Positions 1 to 64,000 of a stretch of DNA of 64,000 nt are shown piece by piece (positions within the stretch are counted from its first letter, which is position 1; each line of letters opens with the position of its first letter). The stretch comes from an uncultured virus (IMG/VR IMGVR_UViG_3300020583_000016) (Duplodnaviria; Heunggongvirae; Uroviricota; Caudoviricetes). The stretch lies in IMG/VR virus record IMGVR_UViG_3300020583_000016; one strand, 5' to 3'. Below the pieces are notes generated by a model. The model searched no databases. It saw nothing but the letters and a program-made list of their open reading frames with translations, and was not told the DNA's origin. Position numbers and translations under genes: made by a program.

Positions 1-21
1 GCGCGCGCGCGTTCTCTTTCT

Positions 22-210
22 ATGCGACCGGAAGACATGAAATTGTTGAGTGAACTGCTTCGGGAATCGAGCAAGTACCGGTGTCCTGAACGGGTGCGCG
101 GTGACACTGCAACCTATCCTCCGACCGCACTCGGTTCTCAGGTTCTCAAAAACGAATTCGCGCGAGTGAAACGAAACCACCGACCACAGAAAGCGAAACG
201 TGCCGCATGA
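22..210 (+). CDS. Small basic hypothetical protein
   Basis: Conserved with 32819..33007; its stop overlaps the next ATG (ATGA). Confidence 0.55.
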   Translation: MRPEDMKLLSELLRESSKYRCPERVRGDTATYPPTALGSQVLKNEFARVKRNHRPQKAKRAA

Positions 211-1034
211 GGCCTGTACTGCGGTATCACGGCGGAAAGTGGAAACTCGGAAAGTGGATCATTTCCTACTTTCCCGCGCATCGCGTTTACGTTGAACCCT
301 TCGGGGGCGGTGCGAGTGTGTTGCTGCAAAAGCGGCGAAGCTATGCGGAGGTCTACAACGATCTCTGGGATGTGGTGGTGAACGTGTTCACAGTGATGCG
401 CGATGCGGAAAAAGCTGAGCAGCTTAAAAAGGCGCTCGAGCTAACCCCGTTCTCGCGGTCTGAATTCAACTCCGCTTTCGGTCACAAGCCGAAAAGCATG
501 GGCGATGTGGAAGCGGCTCGCCTGGCGATACTGCGAAGCTTCGCCGGTTTCGGCTCCGCGAGCACGAATGGCGAATATGCGACCGGGTTTCGCTGCAACT
601 CCAACCGCTCAGGAACTACGCCGGCGCATGATTGGGTGAACTATCCGTCTCACATCGATGCTTTCGTGGAGAGATTGAAGGGAGTTGTCATTGAAAACCG
701 TCCGGCTATCGAAGTGATCGAGCAGCACGACACCCGGCAAACTCTGTTCTACGTCGACCCGCCTTACCCGCTTTCAACTCGCAACGTGGCGCGAGGAAAT
801 GCCGTCTACGTTTGCGATCTCAGTGATGATGAACACCGGAAACTTGCTTCTATCTTGCACAGCGTGAAAGGCGTGGTGTTGCTTTCTGGCTACCACTGCG
901 ATTTGTACGATCAGGAGCTTTACCGGGATTGGTTCCGCGTCGAACGTCGCCATTTGGCCGACGGTGCGCAGGAACGGACCGAGTGTCTTTGGATGAACCG
1001 TCGCCTAGAAAGGCAACAGCAATTGCGCTTTTAA
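207..1034 (+). CDS. dam: DNA adenine methyltransferase, Dam/D12 class
   Basis: LRYHGGKW, YVEPFGGGASV (SAM-binding), VYNDL, FYVDPPY catalytic motif. Confidence 0.93.
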   Translation: MRPVLRYHGGKWKLGKWIISYFPAHRVYVEPFGGGASVLLQKRRSYAEVYNDLWDVVVNVFTVMRDAEKAEQLKKALELTPFSRSEFNSAFGHKPKSMGDVEAARLAILRSFAGFGSASTNGEYATGFRCNSNRSGTTPAHDWVNYPSHIDAFVERLKGVVIENRPAIEVIEQHDTRQTLFYVDPPYPLSTRNVARGNAVYVCDLSDDEHRKLASILHSVKGVVLLSGYHCDLYDQELYRDWFRVERRHLADGAQERTECLWMNRRLERQQQLRF

Positions 1035-1051
1035 CGCCCTAAGCTTGGGGC

Positions 1052-1651
1052 ATGCGAGTGGTGATCTACGCCCGGGTTTCGACCGCGGATAAACAGGATC
1101 CAGAAATGCAGGTGCGGGAAATGTCGGAATACACGGAGCGCCGCGGCTGGAAAAACCCCACCGTGATGATTGACCGGGTGAGTTCGGGAAAGGTCCGTCC
1201 GGAACTCGAAACCCTGAAAGCGCTCTGCCGGCGGGGGAAAGTCGATACGGTGGTGGTCTATCGCTTCGATCGGTTCGCGCGTTCTGCCAAGGAACTCTTA
1301 GAAGCGCTCGAAGAGTTCCGGACGCTCGGAATCGATTTCATCTCCCTGCACGAAAATATTGACACCAACACACCGGCGGGAAAGATGGTTTTCACCTTCC
1401 TGGCCGGCGTCGCGGAGTTTGAAAAGTCCCTGATTCGGGAGCGGGTCATGTCGGGCTTGGCGACGGCAAAAGCGAACGGGGTTCGACTTGGCCGCCCGCC
1501 GCGGAGTAGTGAGGTCCTCGAGCGGATCCGAGCTCTACGGCGCTCCGGTCACTCCTGGCGCCATATTGCCGGCGTGACCGGGTTGCCGGTGACCACGGTT
1601 CGGCGCGCGATGCTCGTCGGTCACAAGCCGGCTAGCGAAAGGGTGCAATGA
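1052..1651 (+). CDS. Small serine recombinase (resolvase/invertase) with C-terminal HTH
   Basis: YARVST, DRFARS, AEFEKSLIRERV, GRPP, then an HTH (SWRHIAGVTGLPVTTVRR). Confidence 0.95.
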   Translation: MRVVIYARVSTADKQDPEMQVREMSEYTERRGWKNPTVMIDRVSSGKVRPELETLKALCRRGKVDTVVVYRFDRFARSAKELLEALEEFRTLGIDFISLHENIDTNTPAGKMVFTFLAGVAEFEKSLIRERVMSGLATAKANGVRLGRPPRSSEVLERIRALRRSGHSWRHIAGVTGLPVTTVRRAMLVGHKPASERVQ

Positions 1652-2067
1652 AAACGAAAGAATTGACACTGATGCAAAAAGAACTTTTTCCCGAGCATGC
1701 AACAGAAGCGCTCGAAAAATGGGACAGCGGTATTTCCGTTTTCACGGTCGAACTCGGTGGCTTGGGGCCTGGCTACGAACAAGCGATTCAGATTTTGGTG
1801 TTTGAAATCATTCGCGATTACATCGACAGGCCGTTGCCGACTCCTGACAATTGGCGCAGTTTTGGGGAGGATGCTGTTTCTCGTTGCAACAGTTCCTGTC
1901 TCGGCTTTAGTGGTGCGCAAGTTGGGGCTGCCAAAAATCTCGCCTTTCACGCTTTGCGCGATGGATGGCGGGCAACAATCTTTTCCTTTCCTGATGACAG
2001 ACAGATTCAGGTGAGCAAAGCTTTTCCGCAACCACCTGAGAAAACGGGTGTGCCGAAATCCCTGTGA
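1648..2067 (+). CDS. Hypothetical protein (copy 1-specific)
   Basis: 139 aa ORF coupled to the resolvase stop; ends inside the conserved island (KTGVPKSL). Confidence 0.7.
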   Translation: MKTKELTLMQKELFPEHATEALEKWDSGISVFTVELGGLGPGYEQAIQILVFEIIRDYIDRPLPTPDNWRSFGEDAVSRCNSSCLGFSGAQVGAAKNLAFHALRDGWRATIFSFPDDRQIQVSKAFPQPPEKTGVPKSL

Positions 2068-2147
2068 ATAAACAGGTACCGGGGCATTGAAAACAAAGGC
2101 CTGAGAAATCGGGGTTTGGGTGTGCCAGAATCAGATGTTTTCGGCAC
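2041..2147. promoter_or_regulatory. Candidate res/recombination site (conserved island)
   Basis: Near-identical to 35720-35826 although both flanks are unrelated. GGGTGTGCC direct repeats at 2046 and 2118; GTGCCGAAA (2050) / TTTCGGCAC (2139) inverted repeat. Confidence 0.55.
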
Positions 2148-2515
2148 GGCGAAATGAGCAATCACGAAGCTGGCCTGTTGTTGATCGGCATAGGAATCGG
2201 AATTCTGCTAGCGGTTTTTGGAATGCTGAACCGGGGGTGAACGGTGCCTGTAACTCAGACAATGAGCATTGAGACGAAAAACGGCGAAGCGGTGATCCTG
2301 AGTTTTTCCGCGTACCGCGTGCGCCAGGAGAACAACGAAATCATTCTGTTCGACGAAAAAGGCGCCGAAGCCGTTCAAATTAAGCTTTCCGATGGGACGA
2401 CACATCGGATCTTGTGAAACGAAACGTGTCTTTGGTGAAACGGTACCGCGGCGAGATCTTGCTTTTCCTGCTCACCCTGGCTGTGTGCGAGTTGCTTGTG
2501 AGGTTCATCACCTAA

Positions 2516-2800
2516 ATGCACTCTCCACTTGATCGTCTGATTCCCGTGATTTTCACCCTGTTCGCAAGTTTGGCTGCGTACGCGGCAAACAGTGCATTTC
2601 GGACACTTCGCGACGATGCAAAGCAAGATTGGGGCAAATACTGGGAGGGCACTCGTGTACCACGCTCCTCGGGGACCAAAGACGACATCCTTGCACGACA
2701 TGAGGCTTGGAGGAAAAGAGGCTGGCTTTTTATCGGCGTCAGCATCTCTGTTGCGTTGACGTTTCTGGCCTGCGCGATTTACTACAGCGAGAAGTTATGA
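2516..2800 (+). CDS. Small two-TM membrane protein
   Basis: Two hydrophobic stretches; ATGA-coupled to the ATPase. Confidence 0.6.
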   Translation: MHSPLDRLIPVIFTLFASLAAYAANSAFRTLRDDAKQDWGKYWEGTRVPRSSGTKDDILARHEAWRKRGWLFIGVSISVALTFLACAIYYSEKL

Positions 2801-3843
2801 ACACCGTTCGACTCGGTTACGAAGTGGGCACGGGCACGGCGGTAGAGATTCCGATCGGGCACCTGGCGATCACCGGGCAGAGTCAAGCGAGCGGGAAAAC
2901 CACCACACTTGAGGGCCTGGTGTCACGCGCCAAACGGCAAGCGATCGCGTTTGTCACCAAACGCGGGGAAGGATCGTTTCGTGTCGCATCTCCGATTGCA
3001 CCATATTTTCGTGATCGTACGGATTGGCCGTTTATCTCGTCCCTGCTCGAAGCGATCGTTTCCGAAAAACTCAAATTTCAGCGTCCGGAGATCATCAAGA
3101 TTTGCCAGGACTACACCGGGCCAGAGGGCACCTGGTCGACACCCAAGACGTTAGCTGACGTCCAGAAAAATGCGGAAATCGCTCTGAGACGGGCGCGCGG
3201 GCTCGCGCACAGGATCTATTCGGAACTGTTCGAATACCTGCGCATGCTGGTTCCGCAGATTGAAAAGCTTCCCTACTCGTCTGAACTCGAGCTCCATGCC
3301 GGCCTGAACGTGATGGATCTCACCGACTACGATTTTCCTTTGCAAGCGCTGGTTGTGCGGTCGGTGATTGAGTGGGTGCACCACCATGCGAAAAACACCA
3401 TTATCGTGATTCCTGAAGCGTGGAAGTTTGCCCCGAAGCAAAGGAATTCCCCGGTGCGGTTCGCGGCCGAAGAGTTGATCCGCCAGGGCGCAGCGCTACA
3501 GAATTTCCTGTGGTGCGATTCTCAGGATCTCGCCGGCGTCTCCGCGGTGCTCTTGCGCCAGGTCACGGTATGGCTTTTCGGAGTACAGCGGGATATGCGG
3601 GAAATCGAGCGCACCTTAGAACACATTCCCGCGGACATGATGAGGCCGACCCGGGCCGATATCGCGCGCCTGGGCGTGGGAGAATTCATCGTTGCATTTC
3701 AAAACGAGTTGCGTTTGGTCTATGTGCAACCGGCATGGATGACCGGAGTGCACGCGCAAGCAATCGCGATGGGGGAAGAATCGGTAGAATCGGCGCGGGA
3801 AATCGTGCGTGATTTTGATCTCGAGCATGCGGAGGGCGAATGA
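2797..3843 (+). CDS. HerA/FtsK-superfamily P-loop ATPase (candidate packaging ATPase)
   Basis: HLAITGQSQASGKTT Walker A, IIVIPEAW Walker B-like, LIRQG, DSQD. Start placed at the ATG where homology with copy 2 begins. Confidence 0.8.
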   Translation: MNTVRLGYEVGTGTAVEIPIGHLAITGQSQASGKTTTLEGLVSRAKRQAIAFVTKRGEGSFRVASPIAPYFRDRTDWPFISSLLEAIVSEKLKFQRPEIIKICQDYTGPEGTWSTPKTLADVQKNAEIALRRARGLAHRIYSELFEYLRMLVPQIEKLPYSSELELHAGLNVMDLTDYDFPLQALVVRSVIEWVHHHAKNTIIVIPEAWKFAPKQRNSPVRFAAEELIRQGAALQNFLWCDSQDLAGVSAVLLRQVTVWLFGVQRDMREIERTLEHIPADMMRPTRADIARLGVGEFIVAFQNELRLVYVQPAWMTGVHAQAIAMGEESVESAREIVRDFDLEHAEGE

Positions 3844-4013
3844 ACTGGATCAAGCAAGAACTATCTCGATGGGCGCAGGATTTTCGCCGTGACTGGCCTA
3901 TCGTTGTGATCGCCGTTCTGATGGCATGGCCTATCGCGAAATTGACTACCATGCTGACCGCTCACGCCCAGAAGCCAGTGGGTACTGTCCGCCAAGAGGG
4001 AAAAGCGAAATGA
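3840..4013 (+). CDS. Short membrane protein; short allele of 37426..38013
   Basis: MNWIK...TAHAQKP...KAK shared with the 195 aa copy 2 protein; not in the ORF track (57 aa). Confidence 0.55.
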   Translation: MNWIKQELSRWAQDFRRDWPIVVIAVLMAWPIAKLTTMLTAHAQKPVGTVRQEGKAK

Positions 4014-4234
4014 GCGCAAACCAACCGCCGGCACCACTACTGCCACGTTGCCCGCACTGCGGTGAGGATCTCGCCGGCATGGGGCTTTTCATGTGGCGGG
4101 TTCAAGGCTGGGTCATCGTTGCCGCGTATTGCCCCAATGTCGAGTGCCGGTCGGTGCTCCAAACGCAAATGATGCCAGTCGATGAAAAGCCGACGATCGA
4201 AGGTGAAGCCTCGAGGCTGGTGCGTCCGTCCTGA
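4010..4234 (+). CDS. Zn-ribbon small protein
   Basis: CPHC...CPNVEC; conserved with 38010..38234. Confidence 0.7.
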   Translation: MSANQPPAPLLPRCPHCGEDLAGMGLFMWRVQGWVIVAAYCPNVECRSVLQTQMMPVDEKPTIEGEASRLVRPS

Positions 4235-4549
4235 AAATCAGGTAAGATCTCACGCGAATGATTTTCTGGCTGGTAGCGAAATGGATGGGTGCCGCAGTCT
4301 TAGCTGGTTCCATGCTGACGGGAGCAAGCTTCGTTGGCGCTTGGCTGCTCGACAAAGCGCTTGGCCCGATCGAGCGTAAATCGTTTTATCGAGACCCGTG
4401 GATCGACAAATGAAACTGTTTCTCTTTGGCGCCGGATCGACCCTTCTAGTAGAAACCGTGATCTTTATCGCGATTCGGTTCCGCCGCTGGTATCTCTACC
4501 CTCACCCGAAAAAAAGCATGCTCGCTCCACCGAATCAATTTGGCATGCA

Positions 4550-5031
4550 CTAATTCTTCTGGCAGTAAATCACTTTCACGTAAGGCGGGGTTGGATCGAA
4601 GGCATTGCCGGCAAAGGTGTGGGTGTGTGTAGGGAGTGCGGATCCGGTGAAAGTCTGAGCCGGCACGGTTCCTTGAGTGCCGGTGAAGGTCTGGGCTGGT
4701 ACAGTTCCCTGAGTTCCTGTGAAGGTTTCCGCCGGCACCGTTCCCTGTGCTCCACCGGCCGTATGGGACAACCAACCCGTTCGCCGCGGGATCATCGTCA
4801 ACCCTCGCAGATGCTGGCCAATTCGCCAGCGTCCTTACCGGAATGCATTCCGTTTAAAGCTGAAAGCTCGGTGAACCCGGTCTGGCAGGATCCGGAAACC
4901 AGAAGGATCACCATTCCAGAAGTGATACCGGTGCCTGCGCTATATCCCTGATTCTGAACCCACGTGGTTGTGGGAACACTCGCTTGAAAGATCGCGAGAA
5001 AGACGAAAGCGGCGAGAAGTGTTCGGTGCAT
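4550..5031 (-). pseudogene. Disrupted homologue of the 277 aa repeat fibre protein (38675..39508)
   Basis: N- and C-terminal parts match copy 2 but lie in different frames, separated by ~100 bp of unrelated sequence (4750-4850). Confidence 0.65.
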
Positions 5032-5041
5032 TTTCAGGTTC

Positions 5042-8000
5042 TCATTGGTTCACTATCCAGTAATCGAAGCATGCCGGGTTCGTGGTGATCGTGGGCATGT
5101 TGATGGTGAAACTCACACCGGCCGATTGCGAGGCAACCAGGATTCCCGGAATCACTGTCGGGGACGTGTTGCAGGTTACACCGAGCCGGGTGTTTTCCTT
5201 GGTCGTCTCCTGCACGATGATTTCAGAATTTGCACCGACCGCGGTGGTCGAGATCACACACGTTGCTGCTGATGCTGCGGCATCGCAAGAAAACGCGCCG
5301 GCCGATGAGGATCCGCAGGCAACCAGTGAAGGATTGGCTGCGCTGCCGACCGCGCCACAATTCGTCGTCGTCTTATAAACCGGACCAGTAAACGCGGTGC
5401 CGGCGAAAATGTTTCGTGGTCGATTGGCACCGCTCGCGCCGATATCGTTGGTGTTGTCGGTCTGGGCGAGTAAGTGACCACTGCCGCACACTTTCCAGAT
5501 GGTTGATCCGGTGTTCGGTACAATTCCGCTCGATCCGCTGATGCCGATTTCCCAAAGGATGCAACCCGGTGTGCCGGCGCCGGTTCCGGCACCACCGAGC
5601 ACAGGGAAATCGTATCCGTTCTGATCCGTTCCGGTCGGTGTGGGTGGTCCGATGCCGGGCACTTTTCCGGCTGAAATTCCGCCCGTCACTTCGACTCGTT
5701 GAATGAAATTATCCGTCCCAAGTCCGGGGTAGGATCTGCCTCCGATACAAACTTCGTTCGCGGATGTGTTCGGGGGCGAGGGGGAATTTACGTTGACGGT
5801 GCCAGTTTCCCAACAGAGTGCCTTCGCACCGAGTGCTTTGTGATCGGATCCGGAGTACTGCGCACCGCCCAGTGCTGTGAGACTCCAGTTCTGTTCGAGT
5901 CGACCGCCTAGGCCGATCACGTGTACGTCCCAATTGAGGTCATTCGCGATATAGTTTCCGATCGCGGGTGAACTGCTTGCTCCGTCTCCAAACCAATCTT
6001 GTCTAGTAACCAGAGTGTTGCTGATCTCCACACCACCGCCGAACTGAGTTCCTAACCCGAGTTGGCCGCCGCCAAAGAATGAGTCCTTGATACTGCCAAG
6101 CATGAATTTGTTATCGGGAGCACCACCGACCACGAGGGAATTGTTGTACTGCATCTGCATTCCGCCGCTCGTGACAGTTCCCGAGTGTGCCCATCCGGGT
6201 TCAATCACAAATGTCGAAGTGGAGTCCGGACCTGGGCAAACGGTGTAGGGATAGCGAGTGATCCAACTGCCAGAGATCGTTAAAGTGTTCGCGGTGTTCG
6301 ATGCGATCGTGGCGTAACAGAGGGTGTTCGTTCCGGTAAGGACGCTGGCGAATTGGCCAGCAAAGGTGTTGACCGTCCAGTTTGTTCCTTGCGGGAGTTG
6401 GTTCGGGGTGTAGCATCCTCCGCTCGTTCCACCGCACCATGTGTGCGAGTTATCCGGTGATCCCGTAACTGGTCCCATCGTTAGAACCGGGTTCGCGGCT
6501 GCGAAAGATGGCGCTGCGTTCGGTGTGAACGTTGCGCCGGAAGTTATGTCATTCCAGGTGTGTGAACTGTCCGCGGTACCGCTGAAATTCGAGCAGGAAA
6601 ATTGCGTTGCTGTGTTGCCGCTGCCGGCGGTGCAAGTGACTCCGCTTGTCGCTTGCTGCATCGAATCCCCGAACGTGATCGATCCGCTGGTGAGTGTTCC
6701 AGTGATGGTTGCGCCGTTGGCCGGCGCACTCACACGTAAAGCGGTGGCGCCGGTTGTGGTCTGGGTCATCGTTTCCCCAATCGAGAGACTGGAAAACGCA
6801 CCCGTCGTCACTGAACCGGTGACAGTTACGTTTTGATCTACGAGGGTTGACGATGATCCGCCAGAAGCGAAAGCGGGTGAGGCTTGAGTTGCGTAGCCTG
6901 AGAAGTTGCCGGCGTTCGAGGTCACGATGTAATCGGCACCGTCACCGCCGACATAGGTTCCGGTTATGAGTGCGCCGACGGGTTCTGTTGTGCCAGGTGT
7001 CGGTTGTGCATCTTGAAAGATGGTGCGCGTGCTGTAGAGATTTGCCCAAGAACACCAACACAAACGCCGGCTTTCGCTGCGAACCGTGTGCACTCCCATC
7101 GGTCCCTGTGCGTCTTGCCACAGAATGTCTGCGCCGGTCTGAACTCCTACGTTCGAAATTGCTCCCTGCCCATTCTCAAGGCTGGTGCTGTAGACATCGG
7201 CATAGCCGGCACCGTAACCAGCAATGCCGTACTGCTTGCATCCTTGAATATCACCACCGAACCACGCGATCGCGAGCGCGTTCTGGGCCAAGGCTGTAGG
7301 TGTGCCGATCTGATAGCACGCTTGCGTGAAGTTCAAAGCGTTGACGTCGTAGAAGTAGATATTTGAGAACTGCGCGCCACCGCCGGAAGGGGCGCCGATC
7401 AACCCGATCGCTGCAGTTCCGTTTCCGCTGATTCCGAGCCTGACAAAATCCAGAAATTGCGGTGCGAAATCGGCACCCAAAGCCGGGTTGAAATCAAAAA
7501 TCATGAGCGGGTGCGCGATATCTTGTGACGCTGAAGTGGAAAACGTCATGTCCTCAAAGACGCCGTACGCATCCTGATAGCCCGCCCACAAAGTTGTGTT
7601 GGTTGCGGTTTCGTTGAGGTTTGTGAGCAATCGCCCGCATCCGCCGATTACGAAGCTATTTACGTGGATGAAGTTGATTTGACCGTTGACATTGTATGTT
7701 CCGCAAAAGCGAAGTGGCTTGTTGTAGATCTGTAGGCCCGAGCCGTTGATGCGGTTCTGATTCCCGAACGCTGCAAGCATCGATGAATTGACCGCGGCCG
7801 TGTTGGTGGTCTGCTGGCCGGCGTTCGTCGAATTGTTGCCGAGCGCGCCCCACCATTCCGGCCATACGTTGAACCCCACAGTGTTGCCGGTGAAGTCGAT
7901 GAAGCCCGCGGTTCCGGTGGCGTTTACGAAAATCTGATTGTTCGCCGGGTTGTTAATTCCACCGAGAATCTGATTGATCGCAGAAGCTGGCCGGAGTCCG

Positions 8001-9457
8001 ATGATCAGCGAGCTCGGGTTGTGGCCGGCTGGTGATGGCGTGAACGCGATCGTCGGTGTCACCGATCCGCCGGCCGCGGAGTTCTGATAGGAAATCGCGA
8101 GGTTCGAAATCGTAGTTGTCGAACACCCTGCCGATCCGGGGATCAGCGTAAAACCGCCTCCTGCGCCGGTGCACGTCTCGCCGGTGTTGTTCTGCGATGC
8201 GACGAATAAAAGGAAATCGCCGGCCGTAAACGAACCGGTGCACTGATAGGGCGAGTTCGGACTGGAATTGTTGCAGATAGCAACCGCATCGACCGTGTAG
8301 GGAGTGGGGCCAAGACCGCTGATCGGTACTGCCGTACAACTGCCGATTAGATTTGCATTCGGGGAAGTTGCTGTGAAAGTGTGAGCGCCAGACACCACAC
8401 TCGGAATAAGCGCGGCTTGCGACACGGAAGAGAGTCCGACACTGGTGGTTACAAGAGGCAGAACAACGTCGGTACTCACATTCGAACTGAAGGAAAGTGA
8501 TCCACCGGTGAACCCGCGGCCGCACGCGATGATGTAAGTGTCATTCGCGGTCGCGGTGACGTTCATGTTGCATGTGGTGGTGGTGTTATCCGACTGGCAG
8601 TGTCCGGTTGCACTCCCACCGGTGTTAAAGGTTCCGTTCCCTGGCGTCGTCGTCGAGTCTGTGGGAGTCTTGAGTTTCCATCCGGTCGAAAAATCCAGCA
8701 CAACGTTTTGAGGCCAGACGAAATCACCCATTGCGCAGACTGCGCCCGGGGCTCCTTGAACCTTTGCGGTCTGTCCTCCGATCGCAGAGATCAATGCGGA
8801 AGCGGCGAGTGTGTCATAGGTGGTTCCGTCGCATGCAAAAGCGGCTGCCGGCGGATGCGCGTCGCGTAGGTCGTAAGTGAGTTTCGTTTGGTAAACCGGT
8901 GCGGTTCCGGTTCCGACCGAGGTTAGAAAGTTGCCAGGCGCTACACTCGGAATCGAACCGAAGTGCGTTGCGTCCAAGTTGGTTTGTAGGCTCCCAATCG
9001 GTGACGCCGGCGGGGATCCGCCTCCGGTTAACGGAACCGTAAGCGCCAGGGCAACCGCATGCAATTGTGTGGTGAGCGATTGTGTGGATCCAGAAATGGT
9101 GATCGGTGCGGCGAGAGAAAAACACTGCGGTCCGGTCCCGATCGCCGGTTGCACCGTGCCGGTTGCGGAACACACTTGGAAATTCCATTTTGTGCCAGCG
9201 GGTAAAAGAATCGTGTTGTCCGCTACGTTGAAGCTGAAGCTGCCTGACTTGTCGAGCCCCACAGGTTGCGATGGCGGGGAGTAAGGTTGGCCGTTCAGTG
9301 TGGGCGATCCGGCGCCGGAAGGTATCACTAGAGTCGGTTGGATCGTTCCGAGAGCATAGGGAACACCGTTCGGATCGATCACCGTTCCGGTAACGGTGGT
9401 GAACTGCGCAAAGGCCGGCACCGCGAAAAGAAATAGAAATAGAGCGATCTTTCTCAA
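5042..9457 (-). CDS. Large Gly/Thr-rich spike / receptor-binding protein with signal peptide and probable beta-helix region
   Basis: TTG start after AAGGA; LRKIALFLFLFAVPAFA|QF; YDLRD...CDGTTYDT and PEWWGA tailspike-like motifs; homologue 39519..43607. Confidence 0.7.
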   Translation of the reverse strand: MRKIALFLFLFAVPAFAQFTTVTGTVIDPNGVPYALGTIQPTLVIPSGAGSPTLNGQPYSPPSQPVGLDKSGSFSFNVADNTILLPAGTKWNFQVCSATGTVQPAIGTGPQCFSLAAPITISGSTQSLTTQLHAVALALTVPLTGGGSPPASPIGSLQTNLDATHFGSIPSVAPGNFLTSVGTGTAPVYQTKLTYDLRDAHPPAAAFACDGTTYDTLAASALISAIGGQTAKVQGAPGAVCAMGDFVWPQNVVLDFSTGWKLKTPTDSTTTPGNGTFNTGGSATGHCQSDNTTTTCNMNVTATANDTYIIACGRGFTGGSLSFSSNVSTDVVLPLVTTSVGLSSVSQAALIPSVVSGAHTFTATSPNANLIGSCTAVPISGLGPTPYTVDAVAICNNSSPNSPYQCTGSFTAGDFLLFVASQNNTGETCTGAGGGFTLIPGSAGCSTTTISNLAISYQNSAAGGSVTPTIAFTPSPAGHNPSSLIIGLRPASAINQILGGINNPANNQIFVNATGTAGFIDFTGNTVGFNVWPEWWGALGNNSTNAGQQTTNTAAVNSSMLAAFGNQNRINGSGLQIYNKPLRFCGTYNVNGQINFIHVNSFVIGGCGRLLTNLNETATNTTLWAGYQDAYGVFEDMTFSTSASQDIAHPLMIFDFNPALGADFAPQFLDFVRLGISGNGTAAIGLIGAPSGGGAQFSNIYFYDVNALNFTQACYQIGTPTALAQNALAIAWFGGDIQGCKQYGIAGYGAGYADVYSTSLENGQGAISNVGVQTGADILWQDAQGPMGVHTVRSESRRLCWCSWANLYSTRTIFQDAQPTPGTTEPVGALITGTYVGGDGADYIVTSNAGNFSGYATQASPAFASGGSSSTLVDQNVTVTGSVTTGAFSSLSIGETMTQTTTGATALRVSAPANGATITGTLTSGSITFGDSMQQATSGVTCTAGSGNTATQFSCSNFSGTADSSHTWNDITSGATFTPNAAPSFAAANPVLTMGPVTGSPDNSHTWCGGTSGGCYTPNQLPQGTNWTVNTFAGQFASVLTGTNTLCYATIASNTANTLTISGSWITRYPYTVCPGPDSTSTFVIEPGWAHSGTVTSGGMQMQYNNSLVVGGAPDNKFMLGSIKDSFFGGGQLGLGTQFGGGVEISNTLVTRQDWFGDGASSSPAIGNYIANDLNWDVHVIGLGGRLEQNWSLTALGGAQYSGSDHKALGAKALCWETGTVNVNSPSPPNTSANEVCIGGRSYPGLGTDNFIQRVEVTGGISAGKVPGIGPPTPTGTDQNGYDFPVLGGAGTGAGTPGCILWEIGISGSSGIVPNTGSTIWKVCGSGHLLAQTDNTNDIGASGANRPRNIFAGTAFTGPVYKTTTNCGAVGSAANPSLVACGSSSAGAFSCDAAASAATCVISTTAVGANSEIIVQETTKENTRLGVTCNTSPTVIPGILVASQSAGVSFTINMPTITTNPACFDYWIVNQ

Positions 9458-9473
9458 AAGGTTGTTCCTTTTT

Positions 9474-10847
9474 TTAGGGCTCCAATTTGACAAGAGGCAG
9501 GACGGCTGCGTTGGCCGTAACCGTTCCAAGACTTGCAGGCAGTACGCCCCCACTAAGGCTATTTGCAGAAAATCCCCAAATCACAGTATTCGCATTCATC
9601 ACCGCCAGCCCACCTGACCCACTGGGGTTGTTATTCCCGGTCATCACAACGGATACATTGTCGGTCGAAAAAGCCCACCAGTAGGCGCCGGGAGTGAGTG
9701 AAGTAGAAGACACCGTCGCGGTATAGACACCTGTGGAAGCGGTCATGGTGATCGTGCCCTGCACCAACAGGGTCGTCCCCGCCGCGTTGTAAATGCCTAA
9801 GTAGATTTTATTGGTGTTGACCGCGGTCGTTACGTTTACGGTCATTTTGGTCAGAGTGATGGCGCGGTCCAGCATCATCAAACCACACCGAACGGTGCCG
9901 CCAGCACCACCACTTGCTGTAATTCCGCCTGAGCCTGCAAAAAAATCAGTGATGCTAGGCCATAAGACGTAACCCTGCCCGGAAACGGTAACGTTGTTCG
10001 TGGCGCCATTCGCAGGCGGAAGGACTCCGGTTACCTTCGTGGTCAGATTGATCGTTCCATTCGCGATCTGCCCGTTTACGATCTGCCCGTAAGTTGGCGC
10101 CGCGGATCCGCCGGTTGCATTTCCGAGCACGGTGTTTGCACCCGCATTCGCGAGAGTTCCTTGAAGTGTTCCGCTCGTAGTGACCGCACTCGATGGTGTG
10201 GAACTTAAAACCGTGCCGTCTCCGGTGAACGTCACCGACGTAACTGTTCCGGTGCCGGCTGCATGACACGCACCATCGGCACCTAAGTTCAACGTGCCGG
10301 AACATCCGGAAAAAAGATTCACAATGTCAGAGGCCGCGGCTGGCGCGATGTTGGTTGCGGTGGTGAATTTCGGGATGTTGCCGGCAACCGGTGAACCCGA
10401 TGATGTGACCGTGCCGGTACCGGGATTCGTCGAAAGTGCTAGCGCAACCGCGGAAATGTTCGAGGTTATGCTTTGCGATGATCCCGAGATCGTGAGCGCT
10501 GGCACGTTGAAACAAACAGGACCTTTTCCGCCGGCCGGTTGGATCGTTCCCGCTGCCGAACACACTAGGAATGTCCATTGCGTACTGCCAGGAAGCAGAA
10601 CAGTGTTATCGGCAAGCCGCATCGTGAACTTTCCGGCTCCGTCGAGGCCGGTCGGTTGCGAGGGCGGTGTGTAGGGCAGTCCATTCAACGTGGGAGAGGT
10701 CCCGCCAGGAAGCACCAAACCGGGACTGATCGTCCCATTTGCATAGGCGAGCCCGTTTGGATCGGTGACGGTGCCAGTCACCGTGGTGAACTGCGCAAAC
10801 GAAAGCGCTGGCACAAACAAGAGTGCAAAAAGTCTGAGTAGTTTCAT
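9474..10847 (-). CDS. Fibre/spike protein with signal peptide; N-terminal domain paralogous to the large spike
   Basis: MKLLRLFALLFVPALSFA|QFTTVTGTV.DPNG; GTGTVTS fibre-like repeats. Confidence 0.7.
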   Translation of the reverse strand: MKLLRLFALLFVPALSFAQFTTVTGTVTDPNGLAYANGTISPGLVLPGGTSPTLNGLPYTPPSQPTGLDGAGKFTMRLADNTVLLPGSTQWTFLVCSAAGTIQPAGGKGPVCFNVPALTISGSSQSITSNISAVALALSTNPGTGTVTSSGSPVAGNIPKFTTATNIAPAAASDIVNLFSGCSGTLNLGADGACHAAGTGTVTSVTFTGDGTVLSSTPSSAVTTSGTLQGTLANAGANTVLGNATGGSAAPTYGQIVNGQIANGTINLTTKVTGVLPPANGATNNVTVSGQGYVLWPSITDFFAGSGGITASGGAGGTVRCGLMMLDRAITLTKMTVNVTTAVNTNKIYLGIYNAAGTTLLVQGTITMTASTGVYTATVSSTSLTPGAYWWAFSTDNVSVVMTGNNNPSGSGGLAVMNANTVIWGFSANSLSGGVLPASLGTVTANAAVLPLVKLEP

Positions 10848-11026
10848 CGTTGAACCTTTGCTTTCAAGACGTCCTCGAGGTTCCTAACTTCCTTGCGCAC
10901 CTTCTCGAAAACCTTGACTCGTTTCTCCTGATCGGTTTCGAGCTCGAGCAGTTCGATAAGTTCCACGTAACCGAGAATGCGTTGCAGGCGGTTGTTCACA
11001 AGGTGCAAAAGCTTGGCCGATATCAT
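10844..11026 (-). CDS. Small helical protein
   Basis: Homologous to 44950..45153. Confidence 0.6.
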   Translation of the reverse strand: MISAKLLHLVNNRLQRILGYVELIELLELETDQEKRVKVFEKVRKEVRNLEDVLKAKVQR

Positions 11027-11032
11027 GTGTGC

Positions 11033-11560
11033 TCATTCCCATAACCAAAGAAACGCAATCAAACCGATCACACCGAGCACCGCCAGAGTCGAGATCCCCG
11101 TTGTGGTCGCGTCGACGGTACTGCTGTCAATTGACGAAGGATCCACCGTTGACAAATCGGGGCTTACATCGGTTGCAGGACTCGACCCTGAAAGCTGTGC
11201 GAGTGTGGTCGACACGTCCACACCGAGCGCGCTCGCGACGTAACCGGCATAGGTGTAAGCGTTGCCCTGGCTGTCCGACGTCGGTGCCGATTGCCCTAAG
11301 TACTTGGCGGTGATATCGAGAATCGAGTACCCGGGATAGCTGACAACGTACTTTTGCAGTTGTGTGTAAAGGGCCTGAAAGCCTGTACCTGGATCGGGGA
11401 AGATGGCGAACCCGCCGGAGTCGGCGCCGATCGCGCCGGGCTGTCCTGCAAACTTCAGATTGCCGGGGTTGTTGTTGCGCTGTGCGCGGTTGCCGGCGGT
11501 ATTGAATCCTTCAAACTGCGCGATCGCTTGCGCCCAAGTCGAGATGAAATCGAAGTTCAT
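11033..11560 (-). CDS. Membrane-anchored lysozyme-like (NNPGN) protein, probable virion entry muramidase
   Basis: AIAQFEG...RNNNPGNLK...FAIF; Ser/Thr/Asp linker; C-terminal TM. Confidence 0.65.
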   Translation of the reverse strand: MNFDFISTWAQAIAQFEGFNTAGNRAQRNNNPGNLKFAGQPGAIGADSGGFAIFPDPGTGFQALYTQLQKYVVSYPGYSILDITAKYLGQSAPTSDSQGNAYTYAGYVASALGVDVSTTLAQLSGSSPATDVSPDLSTVDPSSIDSSTVDATTTGISTLAVLGVIGLIAFLWLWE

Positions 11561-11793
11561 GCAATTTCGGAATCCTCGTCTACTTCGACTTCGGGCAATT
11601 CGTCTTCGTCGATCTCTTCCAGTTCTTCAATCACCCGGTGTTCTTTTTCCGCCGAACGAAAGTAATCACACGATGCCAGGTGTTCCCGCTTATACGTCTC
11701 GACTTCCTGTTCAGTCGTTCCCCAAAAAATGTGGGTGACTTTGATCGTGTCATCCCCGCCGTCGATGATGTCGATCTCGAGCTTGTAAGCCAT
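11557..11793 (-). CDS. Small acidic protein
   Basis: MAYKLEIDIID...; almost identical to 45671..45913. Confidence 0.75.
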   Translation of the reverse strand: MAYKLEIDIIDGGDDTIKVTHIFWGTTEQEVETYKREHLASCDYFRSAEKEHRVIEELEEIDEDELPEVEVDEDSEIA

Positions 11794-12191
11794 CACTGCA
11801 CCGCCGGCGGATTCTGTGATGTGAGTTGCTGCGCATTCGGGGCTGCTGCCGGGGCGAGGTCTGCGACTTCCACACGCAAGCCCGGAAAGAATCCAAAGAA
11901 CTGGTAGAGCAGTCCGTTTGCTGCCCACCCACCAACCCCGGCAATCGTGGTTGCGGTGAATTGAAAGCCCAAGGCCTGAGCTTTCGCCGTAACCGTGTGC
12001 ACGATGAATCCGTATGCGAGAGTAGAAAAGAATGCGCGCGTGATCAGGTTTACTGCGTGAAGGCGGATCCACTGCCGAATGCCGGTGACGCCATTCGTTT
12101 TCGAAATCACCGAGTTTTGTGCCTGTCCCAAAACGAAGATCACCCATCCGAGTGCAAACACGATCGCGTTCATCACTTCCATGGTGTTCAT
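11793..12191 (-). CDS. Three-TM membrane protein (holin-like)
   Basis: Three hydrophobic segments; homologue 45910..46317. Confidence 0.6.
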   Translation of the reverse strand: MNTMEVMNAIVFALGWVIFVLGQAQNSVISKTNGVTGIRQWIRLHAVNLITRAFFSTLAYGFIVHTVTAKAQALGFQFTATTIAGVGGWAANGLLYQFFGFFPGLRVEVADLAPAAAPNAQQLTSQNPPAVQ

Positions 12192-12325
12192 CGTTCAAGC
12201 CGTTTCAGTTCTTCCCGTAAGATCCGGATTCGTGCTTCTGCCGACTTTTTCAAAAACCAGCTTTCGATGCTGTCTAAGATCCGTTCGAGGTATGCGAGCT
12301 CGTGCCGCATCTCCTCCGCTGTCAT
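12188..12325 (-). CDS. Small coiled-coil protein
   Basis: MTAEEMRHELAYLE...; conserved at 46314..46460; ATGA-coupled. Confidence 0.65.
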   Translation of the reverse strand: MTAEEMRHELAYLERILDSIESWFLKKSAEARIRILREELKRLER

Positions 12326-12483
12326 CGTCCGAGTAGTCCACTGCGCAAGAAAATCTCTGCCAGCACCCAAGCGGCAAGCCCGATACTCATCAGATTGAAC
12401 CGGCTGCCCCCTGGCGGTGGCGAGAAAAAGCACGAAAGCACGAAGAACACAAACGCGAACACAAGCAAGATCGTCGCTAGCAT
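12322..12483 (-). CDS. Small two-TM membrane protein
   Basis: MLATILLVFAFVFFVLSCFF; GAAGGAG RBS; conserved at 46457..46621. Confidence 0.7.
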   Translation of the reverse strand: MLATILLVFAFVFFVLSCFFSPPPGGSRFNLMSIGLAAWVLAEIFLRSGLLGR

Positions 12484-12496
12484 GCGTTGATCTCCT

Positions 12497-13651
12497 TCAT
12501 GGGGATTGAACAAAAGTCACGATGCCGGCCGCGGATCCGCCGGCGCCGGTGGTCGTCAGACATAAAGCGTTTCCTGTCGGTACTTTCATCACATAGCCCA
12601 CACCGACCGAATAGCTGATCGGTTGACTCGCGGTAACTCCCATTGCGCCGGTGAGGTTCGTCGTTCCCGTGCCGCAATTCGTTCCCGTCCCGTACACCCA
12701 CTGCAACGTGCCTGCGGTTGCGATCTGGGACATTTGGTAGCCGCACACATAGATCGAATCGATGGTGATGGCTGCGATCTGCTGTGTGGTCGACGCGGCC
12801 GCGGCAACAATCGGTACACTCTGCTTCGGCAACGATCCGGTTTGGCAAGGATCGTTTGCGGCGTGGTTCGATAGTCCTGGCGTGGCAAAGACATACTCAC
12901 CGGTGAACGTGTTCGCACTGCCACCGGGCGAAGTGAAGGCAACCGTCGCGAAAGGACACGCGGTATCGGGAACCTGAAATGCCTGGCCGGTTGCGCTGTT
13001 AGGCAACGTGATATTGAGCGGAATCGTTCCGGCTGTTGAGAACGTGTTGCCGAACCCGGTCACCGTCGAGCAAGTGATGGTGAGAGTTCCGCCGGCAACC
13101 GCGCTTGCGTATTTAAAAAAGTAGGTGCCTGCGCTTGAACCGAACGGAGTCTGCAGAGTGTCGGTCTGGTTCACCGTCGCATCGGCGCCGTTGAATTCCA
13201 CCTTATCGATCTGGCCGGCAAGATACGATCCGTTGTCTTCGTTGAACGTAGCCCATGCACCGCTATAAGACAGTGTGAAGGTTGCCGTGTTCGGGGAACA
13301 CGTGACAACGATTTGCGCCTTGGGATAGTAGCCGGTTCCCTTCAGAGTTCCGGAAGTGAAGAGATTACCGGCGCCCGAGGGCTCGAGTACGTCTGAGATC
13401 TGCACCACGTTGCCCGAGCGATCGATGCCATTGATCACCGCTTGAAACTTGGTCGAGCCGGTGACCGCGGTAAAACTCGCGTAGTGCTGCGTCTGTCCTA
13501 GATTCTGAATCGCGAAAGTCTGCGCGGATCCGGTACATGTGGCGTTGGTTGCAAGCGTCTGCTGTTCGGTTTGGGGCGCAACGAAGCCGATGAACTGCGC
13601 GTGCGTGACGCTCGCGGCGAACAGAATCAGACTGAGGAAAATCTTTCGCAT
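12497..13651 (-). CDS. Beta-rich exported structural protein with signal peptide
   Basis: MRKIFLSLILFAASVTHA|QF; Thr/Gly/Cys-rich; homologue 46637..47800. Confidence 0.75.
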   Translation of the reverse strand: MRKIFLSLILFAASVTHAQFIGFVAPQTEQQTLATNATCTGSAQTFAIQNLGQTQHYASFTAVTGSTKFQAVINGIDRSGNVVQISDVLEPSGAGNLFTSGTLKGTGYYPKAQIVVTCSPNTATFTLSYSGAWATFNEDNGSYLAGQIDKVEFNGADATVNQTDTLQTPFGSSAGTYFFKYASAVAGGTLTITCSTVTGFGNTFSTAGTIPLNITLPNSATGQAFQVPDTACPFATVAFTSPGGSANTFTGEYVFATPGLSNHAANDPCQTGSLPKQSVPIVAAAASTTQQIAAITIDSIYVCGYQMSQIATAGTLQWVYGTGTNCGTGTTNLTGAMGVTASQPISYSVGVGYVMKVPTGNALCLTTTGAGGSAAGIVTFVQSP

Positions 13652-13661
13652 GCTCCCGTGC

Positions 13662-14228
13662 CTAAATGAAAATGTTCTCGTCTTCGAGTTCGCGCGGATA
13701 GAAGTAACCGCACAACCGCGCGCCGGCGAGTTGCCCGGCGGGTGTGATTCCACCACTCGGACCGGCCGGGTTATTGAAAATCGTGACCGCAATGATCTGG
13801 TTTTCAAAGATGCGGAATCCGGAAATTCCTACCGGTTGTGCCGGTGAACCGAGCGACGCCGGAATTGCCTGATAGCTGTTGGCACCTGGCGGAGTTCCCT
13901 GGTCGACCAAGATTCTCCACAGCACGTCTCCGCTGCCTTCGGTCCATCCACCACCTACGAAGTTGCAGGCAACTTTGTTGATGATTCCGTTGCGACCGGC
14001 AGGAACCGGAAAGGTGAGGATGGTTGCTTCCGCTCCGATCGCGGGCAGTGTCGCGTAAGCGATCTGATCGATGTTTTCCCAATTGATTGGCGGATAAATC
14101 CACAATGGCAGTCCGTCGCTCGCGCCCGCGGCCGGCTGCGGATAGGGATTGGCGAAATCGTGGATGCGATCGGGTTCCCCGAGTCCCTGAAGGCCAAACC
14201 GTCGTTTATAGGCTCTGCGCGTCGTCAT
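13662..14228 (-). CDS. Predicted single-jelly-roll-like structural protein (minor capsid/penton candidate)
   Basis: Beta-strand pattern ILTFPVP...WRILVD...ARLCGYFYP; homologue 47806..48321. Confidence 0.5.
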   Translation of the reverse strand: MTTRRAYKRRFGLQGLGEPDRIHDFANPYPQPAAGASDGLPLWIYPPINWENIDQIAYATLPAIGAEATILTFPVPAGRNGIINKVACNFVGGGWTEGSGDVLWRILVDQGTPPGANSYQAIPASLGSPAQPVGISGFRIFENQIIAVTIFNNPAGPSGGITPAGQLAGARLCGYFYPRELEDENIFI

Positions 14229-14771
14229 CTATCCGCCGTAGTTAGAAACCACACCACCGGGGTAATCGGGTTGTCCTGCAACCGGTTGATTGAAGCGCAA
14301 CACGACACCGTAGAAAACCACTTGAATGTTGTTGGTCGCGTTTTCCATGTTTTGTGCGACCACAAGAATCTGTGAATCGGGTTGATCGAACGGGTACGGT
14401 TCGCGGAGAAACATCGGGGCTTTCGCACCGCCGGCAAGATTCGCCAGCAGTACTCCGCGATCGGCGAAGCGTTGCTCTTTCACCGTGTCATAGAACTGCG
14501 CGCGGAAACCTCCGAGCGCGGTATTCACCGAGGCCGATGCGGTGATTGCGAGCAGTGTGAAATCTCGCTGCAGGTTGATGCGCACGCGGTCGCTACCGCG
14601 GGAACCGAGTACGAAGGTTGCACACTCCCACATGGGCGCGTGGTCAACAAGTTCGCCGATTGGGGGATGTTTTTCCCCCAACCGGTAGACTTGCATCTGC
14701 GGGCGTCCCAATGGCAGCATTCGCGCCAGCGGATGAGTCGGTGTTTGTGCTAACGAGTACGGATGTTGCAT
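14229..14771 (-). CDS. Predicted single-jelly-roll-like structural protein
   Basis: RINLQRDF...FLREPY...NNIQVVFYG aligns by eye with the upstream 157 aa protein. Confidence 0.5.
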   Translation of the reverse strand: MQHPYSLAQTPTHPLARMLPLGRPQMQVYRLGEKHPPIGELVDHAPMWECATFVLGSRGSDRVRINLQRDFTLLAITASASVNTALGGFRAQFYDTVKEQRFADRGVLLANLAGGAKAPMFLREPYPFDQPDSQILVVAQNMENATNNIQVVFYGVVLRFNQPVAGQPDYPGGVVSNYGG

Positions 14772-14780
14772 TTCGCTCTC

Positions 14781-15254
14781 TTAGCTCCCTACCCGTGGCC
14801 GTGGCCACAACTTGTATCCAGAAAGCACGATCTGGACCGTGTTGGTTGACCCACTCGTGTCGGTGAAGAGGAACGAATAGGAACGATTGGCCGGCAGGAT
14901 GTAAGGCACCGCGAGCGGGAATGCTGCGGTTGCTAGTGCTGTGCCCGCCCAATTGTCGATGTTGATTCCGTTGAAGCTGGTCGAACCTGCGACGGCGCTG
15001 GCAGTCGTACCAATGAAGGCGCGGCCGGTTCCGGCTTCGGTCATGAGCACTTTCAAAAGGTTTGACGTGCGCGAGGCTTTCACCCACCACCATTCAAAAT
15101 CGGCATCGGAAAGAATCTGCACGCTGAACGGCTGTTGCACCGCGCTCGCCGTCACGGTGGCATCGAGAACGTATTCAAAAAACTGCCGTTCAAACTGATC
15201 GTCCGCCGGCTGCGGGTTCATGTGCTGAGAAGCTGGCATTGCTTGTGTCGACAA
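14781..15254 (-). CDS. Predicted single-jelly-roll-like capsid protein
   Basis: QILSDADF...FPLAVPYILP...NTVQIVLSGYKL; AAAGGAGG RBS. Confidence 0.55.
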   Translation of the reverse strand: MSTQAMPASQHMNPQPADDQFERQFFEYVLDATVTASAVQQPFSVQILSDADFEWWWVKASRTSNLLKVLMTEAGTGRAFIGTTASAVAGSTSFNGINIDNWAGTALATAAFPLAVPYILPANRSYSFLFTDTSGSTNTVQIVLSGYKLWPRPRVGS

Positions 15255-15312
15255 GTGGCACCCTCCTTTCTTCCCGCCGTTTTTAAGACGAGAGAATCGA
15301 TTGGAGTCCCGA

Positions 15313-15361
15313 GCGGGCTCGCCGCTCGAGCTCCCGCAAGATGGTTCTGCGGCGAGCCCGC
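15313..15361 (-). other. Intergenic stem-loop downstream of the putative major capsid gene
   Basis: Perfect 13-bp inverted repeat GCGGGCTCGCCGC / GCGGCGAGCCCGC. Confidence 0.7.
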
Positions 15362-15368
15362 GTCGTTA

Positions 15369-16139
15369 TTACAGAATCGCGCGAGCGAGAACACCCTCGA
15401 GGTACACGTGCGCGTTGATGCCGGTACCGACAAAGATGGTCGCAGGCGATGCCGCCAACGTCGTGAACGCGCTCGAGCCGGTGATGGTGGGATCGAGCAC
15501 AACCGTAAAATTCTGGTTCTGTTCGATCACAACCCCCATGAGCGGTTCCATCGGGTCGAGCCCGGGAATCTGCGGCATGGGATCGGTGATCGTGGCAACG
15601 TTCTGCGCTGAAGGCCAACCGTTCGCACCGCTCGACCCGAGAGTCGCGGCTGTGGGACTGACACCGTTCCAGAAACCGCCGGCGCCCGCCGGACACTTCG
15701 AACCGAGTGCGGTCCAATAGTCCTTTCCGGACACAAAGAACTGCACTAGGGTTTGCCCGATGAAGGAATTCAAGTCCTGCGGTCCAACATCGGAACGAAG
15801 TACCAGCGCTACCGCTTTCACGAGATGCTTTTTCGGTGCATCCAATTGCCCGGCTTGCACGAGGTTGGTGTGATAGACCGTCTTCGTGAAGGCCGATCCG
15901 CCCGAAGGCGTATAGGATGTGCCGATTGGCAGTGCGAACAAGTTCTGCTTCGTGACCGCGGTCGCAACCGCAACACCGTAGAAGTCGTAAATCGGCTGCA
16001 CGATGTATTCGAGCTGACCGGCCACGATCGGGTTTTTCCGAAGCATCTTGAGTTTCGGCCGCCCGACTTCGATTTCCTGGATCTGCTCGAGGTGCGCGAA
16101 GCGTGACTTGTAGCGTGGGATAAAATTCGTTTTGACCAT
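15369..16139 (-). CDS. Probable major capsid protein (jelly-roll-like, not HK97)
   Basis: Strong RBS (AAAGGAGG), high conservation with copy 2, beta-rich, TNLVQAGQLD and terminal VYLEGVLAR strand, basic N-arm ending RKNP. Confidence 0.6.
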   Translation of the reverse strand: MVKTNFIPRYKSRFAHLEQIQEIEVGRPKLKMLRKNPIVAGQLEYIVQPIYDFYGVAVATAVTKQNLFALPIGTSYTPSGGSAFTKTVYHTNLVQAGQLDAPKKHLVKAVALVLRSDVGPQDLNSFIGQTLVQFFVSGKDYWTALGSKCPAGAGGFWNGVSPTAATLGSSGANGWPSAQNVATITDPMPQIPGLDPMEPLMGVVIEQNQNFTVVLDPTITGSSAFTTLAASPATIFVGTGINAHVYLEGVLARAIL

Positions 16140-16226
16140 TCTGTTTCGCCTCCTTTCTGGTCAGAATCGATGGCGACTAAGCGGGTGGACTAGATCAACT
16201 CTTCCGGAGAAAACTAGTCCACCTAC

Positions 16227-16856
16227 CTAGTAGTTGCCCGCGTACCGCGAGCGAAAGCGGTGAAAGCCGAGCCCTTTCAGGCTTGCGGCTGCTGCTGCGG
16301 GGTGTACACCGGCAGGTAATGCCATAGCCGGCGCTCCACCTGGCCCGGGGAAAAAGATTGACCCGGCGCCGCGGTTCCACGCCATTCCCGGTGCTGCTGC
16401 ACGCAAGTACTGATCGGAAGAAGTCGGAATGCTGAACCAAGACGGCTGATACAGACCGAGGCCGATCGATTGCGCGACGCCCAATTGATGCAGCGCTTTG
16501 ATAATCGTGGCCGTCAATCCGCCCTTGAGCAGTTCTTCGCCGGCTTTTGCGGAAAGCATCTTCCCGCCAAAACCGAGCGCTACCGCTGCCCCGCCTGTCG
16601 CTGCTACTCCCGCCCATCCAGTAAGGGTTGAAAGCATTCCGGAAAGGTAGAGCGCAGCGAGTGCGCCGGCTGCGTTATAGCCGGCATCGACCACAACACC
16701 GCTCGAGAGTCCGAACGGATTGCGCCGATAGTGGTGGCGATGGTGCTTTTTCTTGTAGTGTTTCGCCATTACGGTTTGTCTCCTTTCCAACCCGTCCCCC
16801 GTGAAAAAACTTCGCGGGGTGTAACTCGACGGGTTAAAGATGCGAACTTCGGGCAC
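16227..16856 (-). CDS. Basic-N-terminus membrane protein (internal membrane/core candidate)
   Basis: KKKHHRHHYRRNP followed by Gly/Ala-rich hydrophobic helices; alternative start at 16769. Confidence 0.75.
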   Translation of the reverse strand: MPEVRIFNPSSYTPRSFFTGDGLERRQTVMAKHYKKKHHRHHYRRNPFGLSSGVVVDAGYNAAGALAALYLSGMLSTLTGWAGVAATGGAAVALGFGGKMLSAKAGEELLKGGLTATIIKALHQLGVAQSIGLGLYQPSWFSIPTSSDQYLRAAAPGMAWNRGAGSIFFPGPGGAPAMALPAGVHPAAAAASLKGLGFHRFRSRYAGNY

Positions 16857-16860
16857 GGAA

Positions 16861-17070
16861 CTAGTCCTCGACTTCTTCGAGGTCGGCAATGTTCGCCGTG
16901 ATCACCGATTCAACTTCGACCGCGTGGCCGTCTGGTTCCGCGGTGATATCCACAAGATCGGAATCGTCGTGGAATTTCTCGATCGTGCCGGTAAGCTGAT
17001 GCGACCGGTCATGGGTTCCTAAAAACTTCACCCTTTGACCGACCGTGAAATGTTTTTTCGTGTCTGCCAT
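16861..17070 (-). CDS. Small SH3/KOW-like protein
   Basis: FTVGQRVKF...TGTIE; homologue in 50955..51278. Confidence 0.6.
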   Translation of the reverse strand: MADTKKHFTVGQRVKFLGTHDRSHQLTGTIEKFHDDSDLVDITAEPDGHAVEVESVITANIADLEEVED

Positions 17071-17076
17071 TGGTTT

Positions 17077-17757
17077 CTATCCTCCGAACTGAAATTTTCC
17101 GCCGACGAAGTACGCGCGCATGCTGCCGGGGTTGCTGTCATCGATCACGAGTGCCATGTGCGTCGCGTCGCTCGGATCCACACCACAGGAGATTTTTCCG
17201 AATCCTCCCTGTGCGCCTCCGAGCATGACTTGCAGCGTGATGATCGGATGGAGCACTCCGTAAATCTTCCCTTCCCTATCCTTCAACATGTCCCGCACTC
17301 GGTCTCCGACGACGGGGCAACCGGTGAGTAGTTGCGGGATCCGCGGCGCGACTTCGGTCGCGGTCTTTGGCATCCATCGCGGATCGGGAATCTTGGGAAG
17401 CGGTGTCAGACCGAACGGCAACAAGAGATCGTGCCTGTCGGCGGAAATCGCAATCTGTGGCGCGTTCTTATTGGTGAGCCAATCGAGCGTGACCGAAGAC
17501 CACAAAATCAATTGCTCTTTCGAAAAGGGCGCCATGGGTGTGCCGGCGAGTTGCTTCGCTTGCTCCGCGTTCGCATAGCGCGGGCGCGCCTGGCTGAGCC
17601 CTTTCAGATCGCGCTGGCCTTCGAACAAAACCGAAGTGAGCCGGCCGACCACGGTGTAACGGCGATCGCGAATCAATTCGTCCTGAATCTTCATGCGATC
17701 GGCAAGACGAAACGTCGTCTTGCTTCTCATCACTGCCGTTTGTGTTGCTGTCGCCAA
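17077..17757 (-). CDS. Conserved hypothetical protein
   Basis: AAGGAG RBS with TTG start; homologue ends identically (GKFQFGG). Confidence 0.8.
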   Translation of the reverse strand: MATATQTAVMRSKTTFRLADRMKIQDELIRDRRYTVVGRLTSVLFEGQRDLKGLSQARPRYANAEQAKQLAGTPMAPFSKEQLILWSSVTLDWLTNKNAPQIAISADRHDLLLPFGLTPLPKIPDPRWMPKTATEVAPRIPQLLTGCPVVGDRVRDMLKDREGKIYGVLHPIITLQVMLGGAQGGFGKISCGVDPSDATHMALVIDDSNPGSMRAYFVGGKFQFGG

Positions 17758-17874
17758 ATTCTTTCTCCTTAAAACGTTTTCAAAGGGGCCGGTCCCATGG
17801 GAGAGGGCCTGTCCGGCATCTCTGGCGGGACCGCCCCTCTGCTCACCGGAAGCCGGTGCGCGGTTCCGGCAAGG

Positions 17875-19023
17875 TCAATTGACTATCCCTTCCCGTCTCA
17901 CTTCGTACGCTCCACCTTCAAGCAAAAGTCGTTTGTGCCGGCTGTCGAATAACAGCGTCGGCCGTTCTCCCGTCTCTTCCCCGAATTCGTGACGCCATTC
18001 GTCAACGTCGGGTTGCGGGACGTGTTCCTTGCGCTGCTTGTAATCGATGCGCCGGGCTTCCCCCAATTCAAAGACGCCGGCGCCCCGATCGTGCGCACCA
18101 AAACCGGAAAGCGAAGTGGTTAGGTCCTGATCACCGTCGACAAACCAAAGTTGTCGCGCGGAATCGTCAGAAACCAGAATCGGGAAAGGTTTTGCAAATG
18201 TGATCGATTGCACCTGTCCGCCGGCGCGCGGTTTCACGTAGAGCGCGAGCAGTTCACCGAGTTGCGCGTAATCGCCGGCCGGCATGTGCGGCTCGATCGT
18301 CGTTGTCTCCCATTCGACAGGGCGCCCGGTGAAATCTTCACGGATGCCCGCGGCGTCTGGATTCTGCCGGCGGATGGCTTTTTTCTGACGTGATCTCGGT
18401 CGACGGGTCCACGGATGAAACACACCGTTTTCGTAAGTTCCGAGTTCCACGTTCTTGCGTTTCTTTTTCAGCAACCCGGGAAGACTGGTCCCAATACTCG
18501 CGACGTCGAGCAGTGCACCGATGCCGGGATTTTGTCCTGGCGCAATTCCACCTTCGTCGATCCAGTCGTATTTGTGCTTCGAAGCTCGATCGCGTGTCAC
18601 ACGCACCAAGCCGGCAACCCGTTTCTGCTTCTGTGTGCGGATCAAACCTGGCGCCTGATAGCTGACACCCGCGGCGCGCGCGCGCAAAGAACTGAAGCGG
18701 TCGGGGTTCACGGGATTCTGCCGCGGCGTGCGGATCACAATCGTTGCGCCCGGGGGAAGCGAGATTTCGTGTGTGTTGACTTCGCTCGGGTTCGCTCCCA
18801 TCACTAAAAGTTCGTGCGGGTTCTTCTGCGCTTTCTTTTTCCGTTTGATCGGGTTCGTGCGCGGACTCATCACGATGTGCCGATAACCCTTGTTCGTGAG
18901 AGTCGATTTGATCCACGCGCCTTTTGTTTTCTTCTCTTTCGCAACCGCGTCTTTCTTGTCCTTGAATGATCCGTGAAACATGTAGCCATAGCCGGCGCCG
19001 GCGTTTTTCCGTTTGCGGCTCAT
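17875..19023 (-). CDS. Highly basic core/DNA-condensing-like protein with repeated NP motifs and a globular C-terminal domain
   Basis: Lys/Arg-rich N-terminal ~220 aa punctuated by RTNP, QKNP, RQNP and similar; homologue 52031..53194. Confidence 0.75.
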   Translation of the reverse strand: MSRKRKNAGAGYGYMFHGSFKDKKDAVAKEKKTKGAWIKSTLTNKGYRHIVMSPRTNPIKRKKKAQKNPHELLVMGANPSEVNTHEISLPPGATIVIRTPRQNPVNPDRFSSLRARAAGVSYQAPGLIRTQKQKRVAGLVRVTRDRASKHKYDWIDEGGIAPGQNPGIGALLDVASIGTSLPGLLKKKRKNVELGTYENGVFHPWTRRPRSRQKKAIRRQNPDAAGIREDFTGRPVEWETTTIEPHMPAGDYAQLGELLALYVKPRAGGQVQSITFAKPFPILVSDDSARQLWFVDGDQDLTTSLSGFGAHDRGAGVFELGEARRIDYKQRKEHVPQPDVDEWRHEFGEETGERPTLLFDSRHKRLLLEGGAYEVRREGIVN

Positions 19024-19099
19024 AGAAAGTTATCCATCGCGATCGGAACCGCGAGAAATCCGCGAAATCTCCGTGGTGGGACGTGTTGGGGAAATAGGC

Positions 19100-19813
19100 T
19101 CATAGCATTTCCCTTGCGAGCAGAAGTGCTCCAACCCCTCCAACGATCCACGGCAACCACGTGGTCCAGTCGCTACTTGTACTGGTTTGATCTGAAGTTG
19201 GTTGCTGTCCAGATCCAGAGCCGGTATCCGGAATTTCTGGCTGACCGGTCGGTGTGGGTGCTGCATTTCCGGGAACTTGGACGCTGGAGATTGAACTCGC
19301 GAGCGGCATCGATCCAGTCACTTGCCAAGCGGCATTGTCGACAATGGACGCGATATCGGAAGGCGCGTTGTAACCCATCCCGTTTGAAACTTGAATTGTT
19401 AGTTTCACGTTCACGGTATTGTTGAGAAGGAAGCGGTAAGCTGAGGACGAAACAGTCCGGACCGCAAGTCCCTCCCCTGAAAGAATCGAACTCACTTGTC
19501 CGATAATTTGCGTTGCGCCTTGCGTTCCATGCGGTACCCATGTGCCGGTGTAAGTAACAACCGACTGATCTGGAACGATGTCACCGAGAAAACCAAGAAA
19601 TGAAGCGGCCACACCGGCGAGGCCGTGAAGCTTTTGCCCTCCCTGCTGCGTGAATGGTTGCGCCTGTCCCATTCCCCGCAAGCGGTGCGGTCCGAACGGT
19701 CCGCGCGGCATGCTCACACCGCTGAGCCCTGCGGCCGCGGCGAAAGGATTCGTTGTCCCGTAGGGGCGATATCCGGTGCGGTAAAGCGATTTGTCGTAGG
19801 CGACGTGACTCAC
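19100..19813 (-). CDS. C-terminally anchored virion membrane protein
   Basis: LRGMGQ and LHGLAG motifs; terminal WLPWIVGGVGALLLA. Confidence 0.7.
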   Translation of the reverse strand: MSHVAYDKSLYRTGYRPYGTTNPFAAAAGLSGVSMPRGPFGPHRLRGMGQAQPFTQQGGQKLHGLAGVAASFLGFLGDIVPDQSVVTYTGTWVPHGTQGATQIIGQVSSILSGEGLAVRTVSSSAYRFLLNNTVNVKLTIQVSNGMGYNAPSDIASIVDNAAWQVTGSMPLASSISSVQVPGNAAPTPTGQPEIPDTGSGSGQQPTSDQTSTSSDWTTWLPWIVGGVGALLLAREML

Positions 19814-20214
19814 CGGCGTCGTCTCCCTCCTGGCGCGGCAAGTAACAACAGCGCGGCCGCGCCTGCAGCGATCAGCAACCACGATGAACTTCCCGAAAAG
19901 ATCGAACTCAATCCGGTGATCGGTACCGCAACCCGCGGCGCCGGTCCGGGCGCAAGTGTTGGCGGTGTGGTTGTGGCTGGCAGATTTAATTGAAAGGTCG
20001 GACTGCTCGTTGGAGTCGCCGGGGTCGACGTCGGCGCATTCATCGTCGGATAGCCTTGCGCGGCTGCTGCAGTCGGGGAAATCGGTCCGTAGTAGAGGTA
20101 TTGATCACCCGTCGCCGGCGGTGTGGTGTCGATGGCTGTCTGTAAACCGGGATCGTAGATATCGGGGATGTCTTGACCGAGCCCGTAGCGGTACGCGCGC
20201 ACAAGATTTCTCAT
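19810..20214 (-). CDS. Pro/Thr-rich C-terminally anchored protein
   Basis: YGLGQD motif; terminal TM plus RRRR. Confidence 0.7.
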   Translation of the reverse strand: MRNLVRAYRYGLGQDIPDIYDPGLQTAIDTTPPATGDQYLYYGPISPTAAAAQGYPTMNAPTSTPATPTSSPTFQLNLPATTTPPTLAPGPAPRVAVPITGLSSIFSGSSSWLLIAAGAAALLLLAAPGGRRRR

Positions 20215-21098
20215 CGCATCACCAACCAAACCGCGGCACCGATTAATAGCAATGGCATCAAACTGGACCCGCCAACGGTCATTGAACTGAGTGCGCTTGT
20301 CAGTCCGGTGCTCGAACTCGCCGGCGGGGTGAAATCGAGTGTGTAGGCTCCGCGGTTTGAAGTTCCGTAACTCGATCCGGATACTTTCGGGATCTCTGCG
20401 ACATAGGGGCCTTGTGTGCTTCCGGATGCGCCCTGGAGTGCGGCAAGGACTCCGTTTGGCCCAGTAATGCCCGGTTCAAGCTGGTAACACGCGACACAAC
20501 AGCCGGCGCCGATCGAACCGACACACGGTTGCTGCCCGGGATTTTCCACCGGGCAACTCATTCCGTTCGAGCATCCGTTGCGCCCGGGTTGGATCTGCGG
20601 ACCCACCACAGTCCAGTACCCGGGCATTACACCTTGCTCGATCGCGTTCGCTGCATCGGTCGCAGAGATCTGACCGGCTTTGTAGGCTTGCCAAACTTGT
20701 TTCAGGTCGGAATCGAAACCGCTCACCGCGATATTTACCGCGGAGTTTTCGTTTTTCGCTTGCTTCGCTCTCAGTTCATGGCCGGCGAGGAGTCCACCGA
20801 TTAAACCGACCACGAGGCCGACACCGGCACCGATCGGGCCGGCAAAGGAACCCGCGGCCGTCGCGGATGCAATCGCACTCGCACTCGCTGCGGCGATCGG
20901 CGCCGATGCGGCAACGATTGCGCCCGGGGTGGCACCGAGGCCGGCGAGCTCGTGATAACTGAGTTCTCGAAACGGAGTCTTCGGCGCGAGCGTGACTTTG
21001 CTCGGCCGGCGATCGCGCACAATGACCGGGCCACACAGATGCGGAGAAAACTGGTACATCGGGGTTTCTGGCGCGATTACTCGAGGCGCGGCGCTCAC
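20211..21098 (-). CDS. Cys-containing membrane protein with two hydrophobic segments
   Basis: AGPIGAGVGLVVGLIGG; six Cys conserved in copy 2; terminal TM. Confidence 0.75.
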   Translation of the reverse strand: MSAAPRVIAPETPMYQFSPHLCGPVIVRDRRPSKVTLAPKTPFRELSYHELAGLGATPGAIVAASAPIAAASASAIASATAAGSFAGPIGAGVGLVVGLIGGLLAGHELRAKQAKNENSAVNIAVSGFDSDLKQVWQAYKAGQISATDAANAIEQGVMPGYWTVVGPQIQPGRNGCSNGMSCPVENPGQQPCVGSIGAGCCVACYQLEPGITGPNGVLAALQGASGSTQGPYVAEIPKVSGSSYGTSNRGAYTLDFTPPASSSTGLTSALSSMTVGGSSLMPLLLIGAAVWLVMR

Positions 21099-21982
21099 CG
21101 TTTCCCCCTGGTCATCATCACCAACGCAAACGCGGCGGCACCGAGTGCAACCCACTGGTTTGAAATGTTGGGAATGATGGTCGACTCCGATAGCCAATCC
21201 GCGAAGCTTGTTCCCGTCGTTGTGGTTCCCGGTGTGAGCCCTGGGACTATCTGTCCTTGGCTCGGCAAGAAATCTGCGGCGGTCGCGTTCACTGCCGGCG
21301 CCGGCGTGGGCGCGACCGCGGGCGCGGAATACGGTGTCACGTAGATCGGGCCAGGGCTCTGAAACTGCGGGGGCTGTGCGACTACGTTGGTTGCTCCCGA
21401 TCCGCCCGAAGGAATTGTTGCGAGCGGCGGGTACATATTGAAATCGTAGGGATAGAGCGGACGCGGGATGGGCCGCGGCATCGGTACCGGCCGGCGCAGT
21501 GCGATCGAGTTGCCCGGCATGAGTCCACTCGGCGCGGCACCGAGCGCGCGATAGTTTCCTGGCGCTTCTGCGAAGCCGGCGGAAACTCCGTCCTCGGTTC
21601 CGAAAATTACGTTCTGACCGCCGGAAGCATTTGGTCGAGGCCGCATCTCAGACGGCGAGCGGTAGACGTAATCCTCCGAGTGCGTCTGTCCTCCCTCGAA
21701 TGCGGTACCGCCCCACTCTTTTGCCCACGGTCCGCGTGAGCTCCCCTGTCCGGGCAGGATGGAATGTCCCGACGGTCGTTTCTGTGGGCCGTCTGAAATT
21801 TCACTTCCGCCCGCCGGCCATCCGCCTTGGCCGCGGTCCCACGATTGTGTGGAATCCGGGCCGATGAATCCGTGATACTGCCCACCTTCCGGACCGCCGG
21901 GAATTCGCAACCGCCAACCGCTCCACGCAAAATCGGGTGCTGAGCGATAGCCGTGGAATCCTGGCATGCGTACCCGGCTCAT
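21095..21982 (-). CDS. Gly/Pro-rich C-terminally anchored protein
   Basis: Homologue 55193..56248; terminal WVALGAAAFALVMM plus basic tail. Confidence 0.75.
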   Translation of the reverse strand: MSRVRMPGFHGYRSAPDFAWSGWRLRIPGGPEGGQYHGFIGPDSTQSWDRGQGGWPAGGSEISDGPQKRPSGHSILPGQGSSRGPWAKEWGGTAFEGGQTHSEDYVYRSPSEMRPRPNASGGQNVIFGTEDGVSAGFAEAPGNYRALGAAPSGLMPGNSIALRRPVPMPRPIPRPLYPYDFNMYPPLATIPSGGSGATNVVAQPPQFQSPGPIYVTPYSAPAVAPTPAPAVNATAADFLPSQGQIVPGLTPGTTTTGTSFADWLSESTIIPNISNQWVALGAAAFALVMMTRGKR

Positions 21983-22140
21983 GCTTCACCTACTTGGTCG
22001 AAAAAATAGGCGAGTGCGGCAAAGTCATCGACGGGAAGTTGCTCAAGGAAAAACCCGCATTCAAACGCACGCAGGAGCAGGTACTTGATGTGATCGGGCG
22101 GAAGTCCCTTCGTCTCGTGGCCGTAAACCGTCGTGTTCAT
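21979..22140 (-). CDS. Small hypothetical protein
   Basis: Fills the operon gap with ATGA overlaps; positional counterpart 56245..56403. Confidence 0.5.
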   Translation of the reverse strand: MNTTVYGHETKGLPPDHIKYLLLRAFECGFFLEQLPVDDFAALAYFFDQVGEA

Positions 22141-23084
22141 CGGCGCCCCATTGCGAGAAGCACAACCCCGCCGATCAAAAGCCATGGCAACCATGAGCCG
22201 CTCGTCGTGAGTCCCACTTGGCTCGTGTACCCGGGATAGCCGGCTTGTGGTCCCGCGTAACCGGGAGTGAGAGGAGAGGCGAAACTCGAGTACGGTCCGG
22301 TGGCAACAACCGACGTCGGGGTTTGAAACTTGATTGGTTGTCCGGAAGATGCGGCGATGAGGGCAGGTGTTTCTTGAAGTCCAGTCTGTAGGATCGAGCC
22401 CCAATCAATTGAGCCATCGTCCTGCCCGAGTGTTACGACACCGGCGAGGCCTGAGAACTTGGATCTGGATCCGCACCCACAGCGACCGCCACAATGACAA
22501 CCGCTGAGATCTTGATAACTCGAATCCGTCAGACTCCACACCCGTTTCCGGAAATACACCGGCGGTTCGACACCGAACTGCGCACCGTAGCGCGCGGCGT
22601 CCATCGCGTACCACTGTCCGGATCCTGGCGGGTTCTCGGCTTCAAGGTAAACGTGAGAAAACTCGTCCGGTGAGGTCTGGTTTGCGGCGATGGTGGCAAG
22701 ACGTGCGGGAAAACCGAGTGCAATCACCAGCGCGCCCATGAGCATCGCGATGTCGTCGCAATCGCCGGCGCGAATTTTCAATAGATCCTGTGGGGAATAA
22801 AGCTTTTCCTTGGTGACCGGATCCATCGTGTAACGGATGTTGCGCTGTACCCACTGATAAACCGCCTGGAGTTCACCCTGATGATCGAAGGGCGCGACAC
22901 CGCGCACGATCTCGATCGCAAACCGAACAAAGCTCGCATCCGATACCGCCTGGTCGATAAGCTTCCGCATCACCGCGATGGTTTGCTTGGTTCCTCCGGC
23001 GCCGGAGGCAAGGGGTGCGCGATAAGTGAGCCCTGGGTTCGGGGAGACTGCGGCGGAAGATGATCCGATGAAAACGGGATTCAA
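22137..23084 (-). CDS. Transglutaminase-like cysteine protease with C-terminal membrane anchor (candidate maturation protease)
   Basis: WVQRNIRY..D, GDCDD, SHVYLE, AMDA give a Cys-His-Asp triad; terminal TM WLPWLLIGGVVLLAMGRR. Confidence 0.85.
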   Translation of the reverse strand: MNPVFIGSSSAAVSPNPGLTYRAPLASGAGGTKQTIAVMRKLIDQAVSDASFVRFAIEIVRGVAPFDHQGELQAVYQWVQRNIRYTMDPVTKEKLYSPQDLLKIRAGDCDDIAMLMGALVIALGFPARLATIAANQTSPDEFSHVYLEAENPPGSGQWYAMDAARYGAQFGVEPPVYFRKRVWSLTDSSYQDLSGCHCGGRCGCGSRSKFSGLAGVVTLGQDDGSIDWGSILQTGLQETPALIAASSGQPIKFQTPTSVVATGPYSSFASPLTPGYAGPQAGYPGYTSQVGLTTSGSWLPWLLIGGVVLLAMGRR

Positions 23085-23378
23085 CGATCACACTCGCTTG
23101 GGGAAAAAAATTGCTTCGCGCAGTATTCCGTGCCGGAACCGCAAGGGTTTACCGGTGATTCGCACCGCGCGAAGCGGGGAGTCAAAGTTAAGCAGCGAAT
23201 CGCGTGCAACTCTGACGGAATGTTCTAGTTACAGTCAACCTTAACAGTGCTGCACTAGGTTCAGCACTGGTCCTGCACTGGGGGTGCACGGGGCAGCACT
23301 TTTCATTGCGCCGGCTGTGGAAAACCTGTATAAGCGTTTTGAGCGGCCGCCTTCCGTGGGTGCCGGTGCAGAATTCCG
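23085..23378. promoter_or_regulatory. Divergent control region of the structural operon
   Basis: Lies between divergent operons; conserved hairpin and CTGTGGAAAACCTGTATA block shared with 57360-57645. Confidence 0.6.
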
Positions 23379-24730
23379 TGTCTACTGCTACCGATATCCC
23401 CGAAATCGGCAAAACCGTGAAAAAAACCACGGTGACGACCGTCATTCCTTCCGATTCCGTTTCCCAACCAGAAAAACTTGATTTTTGGGACTACACGAAA
23501 GGGCTTCCCCCTGAATGGGGCAGTCCTCCCGATCGGCATTTGCTCTATGTCTACCGTGTGACGGCTGAAACTGGTCCTCTACAACCACTTGAGAAGTGCA
23601 CCCGTATGACGTTGCAAGATAACACTCAAGTGGATGTGCGCAATCGTGAGGAATTCGAATTCGGCTTGTTCGGAAAGTACGGCGGGGGAACGTATTTACT
23701 GATTCTGAAACGGGGTGCGGAACGGGCTGCGCAAATTAGGGTGCGCTTCGACGGACCACCGAAAAACACTCAACCAGGCATCCTGGCCGACGCTTCGGCG
23801 CAAGCGAACCCGAGTCAGACTGGCGATGCGAAAAGCGATGTTGCGATCAGTGCAATGAATCTAGTCGGAAACCGCGATGCCGAAGCGGTGAACGTCGCTA
23901 TCAGCGCGTTGCGGGGTGCCTCCGACGTCGTACAGCGTTTCAGCAAGGAGAACGGCAACGGCGGAAGCATGAACGACATGCTCATGCAGGCGATGATTCA
24001 ACGGCTGCTCGCACCGCAACCGGATCCGATCGAAGCTCTGGGCAAAGTGATTGCTGTGTTTCAAAGTATTAACGGGGTCTTGAATCCGGCTGCGTCTCAG
24101 AACCCTACCCTGGCAAAGATTTTGGATACTGCGGTCGACCGGATGATGAATCCTCTACCGAGCGGGCCGGCGACGTCGACCGGCGCCGAACTTGTGCGGC
24201 AACTTCCGCAGATTGGCGGATACGTCGCGGAAGCAATTCGGGAATGGCGTGTAGGCACCGAAGCGCAACTGCAGACCGCGCACATCATGGCGTCACAGCG
24301 CCCCGCACTCCCACCGGGAAATGGAACCGGGCAACCGGCGCCAGGTCAACCCGGACGTTCGATTACACAAGCCACACAAATTTCTGCGCCGGCCGCGGCT
24401 CCATCTTCGGCACCCGCGCCGGGAGCGTTACCGATGGGTGCACCGTCTCTGGAATTCATCGAGTCGAAAATTGTTGAGATTTTACAGCGCGACATTCCAA
24501 CCGCGGAAGCCGCCGACGAAGTGCTTTCGTTCCTCGATCTGATGGCGCCTTCGATGGTCGAGCAGCTCGCGCAACTCAACGAAACGCAACTCATGCAGGT
24601 TTTTCAGTCGCGGCCGACCTTGCGCCAGTATCACGATCTGGCGCGGCTGCAAGAATTTGTGCGGGCGTTCCTGAAGTACGCGAAACCGGAACCCGCCCCG
24701 AGTGTTGATACAGCGTCCAAACCTAACTAG
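23379..24730 (+). CDS. Large helical hypothetical protein
   Basis: Homologue 57646..58969 (KYGGGTY.LILK.G.ER; RLQEF.RAFLKY). Confidence 0.8.
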
Positions 24731-24830
24731 CGAATCAGTCGCGGAAAGGATCGGGGAAAAGCCAGAGCGGGAAAGCCGGCGGTTCTGTTTTGGCCGCCGG
24801 GTTCTCAACCCGGCCGATCCGAAGACCCGA

Positions 24831-25043
24831 ATGTTACTCACTGAGCAGAGAGACAAGAAAATCATGTGTGTGGACTGCCGACAGGAATTCGTTTGGACGG
24901 CGGATGAACAGAAATTTTATGCAGACAAGGGGTTCACCAACGAACCCAAGCGTTGCCGAGACTGCCGCAGCGCAAAAAAGATTGCCGGCGGTGGTGCTCG
25001 AGACAACTCTCGAAACGGCGCCCGCGCATCCCGCAGCCGGTGA
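24831..25043 (+). CDS. Zinc-ribbon protein (zf-trcl-like)
   Basis: DKKIMCVDC..EFVWTADEQKFYADKGFTNEPKRCRDC. Confidence 0.85.
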   Translation: MLLTEQRDKKIMCVDCRQEFVWTADEQKFYADKGFTNEPKRCRDCRSAKKIAGGGARDNSRNGARASRSR

Positions 25044-25227
25044 TTGTGCGTGCTCTCGCATTCGCCTGGCGTCGCAGGTGCTTCGCGAACTGCTGCTGAA
25101 AGATGAACTCGCGTTCGGCAAAACCCTTGTGATCGGTGTCGTAGCAACCCGGCTCGATGAGATGCAAGCCGAGCTCGAGCAACTCGCCGGCATGCAACGG
25201 TTGTTTGAAACCTGGATTCAGGATTGA
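24982..25227 (+). CDS. Small helical protein (start uncertain)
   Basis: IRLASQVLRELLLKDELAFGK conserved in copy 2 (ends 59469). Confidence 0.55.
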   Translation: MPAVVLETTLETAPAHPAAGDCACSRIRLASQVLRELLLKDELAFGKTLVIGVVATRLDEMQAELEQLAGMQRLFETWIQD

Positions 25228-25286
25228 GCAAGTTCTTTCAAAGGATCCACGATTTTTTAGACCGCAAGTATCCGAAAAGAGGTTCT

Positions 25287-25736
25287 ATGACGTTTCTCAA
25301 AAAGCTCGGTTCCGCACTCGCGCAAGGCATCGCGCTCGCTACCGGCATGTGGCCGTTGGTTTCAAAGTTCTTCGGCGCCGGCACTGCGGCATCACAAACC
25401 GCGAACACGGTGGTAAACGATCTCACCGCGATCGGGCAAGTGGTGGTTCAAGCTGAGGCAATGTTTCAGGGGACGGGCACGGGGCCTTCTAAGTTGGCCG
25501 CGGCGACACCGCTGGTTGCCAACATCATCAAAACTTCGGAACTCGTGGCCGGTCACAAGATTTCGAACGAAGCAGCGTTCACGGCTGCATGTCAGGCGAT
25601 CACGTCGGACGTTGCGAACCTGCTGAACTCGCTCGATTCGAACACCGTGCAAACCAGTGGGAAACCGTTGCAGGTTCCGCCGGTCGACACATCCACACGG
25701 ACAGCGCTTGCGGCGGCTGCACCCACTCAGGCGTAA
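25287..25736 (+). CDS. Ala-rich amphipathic protein
   Basis: MTFLKKLG after GAGG RBS; near-identical to 59529..59945. Confidence 0.75.
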   Translation: MTFLKKLGSALAQGIALATGMWPLVSKFFGAGTAASQTANTVVNDLTAIGQVVVQAEAMFQGTGTGPSKLAAATPLVANIIKTSELVAGHKISNEAAFTAACQAITSDVANLLNSLDSNTVQTSGKPLQVPPVDTSTRTALAAAAPTQA

Positions 25737-25928
25737 GCGTGAGTCAGTATCCGCCAATTCGCATTCTCATCGAATTGCTCGAACAATCGAAACTTTTCGA
25801 TGAACGGATTGAAAATGATTCTATTTGGATTTCGGGCACGCGGAACGGTGTGGCTTTTACCTGTCAGTTCAACATCGACAATGCGCGAGGGCTACACGAT
25901 CAAATGTGGAATTACTTGGGGCTGAACA

Positions 25929-26099
25929 ATGGTCGAACCACTGAAACCAGAAACCCTGGCGGATCTTAAACGCTACATCCTTGCGACGAAGGGTGTTCTA
26001 GGTGCGATGCACCTTGAAACCATCGAATCGAAATGTCCGTGCGAAATCTGCGCGTGCATCCGCATCGCGATTTCGAACGAAAACGCGCCACGCGCATGA
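25929..26099 (+). CDS. Small Cys-motif protein
   Basis: CPCEICAC; conserved at 59950..60126. Confidence 0.65.
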   Translation: MVEPLKPETLADLKRYILATKGVLGAMHLETIESKCPCEICACIRIAISNENAPRA

Positions 26100-26473
26100 G
26101 TGAACCGGTCGAAATCTATCGGGATGTGCAGATCGATGAACTGATAGGCGAGTTGCGCGTTTTGCAAGGCGAGCTCTGCGAACTCCGGTGGACTCTCTAC
26201 AACGGTTCGAGGTCGAATGCGGGTGAGCTTAATCATCTAAGTTCGACTGTCGCAAGTTCTGTTTCTGAACTCAATCGAACGATTCGGCAAACGTTCGTGC
26301 CGTGGTATCTGCGTCTGTGGTATGCCCTGCGAGGAATGCCTCAGAGTTTTCAGTTACGAATGGCTGCGAAGCGGGCGAAAGCGCAAGAAGCGATGCGGAA
26401 GAAGCAAGTCATTGAAAATGCACAACGCATGCAAGCCGGAGGATTCCACCGATTCCGGAGTCGCTACCAGTGA
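26096..26473 (+). CDS. Copy 1-specific protein ending GFHRFRSRY
   Basis: ATGA/GTGA-coupled on both sides. Confidence 0.65.
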   Translation: MSEPVEIYRDVQIDELIGELRVLQGELCELRWTLYNGSRSNAGELNHLSSTVASSVSELNRTIRQTFVPWYLRLWYALRGMPQSFQLRMAAKRAKAQEAMRKKQVIENAQRMQAGGFHRFRSRYQ

Positions 26474-26892
26474 CACTGCTCGAAGCTCTGGCCGATTCGA
26501 TTCAACGTTTCGAGGGCTGGATTCCGCCCGGGATGGATCCGAAGTCTCCGCTAGGTTCAACGTCCTGGCGAAATAGGAATCCTGGGAATCTAAGGCCGAT
26601 TCCCGGTTTGATCGTTCCCACCGATTCCCGCGGTTATCGGGTGTTCCCTTCCCTGGCCGACGGCTGGACCGCGCTCACTAACGACATCAAAGCGAAGTTT
26701 GCGGGCTCGCACAATCTCACCGACGATTCAACCCTGCGCCAGTTCTTCGATATCTACGCGCCGTCGGATGATGACAACGATCCGAACAAGTACGCGCGCC
26801 AGGTCGCAACGTGGCTGTCTCGAGATCTCGCCGTAACCATCGCGCCGGAAACCACACTTGGTTATCTGAAACAAGTCGGGGGCTGGCGGTGA
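26470..26892 (+). CDS. Soluble lysozyme-like (NPGN) protein, endolysin candidate
   Basis: SIQRFEG...RNRNPGNLR...YAPSDDDNDPNKYA; paralogue of 11033..11560. Confidence 0.65.
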   Translation: MTLLEALADSIQRFEGWIPPGMDPKSPLGSTSWRNRNPGNLRPIPGLIVPTDSRGYRVFPSLADGWTALTNDIKAKFAGSHNLTDDSTLRQFFDIYAPSDDDNDPNKYARQVATWLSRDLAVTIAPETTLGYLKQVGGWR

Positions 26893-26959
26893 AAGGCATC
26901 TGGTTCTGTATCGGTCTATCAGCGGGGATGTGCCTTTGCGCGCTGATTCACCTGGCGAT

Positions 26960-27667
26960 CTACGGATGAGTTTCACTCAGTAGCAAGCGCCGCATGTTGG
27001 CAATGCGGTTCGGTGTGATCGGGTGATCGGTCGTTAACTGGCGAAACAAACCTGTGAGTCCAGTCGAGGTATCTCCGGAATACATTTCCAGTCTTCCGAA
27101 TGCGCCGGCCGCGGCATAGGGCGAGTAACCCGCCTGGCGAGCAAGCCAGTAGCCGATTTCGTCCGCACGTTGTTCACAGATCACCTGATTGGTGCGCGTC
27201 ACTTGTGTGCGCTGTCTGCAAGCTTCGTCCACCGTGTGTCCGAGTTCGTGGGCAATGATGAAAGCTAGTTCGTCTTCTTCGCCCATGAACCGAATGAACT
27301 CGTTTGGAATACACACGAGGGCGACTCGATTCCCGCTGGTTGGATCACTGCCGAAAGTGGGTGCTGCAAATGCGTTGATCACGTTGGAACTTGTGACCGC
27401 GATCACAACTCTGACGTTGGGATAACTCGATTTGAAAACTGGCAAAAGACGTTCGGTACTGCGCACGAAAATGGGATCGGCGAGGGTGTCACCCTCTGGC
27501 AATGCATTGCCTTCATTGTCGGTAGCGACCGGATTCGATGCAAAGGAATCAATGCGCGCCATCGGTGCGGCGCTGCATGTTTTCCCGATCGCGCCCACGA
27601 ATGCCTTGTTATCGGTTTGTGCTGCCAGGGGAACGGTGAGAGTGAGAAAAAGCAGAAGCGACTTCAT
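26960..27667 (-). CDS. M48-family Zn metallopeptidase with signal peptide
   Basis: INAFA, ELAFIIAHELGH, EQRADEIG, AGYSP, DHP...RI. Confidence 0.9.
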   Translation of the reverse strand: MKSLLLFLTLTVPLAAQTDNKAFVGAIGKTCSAAPMARIDSFASNPVATDNEGNALPEGDTLADPIFVRSTERLLPVFKSSYPNVRVVIAVTSSNVINAFAAPTFGSDPTSGNRVALVCIPNEFIRFMGEEDELAFIIAHELGHTVDEACRQRTQVTRTNQVICEQRADEIGYWLARQAGYSPYAAAGAFGRLEMYSGDTSTGLTGLFRQLTTDHPITPNRIANMRRLLLSETHP

Positions 27668-27822
27668 GGCGTGAGGATTTTAGGCGCGTGAAGCGATCAC
27701 GGCAAGCGCAAGTGTAACCACCACGTTCGTAACCGCTTGCCTGTGGATGCAAAGAATGTGTGTGGAAAAAGAGGCCATGACCTTTCGTAACTAGCGGCTT
27801 TTCAACGTCTAAGCATTGCCCC

Positions 27823-27850
27823 TTGACTTCGAAAAATTACGCTTTATTAT
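27823..27850 (+). promoter_or_regulatory. Sigma70-type promoter of the RHH gene (probably leaderless)
   Basis: TTGACT-N16-TATTAT with ATG 7 nt downstream; same geometry in copy 2. Confidence 0.55.
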
Positions 27851-27857
27851 GCTTTTC

Positions 27858-28028
27858 ATGACAGCGAAAGCATTTCCGAAGGTTCTGCCCGCGTTTTCGA
27901 TCCGTTGGGACGAATCCGAGTCAAGAATGATTTTGGAGATCCGTAGAAAGACCGGCGTCAAAGCGATCGCAGAAATCGTTCGAATGGCTGTAAAAGCTCT
28001 GGCCGAAAAGAACGGCATCGAAGTCTAG
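27858..28028 (+). CDS. Ribbon-helix-helix-type regulator
   Basis: FSIRW strand followed by two helices (IAEIVRMAVKALA). Confidence 0.65.
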   Translation: MTAKAFPKVLPAFSIRWDESESRMILEIRRKTGVKAIAEIVRMAVKALAEKNGIEV

Positions 28029-28212
28029 TTTTCGTATGAACTTCGCCTCTCCATCCCGCGAATTACTGCAAGGTCCGATAATTCCGCGTCTTGGTATTAT
28101 GTCAAGTTCGCGCCCGCGAACTTTCGTTCTGCTTCCGGTCCAGCCCGATAAGCAGAGGCTTTTCCGAAGCATCTTCCAGCCATACCGCGAACCCCAGAAA
28201 CCCAAGTTTCTC

Positions 28213-28698
28213 ATGTCCCGCACCACTGACAAAAAGTACTCAACTGTTCCATTTTCAGAACAAATTTTAGTTCTGGCCGATGAGTCAAAAAATCTGCTCG
28301 AGACTCCCGTTCCGGTTCCGCCGGGCGTGCGGGAGAGGGTATTGCCGCGTCTGCGCTGTCTCCAACTGGTGTTGGAGCGCTGTCCCAAACGTGTCGTTAT
28401 CTGTGAAGGCTATTCGACTACCTACTACGTTGAAAAGTTGGTTTGCGGGCATGAACTCATCACTTATCCCCAAGCCCATTCCCTGACTGCTCGGCGCCGC
28501 AACTGTGTGGAATGCGTGAGACTGCAGTCCTCCCTCCATCCGGGCGCGCCAGTCGTCTCGGTCGCGGGCGGAACCGCTGAGGGGGCTTCGCGGAGTGTTG
28601 CGGTTCCGCCTTTTGAATTGCCAGAGAAAAAACCTAGCGGGTCTGTTCACTCTGCCACGGAAACGGAGGTGATCACTCGTGAGTCTCAATTGGGGTAA
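28213..28698 (+). CDS. Zn-finger hypothetical protein (start uncertain)
   Basis: EKLVCGH...RRNCVEC shared with copy 2. Confidence 0.55.
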   Translation: MSRTTDKKYSTVPFSEQILVLADESKNLLETPVPVPPGVRERVLPRLRCLQLVLERCPKRVVICEGYSTTYYVEKLVCGHELITYPQAHSLTARRRNCVECVRLQSSLHPGAPVVSVAGGTAEGASRSVAVPPFELPEKKPSGSVHSATETEVITRESQLG

Positions 28699-28852
28699 TC
28701 CTCTAGAACACACCGAAGCTTTCAAACGTGCGTGGAGTGAGTATCAGGAAACGCATCCCGAAGATCTGCGGCCGTTCTATGAACTCGACTCCGTACCGCG
28801 CACGGCAGTCCTCGCGCGGCAACTCGAGATCTATCGCGAACTGGTTTCCTAG
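28679..28852 (+). CDS. 57 aa conserved protein (absent from ORF track)
   Basis: GGAGG RBS with GTG start; differences from 62294..62467 are mostly synonymous in this frame. Confidence 0.75.
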   Translation: MSLNWGNPLEHTEAFKRAWSEYQETHPEDLRPFYELDSVPRTAVLARQLEIYRELVS

Positions 28853-29183
28853 CGGTGGGGCTTCATCGTTGTTCAATCCAAAAAGAAAGGCAAACGTTTC
28901 AGTATGGATCACTCAGAACCGACTCGAATCCCCGCCGGGCTGAATTGGGTTTCGAGTCGGGACTGAGGTTCGTCCTGGGCGCGACTTTGTGTGGTTCTAC
29001 TCATTCTCCCATGACAGCCGAAGAAATCCGCGAATTGGTAACGGAGATGAAAGTTTCGAAAACGGTTATGCGAAATCCAGCACCGTTGCGGGATATTTTG
29101 CTCGCTGAGATCGCAGCGCAGCTAGCCGAACTGAATTTCTTTTTACGCACTTATCCGATCGACGTGAGGAAGGTCGACGACGA

Positions 29184-29546
29184 ATGACCACCTACATCGG
29201 CATGCGGCACGACGGGCGCGCGATCGTGAGTGTGGTCGATGATCGCACTCGCTGTGCTTCCATGCTCGATCCTGGCTATCGGCACGTCACCAGGTCACCG
29301 AACGGTTTTGATTGGGGATACACCGGCGCCGCTCCGTCACAACTCGCATTCGCGATTCTTTTAGACCACTACGGTGCACCTGGGCCGGCGTTGCTGTTCT
29401 ATCAGGATTTCAAGGAAACCGTAGTCGCGTTGTGGAATGCCGACCGGTGGGAACTCACCACCGCGGAAATCGAATCGGCACTGGCAAAAATCCGCATCCT
29501 GCGCTCACGCGCCACGAAGGAACTTGCATGGAAACAATCCACCTAG
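29184..29546 (+). CDS. DUF6166-like protein
   Basis: SPNGFDWGYTGAAPSQLAFAIL motif. Confidence 0.75.
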   Translation: MTTYIGMRHDGRAIVSVVDDRTRCASMLDPGYRHVTRSPNGFDWGYTGAAPSQLAFAILLDHYGAPGPALLFYQDFKETVVALWNADRWELTTAEIESALAKIRILRSRATKELAWKQST

Positions 29547-29974
29547 AGTTAGACGCAGACGAAGCAGGAATCCTGATCTATGCACTTGGGCGCTGTTACA
29601 CGGTTCCCGAGGCCTGGCCGTTAGCACAAAGGGTGATGAAACTCGTCTCACACCCGATGCTGCCAACGGGCGCCGCATCACCACCGCCGCCGGCTGTGGG
29701 GGGATCCACGCCGGCCGCGGTTGCGGCGCCGGCAGAAACGAAGAACGGCACGGGCGAGCTCGCGATTACTCCGATCGAGGTCGAGCAATCGGCCGACGGC
29801 AAAGCGATGGTTGTCACCTACATGATCCGGAGTGGCAGTGTGACGAAAAAGAAAACGGTTCGCTCCTGGGATCCAACGTTGTTCTCTTCCCTGCTCGCAA
29901 GCAAAGGTGAACCGACCACATTCATTGTCAAAGAGTCGAAAGGCTTCCTGAACATCGTCGGAGTGAAACGGTGA
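29528..29974 (+). CDS. Hypothetical protein with possible OB-like C-terminal domain
   Basis: Near-identical to 63202..63651. Confidence 0.7.
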   Translation: METIHLELDADEAGILIYALGRCYTVPEAWPLAQRVMKLVSHPMLPTGAASPPPPAVGGSTPAAVAAPAETKNGTGELAITPIEVEQSADGKAMVVTYMIRSGSVTKKKTVRSWDPTLFSSLLASKGEPTTFIVKESKGFLNIVGVKR

Positions 29975-30335
29975 GTCTTGTTTTGTTCTGTGATCGCTGC
30001 GGTAACGAAAGCATTCGCTATCTGACCGATCTTCGATTACCGAGTGGTTGGGAGATCGTTATTGGCACAACTCTTTGCGACGTGTGCGCGCAAGAACTTC
30101 ATGCATGGTTATCGACCACGGTTCCGCGAGTGGTCAAACCGTGACGTTCCGCCTTTTCCAGTTGCTTGCGCTTTTCACCGCGATTCGTCGCGAGGATCCG
30201 GAACTATGGGAAAGGATTCAAGCTTTTGCACGACACAAGTTCTCTCCTAGCGGGAGAAGCGAAAGGCCGGCGGTGACGGAGGGCGAGCCCTTGAATACCG
30301 GCATCCGGACCGCCGGCCGGCAAAGAGTGAATTAA

Positions 30336-30527
30336 GTGGCGCAACACTTCACACGGAACACGGTAGCGGCACAAGCGTGGTGCTCGAAATGTAATCGGCA
30401 AACGATGCACCGTGTCGACGATCGCCGGATCGGTCCGTGTCTCGAGTGCATGGCCGAACTCGACCGCAAGCACGAAGCGGCAAAGGACGTTCCGAAAGAA
30501 ACTCAGAGCAACTTATTCCAGAAGTGA
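30336..30527 (+). CDS. Small Zn-finger protein
   Basis: CSKC...H...CLEC; homologue begins at ~63940. Confidence 0.65.
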   Translation: MAQHFTRNTVAAQAWCSKCNRQTMHRVDDRRIGPCLECMAELDRKHEAAKDVPKETQSNLFQK

Positions 30528-30761
30528 AAGGGGGAGTCACATGGATCACACGTTAGAGGTTCCGAAGTTCGAAGGCGATATCACGAATCGGTGTGCTGTC
30601 GCGATGGATAGTAAAGGCACCGTGATGTTGATGAACCCTGGCGCATCGATCGCAATGAGCAAAGAGCAAGCGTTAGTGCATGCGGCTTGGCTCGTCGCAA
30701 TCGGCGATCGGTCGGAAAACTTCGAAGAGTTCCGCGCGATCCTGAAAGCGGTGCTCGAGGC

Positions 30762-31043
30762 ATGAGCAGAGTCGTTTGGAAGCACACGCTGCCGCACGGA
30801 TACGATGCGCCGGTTTCAATCGATCTTCCCCGCGGTGCGCGTGTGCTTTCTGTCCAGTTTCAATCCGGCAACCTGGTTCTCTGGGAAGTGCACGAATCTG
30901 ATCAGGTTCTTCTGACGGAAAAACGTCGCTTTATTGTGACCGGTACCGGAATCGACTTTGCCCATCGAGGCGAAGTCCTGATCCATCGCGCAACTATTCA
31001 ACTCGCCGGCCTGGTCTTGCACGTTTTCGAGGTCGAACCATGA
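30762..31043 (+). CDS. Phage hypothetical protein
   Basis: VWKHTL...LPRGARVLSVQ.Q...VTGTG...LVLHVFE pattern typical of small phage proteins. Confidence 0.7.
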   Translation: MSRVVWKHTLPHGYDAPVSIDLPRGARVLSVQFQSGNLVLWEVHESDQVLLTEKRRFIVTGTGIDFAHRGEVLIHRATIQLAGLVLHVFEVEP

Positions 31044-31337
31044 GCGAACCCGAGTCACACGATTACACGATGGTCACGATCGAGATTCCCGCGGAAGTGT
31101 TCGAATTCTTTTCGCGTGCTTCCGGTGGGCAAGGGGAGCAAGCGATTGCAAACGCATTGAAAACCCTGATGGAGATGTTCTCCGTATGAAAGCGAAGTAC
31201 TTGTATCTGGTTATGGCTTGCTTCGGAGTGCCGCTCATCCATGCCGGTGGCAGACTTTACGAACATAGTTACGGTTGGTCGATGGTGCTTACTTTCGCCG
31301 GTTCTATGCTGGTTGGTTGGATTGCAGGAAGGGCTGA

Positions 31338-31766
31338 ATGACCGGTCAACCGTTTCATTTCTCCGTGCCCCTTCTCCCGCCATCGGTGAATCACTACAAG
31401 CAACCGAAACGGGGTGGTGGGTGGTACCGGGCGCGGGAAGCGGTTGCGTTTGTGGATGCGGTCTGTATCTGTTCCGGCAAATGCAAAGTGACGGGAAACT
31501 TCTATGGACTCGAGCTCTGGTTTTTCCTGGGACCTTCGAAACGCAATCTTTCCTCAAATGACGTCGACAACTTTCAAAAAGTGGCAATCGATGCCCTGGT
31601 GCGCGCGACGGTGATCAAAACCGATGGCCGCGTCCTTGACTTGCACGTGCACAAACGATTCGTAGCAACCGACCGCGAGGAGCGGACGGAATACTTCGTA
31701 ACAGGAAGGCAACTCGATGAGAGAGAAGTTTTTCACGAAGGGCAGTTATCTGCTACGGCTGGATGA
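31338..31766 (+). CDS. rusA: RusA-like Holliday junction resolvase
   Basis: PPSVNHY; DVDNFQKVAIDAL...D catalytic motif. Confidence 0.85.
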   Translation: MTGQPFHFSVPLLPPSVNHYKQPKRGGGWYRAREAVAFVDAVCICSGKCKVTGNFYGLELWFFLGPSKRNLSSNDVDNFQKVAIDALVRATVIKTDGRVLDLHVHKRFVATDREERTEYFVTGRQLDEREVFHEGQLSATAG

Positions 31767-32406
31767 CATCCGGCCGCGGGAAGCGAAACCAAACAAACGC
31801 ATTCATCTCAATTGCTCGATGGAACTCACCGAAGACATGATGCAGCACGCACCGACCCGGATCCGGCGCGTATGGGAGATTGTTGCCAACCCGCAACTCG
31901 ACACCTTTCACGTGCCGATTTCTTCCCAACTTAAGGGAATCGAGATCGAACTCTTCCCTTCTGAACCAATTTTGCCGAATGACGTTCCCGTGCTGGTCTG
32001 TATCAAAAACTCAATCCTGCGAGATATCCGCATCGATCGGGAAAAGGTCGATGAAAAGAACTGGACCACTCGCCTTTGTTTCTCGCTCGGCATCTCCTGG
32101 GATTCAAACGTGTGGAAGTGGGGCGAGGATTACGTTTTCATGGAGTGTTACGCGCAGTTCTCACAATCACAGTCGGAACTGTTCGACGACAACCCCGCCG
32201 ATGCCGTAATCGCCACTCCTGAGGCTGAGAGGCTGCGTAACGCCGAAGTCGAGGATTTAGCCGCACAACTCGGTACAAACGCGCCAGAGGTCACCCAAGC
32301 GCCGGGAATCGACCCTCTACGGACCGACACAGAGACTCCGCGACGCCGGCGCAAGAAATTGACAATGCCTTGGAAGGGGAAGTCGGATGCTCAACCCCAC
32401 GCCTGA
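31717..32406 (+). CDS. Hypothetical protein
   Basis: 229 aa ORF in operon context. Confidence 0.7.
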   Translation: MREKFFTKGSYLLRLDDIRPREAKPNKRIHLNCSMELTEDMMQHAPTRIRRVWEIVANPQLDTFHVPISSQLKGIEIELFPSEPILPNDVPVLVCIKNSILRDIRIDREKVDEKNWTTRLCFSLGISWDSNVWKWGEDYVFMECYAQFSQSQSELFDDNPADAVIATPEAERLRNAEVEDLAAQLGTNAPEVTQAPGIDPLRTDTETPRRRRKKLTMPWKGKSDAQPHA

Positions 32407-32635
32407 TTTTCCGTTGGTCCGCTGTGTCTGTTGTAGCAATTGGTTTAATCCGCTCTCAGAGGGAACTTTTGGTGAGTGTTGCAGTCTCGAGTGTTCGATT
32501 ACAGCGCAAAACAGTTACCGGGAATTCGGAGAACTCAGACGTTGTCGGAACTGTCGAAGCGAGTTCGTTGCCTATGAAAAGCATCACCGACTGTGCGGGA
32601 ATTGTTTGCACAGGGGCAAGGCCGTTTGTGCATAA
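32387..32635 (+). CDS. Multi-Cys Zn-finger protein
   Basis: CVCC, CSLEC, CRNC, CGNC. Confidence 0.6.
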   Translation: MLNPTPDFPLVRCVCCSNWFNPLSEGTFGECCSLECSITAQNSYREFGELRRCRNCRSEFVAYEKHHRLCGNCLHRGKAVCA

Positions 32636-32818
32636 AAACGGAGATTTTCACTGCGGGCTGTGTATGCATTTAGTAAGTGGAATCGCGGTCCTGAGTGGCT
32701 TTCGCACATTTCCACAAGCGCCTGCTACTGCTGTTGCTTTTGAATTAGGTTTGTTTTTGATGTTGATTTAGATCTTTGGTTCTTAGTTGAGATTTTCGCG
32801 CGCGCGCGTTCTCTTTCT

Positions 32819-33007
32819 ATGCGACCGGAAGACATGAAATTGTTGAGTGAACTGCTTCGGGAATCGAGCAAGTACCGGTGTCCTGAACGGGTGCGCAGTG
32901 AACTATCAACCTATCCACCGACCGAACTCGGTTTTCAGGTCCTCAAAAACGAATTCGCGCGAGTGAAACGAAACCGCCGACCACAGAAAGCGAAACGTGC
33001 CGCATGA
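32819..33007 (+). CDS. Small basic hypothetical protein
   Basis: Homologue of 22..210. Confidence 0.55.
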   Translation: MRPEDMKLLSELLRESSKYRCPERVRSELSTYPPTELGFQVLKNEFARVKRNRRPQKAKRAA

Positions 33008-33630
33008 AATCTCGCTGCAGCGAGAAAAAGCAGTACTTCCCGAAGCGCCGGCAGAAAGATCCGATCGAGGTTTTCTGGTGCGGGAATCTGTGCACGAAAC
33101 GCGGGGAGAAATGGAGTTTCCCGCCACAAGTGAACCGCTACCTGCGCGAGTACTGCGCCGGCCGATCCACGTTGCACTTGTTCGGAGGTCGGGCAAAGTT
33201 CGGGGTGCGGATGGATATCGATCCACTCACCGAACCCGATCTGATCGCGGATGCGTTCCTGCCTCCGTTCGCGGAATCGAGTTTCGATGTGGTGATTCTA
33301 GATCCACCGTACCCGCCCGTATATGGATCTGGGACCGGATCAGGTCCGACCGCTGCTGATGAATGCTGCCTGGCTCGCGCGCAGGAGGTTATCTGGTTTG
33401 CACCGTGTTGGGTGGATGGCTACCGGTTCCTGCGTCTTGAACGGTCGTACATGGTGCGGGTTGCGCAATACGCGGAACTCCGGGCCCTGCAATTTCTCAG
33501 GCCTTCCATGCCGAAGTGGAAACCGGCAACGCACTTTAGCCGTGGTCCTCAGATTAAATACAACCGCTGGTTAACTCCGAATCGCGTGTTCGCGTTTCCT
33601 CCGCACGCGCCAGGCGAAAATCCGGCATGA
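33004..33630 (+). CDS. Small amino-methyltransferase-like protein (DPPY)
   Basis: LHLFGG, MDID, PDLIADA, FDVVILDPPY. Confidence 0.75.
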   Translation: MKSRCSEKKQYFPKRRQKDPIEVFWCGNLCTKRGEKWSFPPQVNRYLREYCAGRSTLHLFGGRAKFGVRMDIDPLTEPDLIADAFLPPFAESSFDVVILDPPYPPVYGSGTGSGPTAADECCLARAQEVIWFAPCWVDGYRFLRLERSYMVRVAQYAELRALQFLRPSMPKWKPATHFSRGPQIKYNRWLTPNRVFAFPPHAPGENPA

Positions 33631-34085
33631 ATCTCATCGTTACCAACAAGTTTGATCGCGATTGTGCTGCCCTGGCGGATCGGCACTATCCGCGGCGCCG
33701 ACATGGAAACCGTCAATTCATGCCTCCCGGGGAAACGATCGTGATTCGCGATCGCATCGGGGCAATGGTGTTCGGCTGGTCGCGGCAAAGGTTTCGATGG
33801 GACGGTGAGCGCGGTTTCTACTGCTCGATTTTCCGCAACGAATCCGGCCGGCTGTCGAGTGAGGTCATCTTGGAGTGTGAACGGATCGCGGTTCTAACGT
33901 GGGGTCAATCGCGCGCGTTCACTTACATCGATCCGCGTGCAATCTCGAGCTGCAACCCGGGATTTTGCTTCAAGTGTGCCGGTTGGAAGTTTGTCCGGGA
34001 GAATTCGGAAGGTAAGCACGTACTTGAAAAGCTGAGGCTTGAAACCCCATTGAATGCCCTAAGCTTGGGGGCATGCGAGTGGTGA
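33627..34085 (+). CDS. Mom-like (GNAT-fold) DNA-modification protein candidate
   Basis: ADRHY...CSIFRNE...FTYIDP...NPGFCFKCAGW resembles the Mom-family TY.D...G..Y.A.GW signature. Confidence 0.5.
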   Translation: MNLIVTNKFDRDCAALADRHYPRRRHGNRQFMPPGETIVIRDRIGAMVFGWSRQRFRWDGERGFYCSIFRNESGRLSSEVILECERIAVLTWGQSRAFTYIDPRAISSCNPGFCFKCAGWKFVRENSEGKHVLEKLRLETPLNALSLGACEW

Positions 34086-34672
34086 TCTACGCCCGGGTTT
34101 CGACCGCGGATAAGCAGGATCCAGAAATGCAGGTGCGGGAAATGTCGGAATACGCAGAGCGCCGCGGTTGGAAAAACCCCACGGTGTTGATTGACCGGGT
34201 GAGTTCGGGAAAGATCCGGCCGGAACTGGAAACCCTGAAAGCGCTCTGCCGGCGGGGGAAAGTCGATACGGTGGTGGTCTATCGCTTCGATCGGTTCGCG
34301 CGTTCTGCCAAGGAACTGTTAGAAGCGCTCGAAGAGTTCCGGGTGCTCGGAATCGATTTCATTTCTCTGCACGAAAATATTGACACCACCACACCGGTGG
34401 GAAAGCTGGTTTTCACCTTCCTCGCCGGCGTCGCGGAGTTTGAAAAGTCCTTGATTCGGGAACGGGTCATGTCGGGCCTGGCGACGGCGAAAGCGAACGG
34501 GATTCGGCTTGGCCGCCCGCCGCGGAGTAGTGAGGTCCTCGAGCGGATCCGAGCTCTACGGCGCTCCGGTCACTCCTGGCGCCATATTGCCGGCGTGACC
34601 GGGTTGCCGGTGACCACAGTTCGGCGCGCGATGCTCCTCGGTCACAAGCCGGCTAGCGAAAGGGTGCAATGA
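34073..34672 (+). CDS. Small serine recombinase
   Basis: Nine aa differences from 1052..1651. Confidence 0.95.
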   Translation: MRVVIYARVSTADKQDPEMQVREMSEYAERRGWKNPTVLIDRVSSGKIRPELETLKALCRRGKVDTVVVYRFDRFARSAKELLEALEEFRVLGIDFISLHENIDTTTPVGKLVFTFLAGVAEFEKSLIRERVMSGLATAKANGIRLGRPPRSSEVLERIRALRRSGHSWRHIAGVTGLPVTTVRRAMLLGHKPASERVQ

Positions 34673-34910
34673 TGCCGATCGTTGCGGGAATCGTTTGCGG
34701 CATTTGCGGGAAACGGATCGAGCGCAACGACGATGATTCCCACTGGCTCACTCACTCGCTCATCGAACGGAGTCGGTATTGGGTACGCTTGCCGTGGCTG
34801 AGGATTGGACCTTGGGTGCTGAGTTTCGATTCAACCGGCATCGTCCTCATAAATCGGAACAAGGTCGCGGGAAACCGGGTGGTTTGGATCTGGATTTTCA
34901 GGCGGGTGAA

Positions 34911-35747
34911 ATGAGCGCGATCCGCGTATTTCCGGGACGTACGACCATGACGCCAGATGACCCTCTAGCGTTCGTGGGGTTTCCGCCGTTTCCAGAGTTT
35001 CGGCCGGCGGATCCGGAGACACCCGTTTTCGTGAGTGTGGTTTTTAAATGGCTACGTGAGCGTGCGGAACGAATCGCGGAATCCTGGCGCATGTATTACC
35101 GCGACGTTCGGTTGGGTGGTCCTGCCTATGGCGATCTTGGGCAGGAGTTCACACCGGGCATGTTTCTTAAACGCGGCTGCACAATCACAAGCCGCGGATG
35201 TGTGATGCACTGCGGATGGTGTCCTGAGCGTTTCAACCCGCTGCGAGAAATTGAAATCAAACCGGGCTGGATCGTACAGGATTCGAACTTATTGGCCTGT
35301 TCCGAGCGGCACGTTCGGAAAGTTTTCGACATGCTGCGCGAACAGAATCGGGCCATCACATTCAGCGGTGGACTAGACAAGCGATTTCTGCGCGATTGGC
35401 ATCGTCCTCTGTTCGATTCCATCAAACTGCACGAACTGTGGTTCGCATGCGATCAAACGAACGAACTTCCTCTGCTAGAGCGGGCTGCGAAGATTCTCGA
35501 TGGAATTCCCATGAAGAAACTTCGCTGCTACACGATGATTGGTTGGGATCCGGCCGAAGATCTGCGCACTGCTGAGTGGAGACAGGAACGAGTTTTCGAG
35601 TTGGGATTCATTCCGTTCTGCCAACTCTATCAACCGGATGAGGGTGTGAAGATCTATCCGGAAGAGTGGCGCAACGTGAGCCGAAGATGGAAAAGGCCGG
35701 CCGCGATGCCCTGGAGTGATAAAACGGGTGTGCCGAAATCCCTGTGA
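34911..35747 (+). CDS. Radical-SAM-like protein (copy 2-specific)
   Basis: TSRGCVMHCGWC (CxxxCxxC), DSNLLA, FSGGLD; ends KTGVPKSL. Confidence 0.8.
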   Translation: MSAIRVFPGRTTMTPDDPLAFVGFPPFPEFRPADPETPVFVSVVFKWLRERAERIAESWRMYYRDVRLGGPAYGDLGQEFTPGMFLKRGCTITSRGCVMHCGWCPERFNPLREIEIKPGWIVQDSNLLACSERHVRKVFDMLREQNRAITFSGGLDKRFLRDWHRPLFDSIKLHELWFACDQTNELPLLERAAKILDGIPMKKLRCYTMIGWDPAEDLRTAEWRQERVFELGFIPFCQLYQPDEGVKIYPEEWRNVSRRWKRPAAMPWSDKTGVPKSL

Positions 35748-35826
35748 ATAAACAGGAACCGGGGCATTGAAAACAAAGGCCTGAGAAATAGGGGTTTGGG
35801 TGTGCCAGAATCAGATGTTTTCGGCA
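35720..35826. promoter_or_regulatory. Candidate res/recombination site, second copy
   Basis: Near-identical to 2041-2146. Confidence 0.55.
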
Positions 35827-36382
35827 TAGGCAAAAAGGGGTGAGCCGGATGGAATGGCCGCATGGATGGACACACGCGATCTGCATCGAGTGTTGGAAAA
35901 AGCAACATCCGGGGGAAAGCGCGCACGTTGTTCTCTCGATGGAGTCTGAGTTGTGTTGCTTCTGCGCCGAAAAGACGTATGCAGGTATTTACGTCCACCA
36001 GGATCCGACCTCATCACTTCTCAAGTGCTCGAACTATGCCGCATTTGCGCATTCCCCGGTGTAATGACTTTTGTCAGACGGTACCGCGGCGAGATTTTGC
36101 TTTTCCTGCTCACCTTGGCAGTGTGCGAATTGCTTGTGAGGTTCGTCTCGTGATCTACGTTTGCGTTTACGATTCAGTGACTCCGCGCACCGTGAAGATC
36201 GAAGCGGATCGCATGCGGCGTATGGTCGATGGTTCGGAATGGCACTTCTACCGGCGAACTAAGAATCTGATATTTCATCGGTGGGTGATGGTGGGCAAGG
36301 TCGAGAATTCCGCGTTCCTTTCTATCCACAACGAAAGCGGCGAACTCGATCGAGATTTCTTAAAACAGGCCGGGGTGAGGAT

Positions 36383-37429
36383 GTGAGCACCGTTCGACTC
36401 GGTTACGAAGTCGGATCCGGCACACCGATTGAGATCCCGATCGGACACCTGGCGATCACCGGGCAGAGTCAGGCGAGCGGGAAAACCACCACACTCGAGG
36501 GCCTGGTGTCACGCACCAAACGGCAAGCGATCGCGTTTGTCACCAAACGCGGGGAAGGTTCATTTCGTGTCGCATCTCCGATTGCGCCATATTTTCGTGA
36601 TCGTACGGATTGGCCGTTTATCTCGTCTTTGCTTGAGGCCATCGTTTCTGAAAAGCTCAAGTTCCAACGTGCCGAAATTATCAAGATCTGCCAAGACTAT
36701 CGGGGTCCCGAGGGCGCCTGGTCTGCTCCAAAGACTTTGGCCGATGTACAGAAAAATGCAGAAACGGCGCTGATTAAAGCGCGCGGGATTGCCAGCCGGG
36801 TCTATACGGAGCTCTTCGAGTACTTGCGCATGCTGGTTCCGCAGATTGAAAAGCTTCCCTACTCATCTGAGCTCGAACTCCACGCGGGCCTGAACGTGAT
36901 GGATCTCACCGACTACGATTTCCCTTTGCAAGCACTGGTTGTGCGGTCGGTGATTGAGTGGGTGCACCACCATGCGAAAAACACCATTATCGTGATTCCT
37001 GAAGCGTGGAAGTTTGCCCCGAAGCAAAGGAATTCCCCGGTGCGGTTCGCGGCCGAAGAGTTGATCCGCCAGGGCGCGGCGCTACAGAATTTTCTGTGGT
37101 GCGATTCTCAGGATCTCGCCGGCGTCTCCGCGGTACTGTTGCGCCAGGTCACGGTATGGCTTTTCGGAGTGCAACGGGATATGCGGGAAATCGAGCGCAC
37201 GCTAGAACACATTCCCGCGGACATGATGAGGCCGACTCGGGCCGATATCGCGCGCCTGGGTGTTGGGGAATTCATTGTTGCCTTTCAAAACGAGTTGCGA
37301 TTGGTCTATGTGCAACCGGCATGGATGACCGGAGTACACGCGCAAGCTATCGCGATGGGGGAAGAATCGGTAGAATCGGCGCGGGAAATCGTGCGGGATT
37401 TTGATCTCGAGCATGCGGGGGATGAATGA
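36383..37429 (+). CDS. HerA/FtsK-superfamily ATPase
   Basis: Homologue of 2797..3843. Confidence 0.8.
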   Translation: MSTVRLGYEVGSGTPIEIPIGHLAITGQSQASGKTTTLEGLVSRTKRQAIAFVTKRGEGSFRVASPIAPYFRDRTDWPFISSLLEAIVSEKLKFQRAEIIKICQDYRGPEGAWSAPKTLADVQKNAETALIKARGIASRVYTELFEYLRMLVPQIEKLPYSSELELHAGLNVMDLTDYDFPLQALVVRSVIEWVHHHAKNTIIVIPEAWKFAPKQRNSPVRFAAEELIRQGAALQNFLWCDSQDLAGVSAVLLRQVTVWLFGVQRDMREIERTLEHIPADMMRPTRADIARLGVGEFIVAFQNELRLVYVQPAWMTGVHAQAIAMGEESVESAREIVRDFDLEHAGDE

Positions 37430-38013
37430 ACTGGATCAAGCGCAACTGGCGTCAATGTGTAATCCGCCTGTCGTCTTGGGCAATGGCAAGTCTTTTGGGA
37501 TTTAGCTTCGGTCACTTGCTACTGACTGCTCACGCCCAGAAGCCCGAATGTGATGCAACGGCGTTTGATGGAATGGCCCAAATGACGGGACCGAATAGCA
37601 GTATTCAGTACAAGTGCTCCCCGGAAGGCAAGTGGGTGGTGGATGAGGAAGCGACAGCGAAGGCAAACGCTCACGACCAAAAACCCGAGCCTGTTACTTC
37701 TCCCACCATTTCGTTCAGCGGCGCCGGAACTGCTGAAACTGGAGCCTACCAAGCAAGCGCACATGCAATCTATTTGGTCAAAGGCGGCACGAAAATCGCT
37801 GAGTTTGACGCTAAGGGCAATCTGTCCATAACCGATTCGGCCTTTTGGCAGATGATCGAATCCCACTGCGTTGCCGTCCTCACCGAGAAGCATACGGTTC
37901 ACCATAAGCGAACGATTAGCGGCGGAGAGATTCCCGACGACCGCATGGAATGGGACGAAGAAATTCCCGAGCAGACCTTGCGCCTGAAGTGCTCGGAGGA
38001 AAAGGCGAAATGA
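37426..38013 (+). CDS. Exported/membrane hypothetical protein
   Basis: N-terminal hydrophobic segment ending AHA|Q. Confidence 0.7.
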   Translation: MNWIKRNWRQCVIRLSSWAMASLLGFSFGHLLLTAHAQKPECDATAFDGMAQMTGPNSSIQYKCSPEGKWVVDEEATAKANAHDQKPEPVTSPTISFSGAGTAETGAYQASAHAIYLVKGGTKIAEFDAKGNLSITDSAFWQMIESHCVAVLTEKHTVHHKRTISGGEIPDDRMEWDEEIPEQTLRLKCSEEKAK

Positions 38014-38234
38014 GTGCAAACCAACCGCCGGCACCATTGCCACGTTGCCCGCACTGCGGTGAGGATCTCGCCGGCATGGGCCTTTTCATGTGGCAGATTC
38101 AAGGCTGGCTCATTGTTTCCGCGTACTGCCCTAATCTTGAGTGCCGGTCGGTGCTGCAAACTCAAATGCTCCCCTTGCCGGGTGAAAAACCGCTGATCGA
38201 TGCGGATTCGCAACGAGTCGTGATTCCGAGTTGA
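38010..38234 (+). CDS. Zn-ribbon small protein
   Basis: Homologue of 4010..4234. Confidence 0.7.
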   Translation: MSANQPPAPLPRCPHCGEDLAGMGLFMWQIQGWLIVSAYCPNLECRSVLQTQMLPLPGEKPLIDADSQRVVIPS

Positions 38235-38269
38235 TCTGCTAAAATTTCCGCCTCTTCGAGGGTAGCTAT

Positions 38270-38482
38270 ATGAATTGGCTTTGTCGTTTGGTCGGTCATC
38301 GCTGGTCGAAAGAGGGGCTCACCTACATTATGAGTTACGACCGCGTTCAAGTTTGCAAGCGCTGTGGATGGGGACGGCGAACGGATCTGAATGGCGCGGC
38401 ATTCTGCTATCTCTCTCCCGAGGAAGTTCAGCGTTACCGCGATCTAGGGACTGCGGCGCCGCGAGTCTCGCATGCATCCTAA
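38270..38482 (+). CDS. DUF1660-like small prophage protein
   Basis: WLCRLVGHRW...CKRCG; followed by a similar ORF at 38472..38678. Confidence 0.55.
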   Translation: MNWLCRLVGHRWSKEGLTYIMSYDRVQVCKRCGWGRRTDLNGAAFCYLSPEEVQRYRDLGTAAPRVSHAS

Positions 38483-38674
38483 ACGCTGTTTCTTTCACCG
38501 ATGGCGCCGAGAGACGCTGTTCTGCTCGAGAACTCGGATTGAATTCGACATATGCGCCCGTTGCGGTTGGGGACGGCAGTTCGCCATTCATCGAATCTGG
38601 CGCTGGAATGTTCGGTTCGGTCATTGGCTGATCGGGCCTGCATCGGTCGAGTACTTGCGCAGCTTTGTGCAGTC

Positions 38675-39508
38675 CTAGTTCTTCGCGCAATAAATCACTT
38701 TCACGTATGGCGGGGTTGGGTCGAATGCAGATCCGGCAAAGGTGTGAGTGTGGGTGGGCATCGCCGAGCCGGTGAAAGTCTGAGCCGGTACCGTTTCCTG
38801 AGTGCCGGTGAATGTTTCCGCGGGCACCGTTCCGGGGGAGCCGGTGAAGGTTTCGGCCGGTACCGTCCCTTGTGAGCCGGTGAACACTTCCGCGGGCACG
38901 GTGTGGGTGTGGGTTGCCATTGCTGAGCCTGTGAACGTCTCTGCTGGCACGGTGAAGCTAGAACCCGCTGCGGTGCCTCCGATGGCTGTAAACGCTCCTG
39001 TGCTCGATCCTGCCTTACTTCCTGAAGTGGTCGCAACCGTCGCCGTGCCATTTGTCCCTGTGGGGGTCCCTGCAGAAGTGGCGCCAGTCGTCGCGGTGCC
39101 GTTTGTTCCGGCCGGTGTGAAGCTGGTCGATGAGTTGGTGCCGGCTGGGGTGAATGCAGCAGTCGAGTTGGTTCCGGCCGGTGTAAAGGTGGCGCTCCCG
39201 TTGGTTCCCGCTGGTGTGCCGGCTGACGTTGCAGAAACCGTGCCGGCGGGGGTGATTGAACTCTGGCCGCCAGTCCCGCCAACGTCCGCGTTTGCGGCAA
39301 TCGTTCCCCTGGCGAGTTTTCCGTTCAAGGCTGCAATTTCGGTGAACCCGGCGGGGCAGGATCCGGAAACGAGTAGGATCACCATTCCGGATGTGATGTG
39401 CTGGCCGGCGTCGACCCCGATTCCCTGATTCTGTAACCACGTCGTTGTGGGCACACTCGCTTGGAAGGTTGCGAGAAAGACGAAAGCGGCGAGAAGAGTG
39501 TTACGCAT
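38675..39508 (-). CDS. Repeat-containing fibre-like protein with signal-like N-terminus
   Basis: 11-aa TPAGTN repeats and 12-aa VPAETFTG repeats; CPAGF and PPYVKVIYC collar-like motifs. Confidence 0.75.
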   Translation of the reverse strand: MRNTLLAAFVFLATFQASVPTTTWLQNQGIGVDAGQHITSGMVILLVSGSCPAGFTEIAALNGKLARGTIAANADVGGTGGQSSITPAGTVSATSAGTPAGTNGSATFTPAGTNSTAAFTPAGTNSSTSFTPAGTNGTATTGATSAGTPTGTNGTATVATTSGSKAGSSTGAFTAIGGTAAGSSFTVPAETFTGSAMATHTHTVPAEVFTGSQGTVPAETFTGSPGTVPAETFTGTQETVPAQTFTGSAMPTHTHTFAGSAFDPTPPYVKVIYCAKN

Positions 39509-39518
39509 TTTCAGGTTC

Positions 39519-42500
39519 TCATTGATTCACAATCCAGTAATCGAAGCATGCCGGGTTCGCGGTGATCGTTGGCATGTTGATCGTAAAACTCACACCGGCC
39601 GATTGCGAAGCAACCGGGATGGCCGGTATCACCGTCGGGGAAGTGTTACAGGTCACACCGAGCCGGGTGTTTTCTTTCGTCGTTTCCTGCACGATGATTT
39701 CGGAATTGGCACCGACCGCGGTGGCGTTCACCTGACAGGTGCCGGCCGAGCTTGCAACGTCACACGCAAAGGCGCCAGCGGACGCGGATCCGCACGCCAC
39801 GATTGAAGGATTTGCTGCGGTGCCGATGGCTGCGCAATTCGTTGTTGTCTTATAAGTCGCAGAGGTTGCTGCCGTGAATTTCCCCGTGGTCGGTGTGGTT
39901 GCTCCTATCGTTCCTTCAAAGTCGGTAGCCGTGATCGGCCCGGGAGCATTTGAGGAACCATCGTAGTTCCATGTCCAGAGGACGGAGCATAGCCAAGGGG
40001 CTAGGATTCCGCTGCACGTTCCAGCCGAGTTGTTGACTAGAAATTGATATCCCTTTTTGGTTCCGGCGCCAGAATTCGAGTAGCTGCCCCAATAGGTATC
40101 CGCATATGCCGTACCGCCCCCCGTGATTCCACTCCACCAATGATCCACGCTCGTCCCCTTGTTATTTGGCTGCGCCAGAGGAATTTCCGTGATTCCGGTG
40201 CGGGGGTTTTTATAGCGGCGGTATGGGGGGCCGCCGACGGTATTCGCTCCCGATCCAGGCTGTGCAGTAGTTCCTGCGGTGATCCCGTTGAACGCCCAGA
40301 CCTGAGCATTGTCCGGATCACCACCGCCACCGTTCCAGTCTGCCCGCGTCACCTGCATGCGATCGATGATGGGTTCGCCTGATTGAAACGTGACTTGCAG
40401 ACCTGGGAAGAAAGAGTTATAGACCGAATTCAAGCCGGTGATCTTCGTCGTATCCGCAGTCCATGTGACGCTGCCGTTTGTGGTCATCGTTCCCCACGCT
40501 GGTTCTATGATGTACGTCGAAGATGTGTCAGGATTGGTAATCGTTACATAGTCAGGGAAATCGGTCTGCCAGCCCCCTGAGCAATTGATGACCGTGGCCG
40601 TGTTCGACGTGATCGTGCAGTACTGATATTGCCCTGTCCCACCGAGGATGCTGAGGTAGTATCCATTCCATGCGTTACTGGAAAGATTTGATGCCGCTAC
40701 CGGAGCCGCAGTCGGCGTAAAGGCGCAACTGGAAGTCCCTCCATTCCATACCCCGGAAGAGTTCGGAGAGCCGGTTGCTGGAGTGATCTGCATTGGCGAC
40801 GTGCCGGTTACGCTGTTAAACAAAGTTGCGGTCGAACCGGTTCCTGCTTGAGTCATCGTCTCGCCGCGCAAACAGGTGTTGTTCGGGAAGGCGCTGGTAA
40901 CGGAACCAGTGACCAATTGATTAGTGTTGGTGATTGATGTGGAAGTGCCGCTCGTGGCGTAGAAGGGAAGAAGCTGCGTGCCTATACCGGTCCATGTTCC
41001 ACTAACTGTGACTGTGTAATAGACGCCATGCCCACCTGTGGCTGAGCCCTGAATCTCGGTACTCACTAGAGGCGTTGCGCCCGCAGGAAGAACGAAAGCT
41101 TGGTCAGACGTAAAACTGTTACGCACGGTATAAGGACCGTTTCCGCCAAGCATGGCCTTTGACTCGGAACGCACGTCATCAAGGATCACACCTTCGCCGG
41201 CAGCGCCCACTTGGCCACAGATGTCGTAGCCAGTTTGGATTCCTTCGTTGGTCGAAGCGCCAAATCCATCCTCGAAACTCGTGCTGTCGAAGTGAATTTG
41301 CCCACCGCCAAAGTTCTCGAATCCGTAGGCAGGATTGTGCTGGAAGTCTCCATTAAAGATGTTGATAGAAATGGCGTTGGTAGCTAGGGTCGCGGCCACG
41401 CAACCTGATCCGCTGCCAACCATATATCCGGCTTCGGTGAAGTTCGCGAAAGCGTTGTTGTAGTGGTTTATGTTTGAGTACTGGCCGCCACCGCCCACCG
41501 CTGAGCCACGCAAACCGATAGCTGCAATATTGTTACCATTGAACGTATCGCGGTTAAAGTCGATGAACTGGGGAACTAGATCGCTTCCACCAGGGCAGGT
41601 AAAGTTCAGATCAACGAGGGGATGACTTAAATCCTGTGAAGCATTCGTCTGAAAAATCATGTCATCCAGCGTCCAATATGTTCCCGCGCAAGTGGTCGTT
41701 AGAGCACTTGTATTAGTCGCTGTCTGGTTGAGGCCACAGGCGAAGCGTTGCGAACACGTCCACTTCGCCCCGTTCATGTGCTGCGGTGTGATCGTCCCAT
41801 TGATGTTATAGAGAGCCGAGAAGTGAAGTTCACGGTTATACTGATTGGCTTGGGAACCGTTGTTCCGATTCGTTCCGAAAGCTGCATTCACCGCTGCCTG
41901 GATTGCCGATGTGTTCGTCGTAGCTGTGCAGGTTCCGCAGGCTCCCCACCACTCGGGGAATACTTTGTCGATTACGGTGTTACCGGTGAGATCGATGGAA
42001 CCTTGACCGACGAAGGCATTTGCAAAAATCGTCTTGGCGGGTGCATCGATTGGTCCCTGGATGTTGATGACCGCCGATGAGGGAATAATCGACATGGCCG
42101 TGTAGCTCCATGGCGAGCCGCTTCCGCCCTCCAAGGGGTCTACAGGTATAGTCTGGGTTGGATTTTGGTTTCCTCCAGGAGAGACTAACTTATAAGTGGC
42201 GCACATATTGAAGCCCCAACCCGTAGTAGGCTGGCTTCCGCCGCTCATAAATCCGGCTGAACCGGCCGGCTGCGTGTATCCACTCCCCGGAGTGCAAGAG
42301 GCTTGATTCAGGAATTGCTGGCCGCCAAAGCCGATCACCAACGATCCGGTAGATGTCGGCAATGAAGTTGCGGAACCGTATTGCCCAAGCGATGACATGA
42401 CGGTCGTGCCTGCGCCTGTTTCTGCACCCGAACTTGATGATTCAGAGGCGATCACGATACCCATGCCGCTGATTTCCCATGCGATACAACCGTTGGCCAC

Positions 42501-43607
42501 GCTCTTGGGTGCACCCAAATTATCCGTGTACTGAACCGTCATTGTGACGGGCCCACCGCTGATGTTAGATCTTCCCCACGCACTATTGACCGCAGGAAGA
42601 TTGAACCCCTGTTGCGTCAGTTGTCCGTAGAACCCACCCTGTGTGTCAGTCACGGCACCAAATGGGATAGTTGATCCGGTGAAGCGGTGCGATTCCATAA
42701 AGATGATGGAGTTTGTCGCAGTGGTCCCCGTGAGCGTTACTGAGCAGGAAGACGTGAGCGTATTGACGTTGGAATTGCCATTGCCTTGCACGAAGGCTGC
42801 CCCGCCCAAAGGGGTCGAGGTAGAGATTGGTTTCAGCGCGCCCTGCTGCTGCATCCGAACTGTAATATTCTTGCCGAAATTCACAGATTCGAGCGAAGTG
42901 GGGCCGGTAAAAAGAACGTCAGCATTTGCGCTTGTACCAATTGTGTTTAAGACGTTGGCCACGCAACCCGTATCGTCAGTAACGCCATTCTGCACACAGC
43001 CATAATCCCGAACGTCGTAGAGAGGTTTTAGCTGGAAGCTTGGAAGTGCAGAGATACCCTCAGAAACGAATTGTGAACCGGCTGCGACGTTGGGGATTGC
43101 GGAACAGTTTGTGCCGTTGTTGTATTGGACCTGGTTCGCGGATCCGCCAGGGCACACACCACCACCGTTAATCGGGACCGTGAGTGCCAGGGCAACCGCG
43201 TTGAGATTCGAGGAGATATTCTGAGAAGCGCCGGTGATCGTAATCGGTGCTGCCAGTGAGAAGCATTGCGGACCGGTTCCGATTGCCGGTTGCACCGTGC
43301 CAGTTGCCGAACACACGGTGAAATTCCATTTTGTTCCGGCCGGCAGAAGTACCGCGTTGTCTGCAACGTTGAAAGAAAACGAACCGTTCTTATCGAGGCC
43401 GACCGCTTGCGATGGTGGTGAATAGGGGTTGCCGTTGAGTGTGGGAGAGCCGGCGCCGGAAGGAATCACGAGTAGCGGTGTGATCGTTCCTAATGCATAG
43501 GGAACGCTGTGCGGATCGATCACCGTGCCGTTTACCGCGGTGAACTGCGCAAAGGCCTGAGTTAAGAAGATGGTCAGAAAGGCTGCGGTCTTTACCAGTC
43601 GTGCCAT
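39519..43607 (-). CDS. Large spike / receptor-binding protein with signal peptide
   Basis: MARLVKTAAFLTIFLTQAFA|QF; YDVRDYGCVQNGVTDDT pectate-lyase-3-like start; PEWWGA. Confidence 0.75.
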   Translation of the reverse strand: MARLVKTAAFLTIFLTQAFAQFTAVNGTVIDPHSVPYALGTITPLLVIPSGAGSPTLNGNPYSPPSQAVGLDKNGSFSFNVADNAVLLPAGTKWNFTVCSATGTVQPAIGTGPQCFSLAAPITITGASQNISSNLNAVALALTVPINGGGVCPGGSANQVQYNNGTNCSAIPNVAAGSQFVSEGISALPSFQLKPLYDVRDYGCVQNGVTDDTGCVANVLNTIGTSANADVLFTGPTSLESVNFGKNITVRMQQQGALKPISTSTPLGGAAFVQGNGNSNVNTLTSSCSVTLTGTTATNSIIFMESHRFTGSTIPFGAVTDTQGGFYGQLTQQGFNLPAVNSAWGRSNISGGPVTMTVQYTDNLGAPKSVANGCIAWEISGMGIVIASESSSSGAETGAGTTVMSSLGQYGSATSLPTSTGSLVIGFGGQQFLNQASCTPGSGYTQPAGSAGFMSGGSQPTTGWGFNMCATYKLVSPGGNQNPTQTIPVDPLEGGSGSPWSYTAMSIIPSSAVINIQGPIDAPAKTIFANAFVGQGSIDLTGNTVIDKVFPEWWGACGTCTATTNTSAIQAAVNAAFGTNRNNGSQANQYNRELHFSALYNINGTITPQHMNGAKWTCSQRFACGLNQTATNTSALTTTCAGTYWTLDDMIFQTNASQDLSHPLVDLNFTCPGGSDLVPQFIDFNRDTFNGNNIAAIGLRGSAVGGGGQYSNINHYNNAFANFTEAGYMVGSGSGCVAATLATNAISINIFNGDFQHNPAYGFENFGGGQIHFDSTSFEDGFGASTNEGIQTGYDICGQVGAAGEGVILDDVRSESKAMLGGNGPYTVRNSFTSDQAFVLPAGATPLVSTEIQGSATGGHGVYYTVTVSGTWTGIGTQLLPFYATSGTSTSITNTNQLVTGSVTSAFPNNTCLRGETMTQAGTGSTATLFNSVTGTSPMQITPATGSPNSSGVWNGGTSSCAFTPTAAPVAASNLSSNAWNGYYLSILGGTGQYQYCTITSNTATVINCSGGWQTDFPDYVTITNPDTSSTYIIEPAWGTMTTNGSVTWTADTTKITGLNSVYNSFFPGLQVTFQSGEPIIDRMQVTRADWNGGGGDPDNAQVWAFNGITAGTTAQPGSGANTVGGPPYRRYKNPRTGITEIPLAQPNNKGTSVDHWWSGITGGGTAYADTYWGSYSNSGAGTKKGYQFLVNNSAGTCSGILAPWLCSVLWTWNYDGSSNAPGPITATDFEGTIGATTPTTGKFTAATSATYKTTTNCAAIGTAANPSIVACGSASAGAFACDVASSAGTCQVNATAVGANSEIIVQETTKENTRLGVTCNTSPTVIPAIPVASQSAGVSFTINMPTITANPACFDYWIVNQ

Positions 43608-44953
43608 TAGTTCGGATTTCCAATGCAGACGTAAGCGATCGCATCCGATCCCGTTCCTGCTACGGTCAAAGTTGTGGTTGAGGTTGAGCACTGCACGGCT
43701 GCTGCGGAGGTCTGATCCGTGCACACACATACCGGGGCTGCCGTGTAAGCGGTGGTGAAACTGTGGGTGCCGGCGCCGGTCGAAAGTGTGACCACACCAG
43801 CAATGTCGTTATTCGCGGCCTGAGGCTGAATATGTTGCCCCTTGCCCCCGTTGAATCCTAGGACTCCTGAACCCTCAATAAACAACCCCGTGCTGGCTGC
43901 GGTAGTGACACGCGTTCCATTGGCGCAAAGATCAAGCGAATTTCCGCCGAAAGTCTCGATTCCGGTATTAATGGACGCGGTAAGGAATAGCCCATTCGTC
44001 GGCGCAGAGCATGTGCCCGTTGCGAGCCCACTAGATTTATAGAGTGGGGTCGAAATTCCGCTCGTGCCTGTGTAGGTGAGCGTATTCGCCGTGGTCGCGC
44101 CGTCATCGAGTGCAGCATCCGAGGTGGGAGTGGTGCCGGCACCACCACCGAGAACGACATGCTTTGAGGCTAGGGCACCCGATGAACTGATCACGGTGCC
44201 AGAAGAGAAGTAGGGCACGCCTCCCGATGTTCCTGCTATCGCGGTGTCAATGGTTCCGGAAGTGGTGACTGGCGATCCGGTGATCGTGAAAATGCCCGAC
44301 GTCGCACCGCTATTGATGGTTTGGCCGATCGAGGTCACCGTGCCACTGCCCGCGGCGCCGCCATCTTTGAGCGTCACACCGTCGGTGCCGGAAAATTCTG
44401 CCACGTGGTTCGCGGTTGATGCGCCTGGGCCGATCGCGCACGTCGCGCACCCGATTGTTCCGCTCGCGGTGATTGGGCCGCCGGTGATCGGTGTCGTGGT
44501 CGCAATGGATGTGACCGTGCCGGTACCGGGAGTATTCGAGAGTGCAAGAGCAACTGCGGTAATGCTCGCGGTGATGTCCTGAGAAGATCCCGAGATCGTT
44601 TGCGCGGGCACGGTGAAGCACACCGGGCCTTTTCCGCCGGCCGGTCGAATCGATCCGCCGGCAGAACAAATGAGAAACGTCCATTGCGTTCCGCCAGGAA
44701 GCAGGACGGTGTTATCGCCAAGCCGCATGGTGAACTTTCCACTCAGGTCGAGGCCAACGGGTTGCGTCGGTGGTGTGTATCCACCGCCGTTTAACGTGGG
44801 TGAGGTTCCACCTGGTAGCACTAGGCCGGCACTGATCGTGCCATTCGCATAGGCGAGCCCGTTCGGATCGGTGACAGTGCCGGTCACGGTAGTGAACTGC
44901 GCAAACGAAAGCGCCGGCACAAACAAGAGTGCGAAAAGTCTGAGTAGTTTCAT
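43607..44953 (-). CDS. Fibre/spike protein with signal peptide
   Basis: N-terminal ~150 aa homologous to 9474..10847; different C-terminus. Confidence 0.7.
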   Translation of the reverse strand: MKLLRLFALLFVPALSFAQFTTVTGTVTDPNGLAYANGTISAGLVLPGGTSPTLNGGGYTPPTQPVGLDLSGKFTMRLGDNTVLLPGGTQWTFLICSAGGSIRPAGGKGPVCFTVPAQTISGSSQDITASITAVALALSNTPGTGTVTSIATTTPITGGPITASGTIGCATCAIGPGASTANHVAEFSGTDGVTLKDGGAAGSGTVTSIGQTINSGATSGIFTITGSPVTTSGTIDTAIAGTSGGVPYFSSGTVISSSGALASKHVVLGGGAGTTPTSDAALDDGATTANTLTYTGTSGISTPLYKSSGLATGTCSAPTNGLFLTASINTGIETFGGNSLDLCANGTRVTTAASTGLFIEGSGVLGFNGGKGQHIQPQAANNDIAGVVTLSTGAGTHSFTTAYTAAPVCVCTDQTSAAAVQCSTSTTTLTVAGTGSDAIAYVCIGNPN

Positions 44954-45137
44954 CGACTCACCCGTGACTTCAAATGTTCTTCCAGTTTCCTGATTTGCTT
45001 CCGTCCTTTTTCAGCAAGCTTTCCCCGTTTCGCTTCGCTCGCTTCTGTTTCCATGAGCTCGTAGAAACCGAGGATCGATTGCACATACTGATTCACCACG
45101 TGTAAAAGGGCCGGCGAGATAGACTCGTTATCCGTTT

Positions 45138-45674
45138 TCATTCCCACAGCCACAGATAAGCAACTAAGCCGATGGCTGCCAGCGCCGCGATCGTGCCGAT
45201 GGATACTCCGCTCGAGGGCGCAAGACTGGCAACATTGATGCCAGTTGTCGGATCGGTCGCATCGGTGAGCCCTGGCGGTACCGGCACACCGGCCGGCGGA
45301 TCCGCGGCGAGTTGGCCGAGAGTCGTCGACATATCCGTGCCCAGTGCACTCGCCACGTAAGCGGCATAGGTGTATGCGTTGCCCTGGCTGTCCGCGGTCG
45401 GTGTGCTTTGCCCGAGATAGTGCGCGGTGATATCTAAAATGGTGTCGTTCGGGTAATCGGAAACGTACTTCGCGAGTTGACTGTAAAGGGCCTGAAACCC
45501 GGTTGCCGGATCGGGGAAGATCGCAAAGCCGGATGCGTCTTTTCCGATCGCTCCTGCTTGTCCTGCATACTTCAGATTGCCGGGATTGTTGTTTCGGCTG
45601 GCAACCGTGCCTGGTGCCGTGCCTTCAAACTGCGCAATCGCGTTTGCCCAAGTCGGAATGAAATCGAGGTTCAT
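45138..45674 (-). CDS. Membrane-anchored NNPGN lysozyme-like protein
   Basis: Homologue of 11033..11560. Confidence 0.65.
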   Translation of the reverse strand: MNLDFIPTWANAIAQFEGTAPGTVASRNNNPGNLKYAGQAGAIGKDASGFAIFPDPATGFQALYSQLAKYVSDYPNDTILDITAHYLGQSTPTADSQGNAYTYAAYVASALGTDMSTTLGQLAADPPAGVPVPPGLTDATDPTTGINVASLAPSSGVSIGTIAALAAIGLVAYLWLWE

Positions 45675-45913
45675 GCAATTTCTGAATCCTCATCTACTTC
45701 GACTTCCGGCAATTCGTCCTCGTCGATCTCTTCCAGTTCCTCGATCACCCGGTGTTCTTTTTCCGCCGACCGGAAGTAATCACACGATGCCAGGTGTTCT
45801 CGCTTATACGTCTCGACTTCCTGTTCGGTTGTTCCCCAGAAAATGTGCGTGACTTTGATCGTGTCATCCCCGGCGTCAATGATGTCGATCTCGAGTTTGT
45901 AAGCACACATCAC
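45671..45913 (-). CDS. Small acidic protein
   Basis: Homologue of 11557..11793. Confidence 0.75.
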   Translation of the reverse strand: MMCAYKLEIDIIDAGDDTIKVTHIFWGTTEQEVETYKREHLASCDYFRSAEKEHRVIEELEEIDEDELPEVEVDEDSEIA

Positions 45914-46317
45914 TGCACCGCCGGCGGGGTTGGAGGATCGGGCGTCTTACCGGATGGGGTTAGCGGCTGCGCTGGCGGGGCCAGGTCCGCGACTTCGACC
46001 CGCAACCATGGCAGATAGCCAAAGAACTGGTAAAGGAGCGCATTCGCGCTGTAACCGCCGATTCCGGCGATCGCGGTTGAAGTGATAGGAAGGCCGACGT
46101 CGGCAACTTTTCCGGCGACAGTGTGAATGATGAACCCGTAACCGAGTGCGGAGAAAAACGCGCGCGTTGCCAGGTTGACCGCGTGCATCTGAAACCAAGC
46201 TTTCAGACTGCTGAGTCCGTTGGTTTTCGACTTTACAGAGTTCTGCGCTTGCGCCAGGACGAAGAGAACCCAACCCAGAACAAACACGGAAATATTGAGA
46301 ATCTCGCTTTTGTTCAA
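45910..46317 (-). CDS. Three-TM membrane protein (holin-like)
   Basis: Homologue of 11793..12191; TTG start. Confidence 0.6.
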   Translation of the reverse strand: MNKSEILNISVFVLGWVLFVLAQAQNSVKSKTNGLSSLKAWFQMHAVNLATRAFFSALGYGFIIHTVAGKVADVGLPITSTAIAGIGGYSANALLYQFFGYLPWLRVEVADLAPPAQPLTPSGKTPDPPTPPAVQ

Positions 46318-46636
46318 GGGTTCGGGACTCCAAGCCGTTTCAGTTCTTCCCGTAAGATCCGGATGCGTGCTTCTGCCGACTTTCTTAAAAACCAGCTCTG
46401 GATGCTGTTTAACACCCGCTCGAGGTATGCGAGTTCGATACGCATTTCCTCCGCTGTCATCGTCCAAGCAAACCACTACGCTGGAAAATCTCTGACAGCA
46501 CCCAAGCGGCAAGGCCGATGCTGAGCAGGTTGTACCGACTTCCGCCCGGCGGTTGCGTCGGGAAAAAGCACGAAAGCACGAAGAACACGAAGGCAAAGAC
46601 AAGCAAGATGGTCACAATCATTCGGTGTTCCCCTTT

Positions 46637-47800
46637 CTATGGTGATTGCACATAGGTCACGATGCCGGCCGCGGTTCCCCCGGCGCCGGTTGCGGTCAGA
46701 CACAATGCGTTCGCGGTCGGCACCTTCATCACATAACCCACACCGACCGAATAGGAAAACGGCTGGCTTGCGGTTACTCCCATTGCGCCGGTGAGGTTGG
46801 TCGTACCTGTCCCGCAACTTGAGCCGGTGCCGTACACCCACTGCAGCGTGCCTGCGGTCGCAATCTGCGATAGCTGGTAACCGCACACGTAAATCGAATT
46901 CAGGGTTTGCGCTGCGATGATCTGTGTGGTTCCCGCGGCCGCGGCTATGACGGCGACACTTTGCTTCGGCAAGGATCCGGACTGACAAGGATCGTTGACC
47001 GCGTGATTTGAGAGCCCTGGCACCGCAAAAACGTATTCACCGGTGATCGTGGTTCCCCCGCCGGGCGCGGTATAGGCAACCGTGGCGAAAGGACACGCGG
47101 TATCGGGAATTTGAAAGGCCTGGCCGCTCGAGCTATTTGCGAGTGTGACGTTAAGGGGCTGCGTTCCCGCGGTCGAGAACGTTCCTCCGAACCCGGTCAC
47201 CGTGGAGCAAGTGATGGTGAGAGTTCCGCCGGCGATCGCGGTGCCGTATTTGAAAAAGTAAGTGCCGGCGCTCGAGCCGAACGGAGTCTGAAAGGTGTCG
47301 GTTTCGTTCACCGTCGCATCGGCGCCGTTGTACTCCACTTTGTCGATCTGGCCGGCAAGATACGAACCGTTGTCCTCGTTGAAGGTTGCCCACGCACCGC
47401 TATAGGAGAGTGTGAAAGTTGCGGTGTTCGGGCTGCAGGTCACAACGATTTGCGCTTTGGGATAGTAGCCGGTTCCTTTCAGCGTTCCTGAAGTAAACAG
47501 GAATCCGGCGCCCGAGGGCTCGAGCACGTCTGAGATCTGCACGATGTTGCCGGACCGGTCGACTCCATCGATCACGGCTTGAAACTTCGTCGCGCCGGTG
47601 ACCGCGGTAAAACTCGCATAGTGCTGCGTCTGCCCTAGATTCTGAATCGGGAAAGTCTGCGCGGATCCGGTACAAGTTGCGTTTGTCGCAAGGGTCTGCT
47701 GTTCGGTTTGTGGTGCCACGTAGCCGATGAACTGCGCGTGCGCGACATCTGCGACAAACGCAACAAACGCAACAAACGCAACTAGGAAACTCTTTCGCAT
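46637..47800 (-). CDS. Beta-rich exported structural protein
   Basis: Homologue of 12497..13651. Confidence 0.75.
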   Translation of the reverse strand: MRKSFLVAFVAFVAFVADVAHAQFIGYVAPQTEQQTLATNATCTGSAQTFPIQNLGQTQHYASFTAVTGATKFQAVIDGVDRSGNIVQISDVLEPSGAGFLFTSGTLKGTGYYPKAQIVVTCSPNTATFTLSYSGAWATFNEDNGSYLAGQIDKVEYNGADATVNETDTFQTPFGSSAGTYFFKYGTAIAGGTLTITCSTVTGFGGTFSTAGTQPLNVTLANSSSGQAFQIPDTACPFATVAYTAPGGGTTITGEYVFAVPGLSNHAVNDPCQSGSLPKQSVAVIAAAAGTTQIIAAQTLNSIYVCGYQLSQIATAGTLQWVYGTGSSCGTGTTNLTGAMGVTASQPFSYSVGVGYVMKVPTANALCLTATGAGGTAAGIVTYVQSP

Positions 47801-47805
47801 GCCTT

Positions 47806-48321
47806 CTAAGTCCAGATGTTTGAATCTTCGAGTTCGCGCGGGTAGAGATAGCCACACAACCGCGCGCCGGCTAGCTGGCCGGCAACTACGATTCCCCCGT
47901 TCGGGCCGGCGGGGTTGTTAAAGATCGTTACCGAGATCACTTGATTTTCGAAAATGCGAAAGCCGGAAATCTCGGTCGGGTTGGCCGGCGAACCGAGTGA
48001 TGCGGGAATCGCGGCATAACTGTTCGCGGCCGGCGGGGGAGCTCCGTCGACTAGGATCCGCCAGAGAATGTCTCCGGTTCCCTCGGTCCATCCACCACCG
48101 ACGAAGTTATTCGCAACTTTGTTGATCACACCGTTCCGGCCGATCGGGACGGTGAACTTCAGAATCGTTGCCTCTGCGTTGATCGCCGGCAGAGTCACGT
48201 AAGCGATCTGATCGATGTTTTCCCAATTGATTGGCGGATAGATCCACAGAGGCAAGCCCGTTCCCGCCATCTCGGGCGTGGGTGGATACATCCGGCGTAC
48301 GCTGCGGCTGCTTTGTAACAC
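47806..48321 (-). CDS. Predicted jelly-roll-like structural protein
   Basis: Homologue of 13662..14228. Confidence 0.5.
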   Translation of the reverse strand: MLQSSRSVRRMYPPTPEMAGTGLPLWIYPPINWENIDQIAYVTLPAINAEATILKFTVPIGRNGVINKVANNFVGGGWTEGTGDILWRILVDGAPPPAANSYAAIPASLGSPANPTEISGFRIFENQVISVTIFNNPAGPNGGIVVAGQLAGARLCGYLYPRELEDSNIWT

Positions 48322-48879
48322 TTACTCTCCTATGCTCAGAACCGGGCCGCCTGGGAAATCGGGCACTCCTGGCCGCGGTTCGTTGAATCGCATGGCTAGA
48401 CCGTAAAACATCATTTCGATGGTGTTGGTCACGGTTTCAAAGTTCTGTACCACCACAAGAAGCTGTGAGTCGGGTTCGTCGAAGGGATACGGCTCACGCA
48501 AGAAAAACGGTGATCTCGGTCCGCCTCCGTTATCGCCGCCGATGTTGGCGCGCATCACTCCGCGATCGGCAAAGCGGAGTTGCTTTTTGGTGTCATAGAA
48601 CTGCGCGCGGAATCCGCCGTTGACATTCGACGTCGAGGTTGTGCCGATGGCGAGCAGTGTGAAATGACGTTGCAGGTTCACGCGCGCCTGTTGGGTGTCA
48701 CGTGCGGCGAGAACAAAGTTCACGGCTTCCCAATCGGGACCCATTCCTTTCAGGTCACCGCATGGGGGATGTTTTTCTCCCATGCGGTACACCTGAACCT
48801 GATAGCGGAATAGGGGCAGCATCCGCGCGAGGGGATGCGTGAGCGTATGCCGCAACGTGTATGGTTTGACTCCTGGCAC
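48322..48879 (-). CDS. Predicted jelly-roll-like structural protein
   Basis: Homologue of 14229..14771. Confidence 0.5.
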   Translation of the reverse strand: MPGVKPYTLRHTLTHPLARMLPLFRYQVQVYRMGEKHPPCGDLKGMGPDWEAVNFVLAARDTQQARVNLQRHFTLLAIGTTSTSNVNGGFRAQFYDTKKQLRFADRGVMRANIGGDNGGGPRSPFFLREPYPFDEPDSQLLVVVQNFETVTNTIEMMFYGLAMRFNEPRPGVPDFPGGPVLSIGE

Positions 48880-48893
48880 TTAGTTCACCCGCC

Positions 48894-49364
48894 TTAATTA
48901 ACCTTGGGTCTAGGCCACAGTTTGAAACCGTTGAAAACCACCTGAACGGTGTTCGTTGCTCCGCTCGCATCTGTAAACAGAAGCGAGTACACACGTGTGG
49001 CCGGCATGATGTAGGGCACCGCCAGGGGGAAGGCCGCGGCTGCCTGTGCGGTTCCCGCCCAGAGGTCGATATTGATGCCGTTGAACGTGGTCGCGCCCGA
49101 TGTCGCACTCGCGGTGGTACCGATGAAATCGCGCCCGGTGGCTTGTTCTTTCATCAGCACTTTGAGCAAGTTCGATGTGCGCGAAGCTTCCACCCACCAC
49201 CATTCAAAATCGGCGTCGCTCAAAATCTGCAACTGGTTCGGATCCTGGGTTGCGTTCGCCGGCACCGCGCGATCAAGCACGTATTGAAAAAACTGCCGTT
49301 CAAACTGATCATCCTGATTCTGTTGCTGCGCTGGTTGCGCTTGCGTTGTTCCGTCTCCGTACAT
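48894..49364 (-). CDS. Predicted jelly-roll-like capsid protein
   Basis: Homologue of 14781..15254. Confidence 0.55.
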   Translation of the reverse strand: MYGDGTTQAQPAQQQNQDDQFERQFFQYVLDRAVPANATQDPNQLQILSDADFEWWWVEASRTSNLLKVLMKEQATGRDFIGTTASATSGATTFNGINIDLWAGTAQAAAAFPLAVPYIMPATRVYSLLFTDASGATNTVQVVFNGFKLWPRPKVN

Positions 49365-49460
49365 GGCTAAACCTCCTTTCCCTGAAAATTCGGCACCCGG
49401 ATCGAACCGGATTGCTGCCCGCTCCCGAGAGCAATCCGATTCGTCTCGAGTCCCTGTGGT

Positions 49461-50231
49461 TTACAGGATCGCTCGCGCCAATACTCCCTCGAGATACACG
49501 TGCAAGTTGATGCCGGTACCGACGAAGATTGTCGTGGGTGATGCTGCCAGCGTGGTGAACGCCGAAGATCCGGTGATCGTTGGATCGAGCACAACCGAAA
49601 AATTCTGGTTCTGTTCGATCAATTGACCGAGGATCGGTTCCATCGGATCGAGGCCGGGAATCTGTGGCATGGGGTCCGTGATGGTAGCGACGTTCTGCGC
49701 TGTGGGCCAACCGTTCGACGCGGTGCTTCCGAGGGTTGCTGCGGTCGGAGAGACACCACTCCAGAAACCACCGGCGCCGGCAGGACACTTGGACACAAGT
49801 GCAGTCCAATAGTCTTTGCCGCTGATCGTGAGTTGCGCCAGGGTCTGACCGATGAACGAGTTCAAGTCCTGCGGTCCAACGTCAGAACGAAGTACAACTG
49901 CTACCGCTTTCACCAGGAATTTCTTGGGAGCATCGAGCATGCCGGGTTGGACCAAGTTCGTGTGATAGAGGGTCTTTGTGAACGCGGATCCGCCCGAGGG
50001 CGTGTAAGATGCACCGATCGGCTGTGCGAACAACTGCTGTTTCGTTACCGCCGTTGCCACTGCGACGCCGTAGAAGTCATAGAGCGGCTGAACCAAGTAC
50101 TCGAGTTGCCCTGCCACAATGGGGTTGTTGCGTAGCATCTTGAGTTTTGGCCGGCCGATCTCTCTCTCTTCTATGGCGTTGCAGCGATCAAAGCGCGACG
50201 TGTAACGAGATTTAAAATTTGTTTTGACCAT
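49461..50231 (-). CDS. Probable major capsid protein
   Basis: Homologue of 15369..16139; AAAGGAGG RBS. Confidence 0.6.
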   Translation of the reverse strand: MVKTNFKSRYTSRFDRCNAIEEREIGRPKLKMLRNNPIVAGQLEYLVQPLYDFYGVAVATAVTKQQLFAQPIGASYTPSGGSAFTKTLYHTNLVQPGMLDAPKKFLVKAVAVVLRSDVGPQDLNSFIGQTLAQLTISGKDYWTALVSKCPAGAGGFWSGVSPTAATLGSTASNGWPTAQNVATITDPMPQIPGLDPMEPILGQLIEQNQNFSVVLDPTITGSSAFTTLAASPTTIFVGTGINLHVYLEGVLARAIL

Positions 50232-50307
50232 TTCTTTTCCGCCTCCTTTCGGGTCAGAATGCGCGGTTCAACCGCGAAGCTTTGAGGGAGTGCGCTATCC
50301 ACACTCC

Positions 50308-50946
50308 CTAGTAGTTGCCGGCGTAACGGCTGCGGAAACGATGGAACCCCATTCCCGCCATCTTTGCGGCTACGGCTGCCGGATGTACGGCAGTTCCGCC
50401 CGCTGCTGGCAATGCAATCGCTCCACCGGGGCCGGGAAAGAAGATCGATCCCGCTCCGCGGTTAAATGAACCGCCAGGTACGCCCGCTTGTAGGTACTGA
50501 CTGGATGACGTCGGTACCGCGAAATAGGACGGTGCGTACAGTCCAAGTCCGATCGATTGCGCAACACCGAGTTGGTGCAGTGCCTTGATGATGGTTGCCA
50601 CAAGGCCGCCTTTCACGAGTTCTTCACTCGCTTTTGCGCCTCCAACCATCTTGCCGGCAAAGCCCATTGCTACCGCCGCGGCTCCGGTTGCTGCCACTCC
50701 TGCCCATCCCTGTAAACTCGAGATGAGGCCTGAGACATACAGCGAACCGAGAGCACCGGCCGCATTCCATCCCGCATCGACCACAACCCCGCTCGATAGT
50801 CCGAACGGATTGCGTCGACGGCCGCGATGGTGATGCCGCCTTCTGTAGTGTTTCGCCATTTGGGTTGTTCTCCTTTCTTCCCCGGCACCGGCGAAATAGC
50901 TTCGCGGTGTGTAAGAGGATGGATTGAAAATTCGTATCTGAGGCAC
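50308..50946 (-). CDS. Basic-N-terminus membrane protein
   Basis: Homologue of 16227..16856. Confidence 0.75.
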   Translation of the reverse strand: MPQIRIFNPSSYTPRSYFAGAGEERRTTQMAKHYRRRHHHRGRRRNPFGLSSGVVVDAGWNAAGALGSLYVSGLISSLQGWAGVAATGAAAVAMGFAGKMVGGAKASEELVKGGLVATIIKALHQLGVAQSIGLGLYAPSYFAVPTSSSQYLQAGVPGGSFNRGAGSIFFPGPGGAIALPAAGGTAVHPAAVAAKMAGMGFHRFRSRYAGNY

Positions 50947-51234
50947 GTTTCCCTCTAAGCTGCTTCGTCGACCGGGATAACGTCTGCCTTGTTTGCGGTC
51001 ATCACGGTTTCGACTTCGATGGCCTTCCCGTCTGGTTCAACCGAGATATCCACAAGATTTGCGTCGTCGTGCACTCGCAACACGGTGCCGGTGAAGCTGT
51101 GCGATTTGTCATGTGTCTGTGTGAATCGCACTCGAGTGCCTTCGCTGATTTCGTCGTGCTCCATTTCCTTTCCCTCCGTATGTTCCGCCGGCGCTTCGGC
51201 CGGCTTGTGGGACACGCGACGTCTCTTCATGCCG

Positions 51235-51909
51235 CTACCCTCCGAACTGAAATTTCCCTTCGACGAAGTAGCCGGCAAGTCGCTCCGGATTCGAATCGTC
51301 GATCAAAAGCGCCATATGGTTGCCGGTTTCTGGATCCACCGTGCACTTGACGCGCGCAAACGTTCCGGAAGCTCCCATCAGCATGATTTGCAGGTGCGTG
51401 ATCGGATGAAGTACTCCGTACGTTCGGCCTTCGCGATTCGTAATCTTGTCTCTGACGCGATCACCGACCACGGGGCAGCCGGTGAGTAGTTGCGGAATCC
51501 GCGGTGCGGTCTCGCCGGCCGTCTTTGGAGTCCAGCGCGGATCCGGTATGTCGGGCAAAGGAATCATGCCCGTCGGTAACAGCAAGCTTTGCTGATCGTT
51601 CGATAGCGCGATAATCGGCGCGTCTTTGTGCGTCAACCAATCGAGTGTTAGCGAGCTCCACAGAATCGATTGCTGCACAGAGAACGGCACCAAGCTCGCC
51701 GGGATGTTGCCTTCCTGATTCGGGTTCGCGTACCGCGGGCGCGCCTGGCTCAGTCCTTTGGTCGAGCGCTGGCCTTCGAACAAAATCGCGGTGAGTCGGC
51801 CGATGATCCTGTATTTCCGGTCACGAATCGTTTCGCGCTGAAACTTCATCACGTCCGCGATGCGATAGCGGTTCTGAATCACAATTCCGGGTGCGGTTGC
51901 TGTTGCCAA
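51235..51909 (-). CDS. Conserved hypothetical protein
   Basis: Homologue of 17077..17757; TTG start. Confidence 0.75.
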   Translation of the reverse strand: MATATAPGIVIQNRYRIADVMKFQRETIRDRKYRIIGRLTAILFEGQRSTKGLSQARPRYANPNQEGNIPASLVPFSVQQSILWSSLTLDWLTHKDAPIIALSNDQQSLLLPTGMIPLPDIPDPRWTPKTAGETAPRIPQLLTGCPVVGDRVRDKITNREGRTYGVLHPITHLQIMLMGASGTFARVKCTVDPETGNHMALLIDDSNPERLAGYFVEGKFQFGG

Positions 51910-52030
51910 GTTCTTTCTGCTCCTCAAAAAGTTCTCAAAGGGGACGGTCCCAGGGAGAGGGTCTGTCAGACTTTCTCTGGCGGGACCGCCCCTTTGCTTG
52001 CCGGGGTGCCTGACGGCTGTCCGGACAAGA

Positions 52031-53194
52031 TCAATTGACAATCCCTTCCCGTCTCACTTCGTACGCTCCACCTTCGAACAAAATCCGTTTGTGCCGGCTG
52101 TCAAATAACACCGTTGGCCGTTCGTCCGTCTCTTCCCCGAGTTGGTGACGCCACTCGTCGTACTCGGGTTCTTTCACGTGTTCCTTGCGCTGCTTGTAAT
52201 CGATGCGGCGCGCCTCCCCAAGTTCGAAGAGGCCGTCACCGCGATCGAGCGCGCGAAACACGGAAAGCGAGCCGGATAGATCCTGATCCCCACCCACGAA
52301 ATACAAGTGCCGGGCTGATTCGTCAGAAACCAGAATGGGGCGGGGCTCTTTGAAATCGATCTGTTGCACCTGGCCGCCGGCGCGGGGTTTCACATAGAGC
52401 ACCAAGAGTTCCCCGAGTTTTGCGTAATCACCGGCCGGCATGTGGGGCTCGGTTAGCGTTTCTTCCCACTCGACCGGCATGCCGGTGAAATCTTCACGGA
52501 TGCCCGCGGCGTCCGGATTCTGCCGGCGGATCGCTTTCTTCTGCCGTGACTTCGGGCGCCGGGTCCAGGGATGAAAAACTCCCTTCTCGAAAGTTCCGAG
52601 CTCTACGTTCTTGCGGCGCTTCTTCAACAGTCCGGGGAGACTGGTTCCGATACTCGCGACGTCGAGCAGTGCACCGATGCCGGGGTTCTGTCCTGGCGCA
52701 ATTCCACCTTCCGGAATCCAGTCGTATTTGTGCTTTCCTGCGCGCGCTCGAGTCACACGCACCAGGCCCGCAACCCGTTTCTGTTTCCCTGTGCGGATCA
52801 AACCTGGCGCCTGATAGCTGGCACCCGCGGCGCGCGCGCGTAATGAACTGAACCGGTCGGGGTTCACGTTCGTGGGATTCTGCCGCGGCGTGCGGATCAC
52901 AATCGTCGTGCCGGGTGGCAGAGCAATTTCGCGTGTGTCGACTTCGCTCGGGTTCGCACCCATTACTAAAAGTTCGTGCGGGTTCTTCTGCGCTTTCTTT
53001 TTCCGTTTGATCGGGTTGGTGCGCGGGCTCATCACGATGTGCCGATAACCTTTGTTCGTGAGAGTCGACTTGATCCATGCGCCTTTGGTTTTCTTCTCTT
53101 TCGCAATCGCGTCTTTCTTGTCCTTGAACGCACCATGAAACATGTAGCCGTAGCCGGCGCCCGCGTTCTTCCGTTTTTTCGTTCGTGCTGCCAT
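52031..53194 (-). CDS. Basic core-like protein with NP motifs
   Basis: Homologue of 17875..19023. Confidence 0.75.
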   Translation of the reverse strand: MAARTKKRKNAGAGYGYMFHGAFKDKKDAIAKEKKTKGAWIKSTLTNKGYRHIVMSPRTNPIKRKKKAQKNPHELLVMGANPSEVDTREIALPPGTTIVIRTPRQNPTNVNPDRFSSLRARAAGASYQAPGLIRTGKQKRVAGLVRVTRARAGKHKYDWIPEGGIAPGQNPGIGALLDVASIGTSLPGLLKKRRKNVELGTFEKGVFHPWTRRPKSRQKKAIRRQNPDAAGIREDFTGMPVEWEETLTEPHMPAGDYAKLGELLVLYVKPRAGGQVQQIDFKEPRPILVSDESARHLYFVGGDQDLSGSLSVFRALDRGDGLFELGEARRIDYKQRKEHVKEPEYDEWRHQLGEETDERPTVLFDSRHKRILFEGGAYEVRREGIVN

Positions 53195-53935
53195 CTAGAA
53201 AAGTCTCTTCAGCAAAGGCACCGCTACCAGAAGTCCAATTCCTGCGATCGCAAGCGTTGTTGCGTTCTCGGAAACCCACGTTGTTAAATCTGGCGCCGCG
53301 GACGGTGATGTCAAACCTGGCAAAGCGAAACCGCCCGGGTTCAACACGCCGGCTGCTTGATAATTTGGAGCGGTCGAGGGGCTCTGAACCTGGGTGATCG
53401 CGTCCGTTTGTGGGAACACTCCGGCAACCGCGTAAACATAGTGGCGAACAATCGAGATCACGTCATTCACGGAAGAAAAACCCATTCCGTTCGTGACTTG
53501 CAAAACCAGTGTTACGGAAAAGGGATTGTTCATTCCGATTGCGTTGGCGATGGTTGCGCCGATGCTCGCACTCGTCGGTGCCTGTAAAACCGTAAGCTGT
53601 CCGTCTCCGTTCAATTGGCTGACTACAGCGTTCACGAGTGATTGCGGATCTTGAACGGTGGTCCAGGTGCCTTTGTAAGTAAGAATTGCGCCTGGCGGAA
53701 TCGAAGCATCTCCAAGAAATCCGAGAACGGCGCCGGCAAGCCCGTGAAGCTTGTAACCACCGGATTCGGTGAACGGTGGATTTTGTCCCATGCCGCGCAA
53801 CCGCCAGGGCGCAAACGGATGACCGGCCGGTGTCGGTTTCACTCCGCTGAGCATGGTTGCTGCGAAAGGATCGGTTTCCCCGTAGGGCCGGTAACCCTGG
53901 CGATAGAGTGAGAGGTCGTAATTGACGTAACTCAA
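53195..53935 (-). CDS. C-terminally anchored membrane protein
   Basis: Homologue of 19100..19813. Confidence 0.7.
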   Translation of the reverse strand: MSYVNYDLSLYRQGYRPYGETDPFAATMLSGVKPTPAGHPFAPWRLRGMGQNPPFTESGGYKLHGLAGAVLGFLGDASIPPGAILTYKGTWTTVQDPQSLVNAVVSQLNGDGQLTVLQAPTSASIGATIANAIGMNNPFSVTLVLQVTNGMGFSSVNDVISIVRHYVYAVAGVFPQTDAITQVQSPSTAPNYQAAGVLNPGGFALPGLTSPSAAPDLTTWVSENATTLAIAGIGLLVAVPLLKRLF

Positions 53936-54342
53936 CGTCGCCTCCCTGATGGTCCGCTGAGTAGGAGCACCGCGGCCGCGGCTGCAGCGAGAAGTAGCCA
54001 CGTGCTCGAGCTCGTACCGGTCAATGGACTAAATAGCGATGACGTCACCGGCACCGCGACGCGCGGCGAAGGGCCGGGAGTCAAACCTTTTGTGAGGCTT
54101 GAAATCGCGGATGGAATCGAACTCGCGATCGCGCTACCGGCCGACGGAATCAGACTGGTCGCACCCTGTGCGGCTTGTGCGGCTGAAACGCTTTCCGCCT
54201 CCGTCAAACCGGGGTCGTTGTACATCGGGAAATCGTTAACACTCGTGTCGAACGTCTGCGGTGTCTGAATGTCGGTGAAGAGCGGACTATCTACAAGATC
54301 ACCGAGGCCGCGGAAACTTCGACTTGAACGAACCACGTTCAT
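53932..54342 (-). CDS. C-terminally anchored protein
   Basis: Homologue of 19810..20214. Confidence 0.7.
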   Translation of the reverse strand: MNVVRSSRSFRGLGDLVDSPLFTDIQTPQTFDTSVNDFPMYNDPGLTEAESVSAAQAAQGATSLIPSAGSAIASSIPSAISSLTKGLTPGPSPRVAVPVTSSLFSPLTGTSSSTWLLLAAAAAAVLLLSGPSGRRR

Positions 54343-55193
54343 CGCATCACCAACCAAACCGCGGCGCCGATCAGAAGCAAAGGCATAAGACTTGAACCGC
54401 CGGTGATCGAACTGAGTGCGCTCGTGAGTCCGCCGCTCGCTCCGGACGGGGAGAAATCGAGGGTGTACGCTCCGCGCGTCGAAGCGCCGTAACTCGAGCC
54501 GAAAACTTGCGGAATCTCGGCAACGTACGGTCCCTGGGACGATTGCGATTGTCCCTGTACTGCGGCAACAATTCCGTTTGGTCCGGTGATGCCTGGCGTG
54601 AGTTGGTAGCAGGCGATGCAGCAACCGGCACCGATCGAACCGACACACGGTTGCTTGCCGGGAGTTTCCACCGGACAACTAGAACCACTCGAGCAACCGT
54701 TTCGCCCGGGCTGAAGTTGCGGTGTAACCACAGTCCAGTAACCCGGCATCACCGTGGCAACTGCTTGCAACACTCCGCTTGCATCGATCTGTCCGGATTT
54801 GAAAGCGGATTGAATCTGGCGTACGTCCGCGTCGAAACCCTGCACCGCGATATTCACCGCGGAGTTTTCGTTTTTCGCTTGCTTGGCGCGGAGCTCGTGA
54901 CCGGCGAGCAGGCCGGCGATGATTCCGACAATCGCACCCACACCGGCACCGATCGGGCCGGCAAAGGAACCCGCTGCGGTTGAAGCTGCGATCGCGCTCG
55001 TGCCTGCGGCTGCGATCGGCGCGGCTGCGCCGACAATTTGCGCCGCGGCGCCGAAGTATCCAAGCTGATAGATCGGGGTGTGTGGCGAGCGGACCGCGTT
55101 GCCAATTTTGTGATGTCTCCGGATCCGGTGACGGTCGAAATGCTGAACTCCCATCGAATGCAGGGGCGTGAGTGGTGCGGAAACGTTCGGCAT
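54339..55193 (-). CDS. Cys-containing membrane protein
   Basis: Homologue of 20211..21098. Confidence 0.75.
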   Translation of the reverse strand: MPNVSAPLTPLHSMGVQHFDRHRIRRHHKIGNAVRSPHTPIYQLGYFGAAAQIVGAAAPIAAAGTSAIAASTAAGSFAGPIGAGVGAIVGIIAGLLAGHELRAKQAKNENSAVNIAVQGFDADVRQIQSAFKSGQIDASGVLQAVATVMPGYWTVVTPQLQPGRNGCSSGSSCPVETPGKQPCVGSIGAGCCIACYQLTPGITGPNGIVAAVQGQSQSSQGPYVAEIPQVFGSSYGASTRGAYTLDFSPSGASGGLTSALSSITGGSSLMPLLLIGAAVWLVMR

Positions 55194-56248
55194 CACTTTT
55201 TCCCCTTCATCATGAGAATCAGGGCGAGTACTCCACCGAGTGCAACCCATTCGTTGTTGAGGCCGGGAATGATGGTCTGCTCGGAAAGCCAAGCGCTAAA
55301 CCCGCTCGTTGCCGGCACTCCGCTCGCTGATGCTGAAGCTTGCGCGAGTGAGACGCACGCGCCGGATCCCAGAGGATCGAGGGTGTAACCGCTCGCACAT
55401 TGCGGCGCGCCGGCCGTCGGCATGCACGAACCGGACGGACCGGAGTTGATGTAACCGGGCGCGCACTGTGGCGGGGGCGAATCGATCAGCGAGTAACCCG
55501 GGGTGATGCCGGGAACAATCTGCCCCTGGCTCGGCATGTAGTCGGCCGGCGATGCTGCAACCGTGGGCGCCGGCGCCGGGCTCGCCGGCGGAATCGTCCA
55601 GGGCACCATGTACTGCGGCGCGGGTGTGGCTGGTGCCGGCTGCAGGACGGTCGAGGTTGCGCCGCTCGATCTCGATGGAATCGTTGTGGGCGGTTGGTAG
55701 TCTGGTCCGAAGTACGGATAGCGCGGCTCAATCGATTCCCCGGGCATCATTCCGTACGGCCGGCGAACTGCGATCGATTGACCGACAGGAATTCCACTCG
55801 GTACCGCTCCGAGTCCTGCATAATTTCCGGGTGCTTCTGCATAACCGGGCGCGTGCTGCGTTTGCTTTCCGCGAACGACGTTGGTTCCGCCGCTCGCGTT
55901 CGGCCGCGGCCGGGTTTCCCCTGGCGAGCGATAGACGTAATCCGAGTGGGTCTGTCCTTCCCTAAACGCGGTTCCGCCCCAATTCTTGTCCCAAGGACCT
56001 TTCGAGGTTCCCTGTTGTGGCAATTGCGAGTGACCACTCGGCCGGATTTGTGGGCCTTCGGAAAGTTCACTTGGTCCGAAGGGCCATCCACCACCACCGG
56101 GCGCCCAAGATCTCAACGAATCAGGTCCGATAAAGCCATGGTATTGACCACCCACCGGGCCGCCGGGTATCGAATGACGCCAACCGCTCCACGCGAAATC
56201 GGGTGAGCTCGAGTAACCGCGGAATCCTGGCATGCGCACCCGGCTCAT
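55193..56248 (-). CDS. Gly/Pro-rich C-terminally anchored protein with extra Cys repeats
   Basis: Homologue of 21095..21982 plus CAPGY...C / CASGY...C insert. Confidence 0.75.
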   Translation of the reverse strand: MSRVRMPGFRGYSSSPDFAWSGWRHSIPGGPVGGQYHGFIGPDSLRSWAPGGGGWPFGPSELSEGPQIRPSGHSQLPQQGTSKGPWDKNWGGTAFREGQTHSDYVYRSPGETRPRPNASGGTNVVRGKQTQHAPGYAEAPGNYAGLGAVPSGIPVGQSIAVRRPYGMMPGESIEPRYPYFGPDYQPPTTIPSRSSGATSTVLQPAPATPAPQYMVPWTIPPASPAPAPTVAASPADYMPSQGQIVPGITPGYSLIDSPPPQCAPGYINSGPSGSCMPTAGAPQCASGYTLDPLGSGACVSLAQASASASGVPATSGFSAWLSEQTIIPGLNNEWVALGGVLALILMMKGKK

Positions 56249-56402
56249 GCTTCACCCTTCGAAACTACGATCGCGGCAATCTGTTCGTGCGTGAGTTGCT
56301 CGAGCTCATCACCGGTGTGGAACTGGAATTGACTTTGGCGAAGCATTTCAACCGCGTCGAGGAAATCAGAAACCGGATCCGAAGTTTGCAGGACGACGAT
56401 CA

Positions 56403-57359
56403 TTAGCGGCGCCCCATTGCGAGCAAGACAACCCCGCCGATCAAAAGCCACGGCAACCACGAACCGGTTGTAGTGAGTCCGAGTTGGCTGGAATAGCCCG
56501 CGGTCGGAAGTCCGTAACCTGGGGTGAGCGGCGTCGCAAAGCTCGCGTACGGTCCGGTTGCAACTACACCGGTCGGAGTTTGGATTTTCGTCGGCTGTCC
56601 CGAGGCCGCGGCGATCAGTGCCGGTGTTTCCTGAATGGTCGAGGAAACCAGCGAACTCCAATCAACCCCGTCATCCTGTCCAAGTCCGTAATGCGGCACC
56701 GTGGCGACGCCGGCGAGCCCGCGCAAACCGACTTTGCCGACCGTTGAAGGACTCGAGCAACCGCACCGACCGCCACAACCGCAACCGCTGAGGTCCTGAG
56801 AACTCGAGTCGGTGAGGGACCACACTCTTTTTCGGTAGTAGATCGGGGGTTCTACACCGAACTGCGCATCGACGCGCGCGGCATCCATCGGAATCCACTG
56901 GCCGGAACCTGGCGGAACTTCTGCCTCGAGGTAAACGTGAGAAAACTCGTTGGGCTGGTTCGCGTCGGCTGCAATCGTCGCGAGGCGCGCCGGGTAACCA
57001 AGCGCAATCATCAGCGCACCGAGCAGCATCGAGATGTCGTCGCAATCGCCGGCGCGGATTTTAAGAAGTTCTTGTGGGGGATAAAGCTTTTCTTTTGTGA
57101 CCGGATCTTTGGTGTAGCGAATGTTGCGCTTTACCCACTCGTAAACCGCATTCGCTTCCCCGATGTCGTTGTAGGGCAGGACTCCGCGCACCAAGTCGAT
57201 CGCGAAACGAACGAACTGCGCATCGGATACCGCCTGGTCGACGAGTTTCCGCATGAGCGAGATGGTTTGTTTGGTGCCGGGCTCACCGGCAAGGAGTGGG
57301 GCGCGATACGCGAGGGCGGGATGCGAAACCGATGGTGAACCGAGAAAAATAGGGCTCAA
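56403..57359 (-). CDS. Transglutaminase-like cysteine protease with TM anchor
   Basis: GDCDD, SHVYLE, PMDA. Confidence 0.85.
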   Translation of the reverse strand: MSPIFLGSPSVSHPALAYRAPLLAGEPGTKQTISLMRKLVDQAVSDAQFVRFAIDLVRGVLPYNDIGEANAVYEWVKRNIRYTKDPVTKEKLYPPQELLKIRAGDCDDISMLLGALMIALGYPARLATIAADANQPNEFSHVYLEAEVPPGSGQWIPMDAARVDAQFGVEPPIYYRKRVWSLTDSSSQDLSGCGCGGRCGCSSPSTVGKVGLRGLAGVATVPHYGLGQDDGVDWSSLVSSTIQETPALIAAASGQPTKIQTPTGVVATGPYASFATPLTPGYGLPTAGYSSQLGLTTTGSWLPWLLIGGVVLLAMGRR

Positions 57360-57645
57360 CGATCACACTCGCAAGGGGGAAAGTTGCTTCGCGTGGCTGC
57401 ATGCCGAAATTTCTCAATTCCGGTGATTCGCACCACGCGAAGCGGGGAGTCAAGAAGTTGGATCTGCGAATCGTTGTCACCTTGCGGGATAGTTCCCTGC
57501 CAGGTCAACCGCGGGAGTGGTCCACCGAGTTCGCCACCGGTGTTCCACTCAGGTGCACCCGGCACCACTTTCGATTGCAACCCCTGTGGAAAACCTGTAT
57601 ACGTGGTTCGACGGCTGCCTTTGCGTGGGGTGCCGGTGCAGATTG

Positions 57646-58969
57646 CATGAAAACTGCCACCGATAATCCTGCTAATGGCCGTACCGTGGAAAAAACCACG
57701 GTGACCCGCGTCATTCCTACCGATTTCAATTCTGAAGATCGAAAGCTTCCGGATTTCTGGTCTTACATCGAAGGCCTGTCTACTGCCGATTGGGAACGGC
57801 ATCTGCTTTACGTCTACCGTCGGGTTTCTGACGCCGGGCAGATGGTGCCGCTCGAGAAATCGAGTGGTTACATCGTGATGGGGAACAATGTTCAAGTTTC
57901 GGTTGGCAACCGGGAAGAATTTGAATTCGCTCTGCAGCAGAAGTACGGCGGGGGCACCTATCGGCTGATTTTGAAGAAAGGTTCTGAACGGGTGGGCGAT
58001 CACCGGATCTCAATCGATGGTCCGCCGAAAGCGGTGCAACCGGGAATCCTGGTCGACAATGCGCCGAATGTGAATCCGGTCACGCACTCATCGAACGACG
58101 TCGCGACAACCGCGATGAACCTGGTTGCGAACAAAGAAGCCGAAGCGGTGAACGTGGCAATCAATGCGCTCCGCGGCGCGTCTGAAGTGGTGCAACGTTT
58201 CAGCAGTGGAAATGCTGGTGGGGATGATGTCACCCGGGAATTTATGCGGGTGATGATCGCGCGCGCCATGAATCCGCCGGATCCGATGGACTCGATCGCG
58301 AAAATGCTCGGCATCTTTCAAACCCTGATGGGTGCCTTGAACCCGGGCGCTGCACAGAACCCGGTGATTCAACGGATCATGGATAGTGCGCTCGATCGGC
58401 TCATGAATCCGGTTTCCTCTGGCGGATCGACGTCGACCACCACCGCACTCGTGCAAACTCTGCCGGCGATCGCGAGTCACGTGAAAGAAGCGCTCACCGA
58501 GTGGCGGGTGGGGATGGAAGTTCAGCGCGACGTGATCATGCGATCACAACCGCAACAGTTGCCCGCGGGTTCGCCGCCTGGCGCGCCGTCACCGACCGTT
58601 CTACAACCGCCGGCGCCGGCCGCGGCGAAAGCTCCGGAGGGGCAGCAAGCTATGACGGTGGGTCCACCGCTTGAATTCATTGAAACCAAAATTGTCGAGA
58701 TCCTGGGCGAAACCCTGGGCGAACCGAACGGCGCGGACATTGCCGGCGAAGAAGTTTTTATGTTCCTCGATCGCATGGATCCGCGGATTACCGCTCACTT
58801 GATCGGACTCGGGGAAGCAGGACTGTTTGAACTCTTCCAAACCCGGCCGATCCTGAAGCGAGCAACGACGAATCCGCCGCGGCTGCAGGAATTCATTCGC
58901 GCGTTTTTGAAGTACTCGAAACCCGAACCGCCAGCCGGAAACGGCGCGGTGACAGTGAAACCGAATTAA
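57646..58969 (+). CDS. Large helical hypothetical protein
   Basis: Homologue of 23379..24730. Confidence 0.8.
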
Positions 58970-59078
58970 AAGCGGTCGAATCCCTGTTGCGGAAAGGAGC
59001 GTGCGGAGAATTGCCAGAGCCGGAACCCGGCGGTTCTCGGGAGAGTGGCCGCCGGCTTCTGAATTCGACGCATCGACG

Positions 59079-59285
59079 ATGACGGTTACCGAAACGTTTG
59101 CGGATAAGACACTCACGTGCGCCGGCTGTCGCAAGGAATTCATTTGGACGGCACGTGAACAGCAATTTTATGCAGAGAAGGGTTTCACCAACGAACCCAA
59201 GCGTTGTCGAGACTGCCGACGAACGAAAAAGATTGCCGGCGGTGCTCGCAACGGAAACGGCGCTCGCGCATCCCGCGGCCGGTGA
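59079..59285 (+). CDS. Zinc-ribbon protein (zf-trcl-like)
   Basis: DKTLTCAGC..EFIWTAREQQFYAEKGFTNEPKRC. Confidence 0.85.
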   Translation: MTVTETFADKTLTCAGCRKEFIWTAREQQFYAEKGFTNEPKRCRDCRRTKKIAGGARNGNGARASRGR

Positions 59286-59528
59286 GTGTGCGTGTGCTCG
59301 CATTCGCCTGGCGTCTCAGGTGCTTCGCGAACTGCTGCTGAAAGATGAACTAGCGTTCGGCAAAACCCTTGTGATCGGTGTCGTATCAAGCCGGCTGGAT
59401 GAGATTCAGGGCGAGCTCGAGCAGTTAGCCGGCATGCAACGGTTGTTTGAAACCTGGGTTGAGGGGTGAGCAGGTTCTTTCAGGCGATCCACAATTTTCT
59501 CGATCGCAACTATCCGAAAAGAGGTTCT

Positions 59529-59945
59529 ATGACGTTTCTTAAAAAACTCGGTTCCGCACTCGCGCAAGGCATCGCGCTCGCAACCGGTATGTGGCCGCTG
59601 GTTTCAAAGTTCTTCGGCGCCGGCGTCGCGGCATCGCAAACCGCGAATACGGTGGTGAACGATCTCACCGCGATCGGGCAAGTGGTGGTACAGGCCGAAG
59701 CAATGTTTCAGGGCACCGGCACCGGCGCGACGAAACTCGCCGCGGCTGCGCCGCTCGTTGCCAACGTGATCAAAACTTCTGAACTCGTTTCCGGTCACAA
59801 GATCGCAAACGAGACTCTATTCACACAAGCATGCCAGGAGATCACGTCCTCGGTTGCGGATCTTTTGAACTCGCTTGACTCGACCTCTGTGCAAACCAGC
59901 GGGAAACCGTTGCCGGTTGCGCCGGCTGCTCCGACACAAGCGTAA
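59529..59945 (+). CDS. Ala-rich amphipathic protein
   Basis: Homologue of 25287..25736. Confidence 0.75.
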   Translation: MTFLKKLGSALAQGIALATGMWPLVSKFFGAGVAASQTANTVVNDLTAIGQVVVQAEAMFQGTGTGATKLAAAAPLVANVIKTSELVSGHKIANETLFTQACQEITSSVADLLNSLDSTSVQTSGKPLPVAPAAPTQA

Positions 59946-60316
59946 GCGTATGGCAAACGTCGAACCACTCAGTTCGGAAACTCTGGCGGATCTGAAACGC
60001 TACGTCCTTCAGACCAAGGGTGTTCTAGGTGCCATGCACCTTGAAACCATCGAATCGAAATGCCCGTGCGAAATCTGCGCGTGCATCCGGATTGCGATCT
60101 CGAATGAAAACGCGCCACACGCATGAAGTTCTACCACGTCTTACACGGTGAGGTTGACGTCGATCGGGTTGTGTTCGATCCGTATCCGCTCGCGGATCGC
60201 GAGTGTATGAACTGCAAAAGCAAACGGTTTTTCAGAGTGGAAGTTTTGTCCGAGGATGATCGAGTGCAGAGATGGAGTGCGATGTGTGAAGGCTGTAAAC
60301 GGATCGTGGAACTGCA

Positions 60317-60739
60317 ATGACACTGCTAGAAGCTCTGGCCGATTCGATCCAACGTTTCGAGGGTTGGATTCCGCCCGGCATGGATCCGAAGCTTCCCTTT
60401 GGTTCAACGTCCTGGCGAAACAGGAACCCGGGGAATCTGCGGCCGATACCGGGTTTGATCGTTGCCACCGATTCCCGCGGCTATCGGGTGTTCCCTTCCC
60501 TGGCCGATGGTTGGACCGCACTCACTAACGACATCAAAGCGAAGTTTGCCGGCTCGCACAATCTCACCGATGATTCGACCCTGCGCAATTTTTTCGATAT
60601 CTACGCGCCGTCCGATGATGACAACGATCCGAACAAGTACGCGCGCCAGGTCGCGACGTGGCTCTCTCGAGATCTCGCGATAATCATCGCGCCGGAAACC
60701 ACACTCGGGTACCTGAAGCAAGTCGGGGGCTGGCGGTGA
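60317..60739 (+). CDS. Soluble NPGN lysozyme-like protein
   Basis: Homologue of 26470..26892. Confidence 0.65.
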   Translation: MTLLEALADSIQRFEGWIPPGMDPKLPFGSTSWRNRNPGNLRPIPGLIVATDSRGYRVFPSLADGWTALTNDIKAKFAGSHNLTDDSTLRNFFDIYAPSDDDNDPNKYARQVATWLSRDLAIIIAPETTLGYLKQVGGWR

Positions 60740-60806
60740 AAGCTCGATGGTTCTGTATCGGTCTGTCGGTGGGGATGGGCCTTTGCGCGCTGATTCACCT
60801 GGCGAT

Positions 60807-61451
60807 CTACTGATGAGTTTCACTCAGGAGCAAGCGCCGCATGTTCGTTATCCGGTTCGGTGTGATCGGGTGATCAATCCCTAGCTGCCGAAACAAACCC
60901 GTGAGTCCAGTCGAAGTGTCCCCGGAATACATTTCCAGTCGACCGAAAGCGCCGGCCGCGGCGTAGGGGGAATAGCCGGCGAGAATCAGATGCCTAAAAC
61001 CGATCTCATCGGCGCGCATCTCGCAAGCTACCTGATCTTGTCGGTTGTGCTGGCCGAAACATACGGAATCGATTGTGTGACCGAGTTCGTGCGCAACGAT
61101 GAATGCAATTTCGTCCTCGTTGCCCATGAAATCCACCATCGCGGATGGAATGCAGACAATCGATAGTTGCGCGCTGGTGTGCGCGTTCGCGTTGATCTCT
61201 GATTTCGAGACAAGCGCAATAATCACTCGGGGTTCATGTTCTCGCATGGGAAGTAAGTTCTGACTCGCGCGGGCGAAGGCTGCAATCGAGGGGCGCGCCG
61301 GGTCGGGTGGATCTGCGAGGATTCCTCTCGGTTGTTGGTCGAAACTCGCAATCGTTCCTAGAACGGGGGCACCACAGACGGTCGAAATTTGATTAGCGGT
61401 TTGTGCTGCCAGGGGAACGGTGAGAGTGAGAACGAGCAGAAGTGACTTCAT
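60807..61451 (-). CDS. M48-family metallopeptidase with signal peptide
   Basis: IVAHELGH, EMRADEIG. Confidence 0.9.
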   Translation of the reverse strand: MKSLLLVLTLTVPLAAQTANQISTVCGAPVLGTIASFDQQPRGILADPPDPARPSIAAFARASQNLLPMREHEPRVIIALVSKSEINANAHTSAQLSIVCIPSAMVDFMGNEDEIAFIVAHELGHTIDSVCFGQHNRQDQVACEMRADEIGFRHLILAGYSPYAAAGAFGRLEMYSGDTSTGLTGLFRQLGIDHPITPNRITNMRRLLLSETHQ

Positions 61452-61652
61452 GGCGTGAAGATTTTAGGCGGGGAACGCGATCGCGACAAGCGCAAGCGTA
61501 ACCAGCACCTTCGTAACCGACCACCGCACCATGCCTGTGAATCTAAGGAATGTTTGTGGAAAAACAGGACATGTACCTTCGTAACTTGTTGAGAGGGAAA
61601 GCGTGTGCGGTTTCACTTGCATTGCGCATTAATTAGCATTACGCTGCAATGC

Positions 61653-61811
61653 ATGAAAGACAAACTTGGGAATCAGTCCTGCATCCGATGGACCGTTGCC
61701 GACCGCAGGTTGATCCTCAGCCTGCAACGAAAAAGCGGCATTCTGTCCGTGTCGGATCTCATCCGGCAAGCGCTTCGAGCTCTGGCCGACAAACAAGGTT
61801 TAACCGCCTAA
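61653..61811 (+). CDS. RHH-type regulator (divergent allele)
   Basis: CIRW...VSDLIRQALRALA; preceded by TTGCAT-N17-TACGCT. Confidence 0.65.
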   Translation: MKDKLGNQSCIRWTVADRRLILSLQRKSGILSVSDLIRQALRALADKQGLTA

Positions 61812-62293
61812 CTGCACAATGAACTGCGACACAAAAGCCCGCGAATTACTGCAAGGTCCGATAATTCCCATACTTGGTATTACGTTAAGTTCCCTTCGTC
61901 CGTCTCGCCACTCCTACAACTTTCCTTCCCAGAAAGCTCGCGCCATGGGCTCCGAGAATCGTTCGGAAACCGTAACGAAACTCGATTCTCTGATCATCAC
62001 TCCCACACCTGAGCAGAATGCCGCGCTGAAAGTCGTGCGCGCAAGATTAAGACTGCTCCGGTTGGTCGTCGAAAGAGTTCCGCATCACTTCGTTCCCTTT
62101 AAAACCGAACCATTCTACAAGCTGACCTACTACACCGAGAAACTGGAGTGCGGACACACCACACTCTATTTCCCGCAATGCGGGCTGCCCACGAAGCGCC
62201 GCAACTGTCCCACGTGTGCGCTGAAGGCCAGCTTGCCAGCAAAAAAGCCTAGCGGTTCGGTTCACTCTGCCACGGAAACGGAGGTGATCACTC

Positions 62294-62467
62294 GTGAGCG
62301 TCGATTGGGGTAATCCCCTAGAGCACACCGAAGCTTTCAAACGTGCGTGGAGTGAGTATCAGGAAGCGAATCCGGAAGATCTGCGGCCGTTCTATGAACT
62401 CGATTCTGTACCGCGCACGGCAGTACTCGCGCGACAGCTCGAGATTTATCGCGAACTGGTTTCCTAA
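62294..62467 (+). CDS. 57 aa conserved protein
   Basis: Homologue of 28679..28852. Confidence 0.75.
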   Translation: MSVDWGNPLEHTEAFKRAWSEYQEANPEDLRPFYELDSVPRTAVLARQLEIYRELVS

Positions 62468-62857
62468 CGGGGCCTGGGCTTCATCGTTGTTCAATCCAAA
62501 AAGAAAGGCAAACGTTTCAGTATGGATCACTCAGAACCGACTCGAATCCCCGCCGGGCTGGTTGGGGTTTCGAGTCGGGACTGAGGTTCGTCCTGGCGCG
62601 ACTTTGCGTGGTTCTACTCATTCTCCCATGACAGCACAAGAAATTCGCGATCAGTTCGAACGGTGGGAAAAACCGTTTATGGAAGCACTCGGGTCTAGCG
62701 ATCTTGAAAAGGCGAAAGGCGCTTTGGTGTCGGTCGATGTTATTCAGGCGTACGCGCTCACGGAGATCGCAGCACAGTTAGCCGAACTGAATGAAAAATG
62801 GGATCAGACAACGTCCACTCGTACGACTTCAGCAACCCGGCATATTTCGGTGCTGGA

Positions 62858-63220
62858 ATGACCACCTACATCGGCATGCGGCACGACGGGCACGCGATCG
62901 TGAGTGTGGTCGATGACCGCACCCGCTGTGCTTCCATGCTCGATCCTGGGTATCGGCACGTCACCAAGTCACCCAACGGTTTTGATTGGGGATACACCGG
63001 CGCCGCTCCGTCGCAACTCGCCTTCGCGATTCTTTTAGACCACTACGGTGCACCCGGGCCGGCGTTGCTGTTCTATCAGGATTTCAAGGAATCGGTAGTC
63101 GCGTTGTGGAATGCCGACCGGTGGGAACTCACCACCGTGGAAATCGAATCGGCACTCGAAAAAATCCGCATCCTGCGCTCACGCGCCACGAAGGAACTTG
63201 CATGGAAACAATCCACCTAG
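62858..63220 (+). CDS. DUF6166-like protein
   Basis: Homologue of 29184..29546. Confidence 0.75.
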   Translation: MTTYIGMRHDGHAIVSVVDDRTRCASMLDPGYRHVTKSPNGFDWGYTGAAPSQLAFAILLDHYGAPGPALLFYQDFKESVVALWNADRWELTTVEIESALEKIRILRSRATKELAWKQST

Positions 63221-63651
63221 AGTTAAACGCGGACGAAGCGGGAATCCTGATCTATGCCCTGGGAAGCTGTACGAAGATTCCCGAGGCCTGGCCGTTAGCA
63301 CAACGGGTGCTGAATCTCGTCTCACACCCGAACCTGCTGCCAACGGGCGCCGCATCCGTACCGCCGCCGGCTGTGGGGGGATCCACACCGGCCGCGGTTG
63401 CGGCGCCAGCAGAAGCGAAGAACGGCACGGGCGAGCTCGCGATTACTCCCATCGAGGTCGAGCAATCGGCCGACGGCAAAGCGATGGTGGTTACCTACCT
63501 GATCCGGAGTGGCAGTGTCACGAAAAAGAAAACGGTTCGCTCCTGGGATCCAACGTTGTTCTCTTCCCTGCTCGCAAGCAAAGGTGTCGCGACAACGTTT
63601 GTGGTCAAAGAGTCGAAAGGCTTTCTGAACATCGTGGGGGTGAAACGGTGA
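63202..63651 (+). CDS. Hypothetical protein
   Basis: Homologue of 29528..29974. Confidence 0.7.
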   Translation: METIHLELNADEAGILIYALGSCTKIPEAWPLAQRVLNLVSHPNLLPTGAASVPPPAVGGSTPAAVAAPAEAKNGTGELAITPIEVEQSADGKAMVVTYLIRSGSVTKKKTVRSWDPTLFSSLLASKGVATTFVVKESKGFLNIVGVKR

Positions 63652-64000
63652 ACCTGTTTCAACGTTGGCGACGATGGCAAATCGTGCTGTTCTCCGGAAG
63701 CTTCTCGATGCTGTTTACTGCCGCATGTCTCTATCCGATGACTCGGTTTGATCGCGATGGGGGAAGGTGGCAGTTAGTCGAAATCGGGGTTGGTTTGATT
63801 CTGATGGGGGTTTCCTATCTCTGGCCGAAACGGGCGTGAGCGGGGATGACTTTCCGACTTTTCCAGTTGCTTACGCTTTTCACCGCGATTCGTCGCGAGG
63901 ATCCGGAACTCTGGGAAAGGATTCAAGCTTTCGCACGCAAATGGCTCAACACTTCACACGTAACACCGTAGCGGCACAAGCGTGGTGCCTGAAATGTAAC

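Follow-up and report, generated by a model that had tools for sequence, protein, structure and literature searches.

The window analysed here, the whole stretch of 64,000 nucleotides, comprises two diverged tandem copies of a phage genome of ~33 kb. The element, at about 33-35 kb, is a phage that probably contains an internal membrane and capsid proteins of the jelly-roll type; it encodes many tail-anchored proteins, as is expected for an internal membrane, and such a membrane is probably carried by the soil phage family of the window. The features with which the analysis is concerned are the following:

22137..23084, minus strand: g01, copy 1, 315 aa with a C-terminal hydrophobic anchor; opens the minus-strand operon
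22440..22457, minus strand: g01 linker site 1, FSGLAG; homologues keep [FLIMV]xG[LM][AGNS]G
22416..22433, minus strand: g01 linker site 2, TLGQDD, immediately preceding the conserved IDW helix
56403..57359, minus strand: g01, copy 2; LRGLAG at 56709-56726 and (Y)GLGQDD at 56670-56687
21095..21982, minus strand: g02, copy 1, tail-anchored; relaxed site YRALGA at 21536-21553
55193..56248, minus strand: g02, copy 2; YAGLGA at 55805-55822
20211..21197, minus strand: g03, copy 1, tail-anchored; LAGLGA at 20931-20948, ahead of a hydrophobic segment rich in Ala
19810..20229, minus strand: g04, copy 1, tail-anchored; (RY)GLGQD at 20167-20184
53932..54678, minus strand: g04, copy 2; (FR)GLGD at 54292-54309
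19100..19882, minus strand: g05, copy 1, tail-anchored; LRGMGQ at 19664-19681, LHGLAG at 19613-19630 and LGFLGD at 19580-19597
53195..54001, minus strand: g05, copy 2; (LR)GMGQ at 53777-53794, LHGLAG at 53732-53749 and LGFLGD at 53708-53725
16227..16889, minus strand: g09, copy 1, with a conserved C-terminal tail; LKGLGF at 16263-16280, then a basic-aromatic end
50308..50946, minus strand: g09, copy 2; MAGMGF at 50344-50361, in the conserved C-terminal tail
15369..16139, minus strand: g10, without the motif; the subject of an AlphaFold2 model
13662..14228, minus strand: g13, copy 1, a soluble virion-module protein whose basic N-terminal leader ends in LQGLGE at 14175-14192
47806..48321, minus strand: g13, copy 2, with a short leader and the degenerate motif MAGTG

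The initial annotation had taken the first gene of the operon to be transglutaminase-like with a Cys-His-Asp triad, and this was borne out. Residues 70-163 of g01 match Pfam PF01841 Transglut_core with 46.4 bits (cut-off 23, E 5.5e-12), the domain is present in 120/120 g01 homologues among the matches listed, and the triad Cys109 (in GDCDD), His144 and Asp162, in that order, is invariant in 9/9 aligned homologues. The gene is kept in all 27 of the 27 relatives having at least 8.5 kb of upstream flank. At E <= 0.01 its Pfam matches were limited to Transglut_core, DUF553 and Peptidase_C93, with the adenain domain not among them, and the score against Peptidase_C93 (18.3 bits, under the cut-off of 27) does not make it a member of that family. 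Of the bacterial families with this fold, Peptidase_C93 is the one proven to be a protease family, and the score below its cut-off counts against reading g01 as a cleaving enzyme. The nearest solved relative by sequence is 3isr, a 'putative cysteine protease' (E 7.5e-5). Transglut_core proteins are mostly uncharacterised, and amidase, deamidase and cross-linking activities all occur in the superfamily. The C-terminal tail of g01 is hydrophobic and, as had been noted, the enzyme itself carries the motif, its linker having [LM]G[QDE] in 93/105 homologues and G[LM]G[QDE] in 64/105.

All the strings that the initial annotation listed appear when the minus-strand genes of the two copies are translated, but several break the strict form (L/M/F/Y)xG(L/M)G under which they had been grouped. 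A logo of 69 dereplicated instances refines the motif to L-x-G-[LM]-G-[DQE]. The Leu at -2, which was not selected for, occurs in 49% of these (6.7x background), and the residue after G-[LM]-G is Asp in 43%, Gln in 40% and Glu in 15%; Q, D and E swap at one orthologous site, an interchange that fits a specificity pocket and not a Gln donor. The seats of the motif are the linker of g01, the N-terminal parts of g02-g05 and the N-terminal leader of g13, where the sites adjoin conserved domains and repeat at conserved places in proteins that are non-homologous or barely alignable (g01, g03, g04, g05 and g13). The codons used at these sites are diverse, indicating selection on the protein and not on a DNA motif. 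The suggestion that the motif marks the edge of a basic leader also held: it is a directional boundary, basic upstream and acidic downstream, with a net charge over 20 residues on each side of +1.46 upstream and -1.60 downstream, the upstream charge being the greater in 53/65 instances and the smaller in 8. At the g04 site the values are +2 and -4, and at the g13 site +5 and -1.

Individual sites vary in how well they are kept. In g05 all three lie within the N-terminal ~100 aa, and an alignment of 23 non-redundant orthologues places LGFLGD against the conserved globular domain. Across 18 non-redundant orthologues the g03 site is semi-conserved, taking the form G/x-L-G-[QAD], and the copy 2 counterpart of LAGLGA is (L)GYFGA; the g02 orthologues of L082 and L049 have a strict motif elsewhere in the protein. 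Among g13 orthologues the strict motif is found in 17/48 (0.45 expected) and a relaxed form in 27/48, and the leader alignment shows that those without the motif mostly have no leader at all, whilst some leaders have it twice. The low strict count in g13, together with the disappearance of some sites from one of the two window copies (g03, g13), suggests that processing at any single site would be dispensable. The C-terminal element of g09, which reads G[LM]G[FY]HRFRSRY in the majority of 62 listed non-redundant orthologues, is a variant belonging to a different conserved tail and not the core motif.

The initial annotation had described the motif as running across the structural proteins and expected it to be enriched there relative to non-structural proteins, in the window and in homologues. 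Within the window alone the enrichment is modest, for a motif defined post hoc: the strict form matches 4/13 proteins of 13662-23084 and 5/13 of their copy 2 counterparts, and [LMFYIV]xG[LM]G gave 6 matches against 1.38 expected from shuffles in the structural genes of copy 1 (p 0.008) and 5 against 1.39 in those of copy 2 (p 0.014). One non-structural block of the window has 2 matches against 0.20 expected, both without a following acidic or Gln residue. Among relatives the signal is strong: 21 non-redundant genomes (28 genomes with both g01 and g13, minus 7 near-duplicates) contain 45 occurrences of G[LM]G[QDE] where 7.3 would be expected. One set of related genomes served both to refine the core motif and to count it, however, so that p-values overstate independence. 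Composition-matched controls in these genomes were flat or depleted, with 4 occurrences of the reversed motif (7.9 expected), 1 of G[IV]G[QDE] (8.9 expected) and 7 of G[LM]G[KRH] (8.4 expected), and with A[LM]A[QDE] behaving likewise. The enrichment is concentrated in g01-g05 and g13 and is not general to structural proteins: in seven whole genomes, which are related and whose counts are non-independent, there were 19 matches in 11,399 aa of these proteins (1.67 per 1000 aa) against 4 in 65,702 aa elsewhere (0.06). The observation is confirmed and sharpened, and the interpretation originally placed on it is plausible.

A cultured phage, the Salisaeta phage SSIP-1, provides an outside comparison. 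PMC6356626 and PMC6260650 describe it as containing an internal membrane and as having major capsid proteins of two types. Its gp34, annotated as a virion structural protein, is the cultured-phage protein that best matches g01 (E 7e-12, with 30% identity over residues 33-162; HMM E 1.1e-23) and is built in the same way, with a Cys-His-Asp domain in which all three triad positions of g01 recur, an x-G-M-G-E linker, an IDW segment and a C-terminal hydrophobic anchor; small tail-anchored proteins again come after it. Only two strict motifs occur among the 57 SSIP-1 proteins (13,103 aa). One, A-R-G-M-G-E, is in the gp34 linker and the other, A-Q-G-M-G-D, is at residue 17 of the tail-anchored ORF36, two genes downstream. 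There is no overall enrichment in the SSIP-1 proteome (2 against 1.29 expected, p 0.37), and it is the placement of the motifs alone that is telling, not their number. At -2, SSIP-1 has Ala where the window phage family has Leu. SSIP-1 differs further in being halophilic, with a genome of 44 kb. Of the window family profiles other than g01, g11 matches the SSIP-1 structural protein gp47 weakly (E 1.6e-5 against 57 proteins) and the other 16 gave nothing in SSIP-1 below E 0.01.

The predicted capsid architecture was approached through g10. Its AlphaFold2 model (pLDDT 84.1, from a 62-row alignment) is a beta-sandwich, and g10 models as a single jelly roll like the capsid proteins of membrane-containing viruses. 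The best structural matches of the model are to the capsid proteins of SPV1 (Z 7.4), of HHIV-2 (6.3) and HCIV-1 (5.9) of the Sphaerolipoviridae, and to VP17 of the Thermus phage P23-77 (6.1), but all of the capsid-protein matches (Z 5.0-7.4) fall below 8, in a range that the tool calls common for unrelated beta-sandwiches. Foldseek gave no match to the model at E <= 0.001, and a search for sequence similarity to solved chains found none. For viruses of these types a literature search turned up no maturation protease. A search for a packaging ATPase found no Walker A pattern [AG]xxxxGK[ST] in any plausible window gene, the three matches in the window all lying in short ORFs that overlap other genes, and no Pfam ATPase among the 53 window proteins scanned; SSIP-1, in contrast, has a Walker A motif in gp40.

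What might link such a motif to such an enzyme? The analysis shows the fold family of g01 with its triad intact, the motif and where it is placed, and the connection with SSIP-1 gp34; that the motif is cut, that g01 is what cuts it, and the position of the bond broken are inferred. The reading we favour, at somewhat short of an even chance, is that g01, acting as a tail-anchored cysteine protease of transglutaminase fold, recognises L-x-G-[L/M]-G-[D/Q/E] and cuts there. The structural operon would then open with a tail-anchored protease that shares the same face of the same membrane with g02-g05, and for that reason would be able to trim their basic N-terminal segments; it would also take the basic leader off the soluble g13 and cut its own linker, so freeing the catalytic domain from the anchor.

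Two known systems bear on this proposal. As the initial annotation had pointed out, the motif fits the sites of the adenovirus protease, adenain, whose consensus sequences are given in PMC7998265 as (M/I/L)XGX-G and (M/I/L)XGG-X. Cleavage after the second hydrophobic residue would be adenain-like, placing Gly at both P2 and P1' and either Leu or Met at P4. As in adenovirus, several (here predicted) virion precursors carry a site, some more than one, and jelly-roll capsids are common to adenovirus and, by prediction, the window phage. Adenain is described as packaged in virions (PMC7998265), and SSIP-1 gp34 is likewise a virion protein by annotation. Unlike adenain, g01 belongs to the Transglut_core family, has its triad in the order Cys-His-Asp and is membrane-anchored, and the window motif has an extra acidic or Gln position at its end; the likeness to the adenovirus scheme would be convergent. 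The second system, LapG of the BTLCP family (Peptidase_C93), is a transglutaminase-like enzyme and a proven protease, with the same fold superfamily and the same Cys-His-Asp triad as g01. In the account of PMC3032545 it cuts between two small residues, Ala108 and Ala109, near the N-terminus of a membrane-proximal substrate. It differs from g01 in being periplasmic and under c-di-GMP signalling, and in cutting Ala-Ala in an adhesin and not virion proteins.

A serious rival, possible though in our judgement doubtful, is that the motif stays uncleaved and serves in docking or targeting, as a short linear motif bound by a common partner (the inner capsid face, a vertex protein or g01 itself) which recruits the tail-anchored proteins and g13 to the assembly site. 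Encapsulin cargo-loading peptides work in a comparable way. The placement fits this equally well, for the terminal or linker segments that hold the motif are flexible, the motif is sometimes duplicated in tandem, it recurs in several unrelated proteins of one module, and single sites are lost while the protein stays, which is typical of short linear motifs. However, docking leaves the invariant catalytic triad of g01 without a role, and it explains neither the basic-to-acidic junction directly before conserved domains nor the leaderless g13 variants that start downstream of the site. It is improbable that a host or other protease cuts the motif and that g01 does something else, acting for example as a virion-borne cell-wall peptidase at entry. 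The membrane-anchored lytic enzyme P7 of PRD1 would be a parallel, papain-like and transglutaminase-like folds include peptidoglycan peptidases, and the annotation of gp34 as a virion structural protein would suit an entry enzyme too. Against this, the element already has two lysozyme-like proteins (g16 and 26470-26892), the motif is tied to g01 by the enzyme's own linker, in its homologues as in gp34, and the M48 peptidase, which is the element's other protease, shows no such conservation, being missing from 5/5 complete relatives.

Very improbable is the idea that g01 acts on the Gln following G-L-G, as a cross-linking transglutaminase or as a deamidase converting Gln to Glu during maturation. 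The frequency of Gln after the motif and the cross-linking enzymes for which the fold family is named both speak for it, and the Q/E/D interchange would be consistent with a deamidation that leaves an acidic residue; but Asp and Glu, which replace Gln at the same orthologous sites, are unable to serve as acyl donors, which means that a cross-link cannot be the conserved function, and Asp is commoner than Glu, which is against simple mimicry of a deamidated Gln. The view that the motif has no function, and results from shared ancestry and from low-complexity linkers rich in Gly and Leu, could draw on the Gly content of the window proteins (9-14%), the weak, post hoc window statistics and the matches in the non-structural block, but this is disfavoured, and scarcely credible, given the composition-matched controls and the fact that composition alone would not give the unselected Leu at -2, the charge polarity, the diverse codons or the predicted placement in the distant SSIP-1.

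Cleavage of the motif by g01 would also admit a wider proposal, which is more speculative and on balance unlikely. The bacterial membrane-containing jelly-roll viruses represented by the window lineage and SSIP-1 would have a complete proteolytic maturation system, convergent on that of adenovirus and employing a transglutaminase-fold protease, with the cut placed at L-x-G-L|G-(D/Q/E). The enzyme would be made tail-anchored on the future virion membrane and would strip the basic leaders from membrane and vertex proteins. The C-terminal peptide of adenovirus pVI is released during maturation, and the short basic C-terminal peptide of g09 may be released in like manner after G-[LM]-G. If true, this would give the non-tailed viruses of prokaryotes a first example of a maturation protease with its cleavage code.

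Self-comparison of the window separated it into two collinear, diverged copies of a single element, shifted by about 33 kb relative to each other, joined head to tail and 66 - 97% identical in nucleotide sequence depending on the segment, an arrangement that could represent either a tandem prophage or an assembly concatenating two co-occurring strains. Relatives of the element occur as single contigs of 33 - 37 kb in IMG/VR and in soil or peat metagenomes, and five that were taken in full were all 100% complete, four being classed as having direct terminal repeats and one as linear. Because the relatives are single, complete and mostly terminally repeated, the unit is taken to be a phage genome of about 33 - 35 kb. 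Among its plus-strand genes are those for a D12 methyltransferase, for a small serine recombinase and for a RusA-like protein, besides others with domains of unknown function; on the minus strand, orphan genes form a long operon running from g01 (22137-23084) to g18 (5042-9553). The features referred to here are as follows.

About 1-32,800: copy 1 of the element (self-comparison)
About 32,800-64,000: copy 2 of the element (self-comparison)
5042-9553 (copy 1) and 39519-43730 (copy 2), minus strand: g18, giant Gly-rich protein of 1503 and 1403 aa, last in the operon
11033-11560, minus strand: lysozyme- or transglycosylase-like domain within the structural operon
26470-26892, plus strand: lysozyme- or transglycosylase-like domain outside the structural operon
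26960-27667, minus strand: M48-type zinc peptidase, the sole other protease gene of the element (Pfam E 4.8e-15, copy 1)

The lysozyme- or transglycosylase-like domains, two per genome copy, match PHROG 873 / 2276 (E 6.6e-14 and 1.4e-11), and the two copies of g18 are just 37% identical. The product of g14 (12497-13807), with an apparent internal signal-peptide-like start (M-R-K-I-F-L-S-L-I-L-F-A-A-S-V-T-H-A-Q), is the sole operon protein with the look of an exported one, and it lacks the core motif described below.

The most conserved protein of the element is g10, for which 211 representative relatives were found at E <= 0.001 in a library of 1.84 billion proteins. A model from a 62-row alignment, superseding a useless one from 11 rows (pLDDT 32.7), is a confident beta-sandwich (pLDDT 84.1), and its top matches among 48,161 solved chains were the single-jelly-roll capsid proteins of membrane-containing viruses (SPV1, Z 7.4; HHIV-2, 6.3; P23-77 VP17, 6.1; HCIV-1, 5.9; P23-77 VP16, 5.0), all with Z values below the level that the structure-comparison tool treats as clear. 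Since Foldseek also gave no match to the model at E <= 0.001, the single-jelly-roll capsid-like fold of g10 is probable rather than proven. Searches of solved-structure sequences with profiles from two g10 alignments yielded nothing with A1 and one chance match (E 0.67) with A2; there was no match among GenBank phages, a single weak one among genome contigs (36% over 61 residues, E 8e-4) that identified no host, and no distant homologue in IMG/VR with queries P0028 and P0011. The proteins g01 to g05 carry a hydrophobic helix at the C-terminus and no N-terminal signal peptide, and in sequence they look like the tail-anchored proteins expected of an internal viral membrane.

The first operon gene, g01, scores 46.4 bits against Transglut_core (cut-off 23), and the Cys-His-Asp triad attributed to it in the initial annotation was borne out, Cys109, His144 and Asp162 being invariant. 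It was found in all 27 relatives whose sequence upstream of g10 reaches 8.5 kb or more, and many of its 370 homologues at E <= 1e-5 lie on contigs of 32 - 36 kb; Geoglobus pleomorphic virus 1 also matches (E 9e-6), in a different gene context. The nearest solved relative by sequence is 3isr, an uncharacterised 'putative cysteine protease'. An account of LapG describes a transglutaminase-like fold able to act as an endopeptidase with site specificity, cleaving between small residues (PMC3032545), and the score of g01 for the LapG family fell under the cut-off.

All of the motif strings quoted in the initial annotation as a candidate cleavage code are present, although that list blends strict with relaxed matches, and within the window alone the pattern [LMFYIV]xG[LM]G is in small excess (6 against 1.38 expected in copy 1 and 5 against 1.39 in copy 2). 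One non-structural gene block contains it twice against 0.20 expected, in both cases without a following Asp, Gln or Glu. The further proposal that the motif persists amid divergence was upheld by orthologue alignments at 30 - 60% identity, in which it is held in place while its flanks drift, in the g01 linker, in the leader at the N-terminus of g13 (a soluble protein with a basic leader) and in the N-terminal parts of g03 and g05. The strict core, G[LM]G[QDE], was chosen after the alignments had been seen, so that its counts are partly circular, and they also contain some wrong-frame noise because gene calling followed a greedy longest-ORF rule and loci were surveyed as stop-to-stop frames. 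With these provisos, in the 21 genomes left when 7 near-duplicates were removed from 28 with both g01 and g13, the g01-to-g13 genes contain the core 45 times against 7.3 expected from shuffles, compared with 4 against 7.9 for the reversed motif, 1 against 8.9 for G[IV]G[QDE], 7 against 8.4 for G[LM]G[KRH] and 5 against 9.1 for A[LM]A[QDE]. It occurs 19 times in the 11,399 aa of g01-g05 and g13 of seven whole genomes and 4 times in the 65,702 aa of everything else, jelly-roll and giant proteins included, a contrast whose Fisher p (8e-13) serves only as description, since the seven genomes are related.

Dereplication of 99 unique instances left 69, in which the unselected -2 position is Leu in 49% (6.7 times background) and the residue following the motif is often Asp, so that the motif becomes L-x-G-[LM]-G-[D/Q/E]. 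Mean net charge in the 65 instances with enough flank was +1.46 over the 20 residues upstream and -1.60 over the 20 downstream, the upstream side being more positive in 53, less positive in 8 and tied in 4. All Gly and Leu synonyms are in use at the motif sites; this codon diversity rules out a motif at the DNA level, and the constraint acts on the protein.

In g13 (13662-14228), removal of redundancy left 49 of 67 orthologues, and 48 of them had an anchor for counting; the strict core is present in the leader of 17 of those 48, as against a mean of 0.45 and a maximum of 4 in 2000 trials with shuffled leaders, and a relaxed form in 27, most of the others having a short leader or none. A few orthologues have the motif twice, and four an L-R-G-G-G variant. 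Upstream of the motif the leader contains a further conserved element, a basic-aromatic patch (R-R-[FW]-x-P), and the patch-plus-motif unit is tandemly duplicated in some genomes (orthologues of note being those of loci L002, L007, L010 and L048). For g01, 120 of the 370 homologues were listed and 105 of these could be anchored by pattern, 15 being dropped; among the listed homologues so anchored the linker contains [LM]G[QDE] in 93 and the strict core in 64. The motif sits in this variable linker immediately ahead of a conserved IDW-containing segment. At residues ~196-205 of g01 (22137-23084), after the catalytic domain and ahead of the first motif, lies a Cys-rich stretch (C-x-C-G-G-x-C-G-C) that is found in the window's clade and absent from other clades, and which might bind metal or form disulfides. 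The final motif site of g05 adjoins a conserved globular domain. The N-terminus of g03 (20211-21197) has P-[LM]-Y-x-x-G twice, ahead of the motif and an Ala-rich hydrophobic segment, and its middle has conserved Cys clusters. A variant form, G-[LM]-G-[FY]-H-R-F-R-S-R-Y-A-G-N-Y, makes up the C-terminal tail of g09 (16227-16889; 50308-50946) and is strongly conserved, appearing in the majority of the 62 listed non-redundant orthologues; a stretch resembling this tail, R-F-[RK]-S-H beside S-G-[LM]-G, is found in one clade (L002, L007, L010, L049, L089, L091) within the linker of g01. Individual sites are lost in single genomes, including one window copy for g03 and g13.

The best match to g01 among 50,697 GenBank phage records was gp34 of SSIP-1 (Salisaeta icosahedral phage 1), at 30% identity (E 7e-12; E 1.1e-23 with the g01 family HMM), which its record annotates as a structural protein. 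SSIP-1, a phage that is in culture, is described as having an internal membrane, a circular genome of 44 kb and a T=49 capsid with two types of major capsid protein, possibly single jelly rolls (PMC6356626, PMC6260650). Like g01, gp34 has the triad, the linker, the IDW segment and a C-terminal anchor. The SSIP-1 proteome (57 proteins, 13,103 aa) contains just 2 strict cores against 1.29 expected (p 0.37), which is not above chance; one lies in the gp34 linker and the other in ORF36, at residue 17 of this small tail-anchored protein encoded two genes downstream, and these are precisely the positions that the soil family predicts. In each of them the -2 residue is Ala, where the soil family most often has Leu (49%). 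In gp37, ORF52 and gp53 a relaxed G[LM]G is present at residues 18-34. A search of IMG/VR with gp34 returned SSIP-1 itself and nothing else. The membrane-protein block of SSIP-1 is followed by gp43, a giant structural protein of 2319 aa comparable with g18, and the structural block includes gp40, a protein with a Walker A motif, whereas neither copy of the window has a detectable Walker A ATPase, terminase or portal despite the capsid-like jelly-roll proteins.

The best reading of the motif, which we favour tentatively, is that it is the cleavage site of g01, the enzyme and its substrates being located together on one membrane face. Cleavage by g01 would explain the conserved triad, this shared location, the junction-like placement, charge polarity and dispensable leaders, and both the presence of the motif in the linker of the enzyme itself and its recurrence in SSIP-1. 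The main rival, a docking motif that is not cleaved, is consistent with the placement but leaves the triad without a role, and we regard it as possible though rather unlikely. A complex prediction for g01 residues 1-200 (alignment A3) with g13 leader residues 1-45, run without controls, scored 0.00 against a mark of 0.32 and speaks neither for nor against binding. It is improbable that another protease cleaves the motif while g01 serves entry; the M48-type peptidase has no match in any of five complete related genomes, making it an accessory gene, and is thereby ruled out as the protease responsible. Action of g01 on the Gln of the motif is very doubtful, since the same sites can have Asp or Glu in place of Gln, and occurrence of the motif by chance is hardly credible. 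A sortase- or exosortase-type C-terminal sorting signal, considered in view of the basic residues that come after the C-terminal helix, was rejected, the motif being 100 - 200 residues from the helix and N-terminal signal peptides being absent.

Proteolytic virion maturation is known in tailed phages, in herpesviruses and in the eukaryotic jelly-roll viruses, namely adenoviruses, polintons, virophages and giant viruses. A review places a maturation protease among the genes common to the last four groups, and the four genes that it lists as shared by them with tectiviruses, which include capsid proteins, ATPase and polymerase, do not include the protease (PMC4405056). The consensus given for the adenovirus protease, adenain, (M/I/L)XGX-G, equals the pattern found here (PMC7998265), where cleavage is predicted only, and by Pfam scan g01 is unrelated to that enzyme. 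No transglutaminase-like maturation protease of phages or jelly-roll viruses came up in literature searches. With SSIP-1 and its host, Salisaeta sp. SP9-1, in culture, the idea is directly testable. If cleavage by g01 is correct, it would give a function to a conserved SSIP-1 virion protein and supply a sequence rule for predicting mature virion proteins across a large family of uncultured soil phages. It would also bring the maturation proteolysis of viruses into a group where it is unexpected, carried out by another enzyme fold. A cysteine protease of that fold, with a site preference like that of adenain, in membrane-containing viruses of bacteria would show an independent prokaryotic origin of the maturation logic.
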